64,000 bases of DNA from Ylistrum balloti (lineage: Eukaryota), in assembly GCF_031769215.1 (NCBI RefSeq), contig NW_026782094.1:806001-870000 (forward strand). The letters are read 5' to 3'. The position numbers and the translations under genes were made by a program. Numbering within the stretch: the stretch's first letter is position 1; each line of letters opens with the position of its first letter. Shown one piece after another: positions 1 to 64,000 of this stretch. The notes under the pieces are model-generated. The model did no database searches. It saw nothing but the letters and a program-made list of their open reading frames with translations, and was not told the DNA's origin.

Positions 1-2489
1 CATTCACTTGACAGAGACAACAAAACCCTGGTAGCCGAGGATGGATTGTTCAGGATATGTCATTATATTTGGAGAGTAGACCTAAAGATTTTTTCAGCCC
101 TCGAGATATTCACCGATCAATTACTTTGTGTAATTAAAGTTGATACCTTTGGCTTTACATTTAATCCTAATTAATCGATAACGCACTTGCCTAATTAACT
201 AATTACGTCACAGCATTACTAAACTATGTACGACGTTGGTCACAAAACAGATAAAACATACTTGTTTTAAACAAATGACTTTTTGAATGTCTTCCATATT
301 CAGTCCATTCAAAACTATCTAGCATAACAATAACTTTATCTCTTACCCTTAACCCTGTCCAGAGATTGAAATTCACCTTTTTTGTAGTGTTGATTTTTAG
401 TTTAGAAGTCTATCACCCAAATGACTTGTTGAACGATAGTGGACATGGGCGACCACCCTGTTGCACTCCAATCATATACTTTAACTGTCAATTATAATTA
501 GCATTAAATACAACATATTGTATGGTCGATATTTCCTCCATAGATCTTCCAACAATATAATATATTTCCCATATACCCAATATCATCAATTGTTCTTGGC
601 ATTACGTTTTACTTTTTTTACTCAGACAGCGACGTTAAAAACCAAATTCAGTATCATTCTCATAATGAAAGGTTGAGGTGTAGGTGAAGGTTGTAAAGCT
701 GTTTTCAGTATATTAGTAGATATATTCCAACCAGGAAACCTACGAGAAACATAAGATGTCCCCAGCACAATTGGTTGTTTGATACTTTAAAAGCAAATGA
801 CAATAACGTTTCTGATGATCAAGATAGGTGTGTTTGTGATAAGTGTTTTAAGAAATATCGGAACAGGAAGTCACAATAATCGTTGGTGTAAGTGATCATA
901 CGTGGCGAAAGATTACACTGTTATCCAAATAGGATCTATTTTATGGCCAGTCTTTTCACGCAAAATGCACATTATCTATGAAGAGATTTAATCTGTCATC
1001 TTGCCCGAGCCAACAAAACACTAACTCATATTTTAGCACAAGCTGTGGTGGCTTTGATCATTACGTAGTTGTTTACATCATCACACAGGGAAGATCTTCA
1101 CATAACCCTAACGTTAAAATACACAATGATGAAAAAGAAATGTTGACTTCCCAGTTACTTTTCAGATCAAAAGAAACCATCAATGATCTTTTGAAGATAC
1201 CACAAATGCTATCAAAGCTGTAGTCAACTTTTACTCTGTGTTTCTTCTCTCTGGATGCCGATTGTAAAGCCTGGACTGTTTGGACAAGACCACAGTTTCA
1301 AAAACCTGTTTTTACTTATGTTCATCCTCTTTTGGCACTTGTAATTACACTGCAAACCCCGTGGATGCACTACTGTTATTCTGGGTAAAAATGAAGACGG
1401 TCTTATCATGGAAACAGTTTTCAACTATTTTTAAACATATCAACTTCCAGTTTATCGAAAACATTTCATTCAATAGTAACATTATTAGATATAACCATTG
1501 CTACTTTGGACGTGGATATCTTACAAGAGAAAAATGTCTGGAGCACAACATTGCTTTTGCTAGTTTTTCATTAAAAATACATAGTAATATTGTCATTCAA
1601 TTTTTACTACTTTGCTATTTTTGAGTATATTACTTTATACTGTTTGAAGGTTGTTTAGCACATAACTATGAAGGAACTCCAACAAGTGGTTGTATTTTTG
1701 ACCTTCAGAAAATTTCGCTTAATGTAAAAATATCATGTTCTTTCTAAAAATCCATCCTTTTTTCATCTATTGTTCCCAATGTATTAAAAAATTGAGTTCT
1801 TGCTTTGCATATATGATATCTAACATGTTATTATTATGTTCAGGTTAAGTGTTCTCAACAAATGAGGAAATTATATTGTAGCATCTCCCAACCATACATT
1901 TCTAATTTTTCATTTTTGGCGCAAAAAGGGCACCGTATTCTTGCGTGTGAATATGTATATATTTGGACTTAAATGCCTGTTTGTAAACGTACGATTACGG
2001 AGACTACAAATAGCACATACAAGCAGTTACATTTGCTGCTTAGGTCTTTTGAAAACCACATCTTAGCCAACCAAATATTTGTTAAGATATTTAATGGTGA
2101 ATGGTTTTAATCACAATTGTGGTATTCTTTCTTCAAATAAGACAGGTTACATAACCGAACATTATTCGGGTGCGAGTAGTGCATGTCAATAGCGCATGTG
2201 ATACGCTGTGACAAAATTTACCTTCCGAAATACTTACTGTTCCGTAACCGTTGTTTAGACGATAACTGACGCCGAGTCTACTTATGGCTTTAATAAAAAA
2301 AACAAGATTGAAATGTACATTTGTTGAATGATACTTGTAAACCTATAATGCTGTACAATACTGCAATGTCCTATACTAAACTCATACGCACATATATGGT
2401 ATATCACGCTTACAAACTCATGTTGTGCAGTGTGAATTATCAATCAACAATTACGTTAATACAGTTCCAAGTACACAAAGTTACTTTAA

Positions 2490-3573
2490 AGCGACTATAA
2501 TGTTAAAAAAGCACTACGAGAAAAAGACACAAAACGTTCTAATTTCCAATAGTATGTTACAAAATTAAGACTTTCTGTTAATTGATAAAATCAAAAGTCA
2601 CTGCAACCATTGATGTTTGAAAAATAAAGAATGTAAACTTTGCGGTCCTCATCTTATCCATACATTACCGCCTGTAACCCTGATGCTGTGCATATGTATA
2701 AGCCTGGAAAGAATCAATATGGCGGACGCAAATACGAAAAGGCGTCGCGGACCTAAAAGTTACCTAACAGAAAGTGCCAGAAAGCGTAAGAGGAAGAAGT
2801 CAGATCAGAAAAGAGGACAGGCAAGAATTTATATCAGACAGGAGATCGATAGATATCGAAAGATAAAAGAGGATCTTGGACTGAATACGGATTCGGAATT
2901 TGCGAAGCTGCTGCTTGACTGGTTAGCTTCACGTTAGCCCTATAATTAAAACGTATCCGCCTGTCATTGATTATAATCCAATATCCAGTGTTTTACGCGT
3001 GAATAGTGCAATATTTATTAATGTGTACAGACAAAGTACCAATTCCTGTGCATTTCTGCACAATGAGTTTGTTTGTTTGTTTTTTTTTTTGCTTTTCCGA
3101 TTTTATTTACCCCCTTTGGGGCCCCACTAGTTTAGCGCCCGCGATTGACATAGATAATTGTCACACGACAAAGTCAAAACAAAACGAATGACTAAGATTG
3201 ATTGTTAAAATTATATATTATAACACTCTAGAATCATTTACTGCAAACAAGAATTAGCAGAAAGGTGCAAAAGGAGGTGTCATACATAAGACGTGTTTGT
3301 TTACCTTGTAATCCATTTTTTCTTTGAGGCGGATGTAAGTGACTTCGTCACGTGACAAGCCATGTGACCCACGCGGCTGTCGTCGTAATAAACCGAACAT
3401 GAACATGTTTATAAACAATAGTCAAGATAAACAATATTCCGACACCGGAAATATGTACAAAAACAACAAATTTTAAGTTATAGGCGCGTGTATCGCTTTA
3501 ATATGGATATATTTTATTGTTCATAAGCCGATTTCTCCATTTCCTGATGTTGAAATCTAAGGTAATAGCCGCT
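2490..3573. mobile_element. Non-autonomous Kolobok-like DNA transposon (1084 bp) with TTAA target-site duplication
   Basis: TTAA at 2486-2489 and 3574-3577. Termini AGCGACTATAA (2490-2500) and the reverse complement of 3563-3573 (AGCGGCTATTA) match 9/11. TTAA TSD plus 5'-AG...CT-3' ends fit the Kolobok superfamily. CpG-rich interior with AATATGGCGG and TCACGTGAC motifs. Confidence 0.55.
2719..2921 (+). pseudogene. Basic, NLS-rich first exon (MADANTKRRRGPKSYLTESARKRKRKKSDQKRGQARIYIRQEIDRYRKIKEDLGLNTDSEFAKLLLD) inside the Kolobok-like element; probably a truncated transposon gene
   Basis: ATG at 2719 in the ORF 2617-2937 frame; donor TG|GTTAGC at 2922. No downstream exon found within the element. 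The R-I-x-I...R...K..LGL.TD.E.A.LLLD pattern recalls N-termini of transposon-associated proteins (from memory, not searched). Confidence 0.45.
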
Positions 3574-5236
3574 TTAAAAATCAGTGATGATGAATACAGG
3601 AGTTACTTTACTCCACATCATAGAGCCAAATTCTACCGTCAAACAGCTCTCTAGCCCGACTGTACAGTTAGACGACAAAATATGACGACGACTGGCGACA
3701 TCGAGTCTAGCTTAGAAAACTCCCTGTGTGTGGTTCAAGACACCCATTCTGATATCCCATAGTCACTGCCCTATGTTTCACTCTATCAGTGATGGTATAG
3801 CGATGAGTTTGACAGCTGATGTGGGCCGAGAATGAAGACATAACTCGAACCATCCCTAATGAGTAGGCCTTACCCCGAGCTGGCCATGTTACCCCCAACA
3901 CGTTCACCTTGAAACTGCCTGCAGAATATCATGCATGTACTATTTCGCGTGAAAACATCTATAGTCTATTTTACACTTTCTCTATATTCAACCAAAAATG
4001 CAATGATTTGTTTCAATTTCCTATAAAGTCGTACAGTAAAAGTAGTATAGACCGTTTCATATCTTGCACATTACAGTAGGATAGTCTGTTCCATAACAAA
4101 CTGCAGATTCCTAGAGGAAAGAAACAACTGAATGATGAAACCGAAAATCAATATCTGACTCTACCGTATCTAATTAATCAATGTTATTATAAAGTGCTTT
4201 TCATTTGTGAGTCCTTTGAACAATATGGAATGTCGTCGATCCGTAGAAGGTTATGAACAGCTGTATGATGCAGTTTGATTTATTATCAAGGTAGCTGAAT
4301 CCATATGAATATCAAAAGAGCATAAAAAGTGTTTTTTTCTTGTGCTTTATTTCAACAATCCTTTGAAGCAGAGAAAGAATATAAAAAATACAAATAAACG
4401 AATAAAATTGATTTTATTAATATGACTACCACAAGACTGTAAAAGCGATAACGACAATAAATTGACACTTAGGTGTGCACAAAACTCAAACATAAACACT
4501 TACCATTTAAATTTGTCTCACCTCAAGCTTTTAAAATGAAACCATCTTCAATCATTACACAAATTATCGTCAGGCACCATTACAGAACTATATTAACGAT
4601 TCTTTACATGAACCGTGGTGTCCATATAAAACACCTTCTTTCTAAGGAGTGCTGACTCTACCTGGTGTTTAATTACAAAAATAGGAAATGCTTTGTGTTA
4701 TAAGAACTGATTTGTAATACAATTTAATCATATTTACGAAAATTAAAAGTATTGAATCACCGTATTGGAAAATAACTATGTCATATGACTAAGAAACTTA
4801 TTATTATTATTATATACAAGAGATTTAAGGACAAATCTTGTCCTATCTGATATCTGTGCTCATGTAGTATCGATTTATGCAGGATAAATGTGCATCAATT
4901 ATACTGTTTGTCCTTTCGAATTGTCATCAATATAAAATACCTTACAAGAGAAATATATTGTCACGTATAAATTAACTTCTGTAGCAGAGATCAACCGAAA
5001 AAACAAATTGAAAGATGAATAATTACGTATGGATTCTCGTCCTTGTATCATCAAAATACATATTTTGACTACTGTAAAATACATACGTTTTGTAATGCTC
5101 AAAAGAATAAAATAATATTACCGCAAAATGAAAGAGTTGACAGTATACATCAAGCGACACATGGTCTTTAGGAGCATATGCAAGCTAAATATTGGTGAGA
5201 TATGATGAAATAAGAAATTCTGCATGTAAGGTGTTT

Positions 5237-8200
5237 TCACCAGATATTCCACAGTTTTGTTTCATCAGTGAGTGATAACAGTCTCGATTGTATCACGTTA
5301 CTGAGAAAATAACATCAATAATATTGATATTGATCGTCATTGCTCTCCCAGAGTGTTGCAGTTGAAAACTGTAGAAGTAGTTACCTGAGTAGATGGAATG
5401 GTATGTATGTGATGTCATCACCAGATTTCAGAGTTAAAACAACGTCCACCTTCTGTGAATTAAAAACCCCAAACACTGGCCAAATTCCTGTCCTGTAATC
5501 TTGGTTTGTGAATTTAAACATATTGACTTCGTTTCGTGACTTGTCTAGCACAATGACAGATTGACTTTGAGTGTCCACGTTTAGCCCTAGACTCATCACA
5601 TGGCATTTACTAGAAGTGTTAGCCTGTGTGGCCTGAGAGGATACCAGCTTTCCGTTATCCTTGAACCCGAATCGAATTGTACCATCATTAGAACTGGCGT
5701 GGGCAGCAATAGAACAAGAGTGTTTATCATTGCCAATAGTGTCAGAAGTATCGACAGCACTGTCATTTGCAAAGCCAATTTCAAAGATCGTGACATCTTG
5801 AACCAGATTCTGGTCAAACTGATAGCTGATGTCGACCTCGAAATAGACATCATCTGGCAAGGTAATCGGTGTGGAGGATTTTACTCCTTGGTGACGTTGG
5901 ACTTTTTGTTCCCTTCTGCTTCTCACCGAAGTGTGGATTGGTTTTCTCTCCTCGTCACCCTCCTGTAGTAGTCGTGTCTGCTTCCTATTGAAGAGGTTCT
6001 TTCTGTTCTTTGAAAGGAACTGAGACTTGTGCATTGTTGTTTCATCCAAATGAAACGTTGCCCCTTTAAAACAAAATCATAATAAGTGTCAGTGCATTAT
6101 AACCATCAACATTACACGATGTTTGATTAGCGCACGATGTATGCACGACGAGTGCTGGACAAAATAAGCTATTGCACATCTATGCGCATGTTATGTGGTA
6201 TTATCGCACATATGTGAGATTATGTGGTAAATTATTTATAGATAAATGTGGGATAGGTTTTATACATTTTTGAAGTATATACGAGAACAGCCAATTATAT
6301 TTTCTAATTATGCCATTTATAAAGAGGCTGTACACATGTAGATTTATCAGAAACAGACTGGACAGTTATATACACTGGTGGTTAATAGTGTTTAGTTTAC
6401 AAATGATATACATGACCAGCTCTTGTGTACCGATACACACTGTTTATATATTATGCAACCATTAAATGGACGCTTTTTGTTGTCGCGACAATGAGTCATC
6501 TAAAATATCACACCTTCAGAAAGGAAAAACTTTATTTACATTAGTTCTTTATTATTCTCCTTTGGCTATTAATTCATAAACAAAACTATATATCAAGGTA
6601 CATTTTTAGATTTAAGATTGTTACACGGGAGACCTAGCCGGTACGAATAGGACATTTTACGTACAGTCGTAGGGATCGCACAACGTTACACGACACGTGA
6701 CGTGCGCACGATAGGAAATTGGACGAACTATTTATAAATTAAGTGTGGGATAGGATTCATTTATTTTCTAAATATATAAGAATATAATTAAGTATATTTC
6801 CTATTTCAGCCTTTAATATACAGGTTGGAAACTTGCAGATATATCAGATATACACTGAATATTTAGATACATCCGTGTTGTGTTTACAAAGAGTCACACG
6901 TGACCAGCCTTAGTGTACGGACACACATTATATATACAATATATATGTTAACATTAAATTGACGTCACTTTATGTCACAGCAATGAATGTCACAGCCATG
7001 AATTATCCAAATTCTAATACCCTCAGAAAGGAAATTTTATTTTCATTACTTCTGTATTACTCTCATCTCTCACTTATTTTGCAAACAAAAAATATGCTCA
7101 AGTAAATCTTAAGTTCTGTGTTTGTTACACGGGCGATCAACCGGTAATGATGTGTGCATTATACTGTATCGTGACTGTGTGCATAAGATGTGCGCACGAT
7201 GTATCACGATCTGTATATAGGATGTTACTGATGGACCGATTGTTCTTAATGGGCAAACTGGTTTACCGTTTTGAATAAATCTTGAATCTGGTATGGCAGA
7301 TGGACAAAATACAGTGTAAGTTGAAACTACAGATATCAGAAACAAGATAGGCCGCGCAACCTGGAAGGAAGTCGCATATATTCACTAGGTAAAAAAGTAA
7401 CATACTGATGTCAACCACTGATTCAGTAAGATAGAGCATGGTATGCATGTTATCTGGTATATATCTCTGTCACTCTTGACCTACGAGTTATCGAACGTTC
7501 CGGTCTGGATAAACCGGAAGCGAGATCATCTGAATGGTTTACAGTCGGCATACTTTGTACTCCTTTGTTTCCATGGTCTGAAAAATGAAATAGATATGAT
7601 TTATAGTAGATTTAATTACTAAATATGTGAAAGGATGCGAGGTAACATGTTAGGTTAATTTTGTCTCGGACCATTCAGGCATGTCTCCGTCATATCCTTC
7701 TTCAGAATAATACTACGCCACGTTAACGCGCCTTTGTGAACAATAGACACTTCCATGGTGTCTTGGTGTCATAATCACTTTATATTACCTGGTTTCAACA
7801 ACAAATATACTTATGGCATAATAATTATAAAAAAACCGTCGTAAGTCATTTAACAATTTTAGTCAGCAGACGTGTTTGTTATGTAATATTCGAAGTGGAA
7901 CATTTGTTTGTAAATATATGCCGACGTAGAATTTTCTGCAGGATATGTTCTATATAAGATAGTGATTTTGCATATAGATGGTGTCACTTGAGATACTACG
8001 TTACGATGGATGTCTATTCATCTTCTATAAATCAGGATTCTTAGTTCTCTTTGTATGGATACCGTTTGCAGTTTACATATACATAATCGAAAGGACATAT
8101 CACAAACGTCTTCAAATTAATCTCAAATTTATTTACCTGTCTTTATCCTACTGTCTCAGAGTGGTATAACCATCAATCATTTTCGAATACTTAAATTCGG

Positions 8201-11200
8201 AACAGATGTCCTTTTCATTTCTATCATTTTACAGATTAATCCGTTTAATATTTATTTTTACCTTCTAGGATCTACCCAAAAAAGCATGAAATAGTTTCGA
8301 CATGGACTACTCTTTTTATAGATATCTATCCCAAATTATCACCGACATGCTCCTATTGCTTAATATGTTTACCTGGATGTAAAAGTTCGTCCTTCGGTAG
8401 AGGTGGCCGTTCGGGGCCTCTGGCACTGTCGGGGTCAAAATCATCTACAACAAAGACAAAATAAAGAATAACTCGCAACGAATTTGTCATCATTTAAATA
8501 ACTGATCAACACTCTATCATGAAAAGATGAATAAAAATAACGTTAGATTTATTATGTATTGTACATTTGCAATTATGTTTTCAATATACAATATCATAAC
8601 AGGTATTTATCACACGACACAACTTGATGATATTTTCATCATAATTGCGACAACTGCAAAAACGTTTGTACCAAAATTCAAACGTGTTTGTTCCACACTA
8701 TATTACTTCCTGTTAACTATAATGTCAGTTCCGTAAAGGTATACTTTTACTTGGTGAGAAGATCAGAATGCTGAAAAATGTCAAATTCTTAAGAAAATCA
8801 CCGAATGCTTTAAATGTGCAACATTTCTATATATGATCGAGTCATGCAAGCATTGCTCGTTTTAGTGTACTGCAGAAAAGAGAACGAACCATATATCCTG
8901 TCCAAAGATGTTTTGAAATGCTGTTTTAGACAGCGTCATCTTAAATGCTTGCAATAAGTCATATAACTGTTACAGACAGCCTTAATTTGTCATCACTATA
9001 AGAATGTGTATATTGATATTAAGTTTACTTACTCATACATACAAGTGTTGCAAATACGCCACATAAATTACTGTTAAACTATATCGTATATTTTTATGCT
9101 TGTTATTTTCATTTCAGTCTCTGATACGTTATCGGTACATTGGTACAATCTTGGTAGTGTCTCCATATTGCCTTGGAATTAAGGATTTTAGATCAGAATA
9201 ACTGTTTGGTATCTCATCTGAAATTAACACCTTTTGTCAAAGTCACAAATCTCAATTCTACATATCAGCACAAACCTTATGATATATAATATTTTATTAG
9301 TTTTTTTTTAAAGTAGACAAAATACACATTACAAAGATGTGGCCGGTTCCCCAAATATGTTGACATAGACACTTTATACACAACTCTTATCCGATAAAGA
9401 CAGTATATAGTATTGTCTGTCAAACAACAAACCCGTAAAGCATGATGATAAATATGTGTGAAATCATGAATCTGTAAGCACGAGAGATTAAATACATGTT
9501 CAATCACATTTTAAGTTACATCATGGCATAAACGTGCCTCTTTATTTACAGCATATTATTATGTGTTATGCCTGCTTCATAGCATAAATGTTCCCCTTTA
9601 TTTACAATATATTAAAATATGATAGAGCATACCTACGTCATAGCATGGATGTATTTTCAATTTACAGTATGGTAACATGTGTTGGAACACACCTGCTTAA
9701 ATATTGTTCAATCACTGACATGTTCATTTGTGTGTTAATATATCGTCTGGTCACATCTTTTAAACGTGTGGTAATTAATACCATTGAAATACATCTGATA
9801 TATCGTGTCATTGCTTTGACAACCCTGTCCCGTTATCATACTTACATGATAAACACTGCCTTGATTACTACCTAATGCATATGACAACGTTTCTGAACGA
9901 TCAATGGAAGGGAGGTAACTCAATATCATAGACAGCTCCATTCCTGTAGCTAAGTAGAAGCATTTCTGACTTATTTTAGAGAATGTTTCTGTCTGTCTGT
10001 CTGTCTGTCTGTCTAAATATGATATAAAAAAAAACTATCGAAACAAAATACCTGATGACATGCACAGCGAGTATCAAGAAAGACAAGCCCTGTCTATGAC
10101 AGTAAAATAAACTGAAACAGAACACAACGCTTACTAGTGTTTATGTTTGACCTGTGTGACATGGACACATGCTCCACACTTGATGTATCTGAAAAAAGAT
10201 CTTTGTCGTTTTAAAAACACAAACAAAGACAACTTGATCAAACAAGACTACTAGAAAATAGAATGAAGAAACTGGCTCTGTTATAAACACGAAATCTTCA
10301 GCACGACAGTTTATTATGATAGATTTTCTTTTCTCTCATCTCATGATTATCAAAACACTTTGGACCACATTTTTTATGATAATTACACATCAGCGCCGTG
10401 AAAATCTAAATAAGGTCATATTAAAATTCTTTATATTTCATATTGGAGAATTAATTATTAACAACCTGACGGTCGTCTGTGTCTCCTGCTGGCGGTAGGA
10501 GGTCCAGTGCGATGATTTTTTGTCGGGCCTCCTGCAAAAAAGAACACTTAAAAAGGATAGAGGCTATCATACAACGAAAGATATTTTCGTGTGTAAATGT
10601 TATTGATTTCACTCCAATCAATTGCATTACCTAAAGGGATTGATAGTAACTAGAGTTAGAACGTTAAAGATATGGTATATATCGGTTTTCTCCGCTTTTC
10701 AAAAAGTTCCAGATTTTTTTGTAGAACGAGTTCAATTTTAATCAATACAAAGGGACATTTCGTTCTCTCGACTATTGCTCTCAATACATTTACATGCGTA
10801 ATGCCTGTCTCTCAAGAAGGCTGCTGCACTCTGTAGCATTTTTAATAATCACTTAACTATCCACATGTCACTTAAATATACCACCTTTCCATTCATGAAC
10901 AGATTCATTCATTACTGGAAAAAAATAGTTATTAATTACTGGTGTAAATTTGGCTAAAACTACTCTGTAAGGTTTTGCTCATGTAAATATTATCTTTTTT
11001 TTTTGCAGGGATTCCATAATGTTATATTTAGCAGTATAATGCACTGATGTAGTTCAATGCGATTTGATAACGATTTAAGCTCACAAGTATTTCATGATAC
11101 CATTTTACAACGAGTCTAGATAAAGTACCATTTGATATGTTGCTAATAATTGTTATTTATAAACTACTGCAGGATATTTGAAGTGGATGAATCGGCTGAA

Positions 11201-12816
11201 AACGATATGGAAGATATCCTCCAGCGAAAATAACAGACTGAACAATACATTTATATGGATGTCATAGATGCAAGCAAGGTATTTTTGTAATTTCACGGCT
11301 TGATGAAAAGTAAGCAAATGAATGTTTATCTCATTCATGTATGAGTTATTTCCACGTACCTAATAACGGGACTAATCAAACTAACCTACTTTGCAGAATG
11401 AACCTACAGAGAAGTATTTTCCTTACCGTTTGATTTGGGGGCTGCCCCTTCCCAAACCGGCATCTTCTCATCAAAGGCCTTTAGATTCAACTCATAAGAG
11501 CCAACAGCCGGAAGTATCATTTCATATCTGCCTCTATCGCCTAGTGCAAGTCTGGCTTTTGAATGTATTTCGCCCTCTTTCGAAACAGTGACTTCTATCT
11601 CCAAATTTTCTTCCAGAAGTTTCCCTTCGAAGTTCTGGAACTCTATGACAATCTTACTTGGACTGCCATTAGTACCTGGTTCTGCGTAAACACGTGTTTT
11701 CGGTCGATAAAAGGCCGATGACTCAATGTTCCCTATGGTCTGGATAAATGTTTCAAAAGTTAGCTCGATATTTAGACCATTGAAGGAGAGATACGATGAT
11801 TCGTATGGTTCTTCATCTAGAGTGAGTGACTGGAGGTACGCAAATCGGCTGGAAATAATTGGGGCTATCTTCAGGAAGGCTGGCTGATTATTGTAGGTAA
11901 GACTTTGATGGAGAAATTCGCAGCAATTTTCGACTGACTTTACAATTATGTCAAGATTGTTTTCCTGGTGATCAAGCACTTCATTTTTCCTCGATGCTAC
12001 TGTTTGTATCTTGTTCAGTAGGTCATCCCGACGTCTTTTCAGAATCTGTATCATGGTTTCGAATGTCGTATTCAACTCGTCCACAGATTTTGTCCTATTA
12101 CGCTCAACCTCTTCTTTTGCCTCCTGTACCTTCTTCCTAATCATGTTACATTCTGAAATACGACTATGTAGCATTTGCGCGTCATTTTGAAGAGAAGCTT
12201 TCTTTCTACCATACACTTCCTGGATATCTTCTACAGCGTGTCTCTTATGGTGTATGAGGAAACAACGGGTACATATAGATTTATCACAGGTTGTACAGTA
12301 GTAGTGCATTGCCTCGCGTTCATGTCCCTGGGTTTCACAAAATGCCTGGTGCGAAAATTTACTGATATTTTCCTCTGAACTCTGTTCCTCGTCCAGAGAG
12401 AATACATAATGCGTTTTGAAGACAACAAGACGTCTGTGTGCTTCCTTACACGAGTCACACAAGAAATGATCACATGTTGTGCATCTGAATTTAGCTATGT
12501 CGTTGGAAGCACAGCCTTCGCAAACCAAATCGGGTCTATGAAGCGACGCACGAACAAAATCCTGAAGATCCTTTCTAGTATAATCAGTGGGAAATACGGT
12601 AAGGTTCTCATCGGGGACATGATAACTTTTCTGACACAATGAACACTTTACAGAATCGTCTTTGACGATGTTTTTTAAACAGGAATCACAATGTGTATGT
12701 AGACATGGCAAGACCCGTGGGAGTCGACTTTCCTGCGAAAATTCTTCAAGGCACACAGGACATTCCAAAAATCTCTCCTTTAGCTTCTGTACATACGTGT
12801 TATCCGTAGGCTCCAT
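5237..12816 (-). CDS. Tripartite motif (TRIM) E3 ubiquitin ligase: RING, B-box1, B-box2, coiled coil, filamin/Ig-like, linker, PRY/SPRY(B30.2)-like; about 819 aa
   Basis: Proposed CDS exons: 12816-11427, 10531-10466, 10188-10135, 9943-9872, 8444-8373, 7577-7515, 6063-5385, 5300-5237 (2460 nt). All introns are GT-AG with compatible phases. C3HC4 RING CPVC..CLHTHCDSC..CSLC; B-boxes CEGC..CTTC..CDSC..H..H and CETQGH..CTTC..CTRC..H..H. The large exons are well supported; the mini-exons and terminal exon less so. Confidence 0.85.
5385..6063 (-). CDS. PRY/SPRY (B30.2)-like domain exon of the TRIM gene
   Basis: Acceptor TTTTAAAG|GG at 6064/6063 (phase 1). PRY-like start FHLDETTMHKSQFLS; SPRY-like strands YFEVDI, FEIGFA, LGLNVD, IWPVFGVF. 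Donor CTCAG|GTAACT at 5385/5384. Confidence 0.75.
6128..7215. repeat. Diverged ~500-bp tandem repeat (two units plus a partial third) in a TRIM intron
   Basis: Shared anchors: GTGGGATAGG at 6248/6745, CAGAAAGGAAA at 6517/7024, TGTTACACGGG at 6619/7123 (period 497-507). Confidence 0.8.
9988..10014. repeat. (TCTG)n microsatellite
   Basis: About 7 perfect units read directly. Confidence 0.95.
11427..12816 (-). CDS. TRIM exon encoding the whole RING/B-box/B-box/coiled-coil/filamin-like module
   Basis: ORF 11404-12816. Phase-1 donor AAC G|GTAAGG at 11427/11426; acceptor TATTAG at 12836-12835 just upstream of the ATG. Confidence 0.92.
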
Positions 12817-13197
12817 GGTAATGGCTAGTGATTCCTAATATCAAAAGATAGGCAATTACATTAACCTGATCAGGAAAAATAATTGTTTTTTTTTTTATAA
12901 ATCTCAAGGAAAATTAAACATACTTATATAAAAGTTAGATATCATTATTCTAATTTTTCTGATACAAGTTTTCCATTTCGACAAATCGTGTAGTTATACA
13001 GACAAATATCCCTGGAAGTAACTCACAAATATGAGAAAATTGTTTCGTGCTCTATTATATTTAAACCGAATGCTTCTAATATAATCTGTACATTTAAATT
13101 CGTTTCCAATTGGGAATTTACTGGTAGGTAAAATATAGTAAATGTCTGGACAGCGAATTTAAGAAGGAATGATTAGCTTAAGTCCAAGGATGCTTAC

Positions 13198-13270
13198 TTA
13201 AAGGACACTTTTTATCTGTTTCTCCTCGAAGAAATCTTTTCCGCCTCTGACGTGATCCCGAAAAAAACCC
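13198..13270 (-). promoter_or_regulatory. Candidate non-coding first exon/promoter of the TRIM gene
   Basis: Minus-strand donor GTAAGC at 13197-13192; GC-box-like CCGCCT at 13241 and TGACGT near 13248. The coding exon has an acceptor 18 nt before its ATG, so an upstream exon is required. Confidence 0.3.
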
Positions 13271-14671
13271 CACAGAAATAAATAAGATGATATATCTATA
13301 CTCTGCAACCTCTTACACCTCCTTCTAAGTTTTAAGAAATGCGATGATTTCTACTCAGATGTTTCTATACAAATCATTATCCATCATCACAACATACTGA
13401 CCAGGAAGACCTCGAGTCAATGATGACAAGAAAATGTAAATAGTTAATGCGTCGGTATTGTAATTATAGCACTGGGAAGTTTTATTTTCGATTCGTTTTG
13501 TCTGAACAAACAGAAGATCATAGTTACAACTAAACAAAGGAGTCCACACAACACGTCATCGATAGAAATACATTGTAGTCCCATTCAAGTCATGACATAA
13601 TACGCGGTTTTTTAAAAACTTTGTTGTGTAAATTGTTGTGCCGATTATTGATATTAATATTTAATAATAATTTAGGGATGAAGTAATCATCAATTTGATA
13701 CAAAATAATCAAATTGAAAATCCGGCTCATTTCAGATGTGCCGACGCTCACTTTACTACTAAGGTTTTGTCAACGTTTCATAATTAGAGAGGTGAAATAG
13801 AACTGAGGAAGAGATCAGTCCCTTTAGAGTTTAAAGTGTTATTAAAATTTAAAATAAAAAAAAAATAATCCCCAATTATACCTGGTATAGATTTTTTGAA
13901 GAGAAATCCTCTGAAAAGATGAAAAGTCTAAGGTAGAAGCGACGTAAAAATTTGTTATCATCAATATTTTTACAGGAAACAATTTCCAACGCCAGTGTAG
14001 CTGTACTTCCACCTTGACTCTCTTACCAAAGTTGATATTTAGATATTAATACAATGCATTACATATAGAAATATAAACAGTAAAAACAAAGCCGTTAAAT
14101 AATAACTTGCCTTTTGAAATCCACTGATGGCTTGCTTTAATCCTTGTGTTTACTCACAGCCAAACTATTACCTAATATATATATTCCTTGTGTAGTTATC
14201 AGTCAGAGAAAAAAGCCTATATACCCATGTGTACAATACAATCAATGGCCAGTTATGTCAGGCCCTTTAAATAACACAACAAAGTTAAGAATTGGGCCAA
14301 ATTGGTCATGACAAGACATACGATAACATTGGTGTTCATTAGACCGTGTAACAACGTTGTTGTTTTGTTCCTGTACAAAATAAATATGACAAATCTTTGG
14401 TCTTAATCATAGGCGAGGTATTACGTAGTGCAAATATCAGGTTACAGTCTACAGTTTATGAAGTCATTGGGAGCTGTATATCTAATATGATACTGTTTAA
14501 TAATAACTTTATACTAAGATATATATATACATTACGTTACCCAGAAAGACGTTAAATGAAATATATTCGGAAAGTTAGTGACATGTAGCTATTTATATAT
14601 ACTGTATATTGATCATATTCGATTAGAAATTAAATCACTACCTATCAATATACATGGAGTAGACCATTAAC

Positions 14672-14681
14672 AAAAAAAAAA

Positions 14682-14712
<31 letters not shown>

Positions 14713-14720
14713 CAAAAACA
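14672..14720. repeat. Poly(A) followed by (AAAAC)n
   Basis: Read directly. Confidence 0.95.
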
Positions 14721-14837
14721 CTGTCTACACTGTTCTTTTGTTTTTCGCTATTTCATAATATCGATGATTTTGTTCTTGGCAATGATGACGATTTCATATT
14801 TTAATAATAGTATATACTAGAAGATTATTTCATATGT

Positions 14838-14955
14838 CGGGGTGTATGGATATTCCCCCCGAGAGGTCACAAAATGTCGTTAAACCCAAATCTAGGGCTT
14901 GATTTTTTTTAATAATTTGTGGCCCAGAAGATAAAGCATCCCATCCTTCACCCCG
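14838..14955. repeat. Imperfect ~118-bp palindrome, probably the terminal structure of a DNA transposon remnant
   Basis: Outer arms CGGGGTG/CACCCCG; inner arms GGTCACAAAAT/ATTTGTGGCC. Confidence 0.5.
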
Positions 14956-17239
14956 GTATATGAAAGAGGGTTTCCTTTCATTTCCCAATCTAAATTATTA
15001 GATTGAAATGGCTTCCGATGTCGACAATGCACTACAAAGGACGCCATATTACACAAAAATGATACTTCTTAATATGTAATTAATCGACAAATTGGCATAG
15101 AAAAAAATCTCCGTACCTAAATAAGACCAACCACATTTGCCCTAAAAATAAAGCAGTATACAGAGTATATGTGTGTGATACAAGAACAGCGAACCTGGTT
15201 GTATTACCCTGGACAGACCAGTATTACACGGGTAGAAATGAGAAAAAGTTTACTTTCTCCATATATGTATATGCATGTGAACTTGATATTACACTCTGAT
15301 CCTATATCTTTGATTGTCTTCAGTGAATTCGGCATCATTCAAATCATATTTATCTCCCTTTAATAACATTTGCGGTTAACTTACATAAACTACCACAGAC
15401 GTTTTATCAAATAATACACTACCCAATGAGCCATCAATTTTTTGCTAGGAAATTAGTTCTGCTAATGACATAGAAGCTTTTGAAAAAACTTCAAGTTTAC
15501 CAAAATGAGTTGAGTTCGGGTTGTATCCAATGTAGGTTTTATATATATACAAGTCTGTACGTACGTAGAGTTCTGCAAGATGACTCGTTATCGAAACAGC
15601 TTCTCTGAACAAGGGTTAGACTGGTAGAAGGCGTTTTTGTTTAGGTATCTAAGTTCTGTCGAAAAGTACAATAACATTGAAAGAACTTTAGATATCAAGT
15701 CCCTATAATGCAAACTTTTAAAACTTTTACAAAAGCTGAAATCCGATATTGATTCTGTATCTATAAACTGCATTTGTCTATGCAAAGAAAATAAGAACAA
15801 TGACATCACTTTTTAGCTTTGACAACATTACATCATCTTTAAAGATAAACCTCCCAACCATTCCTTAGAGAATGCCTCATTTTGAAGCTGATGAGCATTT
15901 GTCTTTCATATAATACAATTAATATACGATTATGATACACGTTTTGAGAGCAAAAGTCCTCAATAAAAATTTTGTCAAGAATTAATAATCTTTGAATAAA
16001 TTCTTGTTATTATTATAGTAAAAGGTCGGTAGATCTTAGGTGAGACAATCTGCATATTTCATGGACAATTTAGTTCATTCTGAATGTTACATTGGTTTGT
16101 TAGGTTTCCATGTATCTAATACATATATATAACAATTGAACTGGGTTGTAACTTCGTAAAACAAACAATGAATACATTTCTGCGTGCTTATTTGTCAAAT
16201 TTCAGCATTATGAATATTCTTACTCCGTACCGGTATAACATAATGACTGAACCAGAAATTTCTATGTGTGAGTTAAATTTCACATGCTGTAAACATACAA
16301 AAGTTATCAGGAAGAACGCTTGGCAGTCAACAGGCACTGGCTCTATATAAATATTGTTTTTTTTAGTCGGGACGTAAAACCGATTATCCGGGTTCCTGCA
16401 CTTAAATAATCGATTGGGGAGCATTTCCTTGGTAACTTGAGCTGCTTTTGAAGCCAAAAAACCAGTTGGACGAACTACAAGATTCTCCCTAGCTCTGCAT
16501 GTTTATTGAATATTATCGGGACACGAAACAAGCGATAGTACAAGACCACCGCAGGGATTCGGCCTTGAACTCGTGTTACCGGAACATCTTCTTACAACTC
16601 TCACGTTTAAAGAAACACATCCAGTAGGTTGTGGAGCAGCCTATGTAAAATGATTTGTATAATACTACTGTATTTCATGCAATTGCATCTATGGTGTTCC
16701 TTTAGTGTTTTTTTTTTTTACATTTCATTACATGACATTGTCTTTACATTTACATGTTTTCAATGCTATCAACTGAAAACATGATTCGATTAGACTGATT
16801 CATGTTTTCAAAGTACATTTTTTCTAAGTGATTTCATTTCAGTAATCTCACCCTTCGGCCAGTTCCTGGCAGAATATCCCATTGCACATTTATATAATGA
16901 AATTGACTAAATTATGAAATCAAGTATATTCGACAAAGAAGAACAAATCACCAGAATTGTTACAAGCTTGTTGAAACATTGAAATAACAGTCAGATCGGT
17001 TTTAAAAACACACTAAGATAGTCACTACAGATCTATTGCAGTGTAAAGCAACTATTTTTTAGATCCTTGCAATTGAACAACGATCAAAAGATATTCTTCA
17101 ATTTCTGGTATGAAAAAATAATATGTAAATTATCTCAATCAATCATTTGTGAGTGATCCGAAAAATGCTACTGTGAGAGCAGATGGAAATCTGATTTTCT
17201 GAAAATACAAGAGAAAAAAAATTTCAATTCAGATTTATA

Positions 17240-17900
17240 AAAGGAAATCGTAGAATATATAAACTATATTATATAGCTCGACTTCGTCAGTGATGCAGAT
17301 GCAAAACCGTAAAATAAATAGACGACCAAGGGAAATCCTAATGTCAAATATAGATATTAAATAGGTGAAAACAAAACCAAAACACCAAGAAAATACCAAC
17401 ATGTCAACACAATCATAAACCAAACTCAAATTTAATACATCCAGGGCAAAATATGAACAAAAGAAATATTTACACGGAGACTCCTCAAAAGGTGCATGCA
17501 TAATAGGTCCAGGTGTTCTGGAGTAGTAAGCGTCTTCTGCTTCATTGATGTCACCAGCCATGTAAATCCTGGATAATAGAAGAAAGTAATGTCACGTTCT
17601 CAAACGAGAACAAGGTATAAACACAGGAACAATAGGCTAACTAATGAGTATCAAACACGTCCAGCTTCATATCAAACAAAGACATTTATTATTTTTCAAC
17701 GCGATCACTATGACGAGTGTAAAACTTCTCTATAATTTTCATCAACCTGCATCTTTTGAAACCCCTAGTAACGAGTTTATCCACAGTAAGGTAAAAAGAT
17801 ACGAACACCTGTTCAGCTGGTCTGGGTGGCAACTGTTGATTGAATTCATATGTGCCTTTAAACTAACCCCTGCTGTGGTTAAGCGATAAAACGGGTGTTG
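17240..17900 (-). mobile_element. Penelope-like retroelement remnant (RT C-terminus and 3' region)
   Basis: Minus frame reads KLVTRGFKRCRLMKIIEKFYTRHSDRVEK. 3' motif GCAGAAGACGCTTAC..CCAGAACACCTG at ~17510-17540. CAACCTGCATCTTTTGAAA is shared with ~27650. Confidence 0.7.
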
Positions 17901-18111
17901 TACAGCTCCTCTTTACGCGTAAAACCTGAAGACCTGTTATACAAAGATAAATTACATTAGGAAAGCGGTGTGGAAACAGAACACAGGTAGGAAACATGTT
18001 TTAGTAACACTTCGTTATGACATTTACGTTGAGAGATTCATTAAGTCTAAAGGGAATATTGATGGAATTATCCGTTTATGATCATTTTTTCTCTATTTAG
18101 ACGGCCAAATA

Positions 18112-21100
18112 ATGATGCAACTTGTCATTCTACTGGTGTTCGGATTTACAGGTAAGATATCTATATTACTTGATCATGAAAATGGAAATACATTTACTCA
18201 TTGCAGATACGATATACTCACTGTGTGATATTGATCAGTTTCATGATATTGATGCCAGCCATTTTAAAACTCATCAATTTAATACCACCCTATATTCAGA
18301 TTCATTATTCGAGGAACTTCATCTCTCTGACTCAATTTTGATCACTTTCAAAGCAAACGTCAATCATGATATTACATACGATGGTTATGAAAACGTTAAG
18401 GACAACGTAACAGTATATTGTTTATGATCTCGATGTCAAATATCAAAGTTGTGGTAGTATTATACTAACATAATTAAATCGGTTCATTGTTATCAAATCT
18501 AAGTCTTTGTAGCGAATTTACAAAAGACAAGTGATTAATACCTTTTAACACGGGATTAGAATGAGAAACAAATGTAACATGTATTGAGGACATATATTCT
18601 GTTTTGCGTCATTTATATCATCAGATATCATGTCATTTATCTACGAATAACAAAACAATGAGAGACCATTATTTCTTGCAAATATAATTATTTCCTGTTT
18701 TATTGAAGGCTAGCTATATTTTCTGTACTAAACTAATCTAAACAGGGACAATTGGAGTTGCCCAGAGTGATCCTACCCAGATTACAATGTCTACAAAGGA
18801 CCTAATGGTGATGGAGAGTACTGATTTCACCATCAATTGCACCACAGGGGGTCTGGCCACCCAATTACTTAGTGATCCAATGGAGTTTATATACACTGAA
18901 CAAAGTTCGGCCGACGTGGTACCAGGCGCTCGCGTCGTCATACTTTCCGCAAACAACAACCTAAAACCCAGCATTGATAGTGCTAAGTATGAGGTCTCGT
19001 TCTCCGCCCAAACTGACTTTAATTTCTTCCTCGTCGTCAAAGGTATGTTTGAAATATTACTACTACTAACTAGCATTGCAATATGACGTTAGACGGAAGT
19101 TCACAATGTATACCTGATGTTTGGTAGTAACCTTGTTCTCATTTGGGAACCGTACATTACTAACTTGACAATTTACATGGTGGGTGAGCAAACGACGCTT
19201 GCCGTTCGGATGATCTTGGTTAATTCTACATTTTTCCGGGGTCGCTATGTGAATGTTTCATTTTATATTTGTTCATATTTTGTTTTTTTTTCCTTTGTCT
19301 CATGTTGACTGATATTTCGAACAGTATCATCAATGTATATTTGCTAGGTTGATCGCCCCTAGAATAGCAGGGTCAATTTGTAGCGGTGTGTCATTGTAGA
19401 ATTGAGATGCAGCCTGACTGTTCCACATGTAGGAGGTCCAGTCTGCATTATATGTATGTGTCACAGAGCAAACGGATTAATGTCTTGCTAAAGGGCACAA
19501 CCACAACTCTTATATACCAGTAATCAAAATTTCCTGTGATACACAAATTGTCCTAAAAAGGGATCCAGCCACACATCCCGTTATCCTTTGAGGTTGTAAC
19601 GTCCGTATCTATAACATTAGTTAATACTGAATAAGAATTATAACTCTGAAAATCAGTTTGAAGGACATCAAGATTATCATAGCGATTTCTGAGAATATCT
19701 GTGTGATAGTAATGTGACATATTTTGTTTGTAGTTGCCGAATTAAAAGACACAGGTGTGTACACCTGTGCACGCGGAAACAGGAATGTCTCCACGTTTGT
19801 AGAAGTTCGTTCTAAACAAGGTAAAATACTATGTTTATATTGTAAACATATAAATAATACATGCATTAGGTGATTTACGTATTGTGATGTTTAGTCTTTG
19901 TGAATAGTCTCAATGTTATCGCAGCAGACATGTCATTTAATTGTGTATACATGTATATTGACTTTATGTCTCTGTTCCCATATCATACAAGATTTGTAAT
20001 ACATCGTTACACATAATGTGATTTCATTTTGTGGAAACATTCTTTGATTCATTGACTTTAGTATATAGTTAACGCGATGTGCAATACACCTAATCCGCTT
20101 GTAGTCTCGTGTAAAAGTTAAATGCTATACTCTTTCATCTTGTTTTGTTGGCAATCAATCATTTTTCAAATCCAAACCTCTTGTCTTGACATAGATTAAT
20201 CAACTTTTAAATATTACAAATGTTGTGTCTCAGATATTATCTGCACATGCCCAGACGGATACATCCGATTTGGCAATGCATGTTTCCGGTTTTATCATCA
20301 GCATATGTCGTGGCCAGAAGCATCGGTATGTTTACAAATACAGAGTCTCGTTTTTCTTTCAAACATCTTACCATCTTGAAATAAATCTCATGGTATAAAC
20401 TCATACTACGACGGGTAATCATATTAGTATCTTACAGAATCGTGATAATCGTGACTTACTATATGAATAAATTAATCAAATATTTTGAATGACAATAATT
20501 ATGATAATACAAAATTTGTGTCAAAACCACCACGATCGATATATTCATGTGACCACCGTCCTAAAACTGTTGTGTAACATGTACACATTTTTTGGCTTTT
20601 TTGTAACAGTATATGTGTGAAGCATTTGGTTCTCATCTGGCATACATTGAGTCGAATGCAGAGTATGAGTTCCTGAGAGCCTTCGTAACTGAGACAGAAG
20701 GTATGATACCATAAGCTTCTTGGCGATTTTGAGTAGATATAATCTTCTTCAATAAATTGTCATTAATACAGCAAAAGTGTAATGCTTAATAAAGCGGATC
20801 TTGTTGGAAAGAGGACAGGTAGATTATGTCGTTATTGGTATAAAAAACAGTCCTGAGAGTTAGAGAAAACGATATGTTTATGTAGTTGAGTATTGTTATA
20901 GATAATGCTACGGTTTAGTAACGGTCTCGTCAGAGAATCATCGAGGAAACGAAACAAAAAAAACCAATACCATTCTCCTTTAGAACAGAAGTTCTATTAA
21001 CACAGCTAGTAAGACAATTATGTCGATGGTATATATATACACTTTCACCTGCATTAAACGAATGACCAGTGTTAAGTGCTTATCTGCACTGATGTGTACA

Positions 21101-21532
21101 GTTTAGGAGACTGCAATGAATAGCCATAATATAGTCGCCATTTTGTTTCGCCATTTTCTATCTTAGTTTACTTATAATCATGTTACAGACGTAAATTTGT
21201 GAAGATTTAAATGTTTCACATTTCATCAAAAAGACATGTGCCGCGTGAATATCTGAGGTGGTTAAATCCAGGACGACCTGTACATATTAATTTTACTGAT
21301 AGGTGGTTACAATGGCGAGGGTTTCTGGCTGGGGGCAACCTCAGTTCGACTTCCGGGTCACTGGCACTGGAAATATGATTCCTCCTTGGTCGACTTTGAT
21401 GAAATGACACCATTAGATTCCAACCCTCCAAACCACGATTGCCTATTCTTGTCTGGCCAGCATGAGTTTGCTGCAAAGGGATCACTCTGCAACACTGACC
21501 AAAACTTTATATGCAAAACAAAGGTGAGTTAG
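18112..21532 (+). CDS. Secreted protein: signal peptide, degenerate Ig-like domain and C-type lectin domain (CREP/VIgL-like), about 249 aa
   Basis: Exons 18112-18151 (MMQLVILLVFGFT, phase 1), 18746-19042 (phase 1-1), 20234-20325 (DIICTCPDGYIRFGNACFRFYHQHMSWPEAS), 20610-20700 (YMCEAFGSHLAYIESNAEYEFLRAFVTETE) and 21303-21523 (FWLGAT..GHWHW..DCLFL..C..NFICKTK), all GT-AG and in frame. The last exon either splices at 21524 or reads to TAG at 21530-21532. The CTLD is strongly supported; joining it to the Ig exon is inferred from phase. Confidence 0.75.
19120..19320 (+). mobile_element. Penelope-like 3' end fragment in the lectin gene intron
   Basis: GTAACCTTGTTCTCATTT is shared with ~40586; it is followed by a GAGCAAACGACGCTTGCC motif like the other copies. 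Confidence 0.5.
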
Positions 21533-24500
21533 ATTCCTTGTAAAGTGCGAGGTATATCTTTGCAATGAATGAACATTAAAACAACGTGTCATCCTTGCAA
21601 CCTCTTGTAAGAATAAACAATAGATATTATTATACCATGTACTGACTTGCTCTGACGACTTCAGTCTTTCCTTTCAAGAAGAAAGGAAACAACATACGAC
21701 CCGATGTCATTTTGACAATTACACTAATTTTATTTAATCTTCTCGGATATCTCCAAAAACTGAACAAATTAGAAAGGTAAACCTTAAATGCACGCTTATT
21801 AAAAAGTCATTTTTAGAAAACACGGTCAGATTACAACAATGTTTGTGTATATTCATATTTGTTTATAAACCTGTCCAACATGCCTCTCACAACAAAATAT
21901 CAAAGTTATTTACGTTTCCATATAGAGTTGTATTATTAGATTTCAGTGTGTGACCATGATGGAAATTGAAACTTTTTAAAACAAAAATAGTTGAAACATC
22001 AATTATTTGATTATGATATCGCATTAACACGCACGAATTGAGATCAGTTAGAGAAACTACTGCCAGGCCTTGATATCAATATCATTTAACACTGATTAAA
22101 CGTCGACATATTGGAATATTTTCTCAACATTCATTTACCACCCAAACATAAACCCACTGGCTCGACATCAGTTATCTGAATATGATGTGCCATAACATTT
22201 AATCGATATGGACGTTCCGTTATTGTTTCAACAAAGTGCGTTTTAGAATTAAAAGAACAGATTTACCCACTTATCATACTAAATCTTCCAAATGTTTCTG
22301 CCTTGACATTTGTACTACTGATATACCTAAGATACCTTACTTTTCATTATTAAGATTCAATATCTTCCGATCTCTTCTCACCATAGGCATATTATAAATG
22401 ATCTATGATTCCCGACATTTCCTACACTACCTATATTACTCGAGAGTTCAAGATGACACGTACAATAATCAGACGTTAATGTCCCTTTCATGATCCATGT
22501 TATTTTTCAAAGATCCTTTCCGAAACAAATGGTCTTATATTCCTTGTGGGTTTTCAATGATATCCACGTAATTCATTTTTGTTCCTCTTTTGTCCTCGTA
22601 TTATTGATTTTTTAGTTCAGATCTCTCGTTTGTTAATTTATTGGTATCCTCTTGTTGTTTTTTTTTCAAAAATATCTCAAATTCTTTCACCTCGTCATCT
22701 TGTTTAATGTTACGTTCTACTTCTGTGGGATTGATCCAAACACTATCACAAAAACCTGATGTATCCCTTCTTAATGCAACCCAAGCTTAATATTTGCCAC
22801 AAGTTGCCTCAGCATCATTTTTATTTTACGCTTCATTTAGATAACAATAAACCTTTTGTGGGAGGGTTAATACTTTCCTTCAGAAAGTCACTGTCTTCTC
22901 TTTTAGTTTTGCTAATGTTTTATCAGTTTTGAATCTAAATGTGGTATTATCACAGCTGTTGTTGCCTTACATGTTTGTGTCTCCTTGTTTCATTTAGATA
23001 CATTATATTATATATCACAATCGGTATTCAGAGCACGTTTGTAACATGAGGGCATAGGGTTTAATTTAGTTATGTCACTTTATTTAAGGACTTTATATCA
23101 GACGGTGTTCATCCGAGATTTTCTGTATATGGATATGAACCATGTCAGTGAATATATACCTATACAGGGTACTTTATATCTCTTATATTTCATGACAGCA
23201 CGAATAATGCCTGTTTAGGCTGCAGGTTTAAGAATGTTCAGTGATATTCCGCATTTTTCTTCTTAATCATGCTTATATCTATTTCCTTCAAGTGCTATAT
23301 GGCTATTTTTTGTTTAGAAAATCTGCTTGAGATTATATCTGGTTCGTACTGCCATATTGTAAATATCTATATTTTTACAGGTATCCAAGTGTGTTTGAGA
23401 CAATGCAAATACAAGCGATTTACAGGAGAAAAAAGGTCTGGACAAAAAGACGTAAGACAAAATGTGTTTAAAAACAGGAAGGAAGGGAGGCAGAGGGATC
23501 CTTATCGTCACATATGACAATGCTAACAATGGACACGATTTGAGCATTACAATTAGTCTACGTCGTTATCTTTCAAAATGTACATTGCGTTTTACATACA
23601 TATGTTGTACATATATCAAATTAGTCTGGCGGCTGATTGTTTTCAATTAAAAGAACAAACGCAAATTAAGTTATTTTTTGTCATGTTTGCCCATATTTTG
23701 AGCTGATTTCTCATCGGTAGGTTTTTGGGAACATTTTGGAGACTGATGATATTTTAAAGGAAAAGTTTTGAGAAACCGTTTATTCTACGTTAGATTTACC
23801 TCTTGATCTCACTAGATTTCCTGTCATTTAAATAGTCACTATGTTATACTTGCACTTAACTGGAATTGTTTTGTTTCCGAATTGCATTTTACTTTTCCCG
23901 CAAATAATGTCAAACTTTTGACATATTCGAAAGATGTTTTACCTGTAATGCCATGCAGGAGAGTTGGTGAATTCATTTATGTAATAAAATCCTTTAAGCA
24001 CATTTTATGTTAATATCAATCCATACAAATATTAGCACACGAAAGAATGGATCAATATATAGGACAGTGAATTAATTTGAATACTACAGACCATGACCCT
24101 GACGTTAACATTTTTGTTATTTATATACTCAATATCCTAAAGTTAGAAACAGGTATTAATGTCATCGAGTCAGTATATGATTTTCTATAGTTTATGCTTA
24201 TAAAGTTTTCTTAAATGATCTAACTATGCATTTCTTCACTTTTGTCAAATATAATCTTTATAGAAGAAACTGATGTTAATAAAGAACGATTATTAATTAG
24301 ACATATTTTGAAATAATACATCACAAATTCATTATTAAAACAAATCACTTTTCATATATGTAGTAGAAACTGAAATGTATAAATGCTGGTATTGATTTAT
24401 GTTTCATAATGATATCATCATATGAAATATAATGTTATTAAAACTAATATTGTTTGTACTAACTCAAATAATAACAAATGTATAACAGTGGAAGCTGTTA

Positions 24501-27419
24501 ATGCATCATTGTAAAACATTTAAAAATCATGAAAATAAATATTTCTAGTTGACAGTTGATCAATTAACCATTCTATTTCTGTTGTTGCTGTGCTATATAC
24601 CAGTTTATAATAGGATGTATGAAGTTGATCATTTCTGTACACTTTAAAACCCCCATATGGTGCCCCTGGCTTGATCATTATTACAACCCATTCAGTTGTA
24701 CACACGAATCCACTGAAGCAGGCAGTTCGACAATCAATGGCTGAGAAGTAACACATGTGTGCTGTGTTACAAACTACTGTGGTATATGTGCAGATGGGGT
24801 ATGTCTTGCAACCGGATATAGTAGGTATACTCTTTACTGTTTTTCTTTTTTTTTGTATTGATGTGTATATTGCATATGATAAGATTACTAGCATGTGTAT
24901 TTAAAGACGCCATTTTTGTCTGTGTATTGCAGAAGCCACGTGTTTAACATGTTTTTGGTGAGTATCCTGCCACACATATACAATATTTGTCGTCCGTTAG
25001 GTCGTTAGTTTTATGTCAGATTCCTTTCCATAGGTTTCTCTTTTTATATTATAGTGGAGTGTATACATAACGAACAATCACCTCTGACTGACAGCTAATA
25101 CACATACACTACAGCATTCAGCTAATATTAAAGTTCTCATGTACTGCACGGCATTGGGTCTTTACTGAACGTTATATTGATCAGATCCTTTATATACCTT
25201 GGACTTTGGACTCCTAATCATACATAAATCACTTTTCTGGCTACATTGTACGAAAAGTAATTTCAGTTCATATATCCCTGACAATATTTACATATACATA
25301 TACATATAAAACAAGATGACGGTTACAGAAATCGACATTATAATTCTTTGATCTGATTTCCCTCTTCCTCAAAACTCAAATTAGTTAAAGAAACTTATTT
25401 TTACTGACATTAAAATAACTTCAGTTAGATATTTTATTTCACCACGACATGGTATACACAGTAAAAGATGGCAGGTATTTTAATGGCCATGCTATGGGTC
25501 ATTGGTGTTACAAAGGTGACAGGCTGTACTTTACATCTTCTTTGTCTTCCTGTGTTATTTTTAACCTGATTATACCGGCTTATAACATAATCTTCGCATG
25601 GAAGAAGCTACGTTGATTACAGTATGTTATGAAAAAGTGTATTGCATGTCTTTCTGATAGAAATCATACTATGAAAATCTCTTACAACATATATGCTCTA
25701 ATTACACTAAAAGTGTTCAGTGTTATCACTTACTAGAGAAAAACATACCACGCTTGTCTGTGAGGTACAAACGACAAATGTTGAATATTACTACTCTGAG
25801 AAAACCAACTGTTTTGCTGAACACCTATTTAGCTAGTGTCAGTGTTAGACGGCACAGTCAGACTCGCTCAATGACATTTAGGACAAGTAGGTTATAAAAA
25901 TAAAACGTTTATAAACTAGACGTGTACAGGTTGAAATTGACTTCTGCTTGGCGTAGGTATGTCCTGATACTTATATATTTTAATGATACTTTATCAATAT
26001 CGCTATTGTCTTAGCCGTTAAAGATCACACATGATTATTTAGATACCCAGCTAAATTATACTATTCGAAATACGTTATCAAAAACAAAGCACATTATATA
26101 AGTGATTTTTCAGGAACTATTTATATCTATTTTATATAATTCTTTCAATATATTTCAACGAATTTACATCTTTGAAATGTTGAAACTAAATTGCAGATAG
26201 CTACAATCGACAAAGCTATATGATACATTAAAAAGGATGTTTCAAATATTAATAATCCGTTAGAGATAAACGTGGACATCGCACTTTGTTCTATATTTTG
26301 TCATCATATGCCAGGGTTACATAATCAAATACCGTAGCTGTGAAACTAAATCGAGGTATGGAGGCGTCCAGCAGCACCAATATTGCTAACGGAAATTATT
26401 TTTGGCTCGAAAAAATGAAAAAAAAACAACGTTTTCGCCGCATAAAAGAATGTACAGTTGTTCGGTATTTTATGCCATCCCATTAAATACTTATCAAACA
26501 CATTCTACATTATAAATTAATGATGAATTTCAACAGAACACATCGTACATTACGGCTTGTAGGTAAAGTATGAGGTATTGCTTGGCATGTCAATATCGAC
26601 TTCTTGTGTGTCTAAAGAAAGAAACATGAATAACTAATTTGGTAAATCTCGTATAAAATATGTTATAATATTAGACTATAACTTTTCAATTCTTGTAAAA
26701 CTTTATTATATTTCACAAAATAATCCTTTATACCGTTGATGGCTTATACGATTCTTGCCAAATTCAATTTGCACAGGTTTGTTATCCCTATAGAATTCTA
26801 TGGGGAGAAACTGAGCTGTATATGTACATTCGAAATGTCCTTCCTCCTGCCTTGATCTTACCAATGAGTTCCTTAACCATTAGTTCAGTTAGTAATGATG
26901 GTTTAATAATTCTTAAAAAATTAAAGATTAAATATCAGACACATGAGTGATAGCACTTTAAACAATTATAGAATAAGGTTTATCACATTTTATAAGAACG
27001 TATTACCACTATATAAATTAAACTGCACCATACAGGTGTTTGTTTTTTCTAAAACTCGTTAGTGATGATAACGGCCTATGTTGTGAATCCTAGGAAGCGA
27101 CTGAGGGAGTCCATAGAATCTTACTTCAATTCATTTTTTTTATGAACTTACTTCAAGTCAAATTAATATTATATTCACTCGTGAATGTTTTTTAATGTCA
27201 TTACTATTATGTGTCTTTTGTACAACCTTCCGAAAGTTAGTAAGACTGGCCACTGAAACATTTCAAAGAAGTGACGAAGTTTGATTGAATGGAACCAAAA
27301 ACAAGAAAACACAAACATATCAGCGTAATCATAGCTGATCTCAAATACAATCAAACCAGGGCAAAAATGTGCGTAAAAGGAAGATTAACACGATTTACAC
27401 TCCTGACTCCTGAAGTAAG

Positions 27420-28180
27420 TTCAAGGAGAATAGGATCAGGTATTCCGGAAAAGTAGGCGTTTTTGCTTGACACCCGAAATGTAAATATTTGTCAATCCGA
27501 ACAAGTTCTCAAATGAGAACAATGTATATTACAAAGGAACTATCAGGCAAGCTGGCGAGCACCAAAGGCGTTGTCTACCTTCATATTACACAAAGAAATA
27601 AAATATTTCTCATTAAGAACACCGTAAAACCTCCCAATAATATCCCTCAACCTGCATCTTTTGAAATGTTTGTCCATAAAATGGCGACTTCTTGCACTAA
27701 AATTGTGATAATGGGAACAGGTCCTTGAATTACATCAATTGCGACATGTAAAAATCATAGCTTGAAGATCCGGGGATATTGCTATTCAGAAAAGGACAAT
27801 TCAAAACAGAAGTATGAAAACAAAACATGTCAGCCAAAAGAGGGGCACAGTTACTTCCCGAAGGTATTTCAATAACCTGTTGGAAGATCATGCCACCAAA
27901 CTCGACGATGCTGATATCCAAATACTCGATCATTTGTAAGAATTCATACAAAGATTAATTGTTATCTGATATGGCCATATGTGTCACGAAATACGCTCCA
28001 GTATAGTTGACATATATAAGGTAGTTCAGCCGTTCACCTTTCTTAAAGAAAAGAAACCCAATCATAACTCCAGAATGAAGGCGTTCGTTTAGTGTCGCAT
28101 GTTGGAGGTTGAAAAAAAAGTTCTTGGAGTCAGTAAGCTATGGAGTATTTCATATCTATGTTATATTTAAGCGTGTGTAC
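27420..28180 (-). mobile_element. Penelope-like retroelement RT remnant with internal deletion
   Basis: Minus frames read FFKKGERLNYLI..YFVTH..MIEYL, FGGMIFQQVIEIPSGSNCAPLLADMF and NCPFLNSNIPGSSSYDFYMSQL. These match the PLE RT motifs QQxxGIPMGxNCAPLLADLF and NFPFLxSNIP...YISQL. Confidence 0.85.
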
Positions 28181-28556
28181 TCACTAACCATACTTTACCT
28201 TCCTACGTTGTTTTACAGCATACTATTTAGGACCTTTACCGCTTCTATTATGTAACATAGCTGAATGGAACATATTCATTCTATTTCTGAGTTATCATAG
28301 CATAGACCAGGTTCCTTTTAACAACACACGTGTTGTAATCATACAATGTATATATCTGTGAATTGTCTTTGATGTTAAAACTTTAGATATCTAATTACAC
28401 TAAAATGCATAGTCAACTGTGAGCAATGCAAAAAATAAGTAGATATTCACGTGATTGCTACACCGTCTTTAACTGTCATTACAATCTTGATTATGACATT
28501 TCTGATAATTTTGGGTTCTCCTCAGTCGCCCCCTAGACTTCAAACTTTAGGAGTGT

Positions 28557-28598
28557 ATCATCATTAACGAGTCATCAAGGGACGAAACAGTGTATGAT
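28557..28598 (+). ncRNA. Degenerate minimal hammerhead-ribozyme relic
   Basis: ATCA-TTAACGA-GTC-ATCAAGG-GAC-GAAAC-AGT-GTA-TGAT is colinear with the near-intact copy at 56230-56273, with two core substitutions. Confidence 0.5.
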
Positions 28599-28968
28599 TG
28601 AGTTTGAATCGATGTTTGATTACAGTGCATTGAGCTCTGAATTTGTTTTACATTGTATTATCTATTTGTGTGTAAGTTGTACAACCATGAGATATGAGTA
28701 AGTACTTACATTTACTTTTTTGGGTATTTCGAGCTGACTGCTCACATGTCTGATAATGAGTTGCCTCGTCAAATGCAGATTCAAATGCACGATAAAAACT
28801 GCCGTTGAGTAGAAGAAGGTATATACATAGCGAGATATAGAGAGTGAAAAAACACTTGTTCTTTATTAACAGATTCACTGAAGTAAAGATTGCTCACATT
28901 ATTTCATTCAGATTTCGATGGAAGTCTCAGTGAAATAGCGGTAACAGCTTGACAGCAAGGAATAACTG

Positions 28969-31900
28969 ATGGCTGCTATGGAAAAAAAGATGGCGCCGCC
29001 ACTAGAGGGCGTGGATCAGGGCTGGGCCTGGGTAGTACTAGCCGCTTGCTTCCTGTCAAATATCATGAACGCCTACTTTACATACGCAGCTGGCGTTCTC
29101 AATGTCGCCCTTCTCACGAGATTCAAGGAGAACGTGGCCTTCACTGCCCTGGTTGGGTCTGTGTTCGCAAGTCTTTTAAGTCTCACTGGTAAGGACAAAT
29201 GCGAATTCTTACATTAAAAGAAAATATCAGAATTATTTTTCAAATTACTGTCATTCCATTAAATATTCTGTGTAGAGAAAATTACAAATGTTCCAAACTT
29301 TGAAAGCACAAAAAGGTATTTTTAAATGTAAGAATAAAAAACGAAAAAAAAACTTCCTTTCGTATTGACAAAATAATTAACGTTGAAGGTTATTTATTAT
29401 ATACACTGAACAAAATAATGTCTTGGCTTAAAATGTACGATTTTCATATCTTCAGCATGTAGTTCATTATTACCAGAAAAGAATATCAGTGAAAACTAGC
29501 AGGATTTTGGCATTTCTGGTTTTTTACCGAGTTGAAATATGGTATTTTTGGTCATTTGGTTCCAACTGAATATTCCGATGAGATTATTATATGTAACAAA
29601 TGTAGCCATTCTTATTCTTGTTATCACTTCAGGACCGATATCAAGTTTCCTAGTAAACACAACCAACTGCCGAATTACGCATCTAATAGGTTCAGTGTTG
29701 ATCTTCATCGGATTCTCAGCGAGTTACTTTGTCAATAGCCTCGACGTCCTGTTGGTCACCTACGGTATCTGTGCAGGTATGGATTATTGTAATCTTAAGT
29801 TGAAATGGAACGTCATCAATTCTTAGTCGACACATTTAGTTCATAGAAAACGTGATATTGAAGCCGAATGCTTATCTTTCGTAATATGCATTGGTCTTGT
29901 GGTTCTCACTTGATTTCGGATAATGTATGGTAATTCGATGTTTACTGGTTCGTTTTGCTCTAAATTGCGTAATGTTCTATCAGCAGATTGGGTAATTTAA
30001 GGACGGACTCTCGGTATATGTGAAAACATATGTTAAATGCATGTATTTTTAGAAGACTGTTATGTTTGCGCAAGCCTCATGGTGATAGTGCGGGACTGAA
30101 GCCGACTTTATAATGCTACCAAAATAAAGTATACTGCCTCCAGCCTCCAGCAGGACACCGCCTCGGTTACATTACACTGACAACGGGTAGACCAATGTCG
30201 TTACTCTACCATTATAATGAACGTTAGGCATACAGGAAGAACAATCATTTTCAAAGACTCAAAGACTCGTGTATGTTTCGGCCAGTGGACAGAACTTAAA
30301 ACCTCTCTCACAGGGGCGTGCGCCCAACTAATGACCACAAGTGGCAAGTGTTAAAGGAGAAACAGTGAAAAAAGAAATATCCTTTTTAGAAAAAACTGGA
30401 AATAATCAGATCACAATTTAAGTTGCCTCATACGATCATGCAATGGGGGCAACAGGAAAAAGATCTTATGTGCTACTTGTTTGGTAATCGCTTCCGCATA
30501 TCTCTTTTCTATACGGTTCTGTATTTAGTATTTAGAATTTCCTTCCTTACGGTACGAGGTTTTAAATGATTCATTATTGTGACATAAAGAGACATTCATG
30601 TAATATTTGCATACTTATTGTGTATATAATGTGTACCCGTACACTAAGTCTGCTCTTTGTAAACAAAACACTTAAACTTACGAATGCATCTATTATTCAG
30701 TGTGTATCTGATATTACTGGCTTAATAAGCAAAATACTACTTGTATTCTTATATATCTAGAAGATAAATAATCCTATCCCACACTTATTTATAAGTCATT
30801 TCTAATTTTTTTCTTAATCCACGATAGAACCGCACATTCGTGCGATAGATCTCTACAACGTGCGCATAAATGTGCGATAGCTTATTTAGTCCAATCGTGC
30901 TTAATTTCGAAAAAGATATTGAACGTGAATCTATTTAATAATCCGATTTAAAAAAAAATATTTTTAATAACCATAGCGACTATACAGCGAATGATATGAG
31001 TAGACCATGACTGAATTGGATCATCTGACCACACAGGGACATTTATACAAGGTTTATTTGTCGAATTATACGCTATTAAACATTGTCTGCTCAACCAGTC
31101 GACAATTCTATAAAAGATCCGTGACATGACTGTATACATTTTAACAAAGAACCACGTGACAGTTCTTGAGCTTGTCAACATCGCAAAACGCTTGATGCTA
31201 TGGTAAAAGATATAGATTCTAAACGCCAAGGCAAGTTATTTCTGCAACAAACATACGTATCCAATTCATCTACATTTATATGCAGTTATTTACCGACAGG
31301 ATTTGTGTGTACGTCTCATAGTTCTGACATTCTTGATATCAATGACATTTTTAATTGCAGGCTGTGGAACCGGTTTAGTAGCAGCGTCCATTTTGATTAA
31401 GTTGGGTTACTCGTTTGACCGTTACCAGGGTATCGCGGTCGGAGTAGCAGTGGCAGGAAGTGGGATGGGGATGTTCCTCAGCGGACCATTGACTCAATTC
31501 CTGCTCGACACATACGGACTCAACGGCGCCTTCCTATTCTTAGGAGGACTCAGTAGTCAAGGTTTTGTTTTTGCGATGGTTATGCGGCCCTGTGGTAGAG
31601 AACTGTTAGAAAAGGCGAAACGAAAAGAGGCTAACACTGGTGGATTTTTTAGTTCATTTGATTTCAGTATTATCAGAAACAAGACGTTTATGATAGTACT
31701 TTTCTCTAATGTACTGTGGAATGTTTCCTATGCTATACTTTTAATACATCTGACTAACTTCGCAGTCACAGAGGGATCAACTCCTGCAGAGGGGGCGTGG
31801 CTAATCACAATGATTGGAGTGGGCAGTATATTTAACAGAATCCTTACCGGACTATCTCTCGGGAAAAAAAACGGTCTGGATCCGTTATTGTTGCAGTTCG

Positions 31901-33557
31901 GATTCCTAGGTTTATCGGGACTTATCACCATAATATTTCCATTGTTTTCAGAGACTTATAAAGGGCAGTGTGTTTTCGCTGTTATATTTGGTTTTTATAG
32001 CGGAGGTATGATCACGCTAATTACGCCGCTTGTGGTCCATCTGGCAGGTGTATCACAGGTGGCTGCTGGAGTCGGCGGGATGTACTTATCGTCAGGAATA
32101 GGAGGGATTCTAGGTCCCCCACTGGCTGGTACGTATAGTAGCTTAACGTGGGATCGTATGATTTCATAGCCTTCGTATACTTTAACATATGTCTTATCAG
32201 GCTGTGAGAATATTCTTGCATGTTTATATTACTTTGTCTCCGTTAAATATTGAAAATTTGTCATAGAATAAAAACAAATGATATTTTACTATATCACATC
32301 CTCTCTAATTGTACGGTGTAGTTATTTTTGTTAATATATATTGATTATTTAAAACCCAGCTATGCTTATTATGATATAATTTGTTTTCAATTACGTCACT
32401 ATATATCAAGGGTTTCTTTCTAATAATCGGAATATCTATTATTACAAAAATATAATTGAAGTTTAGAGACTATCAAACATATCCCAATAATGTATTATAT
32501 GTTTATCTGGACTTAACATCAGTCAACAGCAATCTTCAGTGACAGCAAATCGCAGTATTTGTAATTTTTTTGTATAATATTTGGGATTTCATAAGATATA
32601 ATTTCTGAATCCTGGATACAAGGTCGGGTTTTTCCTCTCTGTACATGATTCAATAAATAATTTGTGAAAATTGAACAATTATTTAAACATAAAATATATA
32701 TTCTGGACCCCAGTGAAGACATCAGAATGAATAGTTTGGAATTTATTTGAAAGTTTTCTTTATATTGGAACGTGATCAATTACTTGGAGGTGCGAAAACC
32801 TATGTGTAAAAAACATTTGAAGAACAGACTGTCGAACGGCTAATTGGAAAAACAAGTTCATTCTTTTTTCTTTCTTTTTTTTTTCTTTTCATTTCCTCGT
32901 AAAAATGATAATTAGTAGAAGAAGAGCCCCATTAAAAAACCAGCAGTCTTGTTGGCGTTATATTTCATTTTCAATGAAATCAATATCTGATATAGAAATT
33001 CTTTCCTCAGATAATTTATTTTGAGGGTTAAATCACTCGTTTTGGAAAAATCGTTTTATCAATCCAAAGATGTTTACTAAGTTTTAACGATAAACATATT
33101 TTAACACATTGTTGTGTCATTGCTTTAATTCCTTATTATTATTCTAAAACTTGTTTATCAGTTTTATTTTTCGTTTTTTTTTATTCCAGGAGCCATATAT
33201 GATGCATGGGGGACGTATGAGTATACGTTTTATCTCTCTGGTATGTAAGAGTTATTTCCCTTCCTTTGTATGTACTGCACGTTTCAGAGTAATTTAACAC
33301 TCTCAGACATAAATTCACTTTATAAGTCTTTAAACATGAGTTGTTGAATAAAGATTTGTTTATAAAATAGAGGTATTTTAAATGGAATATAACCGTAGTG
33401 TTGGCCATCCTCCTATTTCTGTTTGGACCTGTTTTTGTGATCATAGAAAATATGTTGATACATTTGGAGAAAAAAAATAACGGTTTGGTTATTGGCCGAG
33501 TTATACAAAAGTTATATGGCCTGTTTGTCAGTTAGTTGTTGAAATATATATATATAT

Positions 33558-33588
<31 letters not shown>

Positions 33589-34012
33589 TTTTTCAAATCG
33601 TTCAATAGAGCTTAAGATTTTAATTTGATAAAAGTACAGCAGACTGTTTCTAAATTGTCAATATGGGTCTTGTTTGTTTCCAGGTGCTTTGTTTTTAGTC
33701 GGTGCTTTCTTTATATTGATATCATCAATATGGCGGGATGAACTTGAACCGGAAGTGGAACACCTTGATATTAAAGAAAGTAACATTCTTGGTGGATCCG
33801 CCATGTTCCTGACAGGTTCAATGAGCCACCTAGCGGAAGGATCCTCACCAAGTAGTGCACGACGAGCCATGAAACTTTCCAAACATTCCCTCCTTATAGA
33901 CGATGTTCTACGGGCGTCACATTCATCTGTACACAGGAGCCACTTAAATAAAGAAGAGGTTGACGAAGGGGAACACCAACCACTGAACCAACTTACTGTT
34001 CCGGATCAATAA
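28969..34012 (+). CDS. Monocarboxylate transporter family (SLC16/MCT, MFS) protein, paralogue 1, 503 aa
   Basis: Exons 28969-29188, 29633-29776, 31361-32128, 33190-33240, 33684-34012 (1512 nt; all introns GT-AG, phase 1). SLC16 motifs: DQGWAWVV (TM1), GYSFDRYQGIAVG, MRP after TM6, GILGPPLAGAIYD. Confidence 0.92.
30110..30340 (-). mobile_element. tRNA-derived SINE remnant (invertebrate core-domain type) in MCT paralogue 1 intron 2
   Basis: GGTTACATTACACTGACAACGGGTAGACCAATG resembles the reverse strand of a common molluscan SINE central domain (GGTCACATTATACTGACACCGGGCCGACCAGT). Recognised from memory, not searched. Confidence 0.5.
30540..30900 (-). repeat. Dispersed inverted copy of the ~500-bp repeat unit at 6128-7215
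   Basis: CCTATCCCAC (30773) is the reverse complement of GTGGGATAGG; CCGTACACTAAG (30637) is the reverse complement of 6909-6920; ATAGCTTATT (30877) matches ~6163. Confidence 0.8.
33544..33592. repeat. (TA)n(TTTA)n simple repeat
   Basis: Read directly. Confidence 0.95.
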
Positions 34013-34699
34013 TTCAGATCTATATTTTTTAAGCATTCTTTGCAAGATCAGACTTCTAATGTCAGCTCAATATACTCATGCAACACGATTGTTTTCTCTA
34101 CGAAAAATGAATAATTGAAAAATTTTTTTGATGATTTCTATCAACTATTTATTTTTCACAATCTTGTTGCGTCAGTTCAAGATTTGAAAACGTCCTTTTC
34201 ATGGATCTAACCCCCCCACCCCCCAATCAAACTTAGTGCCACTGGATATCACCATTTATTCGTTGTATGCATTTAGTTACCTGTACATCACCATCAAATC
34301 AATTACGTCCTCATTTTCGGTATCAATGCCTACAGGTCAATGAGGTATTGATGCTTTGAAGTGATGGCATATTCTTTCATAAGACTGTGTAAGCCATGTC
34401 ACATGTTTAAAATCTTTATTCATTCCAGGTACCAAAATATGTACATATGGATTTTAATATGTAACATGTTATGTGTTATTTAAATCAGTTTTGTTGATTT
34501 ATAATGAAAACGAAAAACATTCGTATTTCCTGATAGTTTCCTTAGTTATTTTTCAATATTCTTTTCAAAATGTTGTGTAATGAAATACTGTGATGCCATT
34601 TCTGTTTGTAACTCAACACCAAGGTTCGGTATTCAAGAATAGTTCTTTTAATCTTAAACACAGTCTATCCACCTTTATCATAAAACAAGAAGAAAATAT

Positions 34700-35030
34700 C
34701 GTGGTCAATCCAAGTGGTGTCCCATTTTCATTTAAGAGCAATAATTACAACAACTGAACCGACATGCAAACTAACGAACACCAGACACGACCAGTTTTAT
34801 ATCGCACAAATAAGTAAAACATTTCTCGATGAAATCACTAAGAAAACCGTAATACTGCCCTATATGTTCATCAACCCGCATCTCCTGAAACCCTATATGT
34901 GACAGTTGATAGCTTTCTCGAAAATCAGATACTGGGAACAGACCCTTGAATATCGAACCATGTTGATTTCTTTGTGGCAAAGTGGAGTCTGTCGTGTTCT
35001 TGATTTCCAATATTCATGTGAAGATAATAT
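34700..35030 (-). mobile_element. Penelope-like RT remnant
   Basis: Minus frames read LEIKNTTDST (PLE ELEIKDTTD) and VRYSRVCSQY (LIRYARACS). CAACCCGCATCTCCTGAAACCC resembles 17745 and 27650. Confidence 0.7.
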
Positions 35031-35656
35031 ATTCTGATGAAGTGAATTCAGTCTAGGAGCATCATACCATTATGGTTTTTTTTTTTATTCTTCATTAGGG
35101 TGGACTGTTTTACACATTCAAATTATGTAAGCTAATGATTCATTGTTTAATTTCTATGTTTCCAAACTCTCATCTATATTTTCGTTCTTTGTATCTATGT
35201 CACATCTGTAATGAATTTAGATTTAAATAACAATGAAGCAAATTGGCGAGTCTTTCGTAGACAAAATAAGCAGTTATGACAAGATTATGATAATAGATAA
35301 CCAAACATTAAGTCAAACTGATATAATTGTGAACGATCGCAATTTAAGCAAGTACTCAGGTACTGAATCTGTGTTGAGAATATTTAATGCTAAGTAAGAC
35401 AAGAATAAACGTTTAGTATACAGTAGTATTATCTCGGTTCAGGAAACATGAAATACAAAGGGATGTTTTATATATATATACATAGGATTGTATTTTTGAG
35501 GTGCTTTTGAGGCTAAAGCAAACATCTCCCTGACCTATTTGTAGAAGGCAGCTAATAATATCTTTGCGGGGAAGTGTGAAAGGCTAAGTTTTAAGTAAGA
35601 TTTTAATACAATTGAATATCAGTAGGTATAATTCGCAGAAAAGTTGCAGACAATAT

Positions 35657-35889
35657 CACGGAGCCCATTTATTCACATGCTTCATACGTATTTTATTTCG
35701 GTTTTGTTTTCGAAATGATAATTTGTTTTTCCGAAATGACAATTCGATTTTTCGAATTCTAAATTCGTTTTATATTTCGTTAAAACTAAATATTTCAAAA
35801 TAACGAAATTATATTTCGTTAACACGAACAGATATTTCGAAAAAACGAAATAAAATACGTATAAAGCATGTTAGTAAACGAGCTCCGTA
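35657..35889. mobile_element. Palindromic MITE (~230 bp) with ~55-bp terminal inverted repeats
   Basis: Left arm CACGGAGCCCATTTATTCACATGCTTCATACGTATTTTATTTCG versus reverse complement of the right arm TACGGAGCTCGTTTACTAACATGCTTTATACGTATTTTATTTCG. Possible TA TSD (left copy read as CA). Confidence 0.85.
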
Positions 35890-38800
35890 CGATACCTTGT
35901 ATCATAGCAGAATGACAGAATCAAACGGGTATATACCAATTGAAATCTTAATGAGGGCGTATGGTTCTTAGCCTAAATGTGTAACATTATCTGAGAATCA
36001 AAGGGGATATGTTTATATTTTTTTCTCACATCCAATAACATATGCGGTTTTATAGGTTGTTTTGTTATCGTGTGATGATATTATTTGAGGTCTAGTCATA
36101 ATTTTGAAATAAACATAGTAATAGACATACCATAATGCATATCATAACTAGTCCTATTAATGACCACACAGGATTTAGATGTCATCAGGTTTACAACACC
36201 ATGTTTGATGTTGAATAATAATATTAGAATTTATGATTAATACAATTTTACTTTATGAATGTTTTTCTTATCATCTTATGTGCTCATTTTGCGACCTGTA
36301 GTTAGCTTGTTACAGTTGTTGTAAAATTATCTTCTTGGTGCATTTTAGTCGATATACTCATTTGTTTATGTGCTTTTAATATAGATATGCAGAATCTCGT
36401 GTACAAGAAAGCCATATAGCCCCATAAAGTCAGTTATTTTCGAGGAGACGGTACATTGATGTGATCGCGAAAATTCAATTCGTGAAAAATGAGACACGTT
36501 TTTATGTAATGCTCATTTTACTGCAGATCACGAATATCTGAATTCTTTGAAATATATCTTGAAGGTTTTAAAAGTAAATATTGGATATATAGAAACGCAA
36601 AAATAACCTGCTATATGCTATGATTGAATCATGTTCAAAATCCTTATTAGTTTTAATACCAAAATGTACCAAAAAATGTTTCAGAATTATGGAAACCTTT
36701 CATCATAATTAAGTGTAATGTTGAAAATGCAGTTGTACGTTAATCAGTAGCTGTCTCAGGATCGCAGGGTTTGATAGCCAAATCAACCTCAACTGTACTG
36801 TACATGTGACGTATCCTATCCTCTATCACAGGGCAGTTATGGTATCAAAGAAGTGATATGTCTTTCTAAACAGTATATATTTTGTCATAATGAAAATTGT
36901 TATAAATTTTCCAATAAATTTAGATTGATGTGTTTTTATCAATTTACGGGCAAAGTGTGATAAAGTAAAAACATTGCTAGGCCAGTCTTTACGATTACAT
37001 GTGTGAGCCACTGGTACTATAGTGGCATTATACCAAACCAGTGCTGTCACCATTTACGTTACATAATTAGTCTCCTGTAACTCGTGCATCATTATATTAA
37101 AACAGTGCTATGTCCGCCTCTGCATTTACATATCTAATTTTCTGTTACCTGAGTAGCATTATATCAAATAAGTGCCATGTCACCCTCTATGATCACATAT
37201 TGGTCTTCTATTACAAAATTATATTGTTACATTTTATCAAATATGCACAGTCATATCTGTTAAACCACAGTGTAGTATTTACAAATCAGTGTTGAATCAT
37301 ATTCTAAACATTTACAAGTCTGGTCATCAATTTTCACAAGGAAAATGTACTTTTCTATGTAACAATTGCGATCTCCTAATGTCGTAATATGATTTTGACA
37401 TGTATTTCTAAGTCATCTAATAGATTCACATACAAGTATATCAGGTCATCCATTGCAAACGTATTATATAGTCCTGCGTTTTTCTATTGAGATGTTCTCT
37501 CCTATATCTTGTCGAAAATATCAGCCATTAGTGGTTCATGAAAGTGCAGACATGTGTTTCAATGTATCAAAATTTTATTGTTTTCCTTCATATTTTGATG
37601 TCAATTTTCTATTTCTCCAAGATATTTAAATATAATAATATAATTCTTGGGTAACACATGTATATCGAGGGATTTTATTGACCGCGTCAACGAAAAAATA
37701 GTATTACCGCAAAAATTTTGCACTTGCTTGCTTTTTTGTTGATTGTCCATGCTTTTGATTATCTATATACGTCTTTCTATATAGTAGCCTAATTACTGCT
37801 CCCAAGTGCTCAAATTAAAATTTAATAATTTATCAGGGATTGTGATATTTATGCATTCCTAGAAATTAAATTGAATCATTTTAACTTATTAATCCATAAA
37901 TTTAAAGACAAGCAGAGCCTTCTGAAGTCTTTATCTTTTTAAATATTTTTTTGTGGTTGCAAAATATTTTTTCGTGGTGTAGAAATACTGTTTTGGTTTC
38001 AATGGTTTCTCTGTCTTTGAGATTCCTGTTGATTAAAATATGTATTGATGTATTCATTTGTTTGTTCCTATTAAGGTTATACTTTATCATTTTGTCTCTT
38101 TCTGTTAGAAGGTAAAGATACATTTTGTTGAAACAAATCAACGTGGTAAAACATTCTGCAAATTAGGAAAACGAATATCTACGATTTTGAATTCTTTATT
38201 ATTCCCTACAACATCAATATTGTTTTGATATGTGATCAATATGAATCTCTTTAGAAAATAATTGTACTTTGAATCAAAGGTTTATATCTAACACATGTTG
38301 GTTTAGATTCATTCCAGACTGATTTACTTCAATGACAAGGCAAGTCAAATATTCACTATATACAGAATCTTAATATTCAAGAGCGGTCTGCATTTATTTT
38401 TATAACTGTCTTAGCAAAAGTAAGATGTGATGATATAGAGAAAACTTGATCCGGAATCTTAATATTCTGGAACATTTGGGATATGTTCATTTTGAGACCG
38501 TTTTATTTACAATTTTTAGTTTTGTGTACAAGTTTCAGTGCGATATAGGTTGTTCTGGCGAAAATGAAATTGTTTAATACGAGGTACGCTATTGATAAAT
38601 AAATAATGATGATGTGTCCTTGGATATTGCTTTTTAAAATCAAAAATATGTTTTTAATCCGAATACAACATTAAGCAACATCGACATGTGCTATTATTTA
38701 TTCCTGTCGAATATTTGTGTATATTGTCGTGTGCTTCTAGGTTTTGTATGTAGTTATCTATCTTTTCCGAGCATCCATCTGCAAGATAGACCATACCTGC

Positions 38801-40249
38801 AACCCGTGTGGTAATTCGATCTTTCCGATGAAATATCCTGAAAAAAATAACGTAGAATGAATTGTATTGAATGAAAGGTTTACTGTTGAAAGATTTCACC
38901 ATTTCAGAATAAAATTCAAACATGATCACATTTTGTATCAAATTTAACAACTAAACAACATAGACATTCAAAGTAATGTATTGAAACTCATTTAACGAAC
39001 AATTATCGCACTACTTGAGTTTTGCTATTTTCGGCGTACGGTTGCACAGTCAATATTGATCTGGGGAACTACATATCAGGATAAGTTATAATATATCTCT
39101 CCATTTCTTGCTCTTTCATGGCGACAATTTGACATGACTTGAGATGGGTATTTCGGTTTTCACACCAAATTGTAAATGGAGGAAGAAACCCGTTACATAT
39201 CATTTTGATCTGTATATCTAGTATCGTAAGCATCAATAACGGACATATTCGACCACGTAATGAAAAAACAATCTTGTAGAAGAATGTTATATGATTTAAT
39301 GCAAAGAGATATAGGCATTTAACATATCTGATTTGTATATTTTTACCTCTTCCGATGTCAAAAATAACCACACTTAATTTTGTTTATCGCTTTCATATTG
39401 GTTTTTAAATCTAGCATAAAATGTAAGTACCCTTCATGTACATTGCGTAGATGTTTTAAAGAGGAGACAAACATTCAAACGGTCACATTGTTACCTTTTA
39501 CTAAATGTTCAACTTGCATTCTTCACGGAAAAACGGGCATGTGTTCTAATAGGGTGCTATAAAGGTAATTTCCACAGTTGTTTTACTATGTTATTTACTT
39601 TTAATTATATTATGATGTCTCTGTTGCTTTAACGCTCATTCCCTTCTGCTCTGTGATGATATCGCCCGCATAGACTTATATTTATATCAATACTGATGGC
39701 AATACTATAGTTCAATATCTAACTTTAAAATCGTATCAAAACCCCTAATTATCTTGTGTGTCTTTGTATAAGTAACTGTTTAAAAGATATTTTTGTGAGG
39801 TTGGAATTGCTTATTGCATATCCAACTTCAGAAACCCACACAAGCTTCACTCTCTTTAAAATTTGATAACTAAGGACAAGAGTGAATTGTCTCATTAAAA
39901 GTGTAAGATCTGTATACAAACACTAGGTGGTCAAAGGCGCGTGAGGTTTACATTTTCGTAGCCAATGTTTTTTTCGTAAACCTGCAAGCTATCTTTCCTA
40001 GAACGAAAAGCGACACGGTTCAAAATAAACACATATTCGCTCTTCTAAAATCATCAGATTATTCATTACTTGGATCTACTCTGCCTAATTTTAAATTTGT
40101 ATCAAACTATGCTATTAACAGACGACTTTGAAATGGAGCGTAACTCTATACTGTAAAACATTGCATATTATAGGTACATCAAGAGAACAGTGACATATGG
40201 AATTCCGGAAGAATAATCTTGTTTTGTATCGAACAGGGCATGATACTGT

Positions 40250-40810
40250 CTTGGAAAGAAATTTACTGACCAGATCCATCGCACATACCAACCAGAATTA
40301 GAGGACACGCCAGACTCTTATATATTGACCGTTTACCTGGATGATCTCCAAGACAGAAATGACGATTGGCAACCTTCAAGCATGCTGAATGAAAGCTTTG
40401 ACGTTCCCTGTTTTCCCAACCTTTCGTGTTTAAATGTGTCAGTTGATTCGATAATAAGAGTATTGTTCATTGATCTCATTTCAGTGCAGGCCGTTTACAA
40501 GACATCAACCCTCAACACGAGATTTTTGCACGATGACATTAGTCGTATTTTGTGCTTGTTAGTGTGCATTATGGCTCCTTTGTTGGTAACCTTGTTCTCA
40601 TTTCGAAACTTGCGTGACATTTCTTACGTGGATTGACAAACGGGAGTCGTCGATTTAGCAAATGACTCTAACTCTTCTGAAATATCTGCCTTTGTTTTCC
40701 TTGTACCTTTTCAGGGGTCTCCGTGTAAATGTTTCTTTCGTTCATATTTTCCATGTTTTATTGAATTTAAGTTTGAAGTAAAATGTTATGTCTGTATTTT
40801 CATTCTTGGG
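40250..40810 (+). mobile_element. Penelope-like RT C-terminal and 3' remnant
   Basis: IHRTYQPELEDTPDSYILTVYLDDLQDRNDD matches PLE IYPxELEIKDT..YLD..DKRDD; the 3' region resembles the other copies. Confidence 0.65.
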
Positions 40811-40955
40811 TTTGAACAATGGTTTACACTGTACATCATTACGTTCAACAAGGACGAGGAGGCCTATATATTAATAAATAAATTAATATAATCACATTCA
40901 TCTTCATGCTTCAACGGTGGTTTTGGAGCTTATTCACACATTGTTGTTATCATGT

Positions 40956-41076
40956 AAAATATATTTTACTTAAAATATATTTTTTATATTTAAAATATAT
41001 TTTACTTAAAAAAATATATTTTTTATATTTAAAATATATTTTACTTAAAAAAATATATTTTACTTAAAATATATTT
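40956..41076. repeat. AT-rich low-complexity array of palindromic AAAATATATTTT units
   Basis: Read directly. Confidence 0.9.
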
Positions 41077-41999
41077 GCATATAAAACTTCCGTATCGATA
41101 CTTATTGTAATAGGTCTCTTGAAACGGAATATGAACACATATTTCGGTTCCTGTTTTAGCTCATAACGTTGTGTATTCTCAGAATATGTGCCTGTTCAGT
41201 GTTTGTGTCAGAACATCAGAATTGAACATCTCTTGTTCTGTAACATATCTTTATAATAGAAAAATGTAACAATTGAAGAATACTAACCACAAATAAGCTT
41301 TTATTTGCTTGATATGGAGATTTTTTTGCGGAGAAACGACCTAATTAGTTTTTAGCAAATGCGGGTATATACAGAGTACAGTCCCACCACGCGAAGGTGC
41401 GATCAATAAAGTGAGTCAATACCAGTATAAGTAAGCTGATAGAGGTTATTGGAAGATTTAGCTGGGAAGCTCGAGTTAAATGAAAGGTCGGATAATTTTA
41501 TGGGAAAAAAAAAAAAAAAAAAATCCAAGCGTTTTCATAGATGTAGAAATTTATTCGAGCACACACAACTCTGTATATATGTATTGATTACAGACCTGGC
41601 AAATTTTCAGTTCCATTTTCAGCATTACGTTTCCTTATTGTGTCCTTTGAACTACCGTACTGTTTTCGTCACACTACCGCATTGTTCCCACACTATTCCT
41701 AGTCCTTACAAAGAACGGGTTTCTATACATTTCCCTCTAAAACCCGGATGAAAAACGTTAGGTCGAAAATTTTAAGCATCGTCCACTTTACGAAAATGAA
41801 TAATTGTAAAATCTTTCATCACGAAAGATGTTTTAAAATTTATCCAATATCAAATCTACAAAATGCCATGTTTTGAAGGAAACGGTTTCGACAACGCGAT
41901 CGTTGTAAGTACATTAAATAAATAACACACTACAAGATCTGTATCATATCCGTCAAGACCTGTGTCTCAGATGTAAGAGAGCTAATTGATAAGTTATGG

Positions 42000-42430
42000 A
42001 CCTTGTACTGAAAAAATAAGCAGGGTTGTCCTTTGTGGGCTCTACTATTTCCTGACTATATAAGGCTGTGTACCCGAAGACTGGTGTCATTTGGCTAGTT
42101 TATGTCGAAGAGGTATCATTTGCAAAAGGTGAGTGGCGAAGTTTAAGCGTGACAGGCAGAGCCTTGGGGATGACGCCCGTCAAGGAAAGCCTGTCACTGT
42201 TGCTAACTAATGTTCCATCAGCAGGAAAAGTTGAGAGGCGCATGGTTTATCAATCAGTCCTCGCAGAAAGGTCGGTTACGAAAAACAGTTGTTATGTGCT
42301 ATTTGAACCTCGTCGTGATTCATGCTCGTTTGTTTGCCAATTAGTTAAGTTGTTGAATAACTTGCTCTCATTTAAATTTGAGTTTGGATTCTGATTATCT
42401 TCACATACTGGTGTGTTCTGTTTGTTGTTG
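42000..42430 (-). mobile_element. Possible highly degraded LINE (CR1/L2/RTE-type) RT fragment
   Basis: Broken minus frames give FRNRPFCED*LI (like FRxxRSCETQLI) and KA....LKLRH; several stops. Confidence 0.3.
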
Positions 42431-45400
42431 AAGACTTAAGTACATTTTTTAGTAATTCAGAAAGGTATTACAATTTGATCAGGTAATGCATTTATTCATG
42501 TAGTTTTCAAAATTGCAGTTTCTACATAAAAGGGGAGACGTAATGTATTGATGATAAATCCGATCCGCTCTCTAGATCCTAGATTTAGCCTTTCCTACAA
42601 TGGAATGCATAGTATGTATTTTGTATCTTATCTTTTTGAACAGGGGTAATATTAAAAGCTTGAAAGGATGCTTGCACGTCTGCGTTGTTTAAAAAATGTC
42701 CAATGTGAGTTGTTTTCTTTCTTTCTTTCTGAGATATACACAGTGTCTAAAAGGTAAAGGTTAATTCGGTTAAGTGTGGCAACTTATATATTATTACATT
42801 TATTATGTAATTACATTTTAGTATTGTGCAATAACTGACACCAGTCAGTGATAAACATAAGAGTCGAGTTCCATAATAAATGTAAAGGTGACAAAAATGT
42901 ATAGTTAGTTTCTCATTTCTATTGTGAACTTAAGTAGGACAATTTGTATAGTCACGTGAGCAGTTTCGTGATAGCGTGATATCTCACGTTGTCCTTGAAT
43001 CTAGAGTATGCCGGGACAAAGTTTACACCACCTCTATTGTAGTTCCCTCGGTATGTTTTGCATGATAAAATCGGCCGAGAACAAGGAATTCGGAATAAAT
43101 ATTGTTTTATACATAAGAAAACCAGTTTTATCTGAAATAAAGAAATGAAATCTTTTTTTGCTTTGCGTGATGCGTTTTCAACACCTGTTAAACCACTAAA
43201 ACACAAGCCTTTTTCGAATTGTTCAATTTCAAACAGATGTCGACAAATCTTAATTCAAAGTGAGTTAAACATATTCATATTTGACTTGTCTATTTAAATA
43301 AGTCTCATGTGATATGCAGTTGTTCACATATAATTAATCAGTTTTCTTTCAGCAATGCAAAAACAACACTTATTGCTTAAGATTTAATACAACATCTCAA
43401 GTTTTTTAACGTGACGATAATGCCTTTTAGACAAGTTTTTAAACTGTTGTCGGGTTTACATTTTGCGAGACAGAGTGGTTTGTACATATCATTACCGTTG
43501 ACCTGGAGAGCAGAATTAACTGGAACAGATAAAAAATTGTAAAATCGTATGGTATGACATCATCTCGGGTATGTTTTCATCGTGACTTATCCTGCTTTCT
43601 TGCATAAATACGGCCAGGAGTACACATGTCAACCGTCATTGACTCGTATGAGCTGATAAAAGTATTAGAGGTCAAGTAAGGTAGCTGATACAACAACGGT
43701 CAACTGCCGTGTGTCCTCTGCGGAGGGTCATTTTCACACTGCTATGGAGAGGATAAATACATGAAATTCTTATTCCTGGACATTTTCATTATAATGTAAG
43801 TAATACTTACTCGATTATTGATTATGATGACTAGGTAAATTTTACAGTATCCTCAAATACCAATGATGCAACTCTTTAAATCTATGTTTTCCGAAGAAGT
43901 GTTTGTATTTTAGTCTGAACAGCTGTTGTTCAATGTTCGATTTTTTTTTATATTATCATTGATATTTCACAAGCATGGGTGAGTAAGGTGTGTTGAGTGA
44001 TCAGTGGAAACACTTGGAATTCATAGGCCTTGTTATCATACACTTGTATTTTATTATAACAGTTCGAAATATATTACTAAGCTTATCTATAATTTGCGTA
44101 CCCATTATGATCTTATATTTGTATTAGCAACGGTTATAACGGTTCACTGACAGCTGGTTTCTTCACGTGGTTTAGTTAATTAAACAAGTAAACATATGAA
44201 GTAAGTTCATCTATTTAAAGTATAGCCCTGTCACTAGTACTGATATCATATCAGCATTGACATTTTTTGTACCAGTTTTATCATGAACACAGTCATTATA
44301 CACATTAGATATCGTATCAAATTGTATGTATAAACATCATTTCGTCCTTCGTAATTTTATTTGTTAACCTCACAACAACTGTTGGTCCTGTTTAGATAAA
44401 CACTGGCTATACGATAGTGATATCTACAACATGTAATCAGTTTCTGAAATCATTGTTTATTTGTCTACGAACGTCGAAATGTATCACAGATAAAAACATT
44501 TCATTTCCAATGTTTCCATTCTTAAATGTGTTGACAGGCAACAAAGATTCATAAAGTAATGGAATGCATTTTTAAGATGTTAAGTTCTCTTGTATTGTGA
44601 TTAAGATTTGAAGATAATTGAACAGTAATCACACATGTAGTTTATAACTATCATATTAAATACAATATAAACGAATGTAGCTTCTTAATAAGACTATGTT
44701 ATATCTGTTCTATTATGTTTTTTTCATTACTGTATTCTGGGATATTTTCTTATACACGAATCGGCCTCGTGTTAATTTCGACCTTGGAGAGTTGTGAAAA
44801 CAGAATACATGAAGATTAATAAATGTTTGACTCTCCCTTCCCATTCCAGCTACAGATAAACCTCACCCTGTTCATAGTTCGAAATTGCTAAAAAATTTAT
44901 ATGATTGTTCAAATAGCGATGATCGTTGATGCACTATATATGAATCATCATGGAGTTAATTTGCAAAAGCACTACACGTATTATATGTTGATTGCGCTAA
45001 GTTAACAATATAAAACAAATACCAAATAGACAAGATCACGTTTTACATTTGTTTATGCTGTTTATCTGCCACTTAGTTTTTTCCTTGTCAACAGATACTT
45101 TGTGTGGGCGTATTCACTACTTTGCATTCATTTTTTATTTCTGTTTCATTTCATCATTCTATTCAAAGTTGTCATTCTTTTGTTTGTCTTTACCTCAACC
45201 AATTATAGGTCACGATATAAACATAAAAATAAACGTTTAATTAGTTGATTACAGTAACCAGTTCGCTAGATAAAGATATAGCTATTAAATGCATTCCCAA
45301 TAAATCAAGGCGAATACTAATTGATTTATGTACTAAATGGAGCAAGAAAATGCATGGACTCGTTTAAGGGAAATTAATTACTCTTAATAATCAAGATAGT

Positions 45401-45542
45401 GGAGCTGTTGTCCCTTAGTTTTACATCTTTCTCATAAGGTCGAAATTGGATTTTTAGTTGTTACAATAAAAAGCATTGCTTATTTTTTTTATTGATAACA
45501 GGAGAAACCAATAGCGGAGGTATTCAGTTGATTTTGTGAGGT

Positions 45543-48500
45543 ATGGACCAGTTCCGTGATGTGGATGGTGGCTGGGCCTGGGTTGCAATGGTTGCTTGTT
45601 TCATCTCCAATATCCTAGGCGGCTTTCTTAACTACAGTACCGGTATATTCCATGTGGCGTTGTTGGAGGAGTTCCAGGGAGATGTGGCTACTACCGCTCT
45701 TGTTGGTTCCGTGTATGCTAGTCTTTATTCTCTTTTCGGTAAGGACTTATCCAGTGTCGTCTTTACCAAAACCTTATATTGTTCTTGGCTATTTGAAGCT
45801 TTTGAAATTGCCCGAATACCATTTATGATATACCAAATATAAATATATGTCAAGACAAGGAATGATCGCGGAGAACATGCTCTCACTTGAAATTGTAAGT
45901 ATTGTTTTGTAGGTCCTTTCGTAAGCATGGTTGTAAACATGACGAGCTGTCGGGTAGCACTGATGATTGGCGCCATACTGTCCGTGGTCGGATTTGCCTT
46001 AAGCTTTCTTGCCAACAGTCTCTCTACTCTTGTCTTTACGTATGGGATTATAGCAGGCAGGTGAAGAAAAAATTAATTTTGTTTTACAGTTAATATATTT
46101 TAATGTTCCAATACTAGAGATAGTATCCTCAATTCTCCATGTCTCTATAAAGGTGTGCCTCCCTAAGTTGTTGTATTATACTTGACCCTTAGTAACACCA
46201 TTATTAAGACTGTGAATGACGTATTTACCGGAATACATATTACAGGTCAAACAACAAATCAAGGATACATGATATTTGGAGGTGTATTGTAGTCTTGTTT
46301 CTTCAGCGTCCGTACTTTCATTCACTACCTTCAGTATGGAACATTGCGGACACTGTCCTTCCCACATCTAGACAACGTTAGCATACCTAGATTTCATAAA
46401 TAACCTTAAAACCTTTTGCGATATGAAACCTATATTTGAACCTAATGTTATATGAAGATCCTGCCCATCTTTCAATGATAGAATTATGAGCAAAATGCAA
46501 TATGACAAAGACATAAAGAATACAATATGATTTTATTTTGCACATTTCTGCAGCCTTCAAATTGCAATTTATGTAGTGAAATAGAGACTAAATGACTTTA
46601 AGATTAGCCTTTATATTGCCTGACATCCTATCACAATCCATGACCATTTAAATTTCCGAAGCATGCCAAAAAGCATTTCTAATACATATTTTTTGGAACA
46701 CTAACACATCTTAGTAAGGAGTAACTCCAATCATAGTTTCCTCTTTATATATCACATCAGATTGTTATTTTCTTTCCTACTTGATTTTACTGATTTATTC
46801 ACTTAATTGAGATTTGAGATTATGTTTTTGTGTGTGTGTGTGAAAACTGCATTTTATTACAGAACTACTAAATGACGAACGTTAGACCGTCATGTTGAAA
46901 TATCTGTTTAAAATGCAGTTTGCAGACAATTAAACATCAATGAAATAAAAATTTCCTTTTAAAATCATTTAATTCCTTATTGATGCTTCTTAAAAAATAA
47001 TCATCTTTCATTTGAAGTTATGCGCACTAACGAAACAGCCTGTGTTAGTATGTTAAAAAGTCTGCCTCCAGATCTGATTATGCATTTTACTGCCATTGAA
47101 TCAGCCAAACATACTTTGTTATCTGCAGTAAGATATTGCATTGGCATCATATGCAACATTTTACTGCTCATTGAATTGATAACTAACATCGCTGATTATT
47201 TCTAACACCATCAAATGAAATTTAAAAGTGTACATTTTGCACATACTGAAGTGTTTCTTTGTCAAACTATAAGGGACAACACAGAAGGCCATTTAAGCTT
47301 GCCAATGGAATTTACAGAAGAAATTTATATAATACACGAGTGAAAAAACCCTCTTATTATGACGATTTGGATACAATTTGGTTTGCATACACAAATTTTC
47401 AGTTTTGCTGTTAAGATACATCCTTACTTCAATTTAAGGTCTAGGATCTGGGTTTTGTGCTACACCTGTCTTGATCATGACCGGATACAGCTTCAAAAAA
47501 TATCGAGGAATCGCGAACGGAATTGTTGTCTCTGGATGTGGAGTTGGCATGCTCGGAAGTGGTCCCCTTAGCCAATACTTTATTGATAAATATGGTTTAC
47601 GAGGTGGCTTCCTGATGATGGGCGCCGTTGCAAGTCACTTGGTTGTGTGTGCAGCATTGATAAGGCCTTCTGGAACGGAAGTATGGCACAAACAAATGAG
47701 ACAGGAAGCAGAGGACTCTTCCAAAAAATGCGTTCAGATGCGGAGTATTCTAGACTCTTCCTTGTATAAAAACTATGCTTTCCTGCTCATCCTTATAGCG
47801 GGATTTGCATGGAATGCCGCATACGCTATTGTCCTCATTCATCTCCCAAGCTTTTCAGTGGTCAAAGGAGCAGCTAAAGAAGAGGCTGCCATGTTGCTTT
47901 TTGTCATCGGTATCGGTAGCTCGGTGAGTCGTATTGTGGGTGGACTAACTGCTAGTACTGATTCCGGAATTGACCCAATCTTACTGAAGCTTGGAGTTTT
48001 GGGGATAACCGGAGTATTCACCCTGATGTTTCCGTTTTACTCCTACAAATACTGGCAGCAAGTGGTCTTTGCCACTCTGTTTGGTATATACAGTGGGGGA
48101 CTTATAGCATTTACTGTTCCAATACTTATTGAAATAGTGGGCCTTTCCAAACTGTCTGCCTCTCTCGGAGCTCTCTACTTCCTTTCAGGGGTCGCCTGGT
48201 TCATCGGACCGACTGTTGCAGGTAGTCTGTTTTACATTTGGTATTTGTGCGGACGCACTGTTTTAATTAGATACAGCTATTCACATGATAAAGCCATACT
48301 CACATTTACAAATCACATTATGTGTTAATCTAAGAATCAATTGACACTGTAGTGATTTTTTGCTAGAAGACCAGTAAGACTTGAGGATCCGCTGCATACA
48401 GTAATCTATTCAAAGCAACATCAATTGCGTTGGTTCTTAAAAATTTGAGAGTCAAGACAGCAGAGTAGCGTGTAAAATGAAAACGCTCTATTCCAATCAA

Positions 48501-50682
48501 TACAATCTGTGTTAAGAATTAAGTACAAAATATATGCCTAATTGCTTTAATACCTACTAGTTTAAATGTGGAATGAAACGTTTCTTCAGCCATCATTAGA
48601 TTGTCTTATATAATATTTCTACTGGCACTTCATACTTGTCAAATTGCCTACCCTACCTAACCTCTAATGGCATGATCACGATATCCATATAAGGTTGTAT
48701 ATTACATTTGAAATCTACATTTTCTTGGTAGGTCACTCCTTTCATTTTGATCAAGTAGTGTAGAAAACGACACTGAGCAATTGATATACTCGACCAAATG
48801 CTATCTGCATCTCTCTGTGATCTAGTAGATGACTCCATCAAACAGTTAATATGTCGCGTCCTCTCCTTTCTCAGATAATCGGATAATTTCCACCACAACT
48901 GGTCAGGCCCTCGAGGTTCATGTGAGAAATTTACCATGTATAGATAATGAGTCCCTTGTGGCGGTCATCACATTTATCGAGTTATTTTGAGATTGTTTAC
49001 ATACAGTGGTTTTAGATCCTGTTTGAAAACCATTTCACGTGAAAAGAGACCGTTCAAAACTATGTGATTGCCACCTAATTTTTTTTCTGTTTTTGACTAT
49101 TTTTTAAACTTGATTTTTTAACTCCATTTTTAGTAGAAACACAATTTCCCTTGCAAGATGAAGGTTGTATTAACATAAGCAATATATTTGTCGATTACAT
49201 TTCCACTTTGACTTGCCAAATTATCAATGATTCAACACAAATGTTGATGCTTCGAATATTATGCGATATGCAGTCTGCCTTAAAGAGCCTTCCTTCAAAA
49301 ATACTTATCACTGAGAGGCCGAAGAATTTATCTAAACTGGTATTCCTTCGTTCTATTGTTTGCGTGGAAGATGGTTTTCACAATTTGTGTTTACTACAAA
49401 TACTTTATGTTGTTGATTTTAGAGTGTTTACTCGACACAATTATGTATACCGTATGTTTATTTCCTAAATGAAGTGATATAGGCATTCATGTATGTCTAT
49501 CTATATTTTGAACTGCCGAATTCTGTTATGTTTTCCATATACGACTGCACTATGTCTTTGACAGGTGGGATAATAGATAAAACTGGCAGCTATGACATGG
49601 TCTTCCACATAGCAGGTAAGAATGACTACTATCCTAGTTTAAGCATCAAGAGGAAGCCGTTTATTGACAGTGACATATTAGATATATCGGTGTTAAAAAA
49701 ACTGACAAGAAATAAGAATTGTATACATATGTATGAATACAATTGCTGCAACTTACATCTCCCTTGCATAGGATTATATAGTAGTGATATCAGTAATTTT
49801 GAAGCAACGTATTCTAAAAATACACCCTGTTATACAAACGTACGTAATCGATAAAAAAAATGTTTCTTTCAATTTATCGTCATAGTTATGTAACCCTGTT
49901 AAGATACAAGCTATAAAATACCATTCGCCTACAGATATTCAAGACGACAAGATAGAATCATCTGCCTTATCAACGACATCCATCATGAAAATTGGCGGCC
50001 AAAAGTAATGTCAAGTTCTGAAATAAGAATAGGATGAACTACAACAAACAATATTTTAAAACGCATAGAACACATATCCCCATAGTAGCATAACGCCACA
50101 TCTCGTCCCAATACTAAATTACAAGATTGCAAAAAGACACAAATCAATAGCACTCTAAGGACAAATGTGAAATTAGACGGAGTATAGTCAGATAATGTAC
50201 GAAACTTCGTCTTAAAGTTGTTTTTGCCTTCTAAATTTACGTATGATATAGTGTTACATCATACAGTACAGAAAATATATTGTTTTCATTATATCATTAT
50301 GGAATCCTCTATTTCAGGAGTAATATTTACACTGGGTTCGATCATGACTTTGCTGTCTACAATATGGCGTCCGAAAGATGTAAACGTTGATGAACAGGAC
50401 AAATTTGTGGCTTCCGTCCTATCTAAAGGATCCAATTTCTTGACTGGATCTATGCTTCTTACGGGATCAACAAACTTTATGCTCGACTTCCGGTCATCGT
50501 CCATGAGCATGCACCAATCCTCCAAGTCACTTGGGCCCTATAACTCGTACCGCTCTGTTCGGATGCAAACATCTAATCGATCTGTTAATACACAGGACAA
50601 AGTGCCACTGAAAATATCAAAACTTGCTATAAACAATGGAGAGTCTGTTCCCTTAAATATCGATAATGTAGATGAAACGTGA
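45543..50682 (+). CDS. Monocarboxylate transporter family (SLC16/MCT, MFS) protein, paralogue 2, 512 aa
   Basis: Exons 45543-45738, 45913-46056 (GC donor), 47439-48221, 49565-49615, 50318-50682 (1539 nt, all phase 1). Motifs DGGWAWV, GYSFKKYRGIANG, IRP, FIGPTVAGGIIDKTGSY. Exon 2 (144 nt) and exon 4 (51 nt) have the same lengths as in paralogue 1. Confidence 0.9.
48560..48730 (-). mobile_element. Possible GIY-YIG endonuclease remnant (Penelope-like) in MCT paralogue 2 intron 3
   Basis: Minus frame SNVIYNLI....KCQ*KYYIRQS..*RNVSFH resembles SNVIYxIxC..C...YIGQT.R.L..R..EH. Confidence 0.35.
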
Positions 50683-53600
50683 ATATCTAAAAGGACAATG
50701 TAGGAACTATGTGGTAATGTTGTGTATAGCAGCGAGGATTATATTACTATATATGCTGTACGACCATTTGCGTTGCCAGTAGGACGCGGACTCTATACGT
50801 TAACATTACAAGAACAGAACGGACGTCATTTTTTCGATACATACGTAATCTACGTGGATGAGTTGCGTTACATATGACAAAACTGAATTGTGTTCTGAAC
50901 TTGTGTGTTGCTTGTGTGAAGATTATGATTAAAACTGGTACATTTCATTGAAACTCAACAAAGTTTTCCTGAGTACATTAACAAATGAAAAATACATTTT
51001 TGTAAACATATATAAATGATTGGAAGTTGATTGATGGATGGGTGAGAGGTCGAGCGGATATTTGTAGAAACACATAATGAGCAAATAATGGGAGGTTTCA
51101 AAACCAAATTTATTAAGTCATTTTATTATGGAGATTTGAATCTTAGTTTCTAATCTAATGTCAAAAATCGAATATTTGTTTAATTGTCTTGGCCATGGAG
51201 ATGAGAGATATAAAAAGGAAAAATATGCGAAATATGCGTATTCAATTTTTTGTTTCTGTTTTTTGTAAGCTAATGTTGGAATATTGATGTGCCTATGGGA
51301 AATAAAGAATATGCAAAAAAATGCACACGTCATCATCTGGCTTCTTGCTTCATCGCAACTATAAGTATATTTATTACATTAAGTCATTTATTGAAAAATA
51401 AGATAACTTATTTTATTAGCCCTCTGGAAATTATAGTTTTGTTACTTTTTCCTGACTACATGACTTCGCCAATCTCTAGATTTTGTCTCACAAAATAATG
51501 TGTGGGCGTAGTTCTAGATGTTCACCCCTTTCTGTCATCCTATAGATATCCGAATCCTGGGACTGAATGTGTTTATTTGTATTAAGATTTAAGAGTTTCA
51601 CGTACTAGAAAAAGTAGAAAAATCTCACCTTTAAGCCTGTGCTAATTGATGAAAGTAGAAAAGGACAATATACCAAGGAATTACTAATTGTCTTAGTAGC
51701 ATTTAGAAGAAGTCACGTCTAGTACAATTATTTCCTGTGCGGTTACTTAGAACACACATGATAAATCTGAGTGGGCAAAAACAGCAACAGCAGGTAGGTG
51801 TTTCTCACGCACCAAACTAACAAACAAACAGGATGTACTAGAACTGATCTAACAAATAATTAAAATAGGACATAGCACTTTTATAGTAAGACAACATTAT
51901 CATTTCGAAGTTAATGGAGATGAGATAAAATTGTACGAGTAAAAATATATAAACAATAAGCTACTGCTATCATCAGATTTTCAATAACTTACAGAATTAA
52001 TAACTTAGGTTGTATCTATATAGGTTTTTAGACATTAATTTTCATCTATATTCCTCGGCCTCCTCATCGGTTTCATCTTATTATCACTGACAAGGCAGGG
52101 AAATATGGGACAGTCGTATGACGGCTTCATTCACATTTGACTCGAAATCTAAATTTGTAGGGAAAGGTGATATTCATTTTTGTGAGCTTTGTACATTTTT
52201 GTTCTCCTTTGAAAGTCAATTCAAAATCGGTGATCAACTTGAATAGTCCATCTGGTTTTAGGAATGGATATAGTTTAATACGAATTGTGGCTCGTGGATG
52301 GGAGATAGGGTAATGACTTGACGCTATATGTCTACTGTGTTACATTCTAGATATTTATGGAGTGCTGACAGTGTCTTGTTTGTCTTGTATGTACAATTAA
52401 TTAGTACTTACCATGGGAGAGCATCTCGGTTGGAGTTTGTGGTGGAGGTGGGGGATGTTAGGTGAGGCGGGGGTGGGTGAGTGGGTGGGTGAGGGGTTCC
52501 ATTACACCGTTAGCGCTATTCATTGACTGGTAGAGTACGACAAAAATACGACACGAAGACACGAAAATATAAGCTTTAAGTGTTTAACACAGTTTCAAAA
52601 TATAACCATGTTAGTAATGTTATCTTCATCTATAAATTAATGTTTTCACGACGTTTGGATGTAATACATGTGTGCTTTAAACACGAAAGGTTTCATTATT
52701 GGTATAAAATACATGGTAGAAAATGTCAACCACTTTGCCCTATGCATTTAAATGACTAACTGTTATAGTCTTTAAGGTCTGGTGTGGTTTGTTTGAACGC
52801 CATCTTATCAGCGAAACTGTTTGGATAGCACATCCCGTATATTGTTAGAGGATATGTGGTAACTTTACAGTTCTGAAATGTCTCTCGATACCATTCGTGT
52901 TTTAAATATTTCTTCTATGTTTTCCTTACAGTGTGATACGAGAAGAGTACACATTTTCAAGGCTGCCTCTTCAGGTTGACCTAAATAAACAAACACACTT
53001 TAAACTGCTGTCCATACATATATAAGACATTTATCAATGTCGGTATTTATGTCCAGCAACAAATTAACTGTCGAATTATCATTGCTGATTACAATCATTA
53101 TATCAAGTGTATCGTACCAAATGAAGAAAAATGTCTCTCCCCCTAAACTTTATGAAGTTTAACATAACATATATATTAAATTTTGGTCATTGAGTTTTGC
53201 AGTTTATATATATCGGATCTTATATGAGTCAGATTTCTTTTCATATAATTAATATAATTTCATGAAATTTTGTTCCTATGACTTAGCCACCAAAACATAA
53301 AACTTCGAAGTTTCATGAATTACGTTTTTTTTTTTTTTCATCACGTAAAAAGTTTTTGACGGGTTTTTATTCTAGAATATGGATGACCAATTCGACACTT
53401 TGCTGTGTCATTTACAATTACTGACGTAACGTCAACGCCAAGTTCTGACTGACACAGTCAATGAAAAACGCTATAGGGTACATTGCTCAAGTGACATATG
53501 CAACACAAAAATAACATGTGGACGAATGTTCTGGATAACAGTCATATTACGTTGAAAATCTCTGTAAAACTAGCGTTCAAATCACATAACCACACTGTAA

Positions 53601-55699
53601 GAGTGCACGGTGTCCTCTCTATTCTATTGCTTGCAATTAGTTTTGATTTCAAATTAATTGTATTTTATTTTTGCAATCGTGATTATTTGCTCACTTTAGT
53701 CAAGCAAAGCATACTTGGCAACTGTTGCTTTCAAGAATATCAAATAAATCCTTAAAAGAATTTTTTCCAGATAGTGATATTAATGTAAAATGCCAAGTTA
53801 CGTAACATTTTAGCAATGACAAGTGAGTTTCTATATGAAAGTCAGTAATGCATTATAAAAACACTTTTTCAATCGCTGTATATCACTTGTCTAGTTTGGT
53901 GATTTTATGTTACTCGTTTATCGATTACCCTTAATGTGCGAAACAATCTTATTCCCATTAAAATGCCTTGAATGATTTTCTAATATAAGGCAATACGTCC
54001 TCCCCTAGCACCAGTCACGTATCGTCTGAAAAGGGGGTCGGCACATTTGTACGACTGTTGGGGATAGAAGCGGGGCAATGAAACGCCTAAATAGAATTAA
54101 CATTTCATCCAAATAGGTTTTGAGTATTTCCTTAAAACTAAACTGTGCTAATATCACACACATTACGAAACTTAATGGATCAGGTAGCTTTTGAAATAGG
54201 AAAAGATAGAATGTTGTGTGGAAACAATAGCTCTGCTCATCATGTAAATTACACCTTGACTATGATGACGCAATTAGGTAGTCGTGATGGCGTGTGGAGT
54301 TTAGGATACAGCGTCAGCCATGCTGTAATTTCAGTACGATTAGGGAACCTATAATCACATTTCAACACAACCTTCCGATTGTTCTGCGTTATTAGAACAA
54401 TCAAAGTTTAATGCCAAAACCGCAGTTCTAATATCTTTTAATGTTTTCCTATAACACTATCGATTAGAAAAAAGGAAGAAAACACGAGTACGTATGAAGT
54501 GAAGGAAATGTTTTAAAGGGATTGGTTAAGATATAAATACGATTACTATGGTTTTGTTTGTTGGAAAAAAAGTAATTAGGAGTATTTTCCAAGTGATTGT
54601 GCACGAAATGCTTTAACGTACACTAGTGGATAGATGTTACACTGCCATACCTGAATATATCATTACAATTAGAGGCAAGTTCAATTAGTTCTGTATAGAT
54701 GATAACATAGTATGGCTACATTGAAATTTTGCTATTCAACATAATGGATAAAATGTGGAAAAATGGCTCTAAACAGTTTTGTTTATAGTGAAAAAAGTAC
54801 ATTAAAGGTATAATTTGTTCCTAAGACAATTACCTGGCGACTTTTTGGTATATAGAGGTGTGCGAGGCGTTACTATTGGACAAGAAAGAACTAGTTTAGG
54901 GACCTTGAAATGCAATTATTATAAAGTACAAGATTTTTGTAGTGTTTTCTTAGGCAACGCGTTCGCTAATGGCAAAGGGAAAAATAATGTACTTAAGGAA
55001 GAGAAAATGAGAAAAAAGAAAGTTAAACAAAATCTCTGAAGACTTTGATAACTAGGTTAAGCTTTTCAAAATAAGCTTGAATCAAGTGATATTGGAGAAA
55101 ATTTGGTAAAGCTTATCAGAAAAAGCTTAAGACAACAGCGGGAAGTGCCGAGAACATCGAATGATGATATATATTGTCCAGTAACGTTAATATCTATCTG
55201 GAAAGAGTATTCTGTCGATCATAAATGAATCAATATTGACTGTTTTCTTATTTACTCATTAATATGATGAAAGCTTGTACGTATTCGAGAATTGTAATCG
55301 TTTTCATGTAAAATAATTTTACATTATAGAAATTGGATTCCATCGGTAATTTAGAATAATGATCTTCATCAAGCAATGTTATCAGGTAAGTGTCAGTAAA
55401 TAGCTTCATAGATATATGAATATGATGATTTTCATGTTCCTATCACGTCAAAGGTTGTAGACTTTGGACCTGAAGCAAAAAATGACCATTGTTCTAAACA
55501 ACCGTCTATTTTACACTCAAACTTGTTACATGTTATGAAAATTGAACATGATGTTTATATAGAAACAATATAGATAATAAACTAACTTGTTCAAGATGAA
55601 TAAAACAGATACATAGTATCAAATTTGTTCATTCATTGCTTGACTGTGAAGTGCGTTTTGGATTTGTAAAGCTAGAGCTGCCCAGATGTGTGTAAGGCA

Positions 55700-56080
55700 C
55701 GACAAACTCTTCGACAGATACCTCAATTATTCTCAAAACGATCTCAATAACACCACTTGTAATGTTTACTTCTCTAAGTTAGTTTCATATTCAAAGATTT
55801 GTATATCGACAGCTCATAGAAAAGATCTCAGTACAGAGTGTCGAGAGAGGACGATTATGATGAATGATCTCAATGGAAAATATTCGTTTACCTATATCGA
55901 TGTGAGGTTGAACGTGTTTGGTGTTCGGAAGCATGCCTGGTGTTATTATCCTTGTACATTACAAGAGGTTTTCGTGTTAATATTGTTTACATTTCCTCCA
56001 CGATCCATCAATTTTGAGTTTGAATTAACACTTTGTCGACTTGTTTGTATCTGTTTTATGTTTGCATTTTTCCAAACAGG
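55700..56080 (+). mobile_element. Penelope-like RT C-terminal remnant
   Basis: ORF 55686-56120 contains KLFDR and VYFSKLVSYSKIC, matching KLYDK and VYISQLIRYARAC. Confidence 0.6.
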
Positions 56081-56229
56081 TCAAATGTGTCTTCAGCCGC
56101 AGAATTGGGGAAATATTTAAATTTCCTACATACATATCATATATTGTTAGTAGAGCATATTTAAATACAAATGTTGAATTAGATACAGTATAGTAAAATA
56201 AGGAATTGAAATGCATAAGGAATTGAAAT

Positions 56230-56273
56230 GCATCATACAGCTGTTTCGTCCTTGTGGGACTCGTCATTGATGC
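56230..56273 (-). ncRNA. Minimal type I hammerhead ribozyme (Penelope-type), one core substitution
   Basis: Minus strand GCATCA-ATGACGA-GTCC-CACAA-GGAC-GAAAC-AGCT-GTA-TGATGC: 6-bp stem I, 4-bp stem II, GAAA, palindromic AGCU stem III loop and GUA cleavage triplet. The core reads AUGACGA instead of CUGANGA. Confidence 0.8.
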
Positions 56274-57929
56274 TCAGGACCTGCATTTAGAAACTTTTGA
56301 GCCGCTTAAGGAAATGAAAAGCGTAGATTTCATACATCTAAGCGTACCATTATTCAGACGAGTTAAAAAGGGACACGTAGATTTTCTTCAGTTGCTTCCT
56401 ACATATCACTTTAATGTTTTTCAAACACAATATACTTTGTCGTTAGTTCTTTTATTATCATTCCTTGCAGCGTACAATATTGACATTTTCCTTAATAACA
56501 AGAATTTCTGGTTATTTTCAAGACGGACTTAGTCTCCAGCAACTTTCTTTTATCATTACAAGGCAATAACATGACAATGGGAAAAAAGGCAAAAAAGTGA
56601 TATCATAATACTACGTCTAATTCGATTTAACAGCTGTAAGTCTCCATAGCAACCGAAAAATGCAAATTTTGCAAAACATTGCTTAAATCTTTTATTTGAC
56701 AAAGGCTATGCTGTGATAGAAAACAATGTTTGTGAACAGGTTTTCGATATATAAAAGTCGGGGTCAAAAATCAATTGATTGATTTATATTTGTTTTCAAA
56801 TATCAAAGAAAAGTTTTCTTCTGAGTCAGCATTCCTATATTTCAAATCTGTGATTTGTTGAATTCTGCACAAAACACTCATAGTTATATTCAAAGGAATT
56901 ACCCAAACAGCATGGAAACGTTGAAACTGTTGACGCTTAAAACCGATTCACAACGTAAACAGGAAAAATTCTACGTAACGCCATATCAAAGGCTCCATAT
57001 TGGATAAGTAAATACAGTTATTGGTAACAAAGTGTTTCAAAATAAAAAAGTCTGATTTTAAGTTGTAATATATTGAATTATGTCCTACCTCCGGCCAAAC
57101 ATGAGATTCGTTCATCCTTGATATATTTTCCGCGTAAGTGAACAGCTCCAATAATTTTCTTTAAACATAGATTTCTTTTAATGTACAGCACCCAGGCCTT
57201 TCTTTTCACATTTTGTCCCTATTTATTTGCATGGCTGCCTTGATAATTTAATTAAGACAGCGGCACATTTTAGATATCATTGTTTTGACGTTGATTGGTC
57301 TCGTTTCCTACATTCATTCACCTTATTCGAATTCATATTTTTTTAATATAGGACTGGTACAGATCAAAGAGGTTAGTTGTAAAGTTGTGTCATTAAAGAT
57401 GACGCGATCTGACGGGAACTGTACAACACATATGCAGATTAGCTAATAGGGAAACATAAATGTTTTCGTCATGTTCTCAGTTGGAAATATTAAATACTGG
57501 GTATGTAAAAGATTGTACACCCCTTACTATATCTCGTGGTTCCGTTTCTATTAATCAAATAGTTATTTTGGGAACATGACATTATTTAGTCCAAGATTTA
57601 AGTAAGATTTTTCGACAGAACAGTAGACACTTGGAACATCTGGTCGTTTTCTCCTTCTTATAACTGTTATCCTTGTATTTCCCTTTTTTCATTATTTGTC
57701 TTCGTTCCGTTTTATTGATTTTGAGTTCCAATTGGGTTTTCGTACAGACGTCTTTATGGTTTTAATTAAATGTGAAACAACAACAAAAAAAAACAAAAAA
57801 CAAAAAAAAACAAAAACAAAAAACAAGAATAAAATCAATAAAAAAAATGAATGAATATTTCTGATTTACGTGAACGTTCGATGCTATTTCATTTTGACGC
57901 GCCAGTGATATAATACAAGACATGACTGA

Positions 57930-58260
57930 AATTGTAATGATCCTGTTCAAGTACGGTGTAAGTTTTTTTCAAAATGCTACAGATGAAGAATGATGAAGAA
58001 TATGGCTATGGCTTCAAGTCGCCACCATGACCTCGTTGGAAACTATTCCATTGTCTTGAGCAATGTGAATATCAGTTAGTTGTGTTGTCGTCGGGATTGA
58101 TATACAGGTGTAGAAGAGACGCTTACCCTTTCCGAACACCTGATTAATTTTGTGTTTTTTAAAAGCATCATTTTAAGTATTATTCTATCAATATTTTGAC
58201 CTCTCTTCCTTCATTCTGATCTTTAATTACTTATTTTTATTGTGTGTCTGTTAGCTCTCA
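57930..58260 (+). mobile_element. Penelope-like 3' remnant
   Basis: SRHHDLVGNYSI matches GRHHDLVDRYGI; followed by GAAGAGACGCTTACCCTTTCCGAACACCTG. Confidence 0.65.
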
Positions 58261-59637
58261 AATGTTGTGTTTTTTTTATGTATTTGCAATCGTAAATGGT
58301 GTATCTTAGTCCATTGAATTTTTCTTTTTAACAAAGGAAATTGATTGTTTTATTGAGAAGGAAAGTTTCACTACATTGAGGTTTGGATTCAGAGCACCTA
58401 GTCTTTTCGATCAATTCTAATTTTCCCAATTTTCCTCCAATATTTCAGATTTAGGCCCCGTCATTACTTAAAGGACGAAGCAGCTCTATGTTGTAGATTT
58501 TATCATTATTTCGCTATGCTGTATCTAACTCTAACTTTATATTAAAGGCCATATTCATGCGTGCCGTTTGTGCAATTCCTGATCTCATCCTTTCTCACGA
58601 AAGTTACAAACTTCGCGACCTGTTTTTATAAAGTGAACATATAAGTGGTAAGTGAACTTCTACAGCGTACTTATCTCTAAAACAAACATCAATTCAAGCA
58701 GTTGCAGAAAGTCAAGAAATAGAATTAATTAAGTTAATCAATTGCGATTGCTTGAATATCGATTTTTGTTGTAATAACGATTTATTTTGAAGACGTGTCA
58801 ATTTATAATATCTTAATTATTTGTTAAAATCTAAAATATGACTTTTAATTTGAAAATTATGCAGGAATAACGCAAAAGATAAGATATCTATGTTTTACCG
58901 TTTAGAGCTGTTGGAGTTATTCTCAGCACGTGTAAGTGATAACGTCATGAACAAGCTTACTTATTTAGAATTAAATGCTTTACTTGTATATGTATTATTT
59001 TAATTTGCTTTTCCTATGAAGGGACCATGAGGTCAACCCTAACACAAGACGCAATATAATCAAAACTCCAAAAATTACAAGTATGGAAAAATGACCTGCC
59101 GCATAACAAATCATGATGATGAATAAATGTCTATACCTTTATTGATTAGGAAAAACGTGAGAACTGGAATATATTTAGTCATGTTTAAAATCATTCTGGT
59201 GATTTCTTGTATAGTTGTCGCAGTATTTGTATTTATCTTTTTGATATGTAATTTGTATTTGAATTGAGGCTGTGAAATTTTCAAATTCATACACTGTAAC
59301 TTTTCTAGCTTTTTGCCTATGAATGGTGTCAGAATCGATATAATAGATTATTTGGCCCTTTACTTTTTTCCTGTGGCTTGTGAAGTAATGCATTTTTCGA
59401 GTACGAATTTTACATGTGATCTATTTCTGAATTAAGGGTATAAATAAGGTAACTGAGATATTGGGATTAACACATATATCTTTATCTCTTAATCACTCAA
59501 ACTGGAATAGTATAACTTCTTTGTGTCAGAATTACGACTCTAGACTTCTTTGACCGCAATACTTTATCTTGAATTACAAATGTAGATTATTTATCTCAAA
59601 GATTTTCACGATCATTTAAACTCACAAATATTGAATG

Positions 59638-59830
59638 NNNNNNNNNNNNNNNNNNNNNNNNNNNNNNNNNNNNNNNNNNNNNNNNNNNNNNNNNNNNNNN
59701 NNNNNNNNNNNNNNNNNNNNNNNNNNNNNNNNNNNNNNNNNNNNNNNNNNNNNNNNNNNNNNNNNNNNNNNNNNNNNNNNNNNNNNNNNNNNNNNNNNNN
59801 NNNNNNNNNNNNNNNNNNNNNNNNNNNNNN
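59638..59830. other. Assembly gap (193 N)
   Basis: Run of N. Confidence 1.
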
Positions 59831-60899
59831 TAATGTCGTCATATCATTTGATTGCCTTGTTATTCAATAAACATACCCCTGTATTATATTGCGTATAACA
59901 CTTGTAATACATCCTGTTGTGACGTCGGCAGATTTGGAAAGTAAGATGGCGTCACACACGGACGGTATTCTGACGTAACAATGTAGGGCATAAATATGAA
60001 AACGAAATGCTGAAATGATCAATCATGTGATCAGACTTGCTCAAAGTTATTTCTTTTCACTCATTCAGTAAATCACGTGTGTAAAGGAAACTGGTATAAA
60101 ATCCTATATCTATGTTAAATTCGTCCCCTTATACAATTCGCTTACATACAATAATGTCAAATACATTGTACTTTCCTTAATCCAAATACATAGCATATGT
60201 TAACCATTATTAAATTTATCTTAAATAGAAAATAATCACTTAATTAGGATACATACACATTCCATTACTAGAGATTTCACATGTATTTCAAGTTGTCCTT
60301 TGACATATTAATTTTCATAACACAAACAAACTTCTGCTCGCAATAACTCAATATTTCACATCCACGCACATATGAACACACGAACACACTCAACGGAAGC
60401 TCGGCTTACAGTGTACAGCGCAAGCGAGTGTGAGCTTATCCCATCACCTTATAAGATGTGTTAGGCTAATTAGCATGCCTCTAATTGCAAATTTGTACTG
60501 ATGACGGTTTCATGCTTTGTTTTGGTAATTAGAAACACTTCAAGTGTTAATTGTTTCTAGTTTCCGATGGGAATTAAAACATTTTGTAATAAAAGCACTT
60601 TTAAGACATTATCTGTTTTCAAATCAAATATCAAAGCTAATTTTTCGATCCATGAAAAACGAGCGTGTTCTGAATTAATCTAATGACTTGAAATACGTGG
60701 TTCCGATAATAGTGCTCAACTTGCTGCGCGTGAATCCCCCAGTGGTATTCAGATCCCAGCGACCTGCAATTATGTTATTAAATGGGATAATTGCAAGAAA
60801 TCAGAGACAATATTGCAATTTCTCGTTTAGAAGCTCTGTCGCATGGCTGACGAACTCTCTACTGCTTTATCTTATCATCATATTATTGATCCGGGTTCG

Positions 60900-60990
60900 A
60901 AAGTCCGCCTCCTACTTCAGCGGATACATTTGTCAGACACGCCCACTCTTCATTAGAATTCCAATGCTAGATTCGAACCAATCAGACAAA
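60900..60990 (+). promoter_or_regulatory. Candidate promoter (GC boxes and CCAAT) upstream of the 61314 exon
   Basis: CCGCCT at ~60905, ACGCCC at ~60939 and CCAAT at ~60978, in a locally CpG-rich stretch. Confidence 0.3.
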
Positions 60991-61313
60991 AACTATCCTT
61001 TTCGAAATTAACTTATCAAAGATAATTCAATTTTGCTGAGATGTTTTGACTTTGAATAATTTGAATGTTTTTATGTATGAGCTGACATAGGAGAAAGAAC
61101 CAGGATAGTTTTATTTCGAACTTAGACCCGCCATTGAGCTATCTTACCATCAAAGTAGGCAAGATTATCTACCATGTATACGAAGCTAATGGACAACCGT
61201 TACGCGTGAACACTATAAATTTTAGATACAAATAACTATGTCGAAAATTCAAAATAAGAAATATCTGTGTTTATCAAAGTGACTATATCTAAAGACGAAA
61301 TATAACTCTCATC

Positions 61314-61572
61314 ATGGAAGGTCTGACAGAATTCGTCTCGAAATCATTTAGCGACGACAACGAGGATGTAAACAAGCCATCAAAACAGCCAATGACTACA
61401 GCGTCAACAACGATAAAATGTGAGGAAAAAATAGTCGTTGATGACAATCAACAGGAAGCGACTGACCTACGTATTGTACATAAGGAAGAGGATCAATCCA
61501 AACCATTGCCTTCATGTGACCCGATACCTAAACTGGACAATCTGGACGTCGTTACGGACGGTTCGGACACAG
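61314..61572 (+). CDS. First coding exon of an unidentified gene (acidic, low-complexity N-terminus); remainder not found in the window
   Basis: Kozak-like ATCATGG, open frame with protein-like composition, strong phase-1 donor ACA G|GTAAGA at 61573. Confidence 0.6.
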
Positions 61573-62599
61573 GTAAGAAACCGTGGTCAATCACATACTT
61601 TTCTGTCACTCTTACAGTGTAACCCCGTATTGATAACCCCAATCTTCCACTTAGGGAACTATATGTTTATACATGTTTGGTACAAACTATTGGCGATAAT
61701 TTTTTTTAATCCGTAAATTCTAAATTGGTGGATATGCAAAATAGTAAACACAGCTTTGATTTGCAAATTTGTATGATATATAAGTTGGTAATATAACTAC
61801 TTGAAAAAGGTGCAAATAAAACCCCTCAAATATTATATGGTCATTTTGTATATACTTATATACATATACTATTGAAGAACAACATTGTTTGTTATGATGT
61901 ATACATGTAATTCGTTCTTGAAGTATTATTTCCCCATAACATGGGATCAGGTGTAAGGCTGCAAGAGTTTCTAATGTAATGGTAAATTCAATGGTTATTT
62001 CTTGAAATATATAGTTTTCCTTAAACGAATGAAAAACAAAATGCCAGTGCAGGGTGGATTACAAGAATTGTAATAAAATGTTTCATGTTACAATATCAAG
62101 GAAAATTTCAATATATTCAATTCCAAAATGAACAATTATTTTCATAAATTACCCAAAATATGCAGAATATGTACACGTTTCATATACAGCGAAGGGGGGG
62201 AACAACACTTTAGAGCTGGAACTCAAACATTTACAACAACATGTAAAAGTAACGTTTATTTCTAAATATCTTATAGTCAATTTTTTGTCTACTGCTCGTC
62301 TAGTTCAGGTAGTCCTAAGATATCTCATGTGGTAAATGAAATTTTAGGAAAACTGAAAGCTTCAGCATTTAACAAATCAGAAAAACAAGCTAAGTTACAT
62401 GAACATGTATTTGTTGAAAAATGTTAAAACTTTATTGTATTCTACGTTCATCTGATATCCTGATTATCATTGCTCTGCTCATGTTTTTCTCTGTGTTACA
62501 TCGCAGTGAAAACGTGTACGTTTTCAAAATTACCTCACTCAAAACAAACACAAAAACAAAACATCCTATCTGGTTGTAAACTACGAATACATATCCAAT

Positions 62600-62820
62600 A
62601 TACTTGCTTACATTTAAAACTTTGTTCCGAGATGTCCGTTTTTCATTTTCGTCCGTATATACTGCTTTTGCAATGTCAAACAAGACAAACTGGGATTTGA
62701 AATTCCTAATATTACATCATATTTACAATGTTTCATTGTGGTTCACAACTTTGTTTTTTATTTCATATTTCCTATTTTCTGACAAGATGTTTTATTTCTG
62801 TCAGTCATAATTTTCCAAAT
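62600..62820 (-). mobile_element. Degraded LINE reverse-transcriptase fragment
   Basis: Across frameshifts: NILSEN..., SCEPQ and VLFDIAKA, matching NILxxxQxGFR..RSCETQL..LDFxKAFD. Confidence 0.45.
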
Positions 62821-63520
62821 TATCAAAATACAACTATTCAAAATTACAAAATAAATAATCAAAAAAATAAAACTTTAAAACTACTTGATCAAGTGGCGCC
62901 GTATAACGATTTAAAGAAGATGTGATTTTTATTTATTTATTCGGACTTTTTAAATATATATTTAGCTTCATCTTGGTCATATTGTTATAAAAATATATGT
63001 ACCATAAAATGGACAGATGCAGTATTAGAGTGTGTAATTAAAAAAAATGTTACCTATAAATTCATTGGATCAAGAGGATTTATCAAACGACACTGGTGAT
63101 ACAGCCTTATCTCTGTCGTCAGATCCATGTTATATAATAAACATACAAACAAGACAAAAAAAAACAACCAACGTATAAAAAATAATATCTGTTGAAAACA
63201 GAGACAAGTTTCAGAGCTGAGACAGAATTATTAGATGATTATGTACAAAATCTGCTAACGTTTGTGTCGAGCAAAATACAACTTCTACAGTTACAACTGT
63301 AAATTTGTGTGCTACCTTTCGATTGGAAAATCAAACGTACACACAAAAACGTGAGCAATGCGACCTTGAAAGCAGATCACATTCCGTCTGGTTTAAAAAC
63401 AGTAACAGAAAAAAATATCTCAGTGTATTTCGTATTGGTAAGATCAATTTTTGACATTAATTAACAATCATATTTCATTAAATATACCTTACATGCAATA
63501 TATGTAATATGCAAACTGTC

Positions 63521-64000
63521 TGTCTTTTAGTTAAAGTGTCTCAAGAGTTTCTGTTGTCTGTCCTTTAGTTAAAGTGTCTCCTGGTTTCTGTTGTCTGTCC
63601 TTTAGTTAAAGTGTCTCATGAGTTTCTGTTGTCTGTCCTTTAGTTAAAGTGTCTCATGAGTTTCTGTTGTCTGTCCTTTCATTAAAGTGTCTCATGAGTC
63701 TCTGTTGTCTTTCCTTTAGTTAAAGTGTCTCCTGAGTTTCTGTTGTCTGCCCTTTAGTTAAAGTGTCTCTTGAGTTTCTGTTGTCTGTCCTTTTATTTCA
63801 TGTCTCCTGGTTTCTGTTGTCTGTCCTTTAGTTAAAGTGTCTCCTGGTTTCTGTTGTCTGTCATTTAGTTAAAGCGTCTCATGAGTTTCTGTTGTCTGTC
63901 CTTTAGTTGAAGTGTCTCCTGGTTTCTGTTGTCTGTCCTTTAGTTCAAGTGTCTCCTGAGTTTCTGTTGTCTGTCCTTTAGTTAAAGTGTCTCCTGAGAT
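63521..64000. repeat. 37-38-bp minisatellite, about 12.5 copies, running off the window end
   Basis: Consensus TTTAGTTAAAGTGTCTC(A/C)TG(A)GTTTCTGTTGTCTGTCC, head to tail with no spacers. Confidence 0.97.

What the first reader, a model, noticed from the sequence alone, without database searches (positions are those of the whole stretch)
18112..21532. Hidden five-exon gene: secreted Ig-domain plus C-type lectin protein (CREP/VIgL-like)
Seen: signal peptide MMQLVILLVFGFTGTIGVAQS; a 297-nt phase 1-1 exon with Ig hallmarks (VMESTDFTINC B strand, DSAKYEV tyrosine corner with the second Cys replaced by Val, FFLVVKG G strand); then a complete six-Cys CTLD over three exons. Known: IgSF plus lectin proteins (FREPs, CREPs, GREPs) are candidate diversified immune receptors in gastropods such as Biomphalaria. 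Inference: a CREP-like recognition molecule whose Ig domain lacks the canonical disulfide and carries a free Cys, possibly for dimerisation.
Basis: partly seen in the sequence, partly recalled or inferred. Interest (0 to 1): 0.75.

Follow-up and report, generated by a model that had tools for sequence, protein, structure and literature searches.

The report
Scallop secreted Ig plus C-type-lectin gene
This is a real, already annotated but unstudied scallop gene for a secreted protein with one antibody-like (Ig) domain and one C-type lectin domain.

Summary
The gene is real. Every exon is 100% identical to RefSeq XP_060068787.1, "uncharacterized protein LOC132548904" of the scallop Ylistrum balloti, so it is neither hidden nor from a gastropod.

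The five-exon model is wrong in two places:
- It skips an 87-nt phase 1-1 exon (19734-19820). This exon carries the canonical Ig F strand motif (D-T-G-V-Y-T-C) and the G strand.
- It reads into an intron. The last CTLD exon ends at 21523, and a mini-exon (23381-23398) adds V-S-K-C-V and the stop.

With both exons the Ig domain has its normal Cys pair, so there is no free Ig cysteine.

Three other scallop genomes have one orthologue each, with identical exon structure and conserved neighbours. Eight intron-less transcript contigs from Argopecten irradians confirm every junction in that orthologue.

There is no paralogue in the genome, and dN/dS is about 0.1. This does not look like a diversified family.

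The Ig-plus-CTLD layout resembles snail CREPs and crayfish PcLec3, but I found no sequence kinship to them. The CTLD lacks a conserved EPN/WND sugar site. The function is inferred: a soluble bridging or recognition protein. It is an ordinary new member of a known kind.

The parts
17827..17986 (+). Conserved promoter and 5' non-coding exon. It ends at 17986 (donor GT 17987-17988). Its 5' end is unknown.
   Evidence: 74% identity over 168 nt to the 5' exon region of Pecten maximus, and a match to that of Argopecten irradians. In the four-species alignment the in-frame ATG of P. maximus and A. irradians is GTG here and ACG in M. yessoensis. Read directly, an in-frame TAA lies at 17920-17922 with no ATG before 18112.
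17710..17785 (+). Alternative 5' exon used by the RefSeq model. It adds 29 residues in front of the signal peptide and is probably not part of the real protein.
   Evidence: It encodes the first 25 residues of P0007. It lies inside a dispersed ~160-bp repeat with at least 2656 candidate copies in this genome, where contig depth is about 53,000. The extension is absent from all three orthologues.
18101..18151 (+). Exon with the start codon (ATG 18112) and most of the signal peptide. It ends in phase 1.
   Evidence: This is the only hydrophobic segment of the protein (Kyte-Doolittle 19-residue mean 2.0; nothing above 0.96 after residue 25). The orthologues from A. irradians (isoform X2) and M. 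yessoensis start at this Met.
18746..19042 (+). Ig exon 1 (297 nt, phase 1-1): end of the signal peptide, then Ig strands A to E with the B-strand Cys and an N-C-T sequon.
   Evidence: 100% identical to P0007 residues 44-141. No Pfam hit when scanned alone. Strand assignment.
19734..19820 (+).
   Evidence: AG/GT borders. Matches Pfam V-set positions 81-98. 100% identical to P0007 residues 143-170. The same 87-nt exon is present in P. maximus and M. yessoensis and in A. irradians transcripts. pN is 0.10-0.14 against pS of 0.42-0.54.
20234..20325 (+). CTLD exon a: an extra Cys (C-T-C) and the long-form N-terminal Cys pair.
20610..20700 (+). CTLD exon b: helix region with Cys-1.
   Evidence: Pfam Lectin_C positions 11-36, E 0.004 when scanned alone..
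21303..21523 (+). CTLD exon c: the W-L-G motif and Cys-2, Cys-3 and Cys-4. It ends at 21523 in phase 0, not at 21532.
   Evidence: Pfam Lectin_C positions 39-107. P0007 continues after K-T-K with residues encoded at 23381. The same border is found in two other genomes.
23381..23398 (+). Terminal coding mini-exon (V-S-K-C-V plus TGA), followed by a 3' UTR of unknown length.
   Evidence: Found behind a pyrimidine-rich acceptor. The equivalent exon is present in P. maximus and M. yessoensis and in A. irradians transcripts. The C-terminal Cys is invariant.

Best explanation
What is shown: the region holds an eight-exon gene (seven coding exons) of the scallop Ylistrum balloti, LOC132548904. Its product is a secreted, acidic protein of about 260 residues once the signal peptide is removed. 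It has no membrane anchor. It consists of one V-like Ig domain with the normal B-F disulfide pair and two conserved N-glycosylation sequons. A linker of about five residues joins this to one long-form C-type lectin-like domain. That domain's closest sequence relatives with solved structures are the CTLDs of the mannose-receptor family (PLA2R, DEC-205, Endo180). The gene is single copy, kept in the same gene neighbourhood in scallops, and under purifying selection in both domains.

What is inferred: it acts as a soluble two-headed bridging or recognition protein. The CTLD would hold a ligand through a non-canonical site, because the first residue of the EPN-equivalent triplet varies and no WND is present. 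The Ig domain would make a protein contact, for instance with a cell surface, as shown experimentally for the crayfish Ig-CTLD lectin PcLec3. Two further invariant cysteines lie just before and just after the CTLD. They either staple its two ends together or link two chains.
For: Gene model:
- All exons are 100% identical to P0007.
- The seven-coding-exon structure is identical in P. maximus and M. yessoensis.
- Eight ~1.2-kb contigs from eight A. irradians runs carry the uninterrupted 290-aa ORF. One of them maps to the genome in eight blocks.
- Of the five exonic SNPs in another individual, four are synonymous.

Domains:
- Lectin_C scores 50.9 bits against a cutoff of 22.6, and V-set is hit in 4 of 4 orthologues, best E 3e-5.
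- The PDB profile search finds mannose-receptor-family CTLDs, E down to 1e-25.
- For the Ig part, ESM Atlas structural matches are all Ig proteins, TM 0.70-0.77. All top-50 Foldseek hits are Ig V domains. PDB profile hits align the E-F strands with antibody VH.

Secretion: there is a single N-terminal hydrophobic segment.

Conservation:
- Only four proteins, one per scallop species, are found.
- Synteny holds: a RING/B-box (TRIM-type) gene upstream and an MFS gene downstream.
- dN/dS is 0.07-0.12.
- There is no near paralogue.

Functional analogy: PcLec3 (PMC4944128).
Against: - There is no RNA evidence from Y. balloti itself. The only run found was DNA, and no transcript is on record.
- The Ig call is below Pfam's curated cutoff (22.3 against 26 bits), and the domain has no core Trp.
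- My own AlphaFold models were poor: pLDDT 33 for the full length and 54 for the Ig part.
- The function rests on analogy only. Tissue, ligand and oligomeric state are unknown.
- A single-copy, slowly evolving gene without a canonical sugar site fits a non-immune role as well as an immune one.
Confidence: 0.55

Rival explanations
1. One reading: a five-exon gene whose Ig domain has lost the canonical disulfide and carries a free Cys for dimerisation. It would be a CREP-like member of a diversified gastropod-type immune receptor family.
For: The 87-nt exon is phase 1-1, so skipping it would stay in frame. The Ig-plus-CTLD layout does match CREPs (PMC5433772).
Against: - The exon is in the RefSeq protein of this gene and in all orthologues.
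- It is under purifying selection.
- It is present in 8 of 8 A. irradians transcript contigs.
- The gene is single copy with low dN/dS.
- The organism is a scallop.
Confidence: 0.03
2. Same protein, but with a non-immune role. It could be an extracellular-matrix, adhesion or biomineralisation protein. In that case the CTLD would bind a matrix component or mineral surface and the Ig domain would dock it to another protein. This would resemble vertebrate link proteins (V-set Ig plus Link modules) or mineral-associated CTLD proteins.
For: - The gene is single copy, syntenic and under strong purifying selection.
- No canonical EPN/WND site is conserved.
- The predicted pI is acidic, 4.87.
- Whole-protein language-model neighbours include HAPLN link proteins, at scores of 0.78-0.83, which count as leads only.
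- The PDB CTLD hits include lithostathine, ovocleidin-17 and struthiocalcin.
Against: Those PDB hits are no better than dozens of other CTLDs. The Atlas scores are below the level at which they mean much. There are no expression or proteomic data, and no paper names the gene.
Confidence: 0.3
3. The RefSeq protein is right as written. Translation starts at 17710 in the upstream exon, so the hydrophobic segment is internal and acts as a signal anchor or a late signal peptide.
For: The RefSeq model XP_060068787.1 has this 29-residue extension.
Against: - That exon lies in a dispersed repeat with thousands of copies.
- The extension has no counterpart in three orthologues.
- A different 5' exon, conserved across four species, lies at about 17900-17986 and has no ATG in this species.
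Confidence: 0.1

Closest known systems
[quoted passage not shown]
   Same: A secreted protein with N-terminal IgSF domain(s) followed by a C-terminal C-type lectin domain. The Ig domain is too divergent for routine domain callers (PMC9334734; PMC5433772).
   Different: - There is no detectable sequence similarity of the Ig part to anything outside scallops.
- It is single copy rather than a multigene family, with dN/dS of about 0.1.
- There is no interceding or internal-repeat region, only a linker of about five residues.
- It is from a bivalve, not a gastropod.
- No binding or expression data exist.
PcLec3 of the crayfish Procambarus clarkii (an IG plus CTLD lectin of 252 aa)
   Same: The same size class and the same two-domain layout. 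It is secreted. In PcLec3 the Ig part binds haemocytes, both domains bind microbes and sugars, and only the full-length protein promotes phagocytosis (PMC4944128).
   Different: It is from an arthropod and no homology was tested or shown. The layout probably arose independently. For the scallop protein the function is only an analogy.
CTLDs of the vertebrate mannose-receptor family (PLA2R, DEC-205, Endo180, MRC1)
   Same: These are the best sequence matches of the CTLD among solved structures, E 1e-25 to 1e-9 for whole multi-CTLD chains and 1.8e-9 for the best single domain. This explains the NCBI name 'secretory phospholipase A2 receptor-like' given to the A. irradians orthologue. Most of those CTLDs also lack a sugar site.
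   Different: Those are large membrane receptors with 8-10 CTLDs, a ricin-type domain and an FnII domain, and no Ig domain. The scallop protein has one CTLD and is soluble.
Link proteins (HAPLN) and the lectican G1 region
   Same: A V-set Ig domain directly followed by CTLD-superfamily modules in a secreted protein. They appear among the language-model neighbours.
   Different: Link modules are a shortened CTLD variant and occur as a pair. The scores were only 0.78-0.83. No hyaluronan-binding features were examined.

Membership tests
C-type lectin-like domain (Pfam PF00059 Lectin_C) | Profile match above the curated cutoff | tested here: met
   50.9 bits against a cutoff of 22.6, covering model positions 2-107 of 107. 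Hit in 4 of 4 orthologues.
C-type lectin-like domain (Pfam PF00059 Lectin_C) | Four core cysteines plus the N-terminal long-form pair, and the W-I/L-G-L type motif | tested here: met
   Cys147-158, 175, 249, 265 and 273 (numbering from Met 18112) and F-W-L-G-A are invariant in four species. The pairing itself is inferred from the standard CTLD pattern.
Ca2+-dependent sugar-binding C-type lectins (canonical CRD) | EPN or QPD triplet together with WND at Ca2+ site 2 | tested here: not met
   The triplet that the PDB profile alignment places opposite E-P of PLA2R CTLD1 reads PPN here, and SPN, EPN and EAN in the orthologues. The residues before Cys-3 read K-G-S-L, with no W-N-D in any species. 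The positional assignment is partly my inference.
Immunoglobulin superfamily, V-set (Pfam PF07686) | Profile match above the curated cutoff | tested here: not met
   22.3 bits (E 1.6e-4) against a cutoff of 26, spanning model positions 6-96 of 109. Hit in 4 of 4 orthologues, best E 3.1e-5. Exon 18746-19042 alone gives no hit.
Immunoglobulin superfamily, V-set (Pfam PF07686) | B-strand Cys and F-strand Cys within D-x-G-x-Y-x-C | tested here: met
   Cys45 (I-N-C) and Cys124 (D-T-G-V-Y-T-C), 79 residues apart, are invariant in four species.
Immunoglobulin superfamily, V-set (Pfam PF07686) | Conserved core Trp in strand C | tested here: not met
   There is no Trp anywhere in the Ig part of any of the four proteins. 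A Phe in M-E-F probably takes its place (inference).
Immunoglobulin superfamily, V-set (Pfam PF07686) | Beta-sandwich fold | tested here: inconclusive
   In the ESM Atlas model of this protein (pLDDT 0.69), residues 51-172 align to Ig proteins at TM 0.70-0.77. My own AlphaFold model has eight strands but a pLDDT of only 54. All top-50 Foldseek hits are Ig V domains, but at E of 5e-3 or weaker and TM 0.46-0.57.
VIgL / CREP family of gastropods | Signal peptide, IgSF domain(s), C-terminal C-type lectin domain | tested here: met
VIgL / CREP family of gastropods | Sequence relationship of the IgSF part to gastropod FREP/CREP IgSF domains | tested here: not met
   HMMER of the 98-aa Ig exon against 1.84 billion representatives found only the scallop cluster plus three low-complexity chance hits. 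Single-protein and profile word searches found the same four scallop proteins. Very remote kinship cannot be excluded.
VIgL / CREP family of gastropods | Multigene family with sequence diversification | tested here: not met
   There is no paralogue of the Ig exon in the 648-Mb genome. The nearest CTLD paralogues are 26-30% identical. dN/dS is 0.07-0.12.
VIgL / CREP family of gastropods | Plasma protein that binds pathogens | not testable with these tools
   No expression or binding data exist, and no paper mentions the gene ids.

The most novel reading that the evidence does not exclude
Scallops independently assembled a CREP-type molecule: a V-like Ig domain without the core Trp, fused to a CTLD without a canonical sugar site. 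They then kept it as a single, slowly evolving gene. This would be the first VIgL-like lectin described in bivalves. Its two extra invariant cysteines (before the CTLD and at the C-terminus) would make disulfide-linked dimers that bridge a target to haemocytes.
Probability: 0.15. Interest if true: 0.45.

Novelty: new member of a known kind. Interest (0 to 1): 0.22.

Why it matters
Ig-plus-lectin proteins are discussed as diversified immune recognition molecules mainly in snails. A conserved single-copy counterpart confined to scallops shows that the layout also occurs in bivalves, apparently without diversification. It gives aquaculture immunology a defined candidate to test.

There are two practical points:
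- Standard domain annotation lists only the lectin domain for these proteins, so the Ig domain goes unannotated.
- The RefSeq N-terminus of the Y. balloti protein appears to come from a repeat copy.

Tried and rejected
- RNA evidence from this species. The run search returned one run only, and it was DNA contigs of another individual. Exact look-ups of the 310-aa and 281-aa products found no transcript contig.
- AlphaFold on the full-length four-sequence alignment gave pLDDT 33 and was unusable. The Ig-only run gave pLDDT 54 and I used it only as weak support.
- Three of the four hits of the big HMMER search (P0002-P0004) are long, low-complexity or unrelated proteins, and I discarded them.
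- I considered that the gene continues into a transmembrane exon after the 21523 donor. It does not: the only further coding exon adds five residues, and no hydrophobic segment exists.
- I first took AATAAA at 21612 as the polyA signal of a gene ending at 21532. I dropped this once the terminal exon was found.
- Rfam found nothing in 12800-29000.
- There are no paralogues in the window.
- Earlier scan notes by words gave nothing.
- Joined step left out. Exons were searched one by one by reference. Full-length work used the stored database protein P0007, which matches every exon at 100%. The substitution counts were made exon by exon and only then summed.
Full report
**What is in the sequence.** All borders are AG/GT.
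- The start is ATG 18112, followed by a hydrophobic leader that ends in phase 1 at 18151.
- A 297-nt phase 1-1 exon lies at 18746-19042.
- Three exons at 20234-20325, 20610-20700 and from 21303 together encode a six-Cys C-type lectin-like domain.

It lies at 19734-19820 (87 nt, phase 1-1), behind a t-rich acceptor and before a GTAAAA donor. It encodes the textbook Ig F-strand motif D-T-G-V-Y-T-C and then a G strand.

Scanned exon by exon against Pfam:
- the 297-nt exon alone hits nothing;
- the 87-nt exon hits V-set positions 81-98;
- the last two CTLD exons hit Lectin_C positions 11-36 and 39-107, which is colinear with the model.

**Identity of the gene.** I ran HMMER with the 98-residue Ig exon against 1.84 billion representative proteins. 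It found one true relative, P0001 of Pecten maximus. Three other hits were unrelated low-complexity proteins.

A word search with P0001 and a profile search with the alignment each returned the same four proteins, all from scallops:
- P. maximus LOC117342770;
- Argopecten irradians 'secretory phospholipase A2 receptor-like';
- Mizuhopecten yessoensis LOC110460003;
- Ylistrum balloti LOC132548904 (P0007, XP_060068787.1).

Every window exon, including the 87-nt one, is 100% identical to P0007. So the window is Y. balloti, a scallop and not a gastropod. The gene is already annotated, though only as 'uncharacterized', and only Lectin_C is recorded among its precomputed domains.

**Corrected gene model.** After K-T-K it continues V-S-K-C-V.
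- The last CTLD exon stops at 21523 (donor GTGAGT).
- A mini-exon at 23381-23398, behind the acceptor t-t-t-t-t-a-c-a-g, supplies five codons and TGA.
By coincidence the read-through also begins V-S.

The same seven coding exons, with the same phases, occur in the P. maximus locus L002 and the M. yessoensis locus L003. This includes the 87-nt exon and the terminal mini-exon.

The best splicing evidence comes from A. irradians. Eight contigs of about 1.2 kb, from eight different sequencing runs, each carry the uninterrupted 290-aa ORF. One of them maps onto the 5.6-kb genomic gene in eight blocks. These are assembled transcripts. They contain every junction of the corrected model and none that skips the 87-nt exon.

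For Y. balloti itself no RNA was available. The only run found is DNA of another individual. Its five exonic differences are four synonymous third-position changes and one Ala to Val.

**The start codon.** RefSeq puts 29 extra residues in front of the signal peptide. They are taken from an exon at 17710-17785.
- That stretch is a copy of a dispersed ~160-bp repeat with at least 2656 candidate copies in the genome. Contig depth there is about 53,000.
- The extension is absent from the orthologues.
- A different 5' exon, ending at 17986, is conserved in all four species.
- In P. maximus and A. irradians that conserved exon carries an in-frame ATG ten codons upstream of the signal-peptide Met. 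In Y. balloti the same position is GTG, and in M. yessoensis it is ACG.
- An in-frame TAA lies at 17920-17922, with no ATG before 18112.

**The protein** (numbering from Met 18112).
- The only hydrophobic segment is the N-terminal leader. Nothing after residue 25 comes near membrane-span values. The product is therefore soluble and secreted: about 260 residues, predicted pI 4.9.
- Ten cysteines are invariant in the four species:
  - 45 and 124 are the Ig B and F strand pair;
  - 147-158, 175-273 and 249-265 are the standard long-form CTLD pattern (pairing inferred);
  - 145 and 280 lie just before and just after the CTLD.
- CTLD termini lie side by side. So Cys145 and Cys280 could staple the domain shut or form interchain bonds. 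This is inference.
- Two N-x-S/T sequons (N44, N130) are conserved, both in the Ig domain.

**Is the N-terminal part an Ig domain?** With the missed exon included, the evidence is as follows.
- Pfam V-set is hit in 4 of 4 orthologues. The best E is 3e-5. For this protein E is 1.6e-4 at 22.3 bits, below the curated 26, spanning model positions 6-96.
- A profile of the Ig part finds only Ig V domains in the PDB, weakly (E from 0.013). The E and F strands align with antibody VH.
- The ESM Atlas holds a model of this exact protein (pLDDT 0.69). Its residues 51-172 superpose on Ig proteins at TM 0.70-0.77. The language-model neighbours are V-set clusters at 0.90-0.91.
- My own AlphaFold run on the four-sequence alignment was poor (pLDDT 54). 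It still gave eight strands in the expected A-B-C-C'-D-E-F-G order. All top-50 Foldseek hits were Ig V domains at weak scores.

The domain has no core Trp, which probably explains the low profile score. I conclude it is a divergent V-like Ig domain with a normal disulfide pair.

The segment read as a Cys-less tyrosine corner is the D strand. The segment read as the G strand is the E strand.

**The CTLD.**
- Lectin_C scores 50.9 bits.
- The closest solved relatives are CTLDs of PLA2R, the IgY receptor, DEC-205, Endo180 and MRC1. This accounts for the NCBI name of the A. irradians orthologue.
- The triplet aligned with E-P of PLA2R CTLD1 reads PPN here, and SPN, EPN and EAN in the other scallops.
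- No W-N-D precedes Cys-3 in any of them.

Canonical Ca2+-dependent sugar binding is therefore not conserved. The domain should be called a CTLD, not a proven lectin.

**Evolution.**
- The Ig exon has no second copy in the 648-Mb genome or in the window.
- The nearest relatives of the CTLD exon are 26-30% identical.
- Gene order is conserved. A RING/B-box (TRIM-type) gene lies upstream on the minus strand in the window and in P. maximus. An MFS transporter gene lies downstream in the window and in M. yessoensis.
- Nei-Gojobori counts were made exon by exon and then summed. They give dN/dS of 0.07-0.12 for both domains in all three species pairs. Synonymous sites are near saturation, so the ratio is approximate, but pN is far below pS in every exon, the 87-nt one included.

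This is the signature of a conserved single-copy gene, not of a diversifying receptor family.

**Comparison with known systems.** The layout (signal peptide, Ig, CTLD) is that of snail CREPs within the VIgL family (PMC5433772; PMC9334734) and of the crayfish lectin PcLec3. In PcLec3 the Ig domain binds haemocytes, and only the full-length protein promotes phagocytosis (PMC4944128).

Membership in the CREP family is not supported:
- no sequence link of the Ig part to anything outside scallops;
- no gene family;
- no interceding region.

The resemblance is one of architecture and is probably convergent. Whole-protein language-model neighbours also include vertebrate link proteins (V-set plus Link modules), but at scores that are only leads.

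**Function.** My preferred mechanism is a soluble two-headed bridging or recognition protein. It may be dimerised or stapled through Cys145 and Cys280, with the CTLD using a non-canonical site. This is inferred by analogy.

A non-immune matrix or adhesion role fits the conservation pattern, the acidic pI and the missing sugar site about as well. I give it roughly 0.3. No paper mentions any of the gene ids.

**Rule-bound omission.** Exons were searched by reference one at a time. Full-length analyses used the stored protein P0007, or its part 30-310, which is identical to the exons.

**Verdict.** The feature that made it interesting, a disulfide-less Ig with a free Cys, is an artefact of the missed exon. 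What remains is an annotated, uncharacterised, scallop-specific Ig-CTLD protein: a new member of a known kind, of modest interest.

Noticed in passing
window 17620-17785: A copy of a dispersed ~160-bp repeat (80-86% identical copies, at least 2656 first-look candidates genome-wide, SINE- or MITE-like). RefSeq uses part of it (17710-17785) as a coding 5' exon of LOC132548904, which gives a doubtful 29-residue N-terminal extension.
   Followed up: partly
window 19000-19200 (intron after the 297-nt Ig exon): Contig depth rises to about 236 here. Joints link about 17648-17764 to about 19128-19130, one of them on opposite strands. This suggests a partial, possibly inverted, copy of the same repeat inside the intron.
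   Followed up: no
window 17960-17990, with L002, L003 and L004: The conserved 5' exon carries an in-frame upstream ATG in P. maximus and A. irradians, adding 10 residues with Lys/Arg before the hydrophobic core. The same position is GTG in Y. balloti and ACG in M. yessoensis, so the length of the signal-peptide n-region differs between scallops.
   Followed up: yes
window 5237-12816, minus strand: A TRIM-type gene (RING, B-box, coiled coil) with its first exon ORF at 11404-12816. A RING/B-box gene sits in the same position and orientation next to the P. maximus orthologue.
   Followed up: partly
window 28969-32169, plus strand: An MFS / monocarboxylate-transporter-like gene starts downstream. 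An MFS_1 gene lies in the same position in M. yessoensis.
   Followed up: partly
window 21471: The other individual (run X1) carries C>T, changing Ala to Val in the CTLD loop between Cys-2 and Cys-3. This is the only non-synonymous change among the five exonic differences.
   Followed up: yes
window 59638-59830: A run of 193 N (assembly gap or masked). I left it untouched.
   Followed up: no
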